Source of the DNA: Macrostomum lignano
Lineage: Eukaryota
Reading direction: 5' to 3'
Assembly: GCA_002269645.1 (NCBI GenBank)
Contig: NIVC01000301.1
Location: 356,460-420,459 of the forward strand
DNA: 64,000 nucleotides
Shown one piece after another: positions 1-64,000 of the stretch (its first letter is position 1; each line of letters opens with the position of its first letter). The notes under the pieces are model-generated. The model was not told the DNA's origin. It saw only the letters and a list, made by a program, of their open reading frames with translations, and did no database searches. A program made the position numbers and the translations under genes.

Positions 1-30
1 ACAATTTTGATTTGTAAACTTTCGTGCTTG

Positions 31-437
31 TGAAGTGTCGAGCTTGTGAAGTATCAAGCTCATGAAGTATCAAGCTCATGAAGTATCAAGCTTGTGAAGT
101 ATCAAGCTTGTGAAGTATCAAGCTCATGAAGTATCAAGCTCATGAAGTATCAAGCTTGTGAAGTATCAAGCTCATGAAGTATCAAGCTTGTGAAGTATCA
201 AGCTCATGAAGTATCAAGCTCATGAAGTATCAAGCTCATGAAGTATCAAGCTTGTGAAGTATCAAGCTCATGAAGTATCAAGCTTGTGAAGTATCAAGCT
301 CATGAAGTATCAAGCTCATGAAGTATCAAGCTCATGAAGTATCAAGCTCATGAAGTATCAAGCTCATGAAGTATCAAGCTTGTGAAGTATCAAGCTCATG
401 AAGTATCAAGCTCATGAAGTATCAAGCTCATGAAGTA
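31..437. repeat. 16-bp minisatellite (TGAAGTATCAAGCTCA / ...CTTG), ~25 copies
   Basis: Directly visible tandem array with two alternating unit variants. Confidence 0.95.
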
Positions 438-3400
438 TTAGTTTGTGAAGTTTAGAGTATACAAAGCTCTGAATTTCTTAAATAGATAATCAACTTTCAT
501 CCAATTTGATTTAAGCTCCAACAAAAAATTGAACAATTGTTTGCATCACTTCTGGTCAATGTCGGCCCATTGGAGGGAGGGAAAAATGACAGGGACCTAT
601 AATACATAATATTCTATGTATTATTAATATTGACAACAGACAATCAGACATTGATTACATTTGAGCTGGACTAAATCCTAGACTCAATGAATAAGTTAAG
701 CCGAATTTAATGATAATAACTTGCCTCAGATGGATTATAGTACTTAAAACAAAGTGTTTCAGTTGGTGGCGCATCAGGGCAATATTGAATTTTTCCAATG
801 CCTACAAAGTCATTTAAACAATTAATTGACAGTTAGCAAAATTAAAACATTCTATTAAAAGACCTATGCAATTTTGCAATTATATTAAAAAGCAAATTAA
901 TAGAAGTGAGCATATACCAGGAAAATATTCAACCTTCTCTGCCATGATTCAAGAAAGCTGAAAGGTGGATAAAATATAGATAGTCAAGCTAAAATTATTA
1001 ATTTTCATATCCCAATAAAATAATTATATATTATATATTAATTATTATTATATATTATTATACTAGGTACTATTTTCTAACATACGAGATTCTAGTAAAT
1101 TTTAATTTAACTATTAAAAAGGGTTTTTATTTCATTCATCTGATGACCAGTTTGTCTGCTAAGTAGTTGAAAAGCTTTTTTCTTAAAAAAACTGATCATC
1201 CATTAGGGAAATAGGAGTGAGGAAAGGAGTTTGGTAGGATGGGGTAGGGAACTGGTTTTACAGTGTCTTTTTATTATTGTTAAAATGCTATGGGTTCTAT
1301 CATTTTAACAAACAATTTCAGGATATACATGTAACATCTATACAGAAAGATTAGTTTCTTTTTCTATCTTTTTTTAATCAATAAGCTTGATTAGAAACCC
1401 GTGGAACAAAAACCATTCAATAAAATTGATAAAATTATCAATGTTTTTTTTCTTATTCAATAATTCTTAAATGCAAGACATGTCATTTTAAATCTAAGGT
1501 TGTTGCATACTATGTTTCCCTCTTTTTAAAACCCTTCTCCTAAATGGCATGTCTATAAGCTAGAATAGATTATCATATTTGAAGAGACTAACCTCTGCAG
1601 TATTTTAACTATATCAACAAAGAGATCATTAGGCAGCTCCCATCTCACTCTACATTTCTACCCTTATTTCTTAGCAGATAAATTGTCAGTAGACAAAATG
1701 ACTTTCCCTTTAAAAATTACCCTCCAAGACTATATAAAAAATCATATTATAATAAAATTATAAAATTTAAAATTATAAAAATTATAAAATTAAAAAACAT
1801 AAAATTAATTTGTTTAAACAGTAATCACAATGAAAAATAATAAAGATAATTTATTTGTATTCCCTATACTTAACTGAAAGCAAAGTCAAAGATGAAAAAG
1901 ATTTATTTGCTTAATAGACTTTACAAAATCTATATCATTTTAGCATAGAAAGCTATAAAAAATATCTAGCAATAAGATTACAAAAATTAATCATGAATAA
2001 AAAATGCAATAAACAAAAAGAGATTTAGAGCAATTGGACATTTGGTGGCAAGTGGAAAAATGGCAAGTGGCAAGGGGATAAGACCATAGGCATAGTCATA
2101 AAAGAGGTAAAAGAGGACAGAATATTTTACTAATAATTTTTCTGGGTCTACTGCAAAATATACCATCATAAAAAGCATCATGTTCATGTCAAGCAAAAAA
2201 GAAGCATCATTCAAACATCAAAGAAGCATCATGAAAAAGGCTTAAGGGTATTGCTGAGAATGAGATGTGAAGGCAAATAGGATACACAAATAAATTTCTT
2301 TCCTTGCTTATTGGCCTTCCCGAAGGAAGATTGCTAGTAATAGTAACTAGTCTAAATTTCAGGTCTAAATTAACCAAGTTCCTACAATTATACAATCAAT
2401 CCATGGCAAAAATCAACATTATTGCTAATAATATGAAAACTACATACACCAATATGAGTACTAAAAATGACTAGTGGGCGTCAGTATTATGAATAGAAGA
2501 AAATTGTAAGGTTAAATTATTATATTTTATTGGTTACATTTAGTTCATAACATAGTTCAGTTCAATACAGAATCTCTTATTTTTTCTTAACTTTCTTGGA
2601 AAGTTTTTTTTTGAAATAGCGCTACCTTAAAATAGTTTATGTTTTTGTTTTATTCAGTTAATATTTAAACAATTGCACATAATTCAATGTGTTCATAGAA
2701 AAATGGAAATTTTTACTTTAACTGTTTCTGATATTGTTATACAAATTTAAATAGATTTATACATTTGAATTGAATATATACACATTTGCAGTGTAGATTA
2801 ATCGCGTGCGATCTGCTGCACCAGCGCAGGCCTGCACAATAAAAAAGTACGTTTGTTGCAAATTGATAACTTTGCAATGCAATTACATAGTCAGAAAAAA
2901 TCAAATAATTTACACTAAAATGAGTTGTCTGTATGTATGTTTCTATCTGTATATGCGATTGATTGAAACTTTTATAAATCTATATATCTGGCTGGCATTC
3001 TTGCTTTCATTTATTCATTGACATTGGGATTAGGATGATAATAAACTATGTCATATTTTTCATGGAAATAGAACTGATACTCAAATATAGGGTAGGGGCT
3101 TTTGTGCTTTTAAAGTTATTAAACAAAGCATTAAATTTTAATTTTAAGTCATTAAAAATATAGGCAGGGACCTAGGAAGAAAAAGGAATTAAAGACACTG
3201 ACTAGAGATACTATATAGTAGAAAAAGGCAAAAAATAATTTTCTATAGTCCCCGATGCATTTTAGGCCTAAGCCTGATGCTGACTTTTTTAAATGTATTG
3301 TTGCAAAGGTTTTAGCTATTTTAGCCATAGGCCTATTATATTAATTTTTATCAATAGGCCTAGAAAATGAAAATGGGTTAAAAATCTAAAAAATAAAAGC

Positions 3401-4376
3401 ATTTAAAGGCCCCCTAGGCCTAGGGCCTATTAAAGCATATATAGGCCCCTAGACTTATATATGCTTTAATATAGAAATTGGTTCAATAAAAAATTATATC
3501 ATAAATATTTGTAAAAACAAGTTTTTGGGCATGAATGATCATAGATAGTTTCTAATACTAATAGGCTTATAAATAGCAAAAATATTGAAAATTGAAGTTA
3601 CAATACACAATAGGCCCTAAGTTCTAACTTTTTATTATTTGACCTATTTTCAAAAGTAAAGTCTTTTGTTTTTGTTTAGGCAAATAAGGTTTAGAATAAA
3701 GAATAGAATAAAATAATTCTATGGGCTAAATGTTACTAGTGCCTATAATTAGATTATTAATAAAAAATCAGGACTAATTTCTTATAATGTCCAGAGTGAA
3801 GAGGCAGAGACAGGGATGGATTTAAGGGGGGGGGGGCAGCTGCCCCCCTTCAAAATTTTGGTCATGGGTTTTTGGCGTTCCCCCACTGATGCCCACACCA
3901 ACCTTAACAAGATTCAACCAGGTTCCTTATGCCTGACATCTGCGCGATCCCCATTCCGTCATTGGCCCACCCTATATAAAGATTTTCAGCTCCCGCTCTT
4001 CCCTCCCAACCAAGACTAGATAGAAGACAGCAGAGGGTAATAAAATTGTTTTTCCAAGAAATCTTATGCTCATAAGTATATGTACAGCCAGGAAGACCCA
4101 AAGTCTAAGTGCTGAATCACTGCCACACTCCCAGCTCACAAGTTCTTAATGTACATGCACCTCGCCCCAGTCAGCTAGCATATAGCACTAATGTACTGGC
4201 ACTCGCCAGGATCCAGAGAATGATTAAACCGAATATAAGAGGACAGCACTGGAGTCTTGGATCATTAAGATAGACACTGGTAGAGGAAAAAACGTGCTTA
4301 CAGCTTATTTCAAAAGCCACTGACAGTCACGGTCTTTATATTACTGTATATTTAAGCTGCTTCAGGCCTTCAGTAA

Positions 4377-6671
4377 ATGAAGCGAAAAAGCTCAGGCGCA
4401 GAAAATCGACGCAAGAAGCGCGTCAAGCTGCTTGAAAGGAAGGGCTGCACAATGCGACAGCATTTCAAAATTTTTAATAACAACTGTAAAAGTAACGGAG
4501 ATCTCTGCTGCAACCACTGGCGCCCCTGGTGCGACAGCTGGCACCCCTGCTGCGACTGCTGGCACTCCTGCTACGACCGCTGGCGCCCCTGCTGCAACCG
4601 CTGGCGTCCCTGATGCAGTGCCGGGCGTTCCTGCTGCAACCGCTGGCGCCCCTGCTGCGACCGCTGGCGCCCCTGCTGCGACTGCTGGCGCCCCTGCTGC
4701 GACCGCTGGCGCCCCTGCTACGACCGCTGGCGCCCCTGCTGCGACCGCTGGCGTCCCTGATGCGACCGCTGGCGTCCCTGATGCAGTGTTGGGCGTTCCT
4801 GCTGCAACCACTGGCGCCCCTGCTGCGATCGCTGGCGCCCCTGCTGCGACCACTGTTGTCAAACAACTGGACAGCAACAGGAAGCGACAGGCAGAGGAGA
4901 ATCGCGAGCGTCTGCGGCCAATCGTCAAAACCATTGCTGTGTGGCAGGCAGAACATTCCGCTTCGTGGACATCGGGATGATGGACCACTTCTTGCTGAAG
5001 ACTACAGCAAGTCACTGACAGCAGCAAGTTTGGGAAATTTTCGTGCTCTGCTGCAGTTCCGCATCGAGGCTGGCGACAAAGCGCTGCAGTGCCATCTGGA
5101 GAACACAGCTGCCAATGCGACGTACATTAGCAAAACAACTCAAAATGACCTCATTGAAGCTGCTGGCGTTCAGGAGACTCTGGTAGCTAGGGTGAACGCA
5201 GCAAAATATTTCTCTGCTAGTAGACGAGACATGCAACGTCTCCAAGAAGGAACAGATGGCAGTCGCTGCGCGGTATGTGGATGCAGACAACATCGTCCGA
5301 GAAGATTTCCTTGGATTTGTGCACGTCAGAGACCAATCTGGTGCAGCCATTGCTGCCTCGATTTTTGAATTCTTGGAGAAGCTGGGAATCGATCATCACC
5401 AGCTTGTCGGCCAAGGTTACGACGGCGCCGCTGCTATGTGGGGCCAGTTCATTGTGTGCAAGCGCATGTGCAGCAGAAGTGTCCGTCAGCCCGCTACGTT
5501 CACTGTGCCAGCCATTGCCTGAATCTTGTGCTCGTCCACGCCTGCCGAGTTCCCAATTTTCGCAATGCTCTCGGCGTTGTGACAGAAGTTGTCAATTTTG
5601 TCGACGCATCACCAAAGCGCCTATAGCTATTTGAGGACATTGCAAGCCAAAATGCTGGGACTGGTCGCCAACGTAGATTGCAGGCTCTGTGTGAAACACG
5701 ATGGGTCGAACGACACGATGCTGTGCTAGTCTTCTTCCAGCACTTCGCCTCCATCGTCGGGTTTCTCGAGTTCTGGGAGTCCAGCTCGACACTTGATGCG
5801 CGAACAACAGCAAAGGCGCACATTCTGAAGGCAGCCTGCTCAGCCCCGAATTTCATTGTGGCATTGAGCGTCATGCGTGAAGTTATGAGCGTAACAAAGC
5901 CGCTCTCCAGCTATCTACAGAAAGTTGGCATTGACCTCTTCATGGCTGACAAGCACATCCGAAGCGTTCGCAACGCATTGCAGAAGCGTCAGGAGGAGGC
6001 CGAGCAATCTTTTAAAAGTGTGTGGTCGGCTGCGTGCGAAGCATCAGCTGCAGCAGGCGTTGAGTTGTGCGTTCCACGCTTGCGCTGTGTTGCACGAGGC
6101 CGAGGTGGGCAGCCACATCACAGCGAAACACCTGAAGATCACTTTCGGCTCAGCACTTACTGTCCATTTCTGCAGCAGATCCTAGCTCAGTTCGATGCCG
6201 CTTCAATGAACAGAATTCCATGCTTCTGCGACTGACGTGTCTGCTTCCAAGGTACATCCAGCTGTACGATTTTGAAGATCTGAAGCCCGTTGTTGAGCAG
6301 TTGGCAGCTTTTTGGAAGGCAGCGACATTGTTGCTGGTGAGTTCGACTGCTGGAGGAACCTGTGGAAGGGCCAAAAATCAAGCCCGAAGGCAGACACGGC
6401 GATCAGTGCCCTGGCCAACTGCGGCACAAATTTCTTTCCAAACATTTTTGCACTGCTGAAAATTGCCGCAACACTGCCAATAACGACTGCCACCGTGGAG
6501 AGATCATTCTCCAGCCTTCGCTTGCTGAAGACGTATCTGCAAGCCACAATGGACCAATCAAGGCTAGTGGGTTTGGCTCTGCTGTACATCCATTCCGACG
6601 TTGCAGTCGATCCAGATCGGGTCATCGATCGATTTTGCATGAGTAACTGCCACACGGATTTTGCAGTGTAA
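4377..6671 (+). pseudogene. hAT transposase pseudogene (DUF4371 + C-terminal dimerisation domain)
   Basis: Fragments in several frames: MKRKSSGAENRRKK; ENRERLRPIVKT / CGRQNIPLRGHRDDG; VGQGYDGAA; YVHCASHCLNL; LCETRWVERH; FPNIFALLKIAATLPITTATVERSFSSLRLLKTYLQATMDQSRLVGLALLYIH. Several frameshifts and an in-frame TAG at 5624-5626. Confidence 0.92.
4505..4855 (+). repeat. 21-bp minisatellite (GCTGGCGCCCCTGCTGCGACC) encoding AGAPAAT inside the transposase
   Basis: About 16 copies, in the same frame as the downstream ENRERLRPIVKT transposase segment (ORF 4432-4980). Confidence 0.9.
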
Positions 6672-8749
6672 ATTTTGCCACCCCCGCGTGACTCTGTAAC
6701 TGTAACTGACTCTGTCTCTCAGTTTCTCTCTTCCATGCTCTTCCATGTGCGCTGAATTGCTTTTCCTCTCTCCCCTTTTTCCTGGTTGATCAATGAAGCA
6801 ACCAGAGGACCACTTGGATGGACCATAGACTAAGTTGTTGAAGCTGTAGTTAGGGGTTGCTAGAAGCTAGCGCAAAATTGTCTCTTAGGATTCATCTAAA
6901 GTTATGAGCTCTGCAATTCTTCGTTTGTTTCACTTTACCTACAATTTTCTGAATTCCTGTCCATCTGTCATCAAAATTTATTTTTAGTTTATATTTTATT
7001 ATATTTTTATATATTTATAGATTATATATATATATATATATTTATAGATTATATTTTTAGTAAAAATAGAAATTAACCTATGTATATAATACCAAGGTAG
7101 TAATTGAACTTTTGTTTTAAAGGCTTATTACTCATATTTCCCAAAAACCCAAAACTTCTTAAAATGAAAAGTTGTTATATATAAACTTTTTTAAATTGGT
7201 TTATTAGTTTAATACAATTAGTAACTATTATAAAATCACAATATCAAATTTTAGTTAAGTGTAAGCTTATAGCAAAAGCTTGAACTATAGCATTTTTTAG
7301 TATCTAGCATAATGTAGCCATAGTATTGTAATAGGCTTCATTTTAGCAGACTAAATTTCTTAGAAATGTATAATTTCAAAACTCTATTATTTTTTATACT
7401 CTACAAATTTGAAATATTAGAAATATTTTGTATATTTTATATATGTTATTTTGTTTAAAATAGTAGGGAGAAATGTTACTATAAATAGGGGCCAAGTCAA
7501 ATAAATCGTCATTGTCTCTGATTGAACAATAACTGATCTTATAATCATAGCTTGCTTAGCGTCTCTTCAGCTATTCTATTTGGAGAAGAAATCCAATCAG
7601 CCTCAGGCTAGTATTTGCTTTTGTGTTACTTAATTCAAATAGTAGATAGCAACTTAGAAGTAGCCCCAAGGTTTGGAGAATTCAATTTGTTCTGAGAGAA
7701 CAAGATATCCAGATTTAGAATCTGAGAAATCTGATTCTGATCTGAGAAATCTAAAATCTGATTAGAATCTGAGAAAAAATCTGAATCTGAGAATCCTACC
7801 AAAGGGTAGATAATCCAGACTCAGAGTCTGAGAAACCCGCCTCAGGGCAAAATACCCAGCAAGTGAGCTGTGACCCTTTGATCCTAGTAACATCCAGGAC
7901 TGAGACAATAAAACCTTTAGAGAGGAGCATAGAGTATAGGATAGACTGCCATTAGATCGCTCAGGCTAGAAGTACAGTACATGTATAAATGCTACCAGTA
8001 GACAAATACATACACTATCAATATAAAAGTAAAAGCACTACTAACAGATATATAAGTACTGGCTATAAGTATATTCATGCGCTACCAATAAAAGTACATA
8101 GATAATAGCAGTAAGACAATTGCAGAAGATAGAACTTAGCCCTGTTACAGCTTTGATGACAGCCGTGAATTTATTCTAGAAGACAGAAGTTATCATAGAA
8201 GCCCACCTGTCAATATATGCTAATTCATTTGCTTAATTATTAAAACCTATTGCATGGTGACCTTCATCAAACAATTTGCAATTCAAACAAATATTTTACA
8301 ATGCTTTCATTTCTGTACTCAAAGTGCAGGCATTCAAAATTGCAAACCAAACTGTATGTTGGACTTTTTGTAATAACAAGTTTCTGGGCAATTTTAGGTA
8401 AGTTTTGATTGATTTATCTAGTTAATGATATAAATTATTTTTCATGTAAAATTAAACACACTGTTTTGCCTCTTTTTGAATATGGGCAGTGAGAAACTTT
8501 GCATTTTTTGAATGCAGCCATTTTATTTTAACAAAAAGGCAACCATGCCTGATAGACTAAGCAGTGATGGATTGATAGATTGGTGTAGGGGGTCGATCCT
8601 GGGGCTGAAGACTCGTGGGATAGGCCTGCACTTTGGTAAAATTCACTTAGGCCACCTTTCTATTTTTCTAGGCCTCCACCGAAGTTACACTAAGTTTTAC
8701 ACAAATGTGACAGTCGTGGACAGTAATTAATGACACTGCCTGACAGTTC

Positions 8750-9360
8750 AAGTGACACTGCCACCTGACACTCATCTGACACTCACCTGACACTCTGACA
8801 CTCCTCATTTGACACTCATCTGACACTCATCTGACACTCATCTGACACTCGTCTGACACTCATCTGACACTCATCTGACACTCATCTGACACTCATCTGA
8901 CACTCTGACACTCCTCATCTGACACTCGTCTGACACTCATCTGACACTCATCTGACACTCGTCTGACACTCGTCTGACACTCATCTGACACTCATCTGAC
9001 ACTCATCTGACACTCTGACACTCCTCATCTGACACTCGTCTGACACTCATCTGACACTCGTCTGACACTCATCTGACACTCATCTGACACTCATCTGACA
9101 CTCTGACACTCCTCATCTGACACTCGTCTGACACTTATCTGACACTCATCTGACACTCATCTGACACTCATCTGACACTCCTCATCTAACACTTCTCACC
9201 TTACACTCATCTGACACTGACACTCGTCTGACACTCATCTGACACTCCTCATCTAACACTTCTCACCTTACACTCATCTGACACTGACACTCGTCTGACA
9301 CTCATCTGACACTCCTCATCTATCACTCCTCACCTGACACTCATCTAACTCGTCTGACAC
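8750..9360. repeat. 11-bp minisatellite (CTGACACTCAT), probably intronic
   Basis: Visible tandem array upstream of the first recovered hexosaminidase exon. Confidence 0.95.
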
Positions 9361-9528
9361 TTGGAATCAAAAGTGAATATTCGTACTGCTGGAATTGAAG
9401 CAAATGAAATTGAAGCGACCTGATTGGTATTGCGTGATTGACTGCATTTGCTCTCAATCCATCTGCTTGAGCTCCAGCATCGCACTAAGACCCCCAAAAA
9501 CCCAAACCAATCTGCACCACCCACGCAG

Positions 9529-12500
9529 TGCTCGCAAATGCCTTTAACGCAAAGCCATCGACCAGCGATTTGGAGTCCAGACAGGCGCTTCGCCAGCTTG
9601 CAGCCCAGCTGAATTTAACCTTCAGCGTCATTAGCAACACAAAGCGCAATCACACGGCTCGCATTACGCTGAGGAATCCACTTAGCGGCGTCTGGCTTGG
9701 CGCTGGTATCCGCTGGCGCCTGTACTTCTCCTTGATGCGCCCGGTGCATCAGGTCATCGACGGGCCATTCCGCCTGACCCACCAGAACGGCTATCTCCAC
9801 CAGCTGGAGCCCGTGGGCGACCTGGCCACAGGCGGGCTGGCGCCAGGCGGCGAGTACAGCATCCGGTATGTCGGCAAGGCCAACATGCTGGGCCGGTTCG
9901 ATGCCTTCCCCAACTGGTACGCAGTGCTGGTTAACAAATCCGGCTTGGAGGTGGCCGCCGAAGTCCTGGCCGTGACAGCCAGCGAAGCGTTGGACTTTGT
10001 GAACCCGCTGACCAGGCCTGAGCAGTACAAGACTGGTCCGGATGATGTCAATGAGCCGTGGACTCCGTTCAAGAGGTTTGCGCCTGTAGCTGACTTATAG
10101 CACCAGCTGGCCAGCAGCCTGTGGTGTTTAATTGAGCCGCTAATCATCACAACAGGGGGGGGGTTGTAGCCTAGTGGTTAGAGCGTCGGACTCTTGACTG
10201 GAAGGTCGGGGGTTCGATTCTCGATCTACTCGAAACAATTTGTGTCGAGCAAGATACTCAACTTTGCATTGCAGTTGGTGGTGCGGCTAGTTAGTAGATT
10301 TGGTAGTGTAGCTGGTGGTGTAGAGTTGGCAGTGCAGCTGGTAGTGTAGAGTTGGCAGTGCAGCTGGTAGTTTAGAGTTGGCGGTGCAGCTGGTAGTGTA
10401 GAGTTTGCAGTACAGCTGGTAGTGTAGAGTTGGCAGTGCAGCTGTTACTGATAGTGGATTTGGCAGTGCGCCAATAGCACTAAAAATTTCCCGCTGTCCT
10501 CACCGCAGAGCGGAGATCCAAGCCGGCTACCTGGGTAATGAGCGGCCCGGGCCCCAGCTGGTCCGCCTGGTGCCGAAGCCTGCGCTGGCCGAGCCGCTGG
10601 GCGGTGAGCAGCGGCCGCCGAGCACTGACTGTCTCCTGGCCGGCCTCAACGTAGCTTCTTCATCGTCTGGTGGGGACAGCAGCGGCTGCAAACCTGCCGG
10701 TTCCTCCGAGGCAGCCGGGCTGCTGCGAGAAGCAGCCGCAGAGGCCGCGGCTGCAGCTGCTGGTGGGCCCTGCACAGCCGGCGAGATGAACCTCCCCCGC
10801 TGGACGGCCAGCCTGCAGCTCTGCGATAACAGCAGCAGCAAGTTCGGCAAGCTGCTGACCAACCTGACACCGGGCCAGGCTTCTGAGGCCTACGAGCTGC
10901 TGCTTGATCCGAAGGTGGGCAATTGGAAGAATTTCACCTCACAAACAGGCCTCATTAAGTCCAACAAGCCTCACAGCACAGGCCTCATTAAGTCCCAACA
11001 AACCTCACAAACAGGCCTCATTAAGTCCCAACAAACCTCACAAACAGGCCTCATTAAGTCCTAACAAGCCTCACAGCACAGGCCTCATTAAGTCCCAACA
11101 AACCTCACAAACAGGCCTCATTAAGTCCCAACAAACCTCACAAACAGGCCTCATTAAGTCCTAACAAGCCTCACAAACAGGCCTCATTAAGTCCCAACAA
11201 ACCTCACAAACAGGCCTCATTAAGTCCCAACAAACCTCACAAACAGGCCTCATTAAGTCCCAACAAACCTCACAAACAGGCCTCATTAAGTCCCAACAAA
11301 CCTCACAAACAGGCCTCATTAAGTCCCAACAAACCTCACAAACAGGCCTCATTAAGTCCCATCTTCCAAAAACCGACCTCTTCCCCATCCACCCAGTCGG
11401 GCCAGGCCGTCCTGTCCGCAGCCACCCCTGTCGGCCTGTTCTGGGCCGCCCAGTCGCTGGTGTCGCTGCTGCAGCCCGGAGGTCGTCTGGCCGTCCGCCG
11501 CCTGTTCGACTATCCCCGCTCGCAATACCGCGGCCTCATGCTGGACGTGGCCCGCAACTTCCTGTCAGTCGAGGAAGTCGTTCGCCTTATCGACGCCATG
11601 TCGGCCTGGAAGCTCAACCGTCTCCATCTTCACTTGTCCGACGACGAGGGCCTCCGACTGCCGCTGACCGCCGCGTTCCCGGCCGCCAGCCGGCGGTGCC
11701 ACCCGCTGAGCGGCGAGGCCTCCGACCAGCCGGTCTGCGCGCAGCCGCCCCAGCTGGGCTCTCACCCGACTCAGTGGGGCGCCCCGCCAGGCTGCGGCAG
11801 CTACAGCGCCCAAGACTACGCAGCCATCCTGCGCCATTCTGCCAGCCGCTTTGTCCGGGTGGTGCCAGAGCTGGACACACCGGCCCATTCTCTGGCTGCT
11901 ATACTGGCTATGAAGGTTTCACCGCTGTCCTTGATATTGTGGGGGATGGGGTTTTGTGAGGTATGGGATTTGGTCGGGGGTGGTATTTCGTGAGGTATGG
12001 GATTTCATGAGTTATGGGAATTCTTTGGGTATGGGATTTCATTAGGTATGGGATTTGTGAGGTATGGGATTTCGTAAGTTATGGGAATGGGATTTCGTGA
12101 GTTATGGAAATGGGATTCCGTGGGGTATGGGATTCCGTGAGGTATGGGATTTCGGGGCGTATGGGATTTCGGTAGGTATGAGCTTTACAAGACGTAGGAT
12201 TTTGTAGTATTGGGTTTGTTTGGTGTGGGATTTTGCGAAAATATGATACACGAAATTCTGTTTCTGATGGGATTTTCTTCCAGTGATTTGTAATCTATCT
12301 ACTAGAAGTAGCCAGAAAGCGAATGACTAAAATTTCTACGCCAATTCGCACCGCAAGGCGCAGGGCGTGGACCTGACAGACCCGGAGGATCCAGGCGGCC
12401 AGCCGAGCCCGCAGGCCTTCACCAACAACAGCGTGAATCCGTGCCTTCCAGCTGGCGCCCAGTACATTCTGGACCTGATGCGGGGCGTCAGCAAGCTGCA

Positions 12501-15500
12501 CGCAGCCGCCGGCCTGCCGATGCTGGAGTACCACTTTGGCGGAGATGAGGCGCCCAATGGCACCTGGACTAACTCGCCTGCGTGTCGCCGCATGCTGAGC
12601 ATTCCGTGAGTCTGTTCACATGTTGAGGATTACAAATTAAATTTTTGAATCGGCCTTTAGATACACTAGCAGTCGCCATACAGACACACTGAGGATCGCC
12701 CTATAGACACAGTATCGCCCTATAGACAGACTGAGAATCGCCCTATAGACACACTCAGATTCGCCCTATAGACACTGAAAATCGCCCTATAGACACACTG
12801 AGGATCGCCCTATAGACACACTGAGAATCGCCCTATAAACAGACTGAGAATTGCCCTATAGACACACTGAGAATCGCCCTATAGACAGACTGAGAATTGC
12901 CCTATAGACACTGAGAATCGCCCTATAGACACACTCAGATTCGCCCTATAGACACACTGAGAATCGCCCTATAGACACACTGAGAATCGCCCTATAGACA
13001 CACTGAGAATCGCCCTATAAACAGACTGAGAATTGCCCTATAGACACACTGAGAATCGCCCTATAGACACACTCAGAATCGCCCTATAGACACACGGAGA
13101 ATCGCCCTATAGACACACTCAGAATTGCCCTATGGACACACGGAGAATCGCCCTATAGACACACTGAGAATCGCCCTATAGACACACTGAGAATCGCCCT
13201 ATAGACACACTGAGAATCGCCCTATAGACACACTGAGAATCGCCCTATAAACAGACTGAGAATTGCCCTATAGACACACTGAGAATCGCCCTATAGACAC
13301 ACTCAGAATCGTCTGTCGCCATATTTAGCAGCAGTGCTCAAATTTCTATACGAACCAGACTATCACAGCTGGTGATTCCCCACCTTCCAGGCCGGACCAG
13401 CCGGTGGACGCGGACGCGGTCAGTCGCGTCAACCTGCGCCGCCTGCTTGCCGAGGCCGCGGACGCCGGTGTTGACGCTCTACTGGGCTGGTCTGATGGCT
13501 TTGCTGGCGCGGATTTGCGACCGTTTAATCTGAGCAGCCTTGTAAGAGGATAGCCAGCCCCACGAAATCGGTACCCAGGCCAAGAAGAATAATTTTGAAG
13601 CGTTTAACTAGCCTACTGAGTTAGTAGAAAGTTAAGCGCCAGCATAACGATTCTTGGACGACTCTTAGGCGACTCTTACTTATTTCTCTGTGTACTCGTA
13701 GCTCTTCTTCGTCGCACTAGACGCGCTTGAGTCGCTAAAAAGTCACAGAAATCGCCATGTAACAAAACAAAATTTTTGTCTTCTGCAGGGGTCGGCAAAC
13801 ATGCGGCCCCCGAAGCCTCTCTATCCGGCCCTCGGGTTCTTTGAAACTTCACAATAGCAATCCCGCCTTCTCACGGTCTGTCTCTTCCGCGGTCTCTTCG
13901 TTTTGCGCGGCGCTCTTTATGTGCCAGCGGCCCAGGCTCGATTCCAAGTGCAGTCAAATTAATTCGTGGCTAAATTGAAATTTCAGCTTGGCTCTGCTCG
14001 TGCAGTTGACGCCCCTGAGGGCCAACCCCAAAGGCACAGTGAAGTGTACATGCCTAACGATAAAATAAAGTTAGGGCCGCTGTACACTCCAGTGTAAGTG
14101 TGTGTGCCTGCTCAGGGGAGTCAGCGGAATGGACAGTAATGCCTCACCCGGCTGTGTGACAATGTCGCTTAAAGTGCGCCAGGGTGCAGACCGTTTTTAC
14201 TACTTTTAGTAGTAGTGCTGCGCAAATTTCGCCCGCTATTCCAACCGACCAACCAACCAAACTCACAGACCGCCGGTATTCGCCGGCCGCGTAAAGTGGT
14301 GGCCGTGCCGTGGCACCTCAAGCCATCGCCGCGCGACCTTGCCGTTGCCGGCTACAGTCTGGTGATGGCGCCGGCCACGCGGCTGTACCTGGACCACCGG
14401 CAGGAGCCCGACCCCGAGGAGCGCGGTCTCTACTGGGCCGCCAATTTCACCGACTTGTACACCGTTTTCTCTTACGACGCCAAAACCGACGCCGCCGCGG
14501 CTGGTCCCGACGCTGACATTCTCGGCATCTCCGGTGCGCTCTGGACAGAGACGGCGCGCCAGCCGGCGCAGGCTTTTAGTCTGCTGGCGCCGCGCGTTCT
14601 GGCGCTAGCCGAGCGCGCCTGGCACCACGCCGACTGGGAGGGCGCGGCGTAAGTAGGGAAATAAGACGCTGGCCTCTGTACTCAAATAGAAGTGACTTCA
14701 AAACAGCTCCATAGGATTTCCTTCTGCAATAGTATCCCGTGAGGTCCGTAGGATCAACTTTGGTTAACTTATTACCTCTGGGGGGCAATATTATCAAAGT
14801 TTTAATGTGTGTCAGCTGCCCGTGACTTGGGAGAGCTAAAAAATACGTATTTTATATAGCAATGGATAAAATGAATAAAGACAGGTATTTGCCATAGACA
14901 GTAGATGTCGATTTTTGTCCCCTACCATATACGAGAGTGGGGACCAATGACTCGAAGGAATCGCAAACATGGGAACCTGAGGTTTAATACTTTTTTCTCG
15001 CTTTATAGAAGGGATTTCGCATCTCTACAGAAGTTTAAAAACGTCTGTAACCACTCTAGACAGTCGATACTACAATCAGCTTACTTGGCTAACGTTTTGG
15101 CTGCATAATTCGTACTTTATTATTCATTTTCAGCCCTACAGACGGCGGCCAGGCTGCCAAGGCGCGGAGCCGCGACTACGCCGAATTCGTCAGCAGCGTC
15201 GGCCACCGGGAGCTCGGCCGGCTGGCCAGCTTCGGAATTCAGTTCCGTCTGGCGCCGCCCGGTGCCCGCCGACTCGGCGGAGACAGCGGCGGCTTCCTGC
15301 TGACGCACGAGCTGCCCGGCGTGCGGCTGTTTTATTCGCTGGAGAGCGGCGCCACGCGCCGATGGGTCGAATCGGACAGACTGGTCGAGTGGCCGTCCGG
15401 TGTCCGACGAGTCCACCTCATGGCGGCGTGAGTTGCTAAGCTGTTTGTTGAATTTTAATTTTGCATTGCATTTTGATGCCAGCTTGTGTTGAACCCGGAA

Positions 15501-15575
15501 TATTTCAGCTTCTCTCTGCCCGGCCACAAAGCTGGTTACTATGCTCAAAGTCGAATTGTTCACATCGATCGCTGA
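9529..15575 (+). CDS. Chitobiase-type beta-N-acetylhexosaminidase (GH20; CHB_HEX + GH20b + GH20 + CHB_HEX_C); first (signal-peptide) exon not identified
   Basis: Phase-consistent GT-AG exons: 9529-10075, 10509-10914, 11397-11915, 12358-12605, 13391-13541, 14269-14648, 15134-15427, 15509-15575 (TGA). Motifs: RGLMLDVARNF, LHLHLSDDEGLR, VPELDTPAH, catalytic HFGGDE, YLDHRQEPDPEERGLYWA, GALWTE, PRVLALAERAWH, GIQFRLAPPGAR. Confidence 0.9.
10155..10272 (+). mobile_element. tRNA-derived SINE fragment (family A) in a hexosaminidase intron
   Basis: A box TAGCCTAGTGG, Lys-like loop GACTCTTGA and B box GGTTCGATTC, followed by TTGTGTCGAGCAAGATACTCAAC, which resembles the GAGCAAGACACTTAAC core of widespread SINEs. 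No intact acceptor stem. Confidence 0.65.
10310..10460. repeat. ~26-bp minisatellite (GTAGAGTTGGCAGTGCAGCTGGTAGT), ~5 copies
   Basis: Visible tandem copies in an intron. Confidence 0.85.
10941..11361. repeat. 33-bp minisatellite (CAGGCCTCATTAAGTCCCAACAAACCTCACAAA)
   Basis: About 12 copies filling hexosaminidase intron 10915-11396. Confidence 0.95.
11940..12200. repeat. Degenerate ~17-bp repeat (GTATGGGATTTCGTGAG)
   Basis: Visible degenerate array in intron 11916-12357. Confidence 0.8.
12680..13310. repeat. 23-bp minisatellite (GAATCGCCCTATAGACACACTGA)
   Basis: About 27 copies in intron 12606-13390. Confidence 0.95.
13786..13860 (+). mobile_element. Left end of a hAT/Charlie-type MITE (same family as 38041-38895)
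   Basis: CAGGGGTCGGCAAACATGCGGCCCCCGAAGCCTCTCTATCCGGCCCTCGGGTTCTTTGAA aligns with 38041-38120. Confidence 0.7.
13920..14215 (+). mobile_element. 5'-truncated copy of tRNA-derived SINE family B
   Basis: Colinear with the reverse complement of 23660-23970, from GTGCCAGC..CCAGGCTCGATTCCAAGTGCAGTC to TTAAAGTGCGCCAGGGTGCA. Ends in a TACT/TAG-repeat tail. Confidence 0.85.
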
Positions 15576-15999
15576 GAGCTCCCGAGTGCATCTCGCAATT
15601 GCAAGACTTTTTGTCTGGAACTTTTCTATTCTAAATACTCGTAGGCTGCTGCGGTTTTTTGCATTGCGTGATTTGGTGTTCTACGAGCGTATTGTGGATT
15701 TTCCGACTGTAAAAATCGAATTAGTAGTCAATGAAGCTTTTTATTGTCTGGTGTATCTTAGGTATTTTGTCCGCAATGCTGCTTCCAATGGGTGATTGGT
15801 GCAATAACTTGCATATAACTATCTTTTATTAAGCGATTGCATGTTTACATGCATGTACAGTATTATTTTGAACTTAATGTTTTATATATTCTTGATTAAT
15901 AAAACCTGATTCATATTGCTTTACAACAGAGCTGTCTTTTGCGCTGACTTGGCGTGTTATTTATTTTGCTCTCTATTATTCTCAACTGTTTGCTGTGTT

Positions 16000-17726
16000 T
16001 CATTCCATCAGCTCGTCTTCGTCATGCACTGATGAATAAGATCCTTCCAGGCACTGGCTCCGAAATCGAGTCACCACAACAGCGCCGATGAGGCCCATTG
16101 TTAGCGCAGTTATCAGGGCGTACGCGCAGAAGAACAGCTTGTCAGCTGATGCCGCGACGGTGGCCCATTCGCTGCTAACAGGATTTTCTCCATTATTGTC
16201 TAAATCATTCTGCTGCTGATCTGCTGGATTAAGCTTTGTGGCCGTTTGCGATCCTTTTCTACTAATGAGCTGGTTGAGGAAGAGCGCGCGGATCAGCCGG
16301 TTGCTGACGCGAGCGCTGCTGTGCTGCTTGGAGTGGCAGTCGAGCACGAACGCGTTGCAGAGCACGTTCAGCATTGACATTATCACTGCGATGCCGAAGT
16401 ACCAGGCTGCAGCGGAGAGTAGGTCATGTGTTGAGGGATCTTATAGTATACTGTGCTAACTTAATCACGTGACTCACTAATGAGCGGCACGGACTCGCTC
16501 TGCGTAGGCGTGTAGTTGCTAGCCAGCTGCAGGAACACGCACATGGACAGCACGATGGTGATGCTGAAGGAGACTCGCTCGCCGCACTCGGGCGGCAGGC
16601 GGAAGGCGACGGCTGAGATAGCAAAGAGGAGGACGCTGGGGAAGAGCAAGTTTGTCACGTAAAACGCCGGCCGTCTCTGTAACGAAGTACTTTGCGCCTT
16701 GAAGTTCATAGAATTATGTTAAAGAAATGGATGTTTCTTACTTGAAACTTGATGAGGAACCGAATCTGATCTTGTCCAGCAATCACTTTTTGCTTTAGTT
16801 GAAGCTTTTGAACGCAGAATTCGTTGTTGGTCATCAGATAAGCCTCGATTGGAACTACGCCGGAAATTGGTTTAACATTTAGCATTATGGTGGTCCTAGA
16901 CTGCATTTGGGAATTTAACCACAGGCTGCATGTCTGACTGTCAAACGGAAACCAGAACATCTTCATACGGCATTTTAGGGTAACGACCAGCACAATTCCT
17001 TGATGAACTTCTCCGGTGCTTGTAATCAATACAGGCGACTTGTCCAAGTTGACATCTTTGATTTCAAGCCTGTGTTTAAATAGCACAATATTTACTGTCG
17101 CACGAGATTCGATTGCAAAATAGTGAAAATCCTTACACATTATTTGCTGTCGTGTCGGGCCGCCAAACCTGACTGGGAGTCAGAAAGATTCCGGCAATGT
17201 GGTCAAGTGAAGAGTTGAATCTTCCACGCCAGGAGAGCCTCGAGTCGAACCATTGCTGCAATTTTTATGTACCATACCTTGTACCAGCTATTTTTCAAAC
17301 TGAACTTAATGTAAAAAATATATAAAATATATAGCCTGGCGTGTAACGATCTATTTGTCCCGAGACAAAGAAGAATACCTTTGCAAGCCAGATCTGCAAC
17401 GTTACTTCCTGCGACGCCGAGTTCTAAAAAAATATTTTTCAGTCATTGCTGAAGTCACTGCTTTGATCAGTGCGCTACAATTTCGAAATCCATCCAAATA
17501 CTCGTAGTTACTGTATATAAGGCTTTACCACGTTGGCTAGGCTGAATAAGTAGATGTACAAGTTGAGAGTGTTGGCAGATCCATTGTCAGGCGGTGGCCG
17601 AACCGCGCTGTTATACTCTACATCGAGGTTCAGTGCCGCAACAACAGCAGCGTCAGGTGAACCGATGTCACTGGTTCTTGCGGCTGGAGCAGCGAACAGC
17701 AGAGCGCAAGCGATGATGAAGCACAT
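16000..17726 (-). CDS. Divergent nicotinic-type Cys-loop ligand-gated cation channel subunit, copy 1 (~431 aa)
   Basis: Exons 17726-17529, 17423-17379 (45 nt), 17255-17137 (119), 17069-16742 (328), 16676-16478 (199), 16406-16000. Signal peptide; YNSAVRP; WFDSRLSW; WRPD; Cys-loop CRMKMFWFPFDSQTC; M1-M4 with PPECGERVSFSITIVLS. Confidence 0.92.
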
Positions 17727-18213
17727 GTGTATACGATAGTCTGTTTCGCTTGAAAACCGTAAAATATCTAAAACAGGATCAGCCAGTGTGTTGTGGCTGA
17801 AGTATGCTACTGGTGCAGGGACGGTGCATGTGCCCAGATTAGCCGGCAGATTCTATTTATTCTCTGCTTACTTCCCACATTGTTTGCCAACCCAAACTTC
17901 ATTGACGCTTATTGTTTGCCCGATCCCTAGACTCTTCCGCAGTCACATGCAGCCATGATCCTCAAACAAAGCTTGTTAAGTCAATCAATCCAGTCTACCA
18001 CGGAAAATGAATATGATAGATTTGGTCGCTCATTCAGTCAATACGCTTGCAAAGGCAATAATTATCGTCATTCGTCCCTACGGATCAGGATACGGTTTTT
18101 TGTTATTCGGAGGTAACTATATTTTTTCCGTCTTTTAGAAGCCTGATTGGTGGTAAGCCCTGCTTGCCATGCCTCAACCTCAATTTCTGCCGGCTTAAGT
18201 CACTACCCTATCT

Positions 18214-18391
18214 CTAGCAACTACGCCAGCTACCGAATTTTTAATATTGACTGTGCCACATATACAGCTTAAAATTTCTGTAAAGCGACCTTAGTTAAGC
18301 GTGTGCCATTGCTTTTCGGTGACCTTGTCGTGACCTTGTAGACGTGGCATAGTCAATATAGTAGAAATTCGGTAGCTGGCGCGGTTGCCAG
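18214..18391. mobile_element. ~180-bp foldback/MITE-like element
   Basis: ~45-bp imperfect inverted arms: GCAACTACGCCAGCTACCGAATTT..ATATTGACTGTGCCAC versus GTGGCATAGTCAATAT..AAATTCGGTAGCTGGCGCGGTTGC. Confidence 0.65.
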
Positions 18392-19280
18392 GGCCCTGTC
18401 GGCTTGTCGATGTTTAAATCTACGGCCACATCTATGCTATACCCGAAAGAGACTGGGTGACCGCACAGATCCAAACACTAGATGTGTCAAATCAATATAA
18501 AAATGGTCACTTTTTTTGCATGCGTAAAAAACAGGTGTTCCAAAAAGACAAGTTATGAACAAAAACATGTTGAACAGCGGAGCATGATAACACCTCGTAC
18601 TGTTACAGAATTACAAATATTGGAAAAAATAATTAGGGAGAAGTTATTGAAACCACTTCAAAGAAGTATCGAGGTTTCAGTGTGCGCTTAGTGAAACTCT
18701 TTCTAGCTTTTTCGATCCACTGCGATTGCAGGGCTGTGCATCCTCCGCGTCTTAAGTCTGCACCGTACCAGTGTCGAGTCATGAATTCCAAGATGTGCTT
18801 GCATATTCAGCAAAGGGATTCAAGCTCGCAACAAACTGGCAGCATAGTCTGGGGCTGGGGGTGAAACAGTTCCGTGAAATAGACGTGCCGGCGTGGATGT
18901 TGGATTTCTGGGGCTGCAGATGAAGGCGAGTCGGCTGTTGTGACGGAAATGACCCGGCCGGCTCGTAAATGCACCTCATATCTGAAATATGGCTGCTGCA
19001 GTTTTCCAGTAATTTCTGTTATCGACCCATATTCTGCGTTGATCAGTGACAGACAAAATTTTATTAGCCTAGCGGACACAGTCTTGATGTGAAACCGACA
19101 TTCTGAGTGAAATTGAGCGAAAAAAGTGACCAACATTTTATACTGAGATGCCATCTGGTAGTACTTTTTGGATAGGCAGCGAGTGATACGCTCTGCTAAA
19201 ATAAACGAGTTATCTATACGTCTGGAACGGACAAACCAGTAAGAGGTAGGAAGTGAGCCAGGCCAACGATTTCCTATTTA

Positions 19281-20635
19281 CTCCGGCTGTCCGGAAAGTT
19301 GTGAGAATGTATTTAAAAAACCAGTCAGAACTATCAGAAAACACGATAACTGTACTAGTTGGTAATGTAATCTTTCCTTGCGTTGATTACAGCTTGGCAA
19401 TGGTCAACGAGTCGCTGAACCTCTCTTTTCAAGCAATCTTCGTCAAGGCCTCTTGCCTATTGCAACGCAGCTTCTCGAAATTGATTGTGGTCGCTGAACA
19501 CTCGCCTGGAGAAATCAGTCTTCATCCAACTGAATAAAAAAACGGTCGCAAAAATTGAAGTCTGGGCTGTAAGGACTCTGAAACACCAGCTGAACTCCAC
19601 GGGACTCCATGTACTGCTGCACAGAACGAACCACGTGAGGTCGCGCATTGTCCCACTGCCAAAGAACATCCGACAGATGAATTGGCCTTGACCTGAGAGT
19701 ACGCCATAGGTCTCCGGTGTGCCGAATGAACTCAACTATGCCATTTGCATCAACAGTTTGCTTTGGGGCTGTGGATTCAATGGAGAAGCGCTTGTTTGGA
19801 GTAAAAGCAACCAGAAGCATTGTCTTTGCATTGCCGACTGAGTGCCTGACAACCTGGGGCCGATGATCCCCTTGGCCAAGCCAGCACCTGTTGTTTTGCT
19901 TTGTGCCAGTGTTGTTCAGGTACACCCATGTCTCATCCTCCACCACGTACTTGTCGCAAAAGTTTTCCATGCCCTTTGTTGTAAAAAAGCCTGCGAATTT
20001 GCTTGGCACAATTGATGCGAGCAGTCTTGTTCTCCTCGGATAGAGCATGCGGAACCCAGACAGCAGAAACGTTTCGAAGGTGCAAATCCTCAGTCAAAAT
20101 TTCGTGCACTGTTGTTTTTCCAACTTCCAAAAAGTCAGCGAGGTCTCGGACACTAACTTTTGGATCCTCTTCAACAAGAGCTCGGCAGGTTTCGATCAGT
20201 TCCGTTGTCCTTGTTGACCGTGGCCGGCCAGTCCGAGGAGCTGAGACCGGGGAAATGCTTCGTCACAGAACTTCGAATACCATCTGTAAACCGTTGACTG
20301 ACCTGGTGCAGCATCTCCATAAACTTTGAGCAGCTCGTCATGACAGCTGAGAGTGGAGATTCCAAGACGGTATCTAGCATAGGCATGTAACCCTGGAAGT
20401 ATTCCATTGTGAAGAACTCGCTGTCAAAATTTTCAAGCTTGATCACCGCGTTGCATTTGCTATTGAGCACTTTATACTGAGCTCGCCCCTGCCCCCAATT
20501 TTGCTACTAGAGTAACAAGAATTTTCACCATAGACCTATATGAGTCTATTATTGAAAATTTCTGTGTGCCACGTCAACAGCTTGCTGCTTTCTTGCTTAA
20601 TTGACACATTCTCACGACTTTCCGGACAGCCGAAG
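19281..20635 (-). mobile_element. Full-length mariner (DD34D-type) transposon with frameshifted transposase
   Basis: 30-bp TIRs (CTCCGGCTGTCCGGAAAGTTGTGAGAATGT / revcomp CTTCGGCTGTCCGGAAAGTCGTGAGAATGT) flanked by TA at 19279-80 and 20636-37; 1355 bp long. Motifs WVPHAL, DETW, DNARPH and SPYSPDFNFCD are split across frames. Confidence 0.95.
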
Positions 20636-21156
20636 TAGTAGTTTCAGCTACTAAAGTTTCTTAAACTCTGCTTGTGAGTTTAGAGCTCAATGATAAGATA
20701 TAGATTAAAATCATAATTTTATTACTTCAAAATTAAAGCTCAAAAAGATTAAGCAGAAAAGCAAAAGGAACGAACTCTCGTTTAAAGACTTCGACAAGAC
20801 AAGATGATCTCTTTTTCGGGCAGCGGTTGCGCCGCTATCGAGTTTTCGAATCACAGCAGTAATGCACGCATCCACCTATTCGTTGGCTTGACAATTACGT
20901 CGTGCTCAAGTAAAACAAATGTTATGGATTGCTGTGCTAAATATAGTGGTGTTAATATTAAAAAATTGATAAGAAATGGATTCAGACTTGATGAAATAAG
21001 TATCTGCAGTAGCACATACCATGCCAGTACATGTCCCACCGTTACAACCAACAGCCTTAGTCAGACAAAAAATATATTGCTCTTTAAGTGTAAGTGAAAA
21101 TGATGAATATCACGGCGATCCAGTCTCACAGATCCATACACTCGTCGCTCGTGGGC

Positions 21157-23018
21157 TTAGGGCTTTGTCTTATTGCCTGGTCGGTCCAGAGTCTTCGCTG
21201 AAAAATCGCCTTCCAAGCATTCTGCACCAGATAAAGTGTCTACGGCGAAGAAGCAGATTAGAAAAATGGTTGAAATTGTGACCACAATGTATGTGGCGAA
21301 GAACACTTTATCGGCCGATGACACAACAGTGGCCCATTCGTTGCCATGGGGACTAGCCGGGTTTTCCGGCTCGTGGACATTGGACTGCTGATCTGTTTCA
21401 TTTGTTGGTGCCACCTTCATTGGTCTCCTAGCGACAAGCCGGTTGAGGAAGAGAACGCGGATCAGCCGGCTGCTGACGCGAGCGCTGCTGTGCTGCTTGG
21501 AGTGGCAGTCGAGCACGAATGCGTTGCAGAGAACGTTCAGCATGGTCGTCATCACTGCGATGCTAAAGTACCAGGCTGCAACGAAGTTATTACATTTGTA
21601 TAGGCCATTTTTGTTGAATTGATATAACTTATTTATCCAAAGAGACTCACAGATGAGCGGCATGGACTCGCTCTGCGTAGGTGTGTAGTTTCCAGCCAGC
21701 TGCAGGAACACGCACATGGACAGCACGATGGTGATGCTGAAGGAGACTCGCTCGCCGCACTCGGGCGGCAGGCGGAAGGCGAACACAGAGATGGAGAGGA
21801 GGAGGATGCTGGGGAAGAACAGGTTCGTCACGTAGAACGCGGGCTTTCTCTGAAAAGATTTATAGAAGTTTTGCTTTTCCGTGGAAAGTACGGGTTTATG
21901 CAAGTCGTGCGTACTTGATCGAGATTCTTCAGTGGGCTTGGTTGAGATTGACCAAGTCGTATGGCACGACACTGACTTTGTACCGGATGAGTGTTATAAA
22001 CTTGCCATTTTAAAGTGCTTTTTAATTACCGAAATTTACTTACTTGAAACTTTACAACAAACCGAGCCACGTCCTGCGTAAGCACCTCTTCTTTCTCCAT
22101 AAGCAATTCCTGAATGCAGAACTCATTATTCGGCATCAAATAGTCTTTCCTTGAGATGTCTTTGAAAATCGGAGTTACGTTAAGCATCAGCGTTCGCCTT
22201 TCTTGAATTTGTGATTTGAACTGCACTTCGCAACTCTGGCTGTCGAATGGGAACAGGAACATCTCCATCTGGCACTTGAAGGTGACGAGCTGCGCAATTC
22301 CTTGAGTAACGTCTCCTCTTTCCATAATCATGACAAGTGACTTTTCCAAATTGGCATCCTTGATATCGACTCTGTTGCAAAATGGTCAGATTTTACTATT
22401 TACTGTCCATCTGGATTTTGCGAAATTCCGTTGAAACTTACGCGTTACTGACTGAAACGTCCGGCTTCCAGACCTGACTTTGGTCCGCTAAGATTGTCGG
22501 AATGTCGCGAAATGTCGAGTTAAACTTTCCTTTCCATAAGAGCCGTGAGTCTAACCATCTCTGAGATTTGGAATGCAAGTCAGCATTGAATTTTATATCA
22601 AAGCGAAAGGTACTTTAATACGAAAAGAACACGCGAGCCCGGCTTTGAACCAACCTTTGCTAGGTAGAAATGCAGAGTCACCTCCTGAGAAGCCGAGTTC
22701 TGAAATCGATTGAATTAAGCAATTTTTCCTTTGCATACACATGTAATTGAAAACAGAAATATAAGAATACCTATTCGGCAAGCACAATCAGCTTACAACT
22801 TTCACAAGGTTGTACAAATAGACATATATGCTGACTGTGTTGGCAATATCATTGTCCGGCGGCGGTCGGACCCGGCTGTTGTACTCGGTGTCGATCTTCA
22901 ACGCTGACTGCACCAGGGCGTCCGGTGAGGGAGCAGCATCCTTTCTGGCTTCAATGAAGGATGCAGTTGCGATGAGGAGAGCGCAGACAATAAAGCCGCG
23001 GATTCCGGGAGAGTCCAT
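21157..23018 (-). CDS. Divergent nicotinic-type Cys-loop channel subunit, copy 2
   Basis: Exons 23018-22797, 22699-22655 (45), 22560-22442 (119), 22371-22044 (328), 21849-21651 (199), 21575-21157. Cys-loop CQMEMFLFPFDSQSC; M2 identical to the other copies. Confidence 0.92.
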
Positions 23019-23645
23019 CTCAGTAGTTTGCTTCTGAGAGTGAGTGACGAGTCTTCCTTTCCATCATCAAATGCATTTTTATCGTTTAATCGGTTGACGA
23101 ATAGCTTCATGGGAAATGAACCCATTTGTTTGCACTGTCATTGCCATATTTACTAATTTACCTAAGCTTTTTGATGGGTTTCAGGCTCCTGTTAGCCCCA
23201 CTGCAGAAGCTACTGGTTATCTGAGGCAAACTTTTATTGTTTGAATGCCAGTGAATATCGTTTTTGGCGAATCGGTTACTCAAATAAATGCATCGCTGAA
23301 TTTCAGTAATTCGGTCACATGGTGTTGAAGAAGTTTCTACAAGCCGGTATAGAATACTCATTTGCTCGTGAGCTGTCCAAACACTTGTCCTTCGTGAAAT
23401 GTAGTTATAGCCAAAACATAAATTCGTAGAATCGATCCATCAATCGTTTGACGGAGCCGCTTAGTAAATAAAGTCTATAAGTCTACGAGAAGCAAACATT
23501 TACTTGCAAAGTCGCAAATTGCTGTGGCGCCTAAGGGTCTGTGAGTCTGGACTCTGGTGAGTCTGCCTAATTAGTTAACCACTACTTCGCTCGTATTTAC
23601 CTAGACTTTAGCAGACTTCCTTAAATTTTGGCTTATTTGATTCAA

Positions 23646-24007
23646 TTTTTTTATTAGAGGCAGGGGGGTTGTGTGCACCCTGGCGCACTTTAAGTGACAT
23701 AGGCACACAACCGGCGAGAGGCATTACTGCCCATTCCGCCGACTCCCCTGAGCAGGCATACAAGCGCGCGGATACGTCCGCAGGCACACACTCACACAGG
23801 AGTGTACAACGGCCCTAACTTTATATTATCGTTAGGCATGTACACTTCACTGCGCCTTGGGGGGTTGGCTCTCAAGGCCGTTAATTGCACGAGCAGAGCC
23901 AAGCCGAGATTCCAATTCAGCCCCAAATTAATGTGACTGCACTTGGAATCGAGCCTGGGTCGCTGGCACACCAGGGCAGCTGCGCTACCGCTGGACTACG
24001 GCCCCCC
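23646..24007 (-). mobile_element. Full-length tRNA-derived SINE family B (~360 bp)
   Basis: On the minus strand it starts GGGGGGCCGTAGTCCAGCGG (A box), has GGCTCGATTCC (B box) and an A-rich tail. Flanked by a 12-bp near-duplication: TATTTGATTCAA (23634-45) and TAAATGATTCAA (24008-19). Second copy at 13920. Confidence 0.85.
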
Positions 24008-24723
24008 TAAATGATTCAAACGATGCGGCAAAAGAAAACACGTTTTATTCATGAGACACATCGACTATCAAGATAATAAAGAGGTCAACATAAGCACTGG
24101 AATGCAGCTCGAAGTTCAGCTCAGAAACGCAGAAATGCCAAGAACTTATCTAGGTCCCTCTGAGGGATTAATAGGATACACGTATAGTAATTGGATGCGT
24201 TGATTGTAAAAATGGGATTTTAACCCCAATTCAGGGCTCTAGAAAAAACTTAGATTTTCTTCTTTCTAATCTCTCCTCTCATCTCTTTCCTTTTCGGTCT
24301 CTTCTCTCGCCTATCTTTTCTCTCTCATATCTTCATTCTTCTCTCTACCCCATTCCCTCTTACATTTGTATTTTCTAAAATGGGGGTCTCGGCGTTGCTT
24401 GTTTGGCAAGCTTTCGAATATTAGATTCAAAGGTTTGCTTTCGGCTCAAAACCAGTGATTTGTAGAATTGCTATTGTACAATAGGATTCTCGGGTGTCAG
24501 TTTGGCAGAATCATTTGCCATTCGTACATTTACGAGTGAACCAAGTCATTTATTGACGGTGAGCATGCGCCGTAACTATCTGTCCAATAAAATCCAATAA
24601 ATAAACATTCGAAATGTTGCTCTTAAATATCAATTTTATCCACAAGAACAGTTTAACGCTGCGGTCAATCAAAGCAAAACCTCCTCAGTTCCCTCTTTGT
24701 AACTGTCCTGCACAGCATGTCAG

Positions 24724-26483
24724 TTAAAGCTCAGTTCCTTCCAGGCATTTAACGTTGGACACGCTGATCGCCAAGACGCAAATGCCAACAGTTGCAAGCA
24801 CCGGCACCAGTGAGAATGCGATGAAGAACACTTTGTCTGCCGATGTCACGACAGTGATCCACTCGTTTCCATGGCGACTAGCTGTGCCGTCTGTTTGACA
24901 GGCATCCGATTTTTGATCAGCCGCATCGGTTCCCGTAGCATCGTTTGGCCTGCTCTTCCCAGCGACAAGCCGGTTGAGGAAGAGAGCGCGGATCAGCCGG
25001 TTGCTGACACGAGCGCTGCATTGCTGCTTGGAGTGGCAGTCGAGCACGAACGCGTTGCAGAGCACGTTCAGCATGGTCGTCATCACTGCGATGCTGAAGT
25101 ACCAGGCTGCAACGCAAACTGGTGCATATTAGTAAGCAAGCAAATGAGTTGAAGTTGACACAGCGTCACGTCCATCGCGTGACTCACTGATGAGTGGCAC
25201 GGACTCGCTCTGTGCGGGGGTGTGGCTTCCGGCCAGCTGCAGGAACACGCACATGGACAGCACGATGGTGATGCTGAAGGAGACTCGCTCGCCGCACTCG
25301 GGCGGCAGGCGGAAGGCGAACACAGAGATGGAGAGAAGGAGGATGCTGGGGAAGAACAGGTTCGTCACGTAGAAGCTGTACTTTCTCTGAAATCAGCGTT
25401 TTTTTCTTCTGCGTTAATGGATTAATGCCTTTGCACCCAGTGAAAATGAAAATTCATCCTACCTGAAACTTTATTTGATAGCGCAGTGCATGCTGCAATT
25501 TTACAATGACCTCCCGTTTGATTTTTAACTCCTGAACGCAGAACTCGCTGTTTTTGGTTAAGAAATCTTCAGCCGATGCGTTTTCAAGTTCTGCTTTTAT
25601 ATCCAGTGTCATGGATGCCACGGTCTGCATTCGAGGATTGATTGAAAAACTGCAGCTCTGACTGTCGAATGGAAAAAATAGCATCTCCATTCGGCACTTG
25701 AAAGTGATGACCAGCTCCTTTCCGTGATACACTAAGCCGGTGTTTATGATCGATGCGGGTGAGTCGTCAGAGATTTCCTTTGACTCCAACCTGTTTTTTT
25801 AATCATGGAAAACCGATTGAAAGCTTTTACTAAGCAAGTAGGTGAAGAATTCCACCCTAGCATATAAACACGCAAGTCACTCACACTTTGGTCACTGTTG
25901 TAGCCGGTTTCCAAATCAGATTGGAATCAATTAAAATGCTATGAATTTGGTCGAACGTTGAATTGAATTTTCCAAGCCAAGACAGACGCGTATCAGTCCA
26001 AACCTGGAATATAGAACCGGAGGTAAACTATGATTTTTGACCTCGTAAGCAACCTTATTGTGATCGAGTTTAATGAAAAACTGTCTTTGGTACTCTTTCC
26101 AGCCAGAACTGAAGCGTCACTTCCTGAGACGCCGAATTCTGAAACAATAAATATTATTAAGATTGATATGGACTGCAAGTCGAATATTGAAGAACTGCAC
26201 GAGGTGCTTGTAGCTCAGAGAGTTTACAATTTGGAAGTGGGGCACTCACCACGCTGGCGAGGCTGAACAAGTGGACATACAAGTTGATGAGGTTGGCGGT
26301 TCCGTTGTCGGGCGGCGGGCGGACGGCTCTGTTGTACTCGGTGTCGAGTTTCAGCGCTGCCACCACGGCAGCGTCGGGTGAGGCAACATCCACGGCTTCT
26401 ACAACAGCGAGTAGGACCGCTCCGGTTGTGATGAGGCACCAGAGAGAGGGCATGATGGAGACTGGCCTCTGTGACATCTTCAC
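24724..26483 (-). CDS. Divergent nicotinic-type Cys-loop channel subunit, copy 3
   Basis: Exons ~26483-26250 (exact ATG uncertain), 26138-26094 (45), 26003-25885 (119), 25790-25463 (328), 25386-25188 (199), 25106-24724. Cys-loop CRMEMLFFPFDSQSC. Confidence 0.9.
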
Positions 26484-27959
26484 ATTATACGTGGCAACTA
26501 TTCCACTTTTTTGCTATTTTCTCCCCTGCTGCGCTTGCAAAAATAGTCTCGCTCGACTCTCTATCGCATGTTGTTTGCCAAGGCAAACTGGCGAATGATA
26601 GGAGAGATTTGCCTTTCTGCCTGTCTCAGAACTCAGACACGAGCTAATATTACATATATTGGGCTTTCTGGCAGTCAACCGGGAAGCCGTGTTGGTCAAC
26701 AGAATTCACCCTGTTCGCCACTAATTAATGTTTAAACTGCAAATCATCTGACCCAGGATATACCAGACTGATGGATTGGCTGTTTGCTGATCATTTTTGC
26801 TATCTGCTGGACAGTCAACACTTTTTATTTGGTGAAGCAAGTCATATTTTTGGGGCAATTGCAACTGCAGCGAAAAACTAGCTTATGTCGACTGAGAGCA
26901 GGAAATAAAAAATATAATATCCCGAAGCAGACTGTTGTCTAGCTGGGAGTCTCTCGCGGGCTTGGGGTTGTCTTCAGATGGGTCAGTCAGACCAATAGCA
27001 ATGAGTTAAACGTACGCAGACACAAAGCACTTAGAGAACACTGCAATCAGAAATTAGAAGCCTCGGAAACCTAGGACTCCTCCTTGACGGAAACAAGGGT
27101 AAGAGGTTCCATATTTATATCGCGGGATTCACCACTGCCCCATGCGCACAAGACCTCGTGACTTTGTTCTATTTTTAGAACTGACGTCACTTGGGGTCTC
27201 CGGGCAGAGTGCACTAGGCTGTGACTCGGTGTCTATTTTTAGAAACATGAACACTGCATGTGCTTAGAGAAGGGAAGGGCCTTAGGCACGTGATTCTCCC
27301 GTAAACACAGACCAGCGAGTGCAGTAAACATTTTTACTGCACTTTAGGACTCCAAGAAAACAAGATCTGTCATGTGACTTGCTCACAGGACAGGGAAAAC
27401 AGGCCAATAGCGTGACTTCAAGACTGGAACGAAACAAGAGCAGACCACAGCAGAGAAGCTTGTGGCTGCAAACAGGAGCGCAGAAAACGGGCAGAGAACG
27501 GGCAGAAAGCGGGAATGAGGCAGCAAACAGGCAGACAAAAGGGAAGACGGGAAGCTGACCAGCGGCAGACAGCAACCCAGGGCGAGGGCGAGGGTGAGGG
27601 AAACTGCTGACCAAGGGCGACGCTTAACACCAAACTTGCGGATCACTACACTAGATTAGCTCGTATAGCATCTGCAACTGCCAGAGGCTCGAGTAGGAAA
27701 GGTCTCCAACTGTGAGCTCGTACGACTGTAAATTGCGTTGAAAATAAAGTAAAAAACAACGGTCAGCTGATTTTAGAGATCAGGGCTACAAGAGTTATTA
27801 TTGCGAGACAGCGCGTCAACAAGGTAAACAAAGTTTTTGGATTCACTATTTAATCATTGGATTTGCTTAGTTTTTATGCAATATTCCATTTATCTTAACA
27901 TCCCGGTTCCATTCGAAGAAAATGTTTGGTTTGCGCGATTTTACGAGTCCTGAGTCAGC

Positions 27960-29979
27960 TCAGTCGTCGTTCAGCTCAGTTCCTTCCAGGCATTTAACGT
28001 GGGACACGCTGAACACAGTTGCAAGCACCGGCACCAGTGAGAATGCGATGATGAACACTTTGTCTGCCGATGTCACGACAGTGATCCACTCGTTTCCATG
28101 GCGACTGGCTGTGCTGTCCGTTTGACAGGCATCCGATTTTTGATCAGCCGCATCGGTTCCCGTAGCATCGTTTGGCCTGTTCTTCCCAGCGACAAGCCGG
28201 TTGAGGAAGAGAGCGCGGATCAGCCGGTTGCTGACACGAGCGCTGCATTGCTGCTTGGAGTGGCAGTCGAGCACGAACGCGTTGCAGAGCACGTTCAGCA
28301 TGGTCGTCATCACTGCGATGCTGAAGTACCAGGCTGCAACGCAAACTGGTGCATATTAGTAAGCAAGCAAATGAGTTGAAGTTGACACAGCGTCCCGTCC
28401 ATCGCGTGACTCACTAATGAGTGGCACGGACTCGCTCTGTGCGGGTGTGTGGCTTCCGGCCAGCTGCAGGAACACGCACATGGACAGCACGATGGTGATG
28501 CTGAAGGAGACTCGCTCGCCGCACTCGGGCGGCAGGCGGAAGGCGAACACAGAGATGGAGAGAAGGAGGATGCTGGGGAAGAACAGGTTCGTCACGTAGA
28601 AGCCCGGCTTTCTCTGAAATGGGTGTTTTAATCTGGTGGGTTGATCCAAAATAGATATTTTTTATGATTTGACCAAGATTTCACCGCTTGGATTTCACAA
28701 TCATTGGAAAGAGCGTTTTGCAATTTGTGAAGAAACCAAGGATTTAAATGTACTGAAATGATCTTGTTTTACCTAAATATTAGATTAGATTACGAGCGTA
28801 ATTAATTTAATTAGATTTCGGCATTTTAGAAATAAATAATTATTCGCAGGATTGTGGACATCCTGGCACAGCGCCATCGGCGATCGTCCCGCAACCAGAG
28901 CTGAGACGATTCTGCTCATTCCGCTGACTCAGCTGACCACATGCCAGCGTGCGCATACTGTACGCAGGCGCGCACTCAAACACGCACAGGGTCTCGAAAA
29001 ACCCAATTTTCAACAGGTTTTCTTTGTCTCAAAACCCACAAATAGAAATTCTAATATTTAGCAGAAGCAAAGAATCAAATACCTGAAAAGTCAGGCGGTA
29101 GCGCACCAAATGCTGACTGGAGACCGTCTTTCTTTTCATTGACAACTTCTGAATGCAGAACTCGCTGTTCTCTACTAAAAACATGTGTCGAGTAGAATTG
29201 ACAATCTCCGTATCAACATTCAGTACCATCGAGTCCGTCTGCTGCATTCGAGCACTGACCCAGAAGCCGCATCTCTGCCTGTCGAACGGGAAGAAGAACA
29301 TCGCCATCTGGCACTTGAATTTGACGATCATCTCCATCCCGTGATAGACCGCAAGAGTTGGGTCATCATGAGCCTATTTGAACTAAGATGATGTCAATCT
29401 TATTACCGAAAAATCTCACCTCCTTACTACTGCCGTTTCAGGTCGCCAAATTTGGTTGCCAGCAATGTAAATTCTTTTAATATTGCCGAACGATGAGTTA
29501 AACTTTCCTAACCAAGACAGTCGCGAGTCAGTCCAAATCTGGAAAATAAAAAAAATTGTCCTAAAAAATCTTTATGAGCAGACTTTCTCGTTTTATTACC
29601 CTTTCAAGCCAAAACTGCAGCGTCACTTCCTGAGAGGCCGAGTTCTGAAATATTATGATACGCTTTTGTCAATGACGGATCGAAAACATCGCAGATCGGG
29701 TCGAAAGACAAAACTTGCACTACAGGGACAAAAGAAACAACCTACCACGCTGACGAGGCTGAACAGATAGATGTACAAGTTGATGACATTGGCGGTTCCG
29801 TTGTCGGGCGGCGGTCGGACCGCACTGTTGTACTCGGTGTCAAGTTTCAGCGCTGCCACCACGGCAGCATCGGGCGAGGCAACATTCGCGGCTTCGGCAA
29901 CAGCGAGCATGACGCAACAAGCGGTGATGAAGCGTCCATAATAGGAAATAATCGGATGACGCGTCCGTGCGATTAACAT
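27960..29979 (-). CDS. Divergent nicotinic-type Cys-loop channel subunit, copy 4 (possibly disrupted)
   Basis: Exons 29979-29746, 29644-29600 (45), 29538-29420 (119), ~29373-29083 (291 instead of 328), 28613-28415 (199), 28333-27960. Cys-loop CQMAMFFFPFDRQRC. Exon 3/4 phase conflict and an 18-nt M4 deletion. Confidence 0.8.
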
Positions 29980-30995
29980 TGTCGATTGGATAAGGTTTTA
30001 GACGTAAAGCTTTTGTTTTCCTCCGCTATCTCTCTTGTCGCTCCATATAATTTGGTGGCAGCTCATGTCCTGCTGGGCGTCCCCAGCAAAATGTATTGAT
30101 TGAATGTTTGCAATCGGGGTGACTATTGGGCCTGAGGAAGAGTTTATTGACTACGCGAAAGTCAAACAGTAGCATCGGGTAAAAAGGCCCCACGGGACTT
30201 TGTAGCAGGGGACTAATGCGAGAGATCGCAGATCTGGGCAAAATTCTGTTGACTTTACATGCAGTTCTCCGATTAGCAAGCATCAGATCATCAGATCAGT
30301 ACCTTAGATTCGCCTCTCAATCCGGAAATATTTGACAATTTCCTGTTCACATTAATGCATTCGCATTAATGGAAATGAAAGACACACACACATTGTTGGC
30401 AAACATTGCCTGGTCCAGAAGCATCATGCAATAACGTGTGGAAACACCTTAGCTCCAGATAATATGGCTCCTGGACTGGCGTTTTTTCCGGTTGTGAAGT
30501 TGAAAAATAAAAGGCGCTATACGAACGTACTTTTAGTTTGTTCAATGGGTTTTCACTTCGGCAAGCTAATTAGTTAGTTTCGAGAGTGCAATAAAATGGC
30601 ACTTTTATTTGCGTAGATGTGAAAAATATTGAATTCAAAGCTCGGATTTTGGAGCAAAACTGCGACACCGAGATAATAACGTATGAAGTAAATGGCTTTT
30701 AGATTGAAGACGTCTAGGTAACCGAATTCATGGATACAGCTAAGTGGGTCAGTTGAAAAGTGATGAAATTATGGAATTTATTGGATGGATGGTAGGTGAT
30801 TGAGTTAGTTAGGAAGACATCTGATTAGGAATGGAGTTAACTCAACAAAAATCTGCCTCTAAAAATCAATTCAGGCTTGTGCTTATCAGCATAATGAGTT
30901 TTTCTAGTGTCAAGGGTTGAATATCGATAGTGCTCAACGAGTTTAAAAGTTCATCTCGCACTTCAGTTATTGTTCAAATTCGATCAACGAGTAGT

Positions 30996-33363
30996 TTAGT
31001 TGGCCAGCCAAATGTCGCTGGTGCAGTCTCCGCCTGGGTAGCGCATCTCGTGCGCCAGGACCGGACCTTCGGGCTCGGCTCCGTAGTCCACCAAGAAGTT
31101 CTCGTCAATGGTCAGGCCGCCTTTCTCAGTGTCCACATTGATGCGGACCATCATGGTTCCGGACCTATGGATTTCAATGCATCAATGGGTTATCGACTCG
31201 GCTGAACAGATCTGAACCGATATGAAGTGGCCTTGACCTGATCTCAGCTGGACTGAGCTGGTCTGAACTGATCTGAACTGGTCTGAACTGGACTGAGCTG
31301 GTCTGAACTGGTCTGAACTGGACTGAGCTGGTCTGAACTGGACTGAGCTAGTCTGAACTGGTCTGAACTGGTCTGAACTGGTCTGAACTGATCTGAACTG
31401 GTCTGAGCTGGTCTGAACTGATATGAACTGGCCTTGAACTGATCTCAGCTGTTCTGAGCTGGTTTAAAATCTAAATCGTTCAGTCAGGATGAGTCTGACC
31501 TTGCACAGACCTGGTCTTTGGTCCCTTGGTCCAAAGTGGAGCAGGGCGGCCAGGCTTATCTAGCCTTATCTTATCAGTTATTATTCAAACCGAACCAAGG
31601 TGGTCTTCAGCGATTTTGCCTGACCTATTTTACTGCGCCTACCCTGGACCCGCTCTACAAATTAATCTACGTCACACGAGCTAAGTACGCACGAGTGACG
31701 CTTTCAAATGGAAATCTTCCGTTTGAGAGATAAGCTTGCTTCATACAGCTCAGTTTCGGGAAGTCGGGAACATTATTGTATGAGCTCATCAAAAAGTATC
31801 CAGAAGCTTCTATTCGCTTTATTCTACGACTAAGAGACGACTAAAAGATGTTGCGAGACTGCTTTTCACTCACTTCATCAGTTCCGGGTAGAACTGCTTG
31901 TCCCAAGCGGAAAACAGAGACGTGGTCACGTACAGTCGTCGACCGTCCAGGCTTAGCTGCAGCATCTGCGGCCCGCCAGCCACGCGGCGGCCTTTCACAA
32001 ACAGCCTCTTTGGCTGCTCGGTCAGCTCCGGGTCCTCGGTAACGCGTACGCCCTCGCCAGCCGCGATGCTACCGCCGAACCAGCACTGGCCAACCAGGCG
32101 GGGCTTGTGCGGATCGGTGATGTCGTACTGGCGCAAGTCTCCGTGAATCCAGTTGCTGATGTACAGGTAGCGGTCGTCAAGGGAGATAAGGATGTCGGTG
32201 ATCAGAGAAGGCATGTTAGGGAGAGCCCAGCCCTCAACTTTCTTGGGCGGCACGCTGATGACTCGCTCGGCCACCCACTTGTCGGAGCCCTCCGGCCGGT
32301 AGAAGTGGTGCACGGTGCCGCTCAGGGCACAGCCCACGAAGCCGTGGACGCTGGTCGGGTCGTGCAGGAAGCGAACTTCCAGCGGAATTTGGCCACCCTG
32401 GTCCGCCAGGTTGATCGTCTGCAGCCGCTTCCGGTTGCGCCAGTCCCAGAAGTGCAGGGAGCTGCCGTAGCCCCCGGCGTTGAGGTCATCCAGACTGAAG
32501 CCGCGCTTGAAGCAGCGCGGAGCGCCCCACTCGCTGCTCACCATGATGTTGTGCAGCGGCTGGTACCAGTAGTCGTAGCCAAACGGAGTCACATCCGACT
32601 CTGCCTGCCACGTTCCTTTAGTTTTGAAAGTCTTACCATCCAGCAGAACGAAGGCGCCCTTGCCTTCGCCCTTTGGATCGCCCATAGTACTGATCATGAT
32701 TTCCCCACTGGCCAGGCAGTGAGTCGTGTGAGGAGTCGCCAAGCCCAGCTTGTGCAATTCGGCCGGCTCAACCGCGCAGTGGACTTTCGGTGCTCTCTCG
32801 CAATCGCCGCCGACGTTCACAACGTAGATGCGGTCGCTTTTCAGGCAGGGCAAGATCATCTTGTCGCGCACGACACTGCAGTCGCCGTGGCAGCTGGAGC
32901 AGACGTTCCAGCCGGAATGGTGCAGCTCGTCGCCGTTGTGCGGCATGTAGCATCGGCCGATCACCGACGAAAAGGTCGGCGAGGCGTCGTCAACGTCGAC
33001 CACGCTGAGGTAGTCGGGCCGGTTGCCGTCGGGCACAATGCAGGTCACGTAGAGGAGCTTCTCGCGCGGTCCGGAGCGCATGGCCTCCAGAGGGCTGCTG
33101 TAGCCGGGACCCGAGCCGCCGCAGGCTGGCGAATGGGATTAGAAATTAAATTCTTTTTGGCAAGGTAATTTTGTGCCGACTGAGCGAACTTTGTCTAGGT
33201 TTGATATTCCCAGGTTTGTGATAAATCGCATTTTCACCGTCTTTGTACGTACAGAACCGGAACGATTGAATTGAGGACAGATTGAGGACAGATTCTGCAT
33301 ACAAAGTTACTCGTACGTATTTAAATGAAAACCAAACAAGAATGAAAGGTATTACTCACACAT
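30996..33363 (-). CDS. SELENBP1: Selenium-binding protein 1 / methanethiol oxidase
   Basis: Exons 33363-33360 (ATG T|GTGAGT), 33125-31874, 31164-30996. Motifs [95 protein letters not shown]. Confidence 0.96.
31245..31450. repeat. 10-bp repeat (CTGAACTGGT) in the SELENBP1 last intron
   Basis: Visible array. Confidence 0.9.
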
Positions 33364-35741
33364 GCTTTTGCAGTCTAGTCAAAATAATAACACAAAATTA
33401 TAGAAATACAGGGCAGAAGAGTTTTCTTCGTTTCTTTTCTTGGGTCGTTGCAGTCAAAGTAACCCTTGCGAGGCTCAGAACCAGCTTTATTTATATCCAA
33501 CCACTGAGACTCTTGACGCCCTGGGTGGCGTGGTTGAACAGCTTTACAATGACAGTCTTTATCTGTCAAATAATATGCAGCCCTGGGAATTCTGACCGCC
33601 ACCTCAGCTCTCACCACCCTGGCAGTGCAATGCAGTGTACATTTATTGTACTTTAACCCAGAAGATATCAAAACAAGTCTGTTAACAAACGACTTCGCTT
33701 GCAACTGCCCCGGCTTGCCACTCTTTTCACTGTGCGCCTCGCTTAGCACGCTGGCACCCGTCTAAACAGTGAATGGAGGGTGCGAGGATAGAGGCTCTAG
33801 TTCCAAGACTTCTTGCTCATTTCTCTTTGCAGACCAGCCAAGGACAACTTAAGTATAACGTAACTTCAGTTGTCCTTGAGACCAGCCTGAGCACTAACCC
33901 AACCCTGTACAGTCGGACTAGATCGCATTGCCTGGTTTAAACTACTTTCTAGATAGTAGTATCAAAAGAATTTATTGAATTTAGTCCACTTCTCTAAATA
34001 AAGAATGATACAAGTTAAAAATGTGAGTTATTGGCTCATGTCAAGGCTCATGGGGGGAATTTTTGAGATGTTAAGGCTCATGGGGGAATTGTTGAGATGT
34101 TAAGGCTTATGGGGGTAACTGAGATGCCGAGGGTCACTTAGAAGTTGTTGGTAGGCCAAGCATCAAAGAGAGAGTTAGGGTTTAGCCATGGCTTAAAGGA
34201 AGGCTTTGGTGCCAAAGTTCACAGGGGATGCTGGTATCTTAGGCTAGATATATATAGCTGGCTTTCAGGCCTGATGCTTTTTGGCTCTAACGACATTTTC
34301 CTTTAGGATACTAACAATAGCGATTGTACAAGTACAAAAACCTACATGCAGTTTTTTTACAAAAAATAGCTAGCCAAATGCTATGAATCAACATTTCTCC
34401 CTTAGAAAAAATAACGCATAGCTCTTGATGCGCAGAGTTTTGCTTCCCTTGGTTGGCTTGCTACAGAATTCCGCAATTTCGCAGCAGCAAATCAGCTGAA
34501 GAAAAAGCAGGAGCAGCTGCCGTGCTTGCATGTTTGGTGAAGTTGCGCAGTTTCCCATTTTGCTGTTGCGTCATCGCGCTTGCATGACCTGAAGAATTCC
34601 GCGTACAGAAAGTCTTGGGAAGGTCTTCCTACTTCACGATGCCTTTGCCAATGCTTTTGGCACGGACCCAACAAGGTTTCCGCTTTCAAAGCAATACAGC
34701 TATCAATTTCCCGACTGTCCCCCTTGACCCCGGCCTCTGTCACTCTACTGGTCCAAGGAAATCCATATCTGGTAGCTAGTTGGGGCTCTAGATCTCTATG
34801 ACTGGTCTAACGAACTGTTCAAACGAGAAAATCTTCAGATGCAAGCACAGATCCCGGAACTTCTATAGGGGGGGGGATAAATGCCATATGCAGACGCATC
34901 AACAGTCTACGCATTACTAGCTGTGTTTTCTCAGCGCATTCCCCTCCTGCAAAGCAGTGCCAATCGGTACAGCCATCCATTCCCCGTACCTGTAGCAGAG
35001 GAAACTGCCCCTCAGCTACAGGCCTCCATCCTCTCTCCCAGTTAACCCCCTCCTGCCTGCAGCGTACACAGATTGCTGCGTTAAGGCCTCTCCCAGCCCC
35101 TTCGGCCTGGCTACGCAACTGGGAGTCTCTCAATCGTCATTGGTGGCGCGTGGCTCTGGTGAGGCTGGCAATCGCTGCATCACTTGATTCCCCCTGCACC
35201 AATCTCCCCAACTGTCTCCCCTCTCTCCGTCTCGCCCAAACTCCGAACCCAATGAAGTTTTCGGTGTCGCCAAAGCTCCAACACGCGCAGACAGCCTGGC
35301 GGGCAGGCAGACATACAGGAGGCCCACCGGCAGCGAGGCGCAGGCCGATTCCAAGGGCGAACCAGGGGGGAGCTGGCCTGACAACTAAGAGAAAAAACTG
35401 AAGTAGGGGTGGCTCAGCCATGCCTGTGAGGCGCAGTCGCCCCCCTCTTCTACCCTGGTCCCTTCCTCTCCTGTGACATCTGCCTCCGACCCCCACTCTG
35501 TTGGAGGACAGTCCGCATGAACAAACTGTCACCAACGAAGACTCCGTCCTTTGCCCGGAGACAACCGTCAGTGACAGCCAGTAAGTTTGATATCTTTGAT
35601 GCTGCAATAGCTTCTGGTTGATTCGGAACTGAATTTGAGCTGCTCCGGAGTCAGAAACATTCCCTGACATCCGAGAGCTGCAGCAGTCAGCGCTGGGATG
35701 CAGCATTGGCTTTCTTATCGTCAGACATGTACGCGCGATCT

Positions 35742-36230
35742 CTAAGACATTTGCTCTAAGACATTTGGTCTAAGACATTTGCTCTAAGACATTTGCTCTA
35801 AGACATTTGCTCTAAGACATTTGCTCTAAGACATTTGCTCTAAGACATTTGCTCTAAGACATTTGCTCTAAGACATTTGCTCTAAGACATTTGCTCTAAG
35901 ACATTTGGTCTAAGACATTTGCTCTAAGACATTTGCTCTAAGACATTTGGTCTAAGACATTTGCTCTAAGACACTTGCTCTAAGACATTTGCTCTAAGAC
36001 ATTTGCTCTAAGACATTTGCTCTAAGACATTTGCTCTAAGACATTTGCTCTAAGACATTTGCTCTAAGACATTTGCTCTAAGACATTTGCTCTAAGACAT
36101 TTGCTCTAAGACATTTGCTCTAAGACATTTGCTCTAAGACATTTGCTCTAAGACATTTGCTCTAAGACATTTGCTCTAAGACATTTGCTCTAAGACATTT
36201 GCTCTAAGACATTTGCTCTAAGACATTTGG
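35742..36230. repeat. 14-bp minisatellite (CTAAGACATTTGCT), ~35 copies
   Basis: Highly homogeneous visible array. Confidence 0.97.
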
Positions 36231-37016
36231 TCCAGCGTCAAGTGAAAGCTAGAATAAATCTGGCGCCAGCTTCGGTGTACAGTTCAGAAACTGAAAAGCA
36301 TTCGAAGCGAAAATCAACAGACTTCAACAAGTCTGCCTCAGTGAGCCGAGCTGTCAATTCCGATCATTGACTTGCAGCAGTTATTAGTAGGACTTAAAAG
36401 ATCGAGATAAGCCCCATCCTGCCTGCTAAGTGGTGTCAGTTCTCTACTGCCGGATCTTCTGGAACGAGTTGCACCTATCCCGCGGCTTGTCGAGAGAAAA
36501 ATGGTCTTGTCTCTTCTGCAGGCAGTTACAGGAAGTTCGCACCGAGTGCAAGTCAGTTCCCCTTATTTCAAACCTGGCCGGCCTAAAACACTTTCCAGCT
36601 TCCCTCTCTTCTGCGGTCGTTAAAACCTGTAAGACTGCGCCAGCATCCGCATCACCTGCGCGCATCACTTGCGTTATTGCCGTTTAGTCTGCGAACTGCA
36701 GGTGGGGTCAACTGTTTCCTTGCTTGCACCGCAGTTTCAGTGCAGCTTAGAAGGTGAGACTCGCATAGCAGCAGCCACTGCTGCGCCCTCCCGGCCATTC
36801 ACCCACTGCACCGTCGGCGACAGGTGAGGACAGGCGCGCATTCAGCGTTTGGTTGGCAGTCTGACTGTTATGCTGCGTTGTGACACCCAGCTTGAGTTTT
36901 TGTTTTGCCATTACTTGCTAACAGTAGTGCCGTCATCTCATCTCTATCATCTCTATCTTCATTTATGCCATTGCAGATCAAGAAATTCTGCGTCTGCTGC
37001 TGACCAAGATTTACTG

Positions 37017-37200
37017 TGAGATCCCAGCTGATCCACACCGAGATCCCAGCTGATCCACACCGAGATCCCAGCTGATCCACACCGAGATCCCAGCTGATCC
37101 ACACCGAGATCCCAACTGATCCACACCGAGATCCCAGCTGATCCACACCGAGATCCCAGCTGATCCACACCGAGATCTCGGCTGATCGACACCGAGATCC
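37017..37200. repeat. 22-bp minisatellite (GAGATCCCAGCTGATCCACACC)
   Basis: About 8 copies just upstream of the innexin ATG. Confidence 0.92.
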
Positions 37201-37280
37201 CGGCTGAATCGCACGACAGGATCTGCTTCATACAGAGACAATATCCGACCCAAAACTGATTGAATCTTCCAACTTAAACG

Positions 37281-40855
<3,575 letters not shown>

Positions 40856-41687
40856 CCCGGCGCCAAGGAGTCGGGTTCGCTTGCGGCGACATTCCGTCCA
40901 ATCTATGGCATCTGCGCTTACCCTCACGTGATGCTTAGTTCAATGAATATCTCTGATTTATGCCGTAAAGTCTTGCAATTACTCGTATATTAAAAGCCTT
41001 CCCTACGCGAACACCTCTTACACAACACAGCGACTTGTTCAGCAGTAAATTTAGCCATAATGCAGTCCTGCTCGGTGCAATCCTGTCGCCCATATTCAAC
41101 CCTCCGAATTCGTATGAAACAAACTTGCTACCAAATTGATAAATAAATAGATTTATTGCTATATATCCTCGTTCAAGGGGCTCAGCTGATTCTTCGTTTA
41201 CGTAGTGTCAGCATGCACGTGGATAAAAGTTGATGGAGAAGTCTCTCAGCAACGCTCCCAGTTTCAGTATACATATTTGAATTGGGCTGAACCAACCAAA
41301 TGAATAAATCGAAAGTCTGAATGTTTACCATTTTTCATATTTTCATGCGCACTTGAGTTTTGGCCATCTAACTCTGGACCAGTGAGTATACTTGAAAAGC
41401 CACAAGCGAAGTAAATAGAGGCTTGAACCTTTATTAATAAATAGACCAATAAGATGAGCATAGATCTATTGTTATAATGAAAGCATGCGACATTGTTGTG
41501 CATTGCCGTGTCCAGGCATTGTGCTTGTATTTTATAGTCTGTAGCGTTAAAGTTGAGTCTTTACATTTAATTATTTTAGTGCATAAAGCTTCACGCCAAA
41601 CCATCTTCTTTGGTCGAAGAATTCTGCTATTTTGATGCTTGAAGTTCACTGTAGTTAGCGTTAAATAATGCAGAATTATGATAAGCG

Positions 41688-43604
41688 TTACGCTCGATAC
41701 ATCATGGATGTTCGGTTGGCCTGCCTCATCCAGCCCTGCGAGACGCTGGCCATCATGGCTTTCTGCAGGTAGTTGGACAGTCCGCTGGGCTTTGTGTCCA
41801 CTCCGATGTGGTTCCAGCACCAGGAGCTCAAGTCCCAGGCCATGCGCCGATCAGTTGAGTCGTGCATGTGCAGCATACCGATTTTGGCCTCTGTCGCTGG
41901 ATCCTTCATGAAGGCGTTCAACGTCTCGAAGCGGAAATACGACGCGAGGCACTTGCGCAGGCCCATGTAGGCGTTGTAGGGCACGCTGCCTGTGGTGTTG
42001 ATGTCGCGCATGAATGCGTCTTGACCTATCTGACTGCAGTTGGTCATCAAGTCCTTCATCTTTGAGTGCAGCGTCATCAGTAGGTCTTCCGTGAAGTTGT
42101 GGTACAGGTCGCCTTCCAGCTCAAACTCTTTCGACCTGATCAACCGCAAAATGATGCTGGGCACTTCCCAGAAATTGTCCTTTTCCTTGATTACTGACGA
42201 GGAATATACCACGGGATTGGCGGTGCCGGCTTGCTCGGATAGCATCGGCAAGGAGCTGCTGGCGTCCACTTTGATCCGCCCGTCCCAGGGCAAGCAGCCA
42301 AAGGCGAGCAGCAGGAAGATGTAGTAGGCAGACTCCAGGTCCTGCATGAAATGGAATATCTTGTTCTTCACCCGCAAGGTTGAGACAAATCGCTCGTGGT
42401 AGCCAAACGACGGCTTAGCGCTGCTGGGCATCTGGACGCTCGTTGAGAAGTCGCTGATGTACAACACGTTGCAGGCGTTGCCGGAGCCGAAGCGCAGGCA
42501 GTCGGTATTGAGGTCGCCATGCACAACGCCGTACTTGTGCATGACGATGAGGCGGCAGATCAACTGATCAAACAGCATCATCGCTGAGGACAGGTTGAAA
42601 TATTTTGACTGTGAACGCAACATTTCGATGAGGTAAGACACGCACGGGCCCAGTTTCTCCGTGGTCATGTAGCTCAGAGTCGAGCTAACGCACGAGCTGG
42701 TTGACAGTGGCAGCTTCAGTGTTATTGTCGAGATATCCATCGAGTTGCCGTGTGTATCGTAATAGTTGTAAGCCTCAAAGCCGCGCGCGGGATAGTCAAA
42801 CTCGGTGCCAGATACCGAGCAGTACTCGAACGGCATGGGGAAGCCGACCATGTGGTCAAAGTTGCACTGCTTGCTCCGCATTTCGTGCCGGTACTGCTCC
42901 CACAGCCAGGTCAGAATCTGGAACTCGCGCAGTAGTAGCAGATTGGACGGCTTCTTGGCCTTCCCCAGCGGCACGGCCTCGACGGTCATTGTCACCGGGT
43001 AACAGAAGTCGGTGGCGCGAGTCTCTCGCAGCACCGAGTTTTGCTTGGCGCTGGATTCTGTATATCGCTGAATGGCGGTTTCAAATGCCTCGTGGAAGGT
43101 GAACTGCTCGGGGTCCTTGGCCTTGCACATAGTCTCTCTGCTCGTTTTGGACACGTTCGGAAACAGTTCGGCCTGGAACTTGTAGGGCGCATTGAAAGTG
43201 GTCAGCACGTAGATGTACGGCTCGCCCGGCTTAGGCGATGAAAGATCGTACTTCTTGCTGAATTCGCTGCTTCCACAGATGCACTGCAGCAGGCGCTTGA
43301 CGTACTTTTCCACTTCGTTTAAGGCGGACTGGACCAGTTCCTTTGTCGCCGGGTCCTCACTGGTCCTACCGGAGCGGCCGAGATTCACTGACAGTTTTGG
43401 TGGCAGAATTCCGCTATCGGAGGACGTCATTTTCAGTGCTGAGCAGGCCGTCGAAGGGAGTTGCTTCGCTATGCAAACCGGTATGCCGCTTGCCGCTGAA
43501 AGTTGCCTTGAGTGTCGCTCAGAAGCAGCCCCGTCCCTTCCCGCGTCTGAGTCTGCCTCTGCCTTTTGTCTATGGGCCAGAGCACTTCCAAAGCCTCCCT
43601 CTTC
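41688..43604 (-). CDS. Casein kinase 1-family kinase-like protein, probable pseudokinase
   Basis: 580-aa ORF (43430-41688), open upstream to an acceptor at 43604; a possible first exon is 43936-43739. CK1-like motifs: EKLGPCV, FNLSSAMMLFDQLICRL, VVHGDLNTDC, LYISDFS, DLESAYY..GCLPWDG. Confidence 0.8.
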   Translation of the reverse strand, partial: EEGGFGSALAHRQKAEADSDAGRDGAASERHSRQLSAASGIPVCIAKQLPSTACSALKMTSSDSGILPPKLSVNLGRSGRTSEDPATKELVQSALNEVEKYVKRLLQCICGSSEFSKKYDLSSPKPGEPYIYVLTTFNAPYKFQAELFPNVSKTSRETMCKAKDPEQFTFHEAFETAIQRYTESSAKQNSVLRETRATDFCYPVTMTVEAVPLGKAKKPSNLLLLREFQILTWLWEQYRHEMRSKQCNFDHMVGFPMPFEYCSVSGTEFDYPARGFEAYNYYDTHGNSMDISTITLKLPLSTSSCVSSTLSYMTTEKLGPCVSYLIEMLRSQSKYFNLSSAMMLFDQLICRLIVMHKYGVVHGDLNTDCLRFGSGNACNVLYISDFSTSVQMPSSAKPSFGYHERFVSTLRVKNKIFHFMQDLESAYYIFLLLAFGCLPWDGRIKVDASSSLPMLSEQAGTANPVVYSSSVIKEKDNFWEVPSIILRLIRSKEFELEGDLYHNFTEDLLMTLHSKMKDLMTNCSQIGQDAFMRDINTTGSVPYNAYMGLRKCLASYFRFETLNAFMKDPATEAKIGMLHMHDSTDRRMAWDLSSWCWNHIGVDTKPSGLSNYLQKAMMASVSQGWMRQANRTSMMYRA

Positions 43605-44384
43605 CTAGCAAACATTCCACTGAAAATAAAAGTGCACTAAAAATTTGTTTTTTAAACGCCTAAAAAGCGCATAACTATTTAAACTACTAACAGTAGATTG
43701 AACAGAAATGTTTAAATATAGTTTATTGTTTTTCTAACTTGATTTTTCCCCAAAATTAGCAGGCTTAAGTTAGTGATGCGGTAAGCCAAGTCGGCATCAG
43801 CTATGCACATTTCAGATAAGCCAACGCATTGCGCACAAGTACTTGATGACCATGTATTTAAGATTTGTGCTAATAGTCGCAGGCAAGTGGGTGAATTTGT
43901 CAGTTTGATCTTGTACTCGAATATAGGCAAGTGCATTTTAAACTATAATTTGTACTGCTTGAGGTGTGCAGCAATAGGGATAGGGGGGGGGGTCACGAGT
44001 AGATTATATATCTTGTGAGGAGATTAGCAAAAATTCAAAATTTGCATTCGCCACAACACAGAAAGCCGAACCGCAAGCCGCTTGGGGTCGAAAAGAAATA
44101 GCAAAGCAAACGGAGCAACAGCAGAAGCGACAGAATGCAGGACTGCTGTGCTTCTGCGGAAACAGAAAAAGAGCTCTGGCTTGCGCTGAGCTTCCCGCTG
44201 CTGTCACAGTCCCTGCCTTTGACGGCTGCTAATTTTACCTGGTGTGTTGCAGATTAAGCATTGCATGAGGCCAAGGACATGTTGACGTTACTTTGTAAAA
44301 TGAATGAGTTTTGGAGTTCGCGTTATTTACTTTTATAACTTTGTAACAGTACTATAATATAATAGATTGACCATATAATTGTCA

Positions 44385-44840
44385 GCGTCACGTGATACCG
44401 AGAGTGACATGATATTGAGAGTGACGTGATATTGAGAGTGACGTGATATTGAGAGTGACGTGATACCGAGAGTGACGTGATATTGAGAGTCACGTGATAT
44501 TGAGAGTGACGTGATATTGAGAGTCACATGATATTGAGAGTGACGTGATATTGAGAGTGACGTGATATTGAGAGTGACGTGATATTGAGAGTCACGTGAT
44601 ATTGACAGTGACGTGATACCCAGAGTGACGTGATATTGAGAGTGACGTGATATTGAGAGTGACGTGATATTGATAGTCACGTGATATTGAGAGTCACGTG
44701 ATATTGATATTCACGTGATATTGATAGTCACGTGATATTGAGAGTCACGTGATATTGAGAGTCACGTGATATTGAGATTCACGTGATACCGAGAGTGGCG
44801 TGATATTGATAGTCACGTGATATTGAGAGTCACGTGATAC
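44385..44840. repeat. 17-bp minisatellite (GTGATATTGAGAGTGAC/TCAC)
   Basis: Visible array. Confidence 0.93.
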
Positions 44841-45127
44841 TGAAAGCCAGGCGACCCTAAGATCCTCTCTGTAAGTCTCGAAAATGTAGACTGCGAACGT
44901 CACCTCAGTTAATTATTTAAGGCATCGCCAATTTTGTTTAGACGGAAAAACTCGCTAAAAGTTCAACCTTCAGTGACAAAAAGTACATTGCAAAGAAAAC
45001 GCATAGGAAAAAATGGCAGACAGACTGACGCAAAATAGTCAGGGAGAGAGCAAATGTTGCTAAAATCGGAGGGCGGGGGGAGGGTGCAGGAGGGGCGGCG
45101 AAAGTTCGCGAATTGGCGGCCGGCCGG

Positions 45128-53223
<8,096 letters not shown>

Positions 53224-54726
53224 TTACAAACCGGTGAGACGGCTAAGATCTCAGGTGTTAATTGCGTCGCCGCTCCGCTGGTGGAGCGGAATCCGACGCA
53301 ACTCTTGCGGCCTCGGGTTGTCAGTTTAACGCGACTGATGGCCGCCTGTTTGCCTCTTGCTTCTGCTTGCTCAACAGGCGGGCGGCCGAAAACAAGGCGG
53401 AGAAGACGGGGAGAAAGAGAAGCTTTCAGATAAACAGGAGACTCCCGGGTCGCCGGCCGGGTCGAAACTGAGGATCGCCAACAGAAGCCGCAGTGCTACA
53501 TCTGCAGGGGGTGGCTCGCGCGTCGAAAGACCCAGGCGAGAGAGTTGGAGAGCGGGCGGGCTCTGTCTCTCGCCGCCTCTCAGCTGAGAAAAGCGGCGTG
53601 CAGGTAGAAAAGGGAAAACCAAGTGGTGAAAGGTGGAGCAGAAAGGGCAGCCGATGCAAAGGGCGGAAGCGGAGGAAGAGAAGCGGTTGTCCTCCTTTTG
53701 TCGCCCTTTTAAAAGCGACCGAAACGACAAGCAGGCAGGCAGGCAGGCAAAACGAGAGGCGGAGAGAGAGCGCCGTGGGCCAGTCGCCAAGGAGAGGCGA
53801 AATGCGAAGCGCGCAGAAGCTGGGAGGCCGAGTTGCGCCGGAGAGGTTGGCTTTGACGGATCCAGAGGGGCGGGGGGCGCTGGCCGGGCTCTTCCCAACC
53901 ACTTACGACCGTCGGGGAAACGAAAGAAACGGGAGAGGGAGAAGCGGGTCGGGCCGAGGGGGTCAGGGCGCTATCGACCGATTCAATCGGGTGCGCGTGC
54001 AGCGCAGAGAGATGGGGCGTCGCGGAGGCTGGCAGGGTGGGCAGCGAATTGGCGCGCTGTGGGGGGGGGTGGGGAGCAGGACGCGAAATTGAAGGCCATG
54101 CAGCACCGTGGTTGGTGGTTTTCTAATAACCCCGTCTGCTACCCAAGCACTTCGGGTCCCTGGGGAAAGCTAATCCCTTAATCCACCAGGTTCGGATTTC
54201 AGGCCAAATCCCCTGCCCAGACTATCGGCTTCACTCCACAGCTGCCCCCCCCCCGCGAGCCGTCATCAATCTCCGAGAGGGTCACCGACTTTTCCCGCGT
54301 CGCCGTCCCCGCCAGCAGCTAAGAGTGAAATTCGAGCCTGAGGTTTCGCCTCAACAGGAGGTTCCGCAACCGTTTCCTGCAGTTCGTAAAGACTAGCAAG
54401 TCGCTTATGATTCCATTTTCTCTTTCGCGACTGCACTGCTCAGGGAAAGATTCGCACTTTGCAGCAAGTGATGATTTTGAGAAAACATAATGTTCAGTTA
54501 TTAGCTAAAATATTAGCTATTTATTTAATTGACACTGACTTCATGCCTCTCTGTGCAGGTGTGCGCGTCTTTAATGCTAAACTGTGAGGCGGTAATTTCT
54601 TAGGGTGCAGATCTATCAATTGTGCGTAGCGACTACTAAGAACGAGCGTAGACAAAACATATTTGAATGAATTCAATGACAGCTCGATACCATTGTTACG
54701 GTTCAATAAATAGATTGCTTCAAACT

Positions 54727-57700
54727 CTAAGACTGGCTAACGGCGGCCGCAGCTCCGGGTGTCTCGCGGCCCTCCAGCCCACTGGGCGGCCGCATCGCTT
54801 CAATCCGAGCGCTTGCCTCGCTGATGTGACTCGCTTTGGAGGCGTTTCGCGACTCCGCCGTCTCGCCCCACTCTTGGGCCGTGGCGGAGGAGCTCACATT
54901 GCCCGACAGCTTGTTGCGCTCGCGGTCCAGCGAGGACAGCAGCTTGGAGACCGCCGTGTCCGTCTTTGGCGACGGTCGGCCCTCGAGCCAGTAGGTGACC
55001 ATCTTGCCTTTGCCCTGCGCGTGGGATTTGGGATTGAGAGGAGAGGCTGACGACTAATAGACTTAGGTGGCTGGTGCAGTGAGGTGGCTGGTGCAGTGAG
55101 GTGGCTGGTGCAGTGAGGTAGCTGGTGGAGTGAGGTGGCTGGTGCAGTGAGGTAGCTGGTGCAGTGAGGTGGCTGGTGCAGTGAGGTAGCAGGTGAAGTG
55201 AGGTGGCTGTTGGAGTGAGGTGGCTGTCCGAGTGAGGTAGCATTTTGGGTCAGGTGCGTGGCGAAGAGAGGTGGCTGCCGGATTGAGACGATCAGTGGAT
55301 TTGGGTTGGGGAGGCTGACTGCCTTTTTCGCTTTATTTGAAGTTCCCAGCCCAGTTCAACGACAGCCAGAGTTCGCTGCCTCACTGTATGACGCGCACCT
55401 TAATGTCCACCTCGCCGCGCAGCACCGTCTGGTACACCTTGTAGGCGTCCAGACGGGCCTTGGTGGCCTCGCTGATGTGAATCTTCTGAGCCAAACCGTT
55501 GGACTCCATACGGGAGGCCGTGTTCACCACGTCGCCGAACAGGCAGTAGCGCGGCAGCTTCAGGCCCACGACGCCGGCAATCACCGTGCCGCTGTGGATG
55601 CCTTCGTTGGCGTTGGATTGGGGATTAAACTGATACGCATTCCATACTACTGATTAATCAGCAATGAGTAGGTAGTAGAGAGTGACTCACCAACTCGAAT
55701 CTTGATGTGGGTGCTTGCATCCGAGGGGTCGACAATGGAAGTGACGGCCGTCACCATCTCCAGAGCCATTTCGGCCATGATGGCGGCGTGGAACTTGGTG
55801 ACCGTCGGGATGCCCGAGGCGATCATGTACACATCGTTCACTGTCTCCACCTTGTAGACTCGGTGCTTTTCAGTTAATTCGTCGAAACAGGCATAGATTG
55901 TGTTAAGCAGCATCACTACCTGCTGCGGCATGATGGAATTGGCGATGTTCTTAAAACCGCAGACGTCGCTAAACTGCACCGTGGCGTCGTCGAAGGTCGA
56001 GCAGATTCTTGTTGAGGTGCCCTCGACGCGGATTTTATCTGCCACCTTCATGGCGGGAGTGTTATAGCCGTTAGTTTCTGCGTTTTAACAGCTTGTTTCC
56101 CTGTTGGGTTTCCCTGTTGGGTTTCCTTGTTGGGTTTCCCTGTTGGGTTTCCCTGTTGGGTTTCCTTGTTGGGTTTCCCTGTTGGGTTTCCCTGTTGGGT
56201 TTCCCTGTTGAGTTTCCCTGTTGGGTTTCCCTGTTGAGTTTCCCTGTTGGGTTTTCCTGTTGGGTTTCCCTGTTGGGTTTCCCTGTTGGGTTTCCCTGTT
56301 GGGTTTCCCTGTTGGGTTTCCCTGTTGAGTTTCCCTGTTGGGTTTCCCTGTTGGGTTTCCCTGTTGGGTTTCCCTGTTGGGTTTCCCTGTTGGGTTTTCC
56401 TGTTGGGTTTTCCTGTTGGGTTTCCCTCTTGGGTTTTCCTGTTGGGTTTCCCTGTTGAGTTTCCCTGTTGGGTTTCCCTGTTTGGTTTCCCTGTTGGATT
56501 TCCCTGTTGGATTTCCCTGTTGGGTTTCCCTGTTGGGTTTCACTGTTGGGTTTCCCTGTTAGATTTCCCTGTTGGATTTCCCTGTTGGGTTTCCCTGTTG
56601 GGTTTCCCTGTTGGGTTTCCCTGTTGGGTTTCCCTGTTGAGTTTCCCTGTTGAGTTTTCCTGTTGAGTTTTCCTGTTGGATTTCCCTGTTGGGCTTCCCT
56701 GTTGGGTTTCGCTGTTGGGTTTCCCTGTTGGGTTTCCCTGTTGGGTTTCCCTGTTGGGTTTCCCTGTTGGGTTTCCCTGTTGGGTTTCCCTGTTGGGTTT
56801 CCCTGTTGGGTTTCCCTGTTGGGTTTCCCTGTTGAGTTTCCCTGTTGGGTTTCCCTGTTTGGTTTCCCTGTTGGATTTCCCTGTTGGATTTCCCTGTTGG
56901 GTTTCCCTGTTGGGTTTCACTGTTGGGTTTCCCTGTTAGATTTCCCTGTTGGATTTCCCTGTTGGGTTTCCCTGTTGGGTTTCCCTGTTGGGTTTCCCTG
57001 TTGGGTTTCCCTGTTGGGTTTCCCTGTTGAGTTTCCCTGTTGAGTTTTCCTGTTGAGTTTTCCTGTTGGATTTCCCTGTTGGGCTTCCCTGTTGGGTTTC
57101 GCTGTTGGGTTTCCCTGTTGGGTTTCCCTGTTGAGTTTCCCTGTTGAGTTTCCCTGTTGAGTTTCCCTGTTGGGTTTCCCTGTCGGGTTTCCCTGTTGGG
57201 TTTCCCTGTTGGGTTTCCCTGTTGGGTTTCCCTGTGTGGGGTTCCCTGTTGGATTTCTTTGTTGGGTTTCTCTGTTGGAGTTCCCTGTTGGATTCCCTGT
57301 TGGATTTCCCTGTTGGATTTCCCTGTTGGATTTCCCTGTTGGATTTCCCTGTTGGGTTTCCCTGTGTGGGGTTCCCTGTTGGATTTCTTTGTTGGGTTTC
57401 TCTGTTGGAGTTCCCTGTTGGATTTCCCTGTTGGATTTCCCTGTTGGATTTCCCTGTTGGATTTCCCTGTTGGATTTCCCTGTTGGATTTCCCTGTTGGA
57501 TTTCCCTGTTGGGTTTCCCTATTTGGTTTCCCTGTTGGGTTTCCCTGTTGGGTTTCCCTGCTGGGTTTCCCTGTTGAGTTTCCCTGTTGGGTTTCCCTGT
57601 TGGGTTTCCCTGTTGGATTTCTCTGTTGGGTTTCCCTGTTGGAAACTAGCGCTTACCTGCTTAGGGATCATCTGGTACAGCAGCTCGTCCGACCGCTTCC

Positions 57701-60700
57701 GCTCCTCGTCCAACTTGATGAGAGCCTCCTGGAAGCGTTTGCTCTTCTCCTCCTGCTGCTGCAGTGCCAGCTTGAGCTCCGCCTGCTGCTGCTCGCCGGC
57801 CAGCACCATGTCGCGCGACGAGTCGTGCATGCTGAGGTCGTTGACGTACAGGCCGGCCCTCTGCATCGTGTCCACGTCCTGCAGCTGAGGGGTGCCCAAA
57901 AACACGATTGCGTCCCAGCCGTCCATGTACTTCATCTGGCCGCGCAGCCGCAGGGATGTGTGCAGCGAGCTCAGGCTCTTCTTGTACTTTTCATGGCCGT
58001 CTGTTTTCGAAAAGTTGAGGTTCTGTGGGATCAGAGTCTTGAATCTGGGATCACAGGTTGCGATCAACTTCCTATATCTTGATACTGGGGCATGGGATCT
58101 GGGGGTTGGGATCTCTTGTCTGAGATTTGTTGACTGGAATCTGTTGTCTGGGATCTGTGGCCTTGGATGTGGGATCTCGGATGTGCGATCTTAGTTCTGA
58201 AATATCCGAGCAGTAATAGGGATCTGGGTATGCGATATTGGGTATTGAGGACAATCGCTGCTATAGGATCTAGCATTGGGGATCTGAGGCATGGGATCAA
58301 GCATTGGGAATCTGAGGCATGATGGGATCAAGCATTGGGGATCTGAGGCATGGGATCAAGCATTGGGGATCTGAGGCATGGGATCTAGCATAGGGAATCT
58401 GAGGCATGGGATCTAGAATTGAGGATCTGAGGCATGAGATCTAGCATAGGGAATCTGAGGCATGAGATCTAGGATCGGGAATCTGAGGCATGGTATCTAG
58501 AATTGGGGATCTGAGGCATGAGAACTAGCATTGGGAATCTGAGGCATGGTATCTAGAATTGGGGATCTGAGGCATGAGATCTAGCATAGGGAATCTGAGA
58601 ATCTGAGGCATGGGATCTAGAATTGGGGATCTGAGGCATGAGATCTAGCATTGGGAATCTGAGGCATGAGATCTAGGATCGGGGATCTGAGGCATGAGAT
58701 CTAGAATTGGGGATCTGAGGCATGAGATCTAGCATAGGGAATGTGAGGCATGGTATCTAGAATTGGGGATCTGAGGCATGAGATCTAGCATAGGGAATCT
58801 GAGGCATGGGATCTAGAATTGGGGATCTGAGGCATGAGATCTAGCATTGGGAATGTGAGGCATGAGATCTAGGATCGGGGATCTGAGGCATGAGATCTAG
58901 AATTGGGGATCTGAGGCATGAGATCTAGCATAGGGAATGTGAGGCATGGTATCTAGAATTGGGGATCTGAGGCATGAGATCTAGCATAGGGAATCTGAGG
59001 CATGGGATCTAGAATTGGGGATCTGAGGCATGAGATCTAGCATTGGGAATCTGAGGCATGAGATCTAGGATCGGGGATCTGAGGCATGAGATCTAGCATT
59101 GGGGATCTGAGGCATGGGATCTAGAATTGGGGATCTGAGGCATGATGAGATCTAAGGATTGGGAATCTGAGGCATGAGATCTAGCATTGGGGATCTGAGG
59201 CATGGGATCTAGCATTGAGGATCTGAGGCATGGGATCTAGGATTGGGGATCTGAGGCATGGGATCTAGCATTGGGGATCTGAGGCATGATGAGATCTAAG
59301 GATTGGGAATCTGAGGCATGGGATCTAGGATCGGGGATCTGAGGCATGGGATCTAGAATTGGGGATCTGAGACATGGGATCTAGCATTGGGGATCTGAGG
59401 CATGGGATCTAGCATAGGGAATCTGAGGCATGAGATCTAGCATTGGGAATCTGAGGCATGAGATCTAGGATCGGGGATCTGAGGCATGAGATCTAGAATT
59501 GGGGATCTGAGGCATGAGATCTAGCATAGGGAATCTGAGGCATGGGATCTAGAATTGGGGATCTGAGGCATGAGATCTAGCATTGGGAATCTGAGGCATG
59601 GGATCTAGGATCGGGGATCTGAGGCATGAGATCTAGAATTGGGGATCTGAGGCATGAGATCTAGCATAGGGAATGTGAGGCATGGTATCTAGAATTGGGG
59701 ATCTGAGGCATGAGATCTAGCATAGGGAATCTGAGGCATGGGATCTAGAATTGGGGATCTGAGGCATGAGATCTAGCATTGGGAATCTGAGGCATGAGAT
59801 CTAGGATCGGGGATCTGAGGCATGAGATCTAGCATTGGGGATCTGAGGCATGGGATCTAGAATTGGGGATCTGAGGCATGATGAGATCTAAGGATTGGGA
59901 ATCTGAGGCATGAGATCTAGCATTGGGGATCTGAGGCATGGGATCTAGCATTGAGGATCTGAGGCATGGGATCTAGGATTGGGGATCTGAGGCATGGGAT
60001 CTAGCATTGGGGATCTGAGGCATGATGAGATCTAAGGATTGGGAATCTGAGGCATGGGATCTAGGATCGGGGATCTGAGGCATGGGATCTAGAATTGGGG
60101 ATCTGAGACATGGGATCTAGCATTGGGGATCTGAGGCATGGGATCTAGCATAGGGAATCTGAGGCATGAGATCTAGCATTGGGAATCTGAGGCATGAGAT
60201 CTAGGATCGGGGATCTGAGGCATGAGATCTAGAATTGGGGATCTGAGGCATGAGATCTAGCATAGGGAATCTGAGGCATGGGATCTAGAATTGGGGATCT
60301 GAGGCATGAGATCTAGCATTGGGAATCTGAGGCATGGGATCTAGGATCGGGGATCTGAGGCATGAGATCTAGAATTGGGGATCTAAGGCAAAAAATGTGT
60401 TCTGTTCAGCAAGACTAACCACTCGTCTTTCGGTTCTTCTCATCGGTTAGAGTGCGCAAAACTTGCAGATCCTTTTCGTCCATCTTCTGCAGCGACATGA
60501 TCTCGAACACGTTGTTGGTGTGCATGATCACCTGTGCGGAAGGAGGCGATTCAATTTTGGCAGATGAATTTTTTCTGTCAGCTCATTTCCCGAGGCTCTG
60601 TAGAAAAAGCAGTCACCTTATCCCAGGTGAAAGGGATCATGGGCCGGGTGAGTAGGAACGCCTCGTTCACCAGCGTGCCCTCCAGGTCGGGCAGGGCGTT

Positions 60701-61654
60701 GAGGATGCCGTCTCCGGCGTGGATTATCTCCAGGCCGCGGTTGAACACGATGTTGAACGGGAACACCTCGAAGAAGACCTCCGAGGGCACCGGGAAATCG
60801 TCGACGACTGCCTGTGGATTTATCGGCGGGTCCTCGTGGGTGCTTGTCGGCTGATAATCTTACAAATGGCCAGCGCCTAAACACATATAAACACAATTCT
60901 AAACACATGATTGCAGCCATGGCCAGGTTTTCTTGTACTATCGGGACCTCCTATTCATGGCGTCAATGTGCCTCCTTTTTTACGCGTTCTTCCAAACGTC
61001 TTCCAGCAGATTACTGTGTGGGGCGTTTTAACGCGTACTGGTACGGTACCTCTCCCGATGCGCATCAGCATTAACAACGTTCTCACTTACTTTATAGCCG
61101 GTGTTGTGAAAGTGCAGCCTCATAATGCAGTTTGTCATCTCACTGGTCTCCTCCAGGTTGATGATAGTGATGGTGATGCGGCTCTGGTAGAACGTCTTGC
61201 CGATCGTGGTGATCATGCCCTGCACGTAGTGCGTGTAGCCCTGCCGCCTAGTCCGATACTGCAGGGTGATGCCAGTGGAACTCTCGTTCATGCAGAAGAA
61301 CGACGGTGGCCGAAGCTTCTTGTAGCTCATCCGAAGGTACTCGTGCAGGTTGTCCAGCCCATTGAGGAAGTCGCGCAGGTTGCGGCCGAGAACGCGGAGG
61401 ACGCCATCGTAGCCAAAGTTGGACAGGTAGGAGACAAAGTAGGCGCCGTTTGCGTAGGCCAGGGTGGACGCCTCCACGTTGAGGTTGGCGGACGCAGTGG
61501 CCAGAATCTTGGGAATTATGGTCTCGCTGTACACCTCGTGAATGGAGAAGCTTTTAACCTCTGTGTCGGACTTGTGAATAAGGAAGTACCACATGTCGTC
61601 ACCGTAGTGCTCCATGATGAAGCTGCGGAGACCTTCTAGAAGTAGGCCGTACAT
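54727..61654 (-). CDS. Atypical soluble guanylate cyclase, Gyc88E-like (H-NOX, PAS/coiled coil, catalytic domain)
   Basis: Exons 61654-61091, 60850-60617, 60531-60423, 58000-57657, 56045-55691, 55601-55399, 55014-54727. [89 protein letters not shown]. Confidence 0.94.
55070..55240. repeat. 17-bp repeat (GTGGCTGGTGCAGTGAG)
   Basis: Visible in the last guanylate cyclase intron. Confidence 0.88.
56090..57640. repeat. 13-bp minisatellite (TGTTGGGTTTCCC) filling the intron
   Basis: Occupies nearly all of intron 57656-56046. Confidence 0.97.
58270..60385. repeat. ~28-bp minisatellite (ATCTGAGGCATGGGATCTAGCATTGGGG) with higher-order structure
   Basis: About 75 copies in intron 60422-58001. Confidence 0.97.
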
Positions 61655-62688
61655 GCTTAGTGCTGAATGAGGTAAGACAGCTTGATGTCGGCTTTTGCCA
61701 GTGGCACTCCCTGCCCCCTTATATCCTGAAGAACTGACCGCTCATTAGTATCGAGTCAGCCAATTTAGAGTTCTTCGGTTCTGTCTGCGGCTCAGCGCAG
61801 AGTTCGGCTGCTTGGCTTTTGTTTTATTTTTGTACCAGTCTGGAGGCTGTCTAGACTCAATAGTAGTGCTCAGAACAATGAGCTGCTCATTAGCTAACCA
61901 CTTAGACCAGAGCAGTCCACCAGTTGCCGTTGGTGGCGTCAGTGTGGAAGCTACTGACACCTGTGACGCCTGTTTTGCCCGGTTTAATGAAGGCGACACT
62001 CTCTGTTCCCGGGTCGCGGGGTTTCTAGGAAGTTCTCATTATGAGAAGGCAAATTCACGATTTTTTGTCTCCCAACGACCTTCCAGTGCCACGCATGGGG
62101 CGCCTAAGGTACTTAAGGCTTTCATTCACTCCACATCGCGAGTCTGAGCTAAAAGATTAACATGTAAAAGAGAACATGTAAGGAGCATATGGCTCACTGA
62201 TGCAGCTCAGCTGACTTGCTTTAGTTAGCTCAAATTAAAAAACACTACCAGCTTAGACAAGATACTTTTGACATGATCGGGAAAAAGGCATTTCCAAATA
62301 TTTTTCCAAGTGTCTTTGTGTCAGGTCCAAGCAAAAGAATATATATTTGGTCCAACAAGCTTCTGTTTATTGCTAGCGATTAGGTCAAAACTAAATATAA
62401 ACTTTTGTTGCAGAGTCAAGCTCTAAAAGAAATTATATCCAACCAGAGGAATTCGTTTAAAACCAGAGGCAAATGATCAGAGAGGCAGCCTTTTACAAAC
62501 TTTGATGTGCTGCTAAAAACAGAAATTTTTCTGTAAATTAAAAGCTAATTTTGCGTAGGTTGACAGATTAGTATAAGGACCGAATTTTCTTAAACTATAA
62601 AGGCAGCTCTAATAGGATATTGAATATGAAACAAAGCTGTTTTTTTAGGCAGTTGCCGGGAGTTTTCGAGTAAGACCTCACGCTGGCC

Positions 62689-64000
62689 TCAAATCCAGCC
62701 GTGCTGCGACCAGTAGGTGATGAGAGTCCATGTCCGGTTGAGCCCGTCGGTGCTCAGGTGGAGGCCCTGCATGTCAACACTGAAGGCGTGGCTGGAGTTG
62801 AACGCCAACCCGTAGGTGCCGAACAGCGCGCTGGCGTTGCTGCTGCCGAAGTCCGACCACGGCACTTCCACGGCACGTAGGCCGGCGGCCAGGTAGGCGG
62901 TGTACTCATCCTCCGACACGGTGCTCCACGTCCAGCCGCCGTCGTCCGAGCGGACCCGGCTGGCCTGGTCGAAAGAAGTGCCGTACAGCCGCGACGCGCC
63001 CGGCTCCACAAATCAAATCTGGCTAACCAGGTCGTCCAGCCTCTCCCAGGTGATGCCGAAGTCGGCGGTGCGCGAGCACCTGCTCTGCCCTCCTGGCCGG
63101 TTCAGCATACACACATAAAGGACACCGTCGGCCGGGTTCACCACGTAGCCGCGGCCCTGTGACGAGCCAGATGCGGTTGGCACAGGCTCATAGCAGGCCT
63201 CGGCCGCTGCCGTGTCCGCCATCAGGACGCAGCCGTAGAACTCGACGCGCAGCGACCGGCTGAAACTGCTCGGTCCGCCGGTCAGCGGCAGCAGGCGGAT
63301 GAAGCGGCAGGCTACCGGTCGGCTAAGCAGAACGTAGGCCGAACCGGCAGTGTAGCTGGCGTTAAACACCTACAAGGGCAAAACACAGGTGTTCAGATCC
63401 GGTTTGATAGAATCAATTAGCTGTAAGAGGATCTTGAGAGGTAATTTTGCCTTTTCCAAACTGAATAATGAAAATCCATTTATTGAGAACCTTTCCTCAA
63501 TAAATTCAAGGATATTTAAGCAAACATGATGAATATCCGATTACTGTTCGTATTCGGAGCAGTATTTTTATAAATCCAACTAAGTTTATTCTCTCAGTAC
63601 GAGCTATTCAGCGTTGCACAAGGCAACGATAAATTCTCGACCAGTAAACTCATTCGAGATCAACATAAATTTTTGGACTCTGGATTTAAATACACATAAA
63701 ATTATGACCTCCGATTCATCTACATCTGCAAAGCCTCGAGGCTCAGCCCTCACCTCCTTTGTACCGGAAACGCTCGAGGTGACTTCGAACCACAGGAGCC
63801 CCTCCTCACTGTGCTGCAGCCAGAAAGTGTCAACCCGATTGGACGAATCGCTGCTGTGACTTTGCAGGCGAACAGCGGTGACTTGAGTCCGGTTGCCGAG
63901 GCTAATATCCAGGTATTCGCTACCGTAGAATGGGGGGCACCGGTGTAGACTGGACCAGGCCCGGTCCGAGTTGTACCGGCCTTTTGTTGCCACGTCGCTT
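62689..64000 (-). CDS. 3' part of a discoidin/F5-8 type C domain protein with Asp-box (BNR-like) repeats; contains an in-frame TGA
   Basis: Exon from beyond 64000 to 63754 (AWSS..EYLDISLGNRTQVTAVRLQ..FWLQHSEEG..W), then exon 63369-62689 (RPVACRFIRLLP..SLRVEFYGC; SRTADFGITW; RSDDGGWTW). TGA at 63015-63013. Confidence 0.8.

Follow-up and report, generated by a model that had tools for sequence, protein, structure and literature searches.

Organization of the locus

The window, that is, the whole stretch of 64,000 nucleotides of Macrostomum lignano DNA that we analyzed (contig NIVC01000301.1, positions 356,460 to 420,459), contains four genes, c1 to c4, that each have six exons, are intact and encode a pentameric ligand-gated channel (pLGIC) subunit; all of them lie on the minus strand, and together they span positions 29979-16000.

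16000..17726, minus strand: gene c1, pLGIC subunit of 431 aa (GT-AG gene model and Pfam)
17726-17529, 17423-17379, 17255-17137, 17069-16742, 16676-16478, 16406-16000, minus strand: c1 exons, including the stop codon
21157..23018, minus strand: gene c2, pLGIC subunit of 443 aa (GT-AG gene model and Pfam)
23018-22797, 22699-22655, 22560-22442, 22371-22044, 21849-21651, 21575-21157, minus strand: c2 exons
24724..26477, minus strand: gene c3, pLGIC subunit of 433 aa (GT-AG gene model and Pfam)
26477-26250, 26138-26094, 26003-25885, 25790-25463, 25386-25188, 25106-24724, minus strand: c3 exons
27960..29979, minus strand: gene c4, pLGIC subunit of 417 aa, or 394 aa from the second ATG at 29910
29979-29746, 29644-29600, 29538-29428 (111 nt), 29373-29083 (291 nt), 28613-28415, 28333-27960, minus strand: c4 exons

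All 20 introns are canonical (GT..AG) with intact splice sites, and each gene has a signal-peptide-like N-terminus, an in-frame stop upstream and an AATAAA or ATTAAA signal downstream (in c1, an AATAAA 35 nt past the stop codon). An earlier note on this DNA had described four same-strand genes; all the peptides that it quoted are present on the minus strand, and the limits that it gave coincide exactly with the c1 stop codon (16000) and the c4 ATG (29979). The exon sizes that it listed, 45/119/328/199 nt with copy 4 excepted, are those of the c1 to c3 models, the c4 exons measuring 45/111/291/199 nt. The donor of c4 exon 3 is GTAAGG, and an in-frame reading of c4 needs the 111-nt exon 3 and the 291-nt exon 4, which makes its extracellular domain (ECD) shorter by 15 residues. 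This deletion falls between loop A and beta5/6 and might keep c4 from folding normally. The c4 peptide quoted as WRPETAVVR is present but runs two codons into the intron, because exon 3 ends earlier. A fifth copy was not found in the window by tblastn.

The transcript-based GenBank annotation, examined over window positions 20996-43363 (c1 lies outside that span), has no gene calls at c2-c4, and no proteins identical to c1-c4 were found in a collection of 15 billion proteins, so expression of these genes may be very low, restricted or absent. However, little weight attaches to the missing annotation, since an innexin ORF that is clearly recognizable in this region lacks a gene call as well. 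The literature searched yielded no flatworm description of this family.

Channel architecture and pore

The four proteins consist of a signal peptide, a beta-sandwich ECD, the Cys-loop and M1-M4, with a short M3-M4 loop (approximately 58 aa). Across c1-c4, Pfam PF02931 scored 84-110 bits (cut-off 26) and PF02932 73-83 bits (cut-off 28), the c1 E-values being 1.4e-31 for Neur_chan_LBD and 5.6e-23 for Neur_chan_memb. The Cys-loop is C-x13-C with FPFD and fits the pattern C[RQ]M.M..FPFD.Q.C in all four proteins. The M2 segment PPECGERVSFSITIVLSMCVFLQL is the same in the four proteins, also at the nucleotide level, and when ECGERVSFSITIVLSMCVFLQL was aligned to alpha7 it carried Glu at -1' and Leu at 9'; the alignment to alpha7 and beta2 agrees with the identical cation-type M2 described in the earlier note. 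The pore positions are -4' Glu, -1' Glu, 2' Ser, 6' Thr, 9' Leu and 13' Val, the anion-type Pro-Ala-Arg motif (-2' Pro/-1' Ala) is absent from the M2 of c1-c4, and the M2-M3 linker SESVPLI is conserved. The pore is predicted to be selective for cations, of the type found in the nAChR/5-HT3/ZAC branch. M2 starts with GERVSF, which resembles 5-HT3A.

Loss of the acetylcholine-site residues

The ligand site was aligned with a canonical alpha-type nAChR (P0004) and with human beta2 and alpha7. The principal-face aromatic box of ACh-gated nAChRs (loops A, B and C) is missing from c1-c4: the loop A Tyr position holds N, S, T or a gap, the loop B Trp position holds Q, Q, R and R, and loop C, shortened by 5-6 residues, has neither the Cys-Cys pair nor Tyr. 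The sole box residue left is the complementary-face loop D aromatic (W, Y, W and W, with Tyr for Trp in c2), which is encoded by the 45-nt exon, an exon typical of nAChR genes. Both the losses in loops A, B and C and the statement that only the loop D aromatic remains had been read from the sequence before, and the alignment agrees with them. With a truncated loop C and without the loop A Tyr, the loop B Trp and the loop C Tyr and Cys-Cys, c1-c4 would be unlikely to have ACh or 5-HT as agonists at the classical site. A vestigial site would account for the lost pocket residues just as well.

Subunits without a principal binding face might serve as accessory subunits that join canonical ACh-binding alpha subunits and modify cholinergic receptors. 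In favor of such a role, the one aromatic that is kept sits on the complementary face, and among PDB structures the ECD matches best with non-alpha nAChR subunits (beta2, beta4, gamma and delta). However, classical non-alpha subunits retain the loop B Trp and the loop A Tyr (beta2 alignment) that c1-c4 have lost, and the near-invariant M1-M3 and MX are the family's own and differ from those of canonical nAChRs, which points to assembly among its own members. At least 16 paralogues would also be many for an accessory function, which we consider unlikely.

Phylogeny and origin of the family

The same loss of the aromatic box marks at least 12 more paralogues in M. lignano, which brings the family to at least 16 members with c1-c4. 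The box is also lost in all other core-family members, and P0078, a more distant M. lignano relative, still has the loop B Trp. Several paralogues are predicted as fused tandem (multi-unit) models, pointing to further tandem arrays. Among 1.84 billion representative proteins the family was found only in M. lignano, and its clade is approximately 25-28% identical to anything else. In a neighbor-joining (NJ) tree built without an anion-channel outgroup, without ML and without explicit cephalopod chemotactile receptor (CR) sequences, the all-M. lignano clade appeared in 98.6% and the core clade in 93% of 500 bootstraps. This single clade indicates that the expansion is lineage-specific and, as judged from the sequences, separate in origin from the cephalopod CRs. 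The earlier note had proposed an independent, possibly undescribed chemosensory expansion in this lineage; that it would be independent and undescribed is in line with this clade and with the lack of gene calls at c2-c4.

The same note had called the genes nicotinic-derived. The best solved full-length match is nAChR beta2 (122.3 bits, vs 119.6 bits for 5-HT3A), the best domain matches are beta2 for the ECD (60.6 bits) and alpha7 for the transmembrane domain (TMD; 62 bits), and the best solved relatives of c3 are nAChR beta2/beta4 and 5-HT3A (E approximately 1e-34). Per domain, the nicotinic lead over 5-HT3A amounts to just 5-7 bits, and the sister group has no bootstrap support in the NJ tree: of the 500 bootstraps, 28% placed a mostly 5-HT3A-like outgroup closest to the clade and 71% something else. 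The label is thus not established. More broadly, c1-c4 are probably cation-selective pLGIC subunits that form an M. lignano-only clade within the nAChR/5-HT3-type branch.

Selection and homogenization of the channel half

A block of 88 nt, covering the end of M1 through M2 (AFRLPPECGERVSFSITIVLSMCVFLQL), is identical in the four genes.

16522..16609, minus strand: 88-nt identical block, c1 copy
21695..21782, minus strand: 88-nt identical block, c2 copy
25232..25319, minus strand: 88-nt identical block, c3 copy
28459..28546, minus strand: 88-nt identical block, c4 copy

Because there are no synonymous differences over these 88 nt in all four copies, the identity of M2 is partly nucleotide-level homogenization, beyond protein-level purifying selection alone. 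Exon 5, intron 5 and exon 6 of c4 are 97-99% identical to those of c3 at the DNA level, vs 67-71% for ECD exons 3-4, and since the intron matches too, gene conversion between the channel halves of c3 and c4 is clear.

The dN/dS ratio was below 1 in every domain (0.13-0.29 in the ECD and 0.16-0.44 in M1-M3), the values being rough because ECD dS is saturated. The expectation of an elevated ECD ratio against a TMD under purifying selection was thus not borne out; the contrast between ECD and TMD is mostly synonymous-site homogenization of M1-M3. Loops B, C and F are the most variable (2.1-2.2 bits, vs 0.22 bits for M2 and 0.96 bits for the Cys-loop). In the pocket loops dN was 0.47-0.86 and dN/dS 0.2-0.4 with saturated dS, and in the scaffold dN/dS was 0.09-0.23; these ratios, obtained without site models or close orthologues, gave no sign of diversifying selection on the loops. 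The array cleanly illustrates domain-specific concerted evolution in a receptor family, with an ECD that is old and divergent and a channel half that is uniform down to synonymous sites, and a conserved TMD with a divergent ECD should not count as a signature of selection before dS has been checked.

Homogenization of the 3' half is also what would be seen if c1-c4 were silent or decaying duplicates whose frames were preserved mainly by gene conversion from active paralogues repairing the channel half. The absent gene calls at c2-c4, the lack of a matching public protein for c1-c4, the 15-aa deletion in c4 and the atypical codon usage of the ECD (GC3 of 40-60%, vs 77-81% in neighboring genes) fit such a scenario. 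However, all four frames, the splice sites of the 20 introns and the signal peptides are intact despite saturated synonymous divergence in the ECD, which argues against decay because neutral divergence that large would bring stops or frameshifts, and the ratios of the ECD and its scaffold are low. We therefore regard silent duplicates as very improbable.

Proposed function

The most likely function of c1-c4, judging from their sequences, would be that of a non-cholinergic ligand-gated cation channel. The subunits would form homo- or heteropentamers, probably with one another, given how little the pore and M1-M3 vary between paralogues; the choice between homomeric and heteromeric assembly is a guess. 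A ligand would bind at the subunit interfaces formed by loops A, B, C, E and F, and binding would be relayed through the conserved Cys-loop and the M2-M3 coupling to open the cation pore. These interface loops vary more than any other part of the proteins and are still under constraint; ligand specificity probably differs between paralogues. The array probably goes back to an old tandem duplication, ECD dS being saturated, and its channel half has since stayed uniform, partly by gene conversion, as is clear for c3 and c4.

Molluscs and annelids have lineage-specific expansions of nAChR-like subunits that lack an ACh site, and the cephalopod ones became chemoreceptors. The M. lignano genes might be a flatworm counterpart of the CRs, acting in peripheral sensory cells on environmental, prey or mate cues with paralogues tuned differently. 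The tandem array, the lost ACh residues, the conserved pore and the variable pocket loops match the pattern described for cephalopod CRs (PMC11526382), the family origin is lineage-specific, and absence from an annotation based on whole-animal transcripts fits expression in few cells. On the other side, this absence is shared by the innexin ORF, the pocket-loop ratios show no diversifying selection (though dS is saturated), nAChR-like expansions with the same pattern in bivalves and annelids have been tied to development, immunity and stress instead (PMC6896357), and Alpo4 is still an orphan (PMC10338036). A chemosensory role, an analogy with the octopus CRs, is conceivable but unlikely. Slightly less probable still is the fuller proposal that, in Macrostomum, a Cys-loop channel of the neurotransmitter type independently gave rise to a multigene family of chemoreceptors for environmental or conspecific cues, in which gene conversion actively keeps the pore uniform and the binding loops diversify; if true, CR-like ionotropic chemosensation would have arisen a second time, by convergence, outside cephalopods. 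Because M. lignano is transparent, transgenic and RNAi-amenable, expression and function of the family are directly testable, which makes the animal a practical model for working out the roles of orphan Cys-loop channels.

Comparison with known systems

Like vertebrate nAChRs, c1-c4 have the Cys-loop, FPFD, -1' Glu, 9' Leu, an SxSVPLI linker and a 45-nt beta2 exon, but they are only approximately 25-28% identical to them, their M3-M4 loop is much shorter, and two cysteines, one in beta9 and one after M4, are specific to their family. A 5-HT3A-like teleost/amphibian group adjoins the M. lignano clade in the point-estimate NJ tree, and some of these 5-HT3A-like fish proteins, e.g., P0006, also lack the loop B Trp; bootstrap support for this grouping is 6% (exact split) to 28% (relaxed). 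We rejected c1-c4 as 5-HT3 receptors, given this clade support of 6-28% and the absence of the loop B Trp that makes the cation-pi contact with 5-HT.

Alpo4 and the bivalve and annelid nAChR genes are, like c1-c4, lineage-specific, often tandem, highly divergent and of orphan agonist, and belong to Lophotrochozoa. Alpo4 from Alvinella has an aromatic cage (F103, W159, Y199, Y205 and W65), whereas the core M. lignano family lacks the residues of loops A, B and C. In bivalves the expanded genes are mostly retrocopies with few introns, whereas c1-c4 keep five introns, including those around the 45-nt microexon, and the studies of the bivalve and annelid expansions did not cover flatworms (PMC6896357).

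Orthology of c1-c4 to cephalopod CRs was rejected, as the clade is purely M. lignano (98.6%, in a tree without explicit CR sequences) and no CR structures are among the 60 best PDB matches of c1-c4. The M. lignano sequences form their own group, and loop C is truncated in c1-c4 but remodelled in CRs, which are known for sensory expression and hydrophobic ligands. Cephalopod CRs (e.g., octopus CRT1) are nevertheless, like c1-c4, cation-channel subunits of the nAChR superfamily without ACh-binding residues, and they share with the M. lignano family a conserved channel domain, variable pocket loops, tandem paralogues and a lineage-specific expansion.

Gene models and channel architecture

Models of four neighbouring Cys-loop channel (pLGIC) subunit genes, designated c1 to c4, were assembled on the basis of stop-free stretches together with anchor peptides and exact-length searches. 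Each of the motifs quoted in the earlier note was located, and all of them lie on one strand, as it had claimed:

17726-16000, minus strand: c1, 431 aa
23018-21157, minus strand: c2, 443 aa
26477-24724, minus strand: c3, 433 aa
29979-27960, minus strand: c4, 417 aa

Every gene consists of six exons, and the 20 introns (54-469 nt) are all of the GT..AG type. The internal exon sizes reported previously (45/119/328/199 nt) are true for c1 to c3 and differ in c4, in which an exon 3 of 111 nt (donor GTAAGG at 29427) and an exon 4 of 291 nt form the sole in-frame solution. The extracellular domain (ECD) of c4 is 15 residues shorter, the loss lying between loop A and β5/6 (exon 3/4 junction 29428/29373); the frame of this copy is intact, and normal folding of its ECD is uncertain. 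In all four models the N-terminus is hydrophobic and signal-like, the ATG is preceded by an in-frame stop, and an AATAAA or ATTAAA signal follows the stop codon at a distance of 35-434 nt. No additional copy or fragment of these genes was detected by tblastn within the 64-kb window.

The four proteins match the Pfam domains Neur_chan_LBD and Neur_chan_memb far over threshold and contain the Cys-loop (C-x13-C with FPFD), the transmembrane helices M1-M4 and, between M2 and M3, a conserved linker of sequence SESVPLI. When aligned to human α7, their M2 (ECGERVSFSITIVLSMCVFLQL) has Glu at -1', Arg at 0', Ser at 2', Thr at 6', Leu at 9', Val at 13', Gln at 16' and Asn or Ser at 20', and the Pro-Ala-Arg anion motif is absent from it. 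This indicates a pore of the cation type, which we infer to be cation-selective. The M3-M4 loop is short (approximately 58 residues) with a conserved MX-like helix (SARVSNRLIRALFLNRLV), and the 45-nt exon encodes NSASQEVTLQFWLER, the β2 strand bearing loop D. A 15-residue segment at the position of this exon is also present in the relatives P0156, P0009b and P0078, which are transcript-based or better models.

Two extra cysteines were observed in the family. One, located in β9 (NxEFC[VI]Q; c3: ~25545-25528), is conserved throughout the M. lignano clade, as is the other, located a few residues past M4 (C[LI]EG; c3: ~24744-24733). Both are kept even in the distant members P0156 and P0078, and they may be joined in a disulfide specific to this family that would tether the C-terminal tail to the ECD.

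The acetylcholine site

To the ECDs we aligned an α-type nAChR (P0004; WRPDLVLYN, GSWTYNG, YGCCSDPYPD) and β2 as references. The canonical Tyr of loop A is N, S and T in c1, c2 and c3, respectively, and is deleted in c4; the canonical Trp of loop B is Q in c1 and c2 and R in c3 and c4. Loop C is 5-6 residues shorter in all copies, with neither the Tyr-x-Cys-Cys motif nor the second Tyr, and the loop D Trp is present in c1, c3 and c4 and is Tyr in c2. The alignment thus confirms in full the earlier observation that the residues of loops A, B and C had been lost and the loop D aromatic kept. The sequence shows c1 to c4 to be intact genes for cation-type pLGIC subunits without the classical agonist box. 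The possibility that they are accessory subunits of canonical cholinergic receptors, with which the retained loop D would agree, is quite unlikely, given that genuine non-α subunits keep the loop B Trp and the loop A Tyr that c1 to c4 have lost.

The core members of the family, which are the close M. lignano relatives of c1 to c4, all share a near-invariant M2, the absence of the loop B Trp, and a short loop C without Cys-Cys. Loop B of the distant member P0078 is FGSW and retains the Trp, so the loss of this residue occurred inside the M. lignano lineage.

Family and phylogeny

Homologues were searched with HMMER across the full set of 1.84 billion representative proteins, with a profile built from three paralogues of M. 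lignano. The close relatives recovered (P0001-3, P0008-10 and P0282) are exclusively from M. lignano, and P0012/P0156 and P0078 are members from the same species at greater distance. Altogether, M. lignano encodes at least 12 further channel units beyond c1 to c4. In several of these relatives, two to four channel units are joined in a single gene model, implying more tandem arrays in this species. The public paralogue models P0001, P0002, P0008, P0009, P0010 and P0282 (UniProt A0A1I8...) are defective: the 45-nt microexon of loop D is missing from most of them, including P0001 and P0002, and some fuse unrelated domains such as a C-type lectin. Family size and residue states derived from databases would therefore mislead. 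Next in rank come generic nAChR-like sequences of lophotrochozoans and 5-HT3A-like sequences of vertebrates, at approximately 1.6-1.8 substitutions per site and roughly 25-28% identity.

In a neighbour-joining (NJ) tree of 128 taxa with 500 bootstraps, the core family was recovered in 93% of the bootstraps and a clade of all M. lignano members in 98.6%, which bears out a lineage-specific origin independent of the cephalopod chemotactile receptors (CRs), as had been proposed. No sister group was supported: the nearest outgroup was mostly 5-HT3-like in 28% of the bootstraps and something else in 71%, and the exact split uniting M. lignano with 5-HT3-like sequences appeared in 6% of the 500. Among solved structures, nAChRs and 5-HT3A are nearly tied: full-length sequences scored 122.3 bits with nAChR β2 and 119.6 with 5-HT3A, the ECD alone 60.6 and 53.8, respectively, and the channel domain (TMD) alone 62 with nAChR α7 and 57 with 5-HT3A. 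Octopus CRT1 and Alpo4 were not among the best 60 solved-structure matches. 'Nicotinic-like' thus describes the family fairly, and 'nicotinic-derived', the term used before, is unproven. We conclude that c1 to c4 and their relatives constitute a clade of the cationic branch that is deep and lineage-specific.

Selection and domain-specific homogenisation

The earlier note had predicted that dN/dS would be raised in the ECD and that the TMD would be under purifying selection. This expectation failed: among pairs of c1 to c4, dN/dS was 0.13-0.29 in the ECD (dN 0.26-0.43; dS 0.9-2.4, saturated) and 0.16-0.44 in M1-M3 (dN 0.02-0.11; dS 0.04-0.33). The contrast between the two halves lies mainly in dS, with homogenisation of the channel half extending to the nucleotide sequence. 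A block of 88 nt from the end of M1 through M2 (28 codons, approximately 22 synonymous sites; minus strand, 16522-16609 in c1, 21695-21782 in c2, 25232-25319 in c3 and 28459-28546 in c4) shows no difference in any of the 6 pairwise comparisons. In every pair, 85-100% of the codons for the same amino acid are identical from M1 to the MX helix and 40-55% in the ECD. It is highly improbable that c1 to c4 are silent or decaying copies, since their frames are intact and dN/dS stays below 0.3 despite the saturated dS.

Between c3 and c4, the tract of exon 5, intron 5 and exon 6 is 97-99% identical and ECD exons 3-4 are 67-71% identical, which is a clear gene-conversion tract. Contiguous gene conversion as the sole cause for all copies was rejected because intron 5 is conserved between c3 and c4 alone. 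The other pairs may be explained either by short exon-limited conversion tracts with GC bias or by nucleotide-level constraint on synonymous sites. The homogenised part has a GC3 of 85-95%, compared with 40-60% for the ECD and 77-81% for genes nearby, a pattern compatible with GC-biased conversion. Codon bias alone was also rejected, as a GC3 of approximately 80%, like that of the neighbours, would not yield 90-100% identical codons, an argument that is not decisive. A duplex of the RNA-editing type was sought; in none of the four genes does the sequence flanking the block, over ~1-1.4 kb on each side, contain a reverse-complement match of at least 10 nt. Constraint at the protein level acts too, because the invariance of M2 extends to distant paralogues.

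Within the ECD, variability reaches 2.1-2.2 bits in loops B, C and F, 1.8 in loop E and 1.6 in loop A; it is approximately 1 bit in the Cys-loop and 0.2 bits in M2. The pocket loops have a dN/dS of 0.2-0.4 versus 0.09-0.23 for the scaffold, and thus evolve faster but still under constraint; positive selection is not apparent at this resolution.

Annotation and genomic surroundings

The GenBank annotation of GCA_002269645.1 was examined for NIVC01000301.1 377455-399822, which is 100% identical to window 43363-20996 and leaves c1 outside. Just two genes are annotated in this stretch, with no gene call on c2, c3 or c4. The annotation was built from RNA-seq transcript assemblies and repeat-filtered (PMC5730564). 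Neither the four models nor two versions with alternative starts had an exact match in a 15-billion-protein collection. These results are consistent with low or restricted expression of c1 to c4, without proving it. Because a word-index search was incomplete, having missed the paralogues P0008-P0010 that the full HMMER scan recovered, the lack of near-identical matches was not counted as evidence against expression.

Further features of the window are as follows:

9528-11993, plus strand: GH20 hexosaminidase (CHB_HEX and Glyco_hydro_20 exons)
19518-20262, minus strand: Tc1/mariner-type transposase relic between c1 and c2 (HTH 20262-19936, DDE 20093-19518)
31873-33081 and 30999-31181, minus strand: selenium-binding protein/methanethiol oxidase gene
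39833-40855, plus strand: innexin, 340-aa ORF
41688-43430, minus strand: 580-aa ORF
51523-52419, minus strand: MORN-repeat protein
61028-61654, minus strand: HNOB domain
31-438, 8765-9349, 10936-11361, 12647-13311, 35740-36229, 38118-38749, 44390-44843, 45439-46229, 47529-48436, 49231-49659, 56095-57642, 58266-60390: satellite arrays

The innexin is clear (Pfam E=4.9e-55) and is also without a GenBank gene call, demonstrating that this contig is sparsely annotated in the public record. The 580-aa ORF, which has no Pfam match and gave no exact match in the protein collection, lies within an annotated 608-aa gene. The exon of the selenium-binding protein matches M. lignano BOX15_Mlig014905g2 at 100% identity, and a 10-nt tandem repeat of 26 units (31202-31463) occupies an intron of that gene. 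Both Pfam matches of the transposase are under gathering thresholds, and its HTH and DDE parts are in different frames, so the relic is degenerate. The haem-NO-binding (HNOB) domain is typical of soluble guanylate cyclase. Mini- and microsatellite arrays are very dense (e.g., a 13-mer repeated 119 times and a 28-mer repeated 75 times) and account for the strong GC/AT skews seen locally and for numerous long ORFs that are spurious.

Discussion

On balance we favour the reading, drawn from sequence features, that c1 to c4 form pentamers gating a cation pore. The subunits would assemble probably among family members, because M1-M3 is uniform; a ligand that is neither cholinergic nor serotonergic would bind at the interfaces made by the variable loops, and the conserved coupling between Cys-loop and M2-M3 linker would then open the pore. 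A specifically chemosensory role, put forward earlier by analogy, is rather doubtful: comparable bivalve expansions have been linked to development, immunity and stress, and Alpo4 remains an orphan. The main attractions of the family are a testable model organism and a striking domain-specific concerted evolution.

Tandem, lineage-specific nAChR-like orphan subunits are already known in Lophotrochozoa (PMC6896357, PMC10338036), and the cephalopod CRs are a known case of the same kind (PMC11526382). The surveys of lophotrochozoan nAChR-like genes did not cover flatworms (PMC6896357), and one flatworm LGIC survey places the cationic sequences of M. lignano in a single nAChR-like group. The kind of system is thus known, and this M. 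lignano family itself is undescribed in the relevant surveys.
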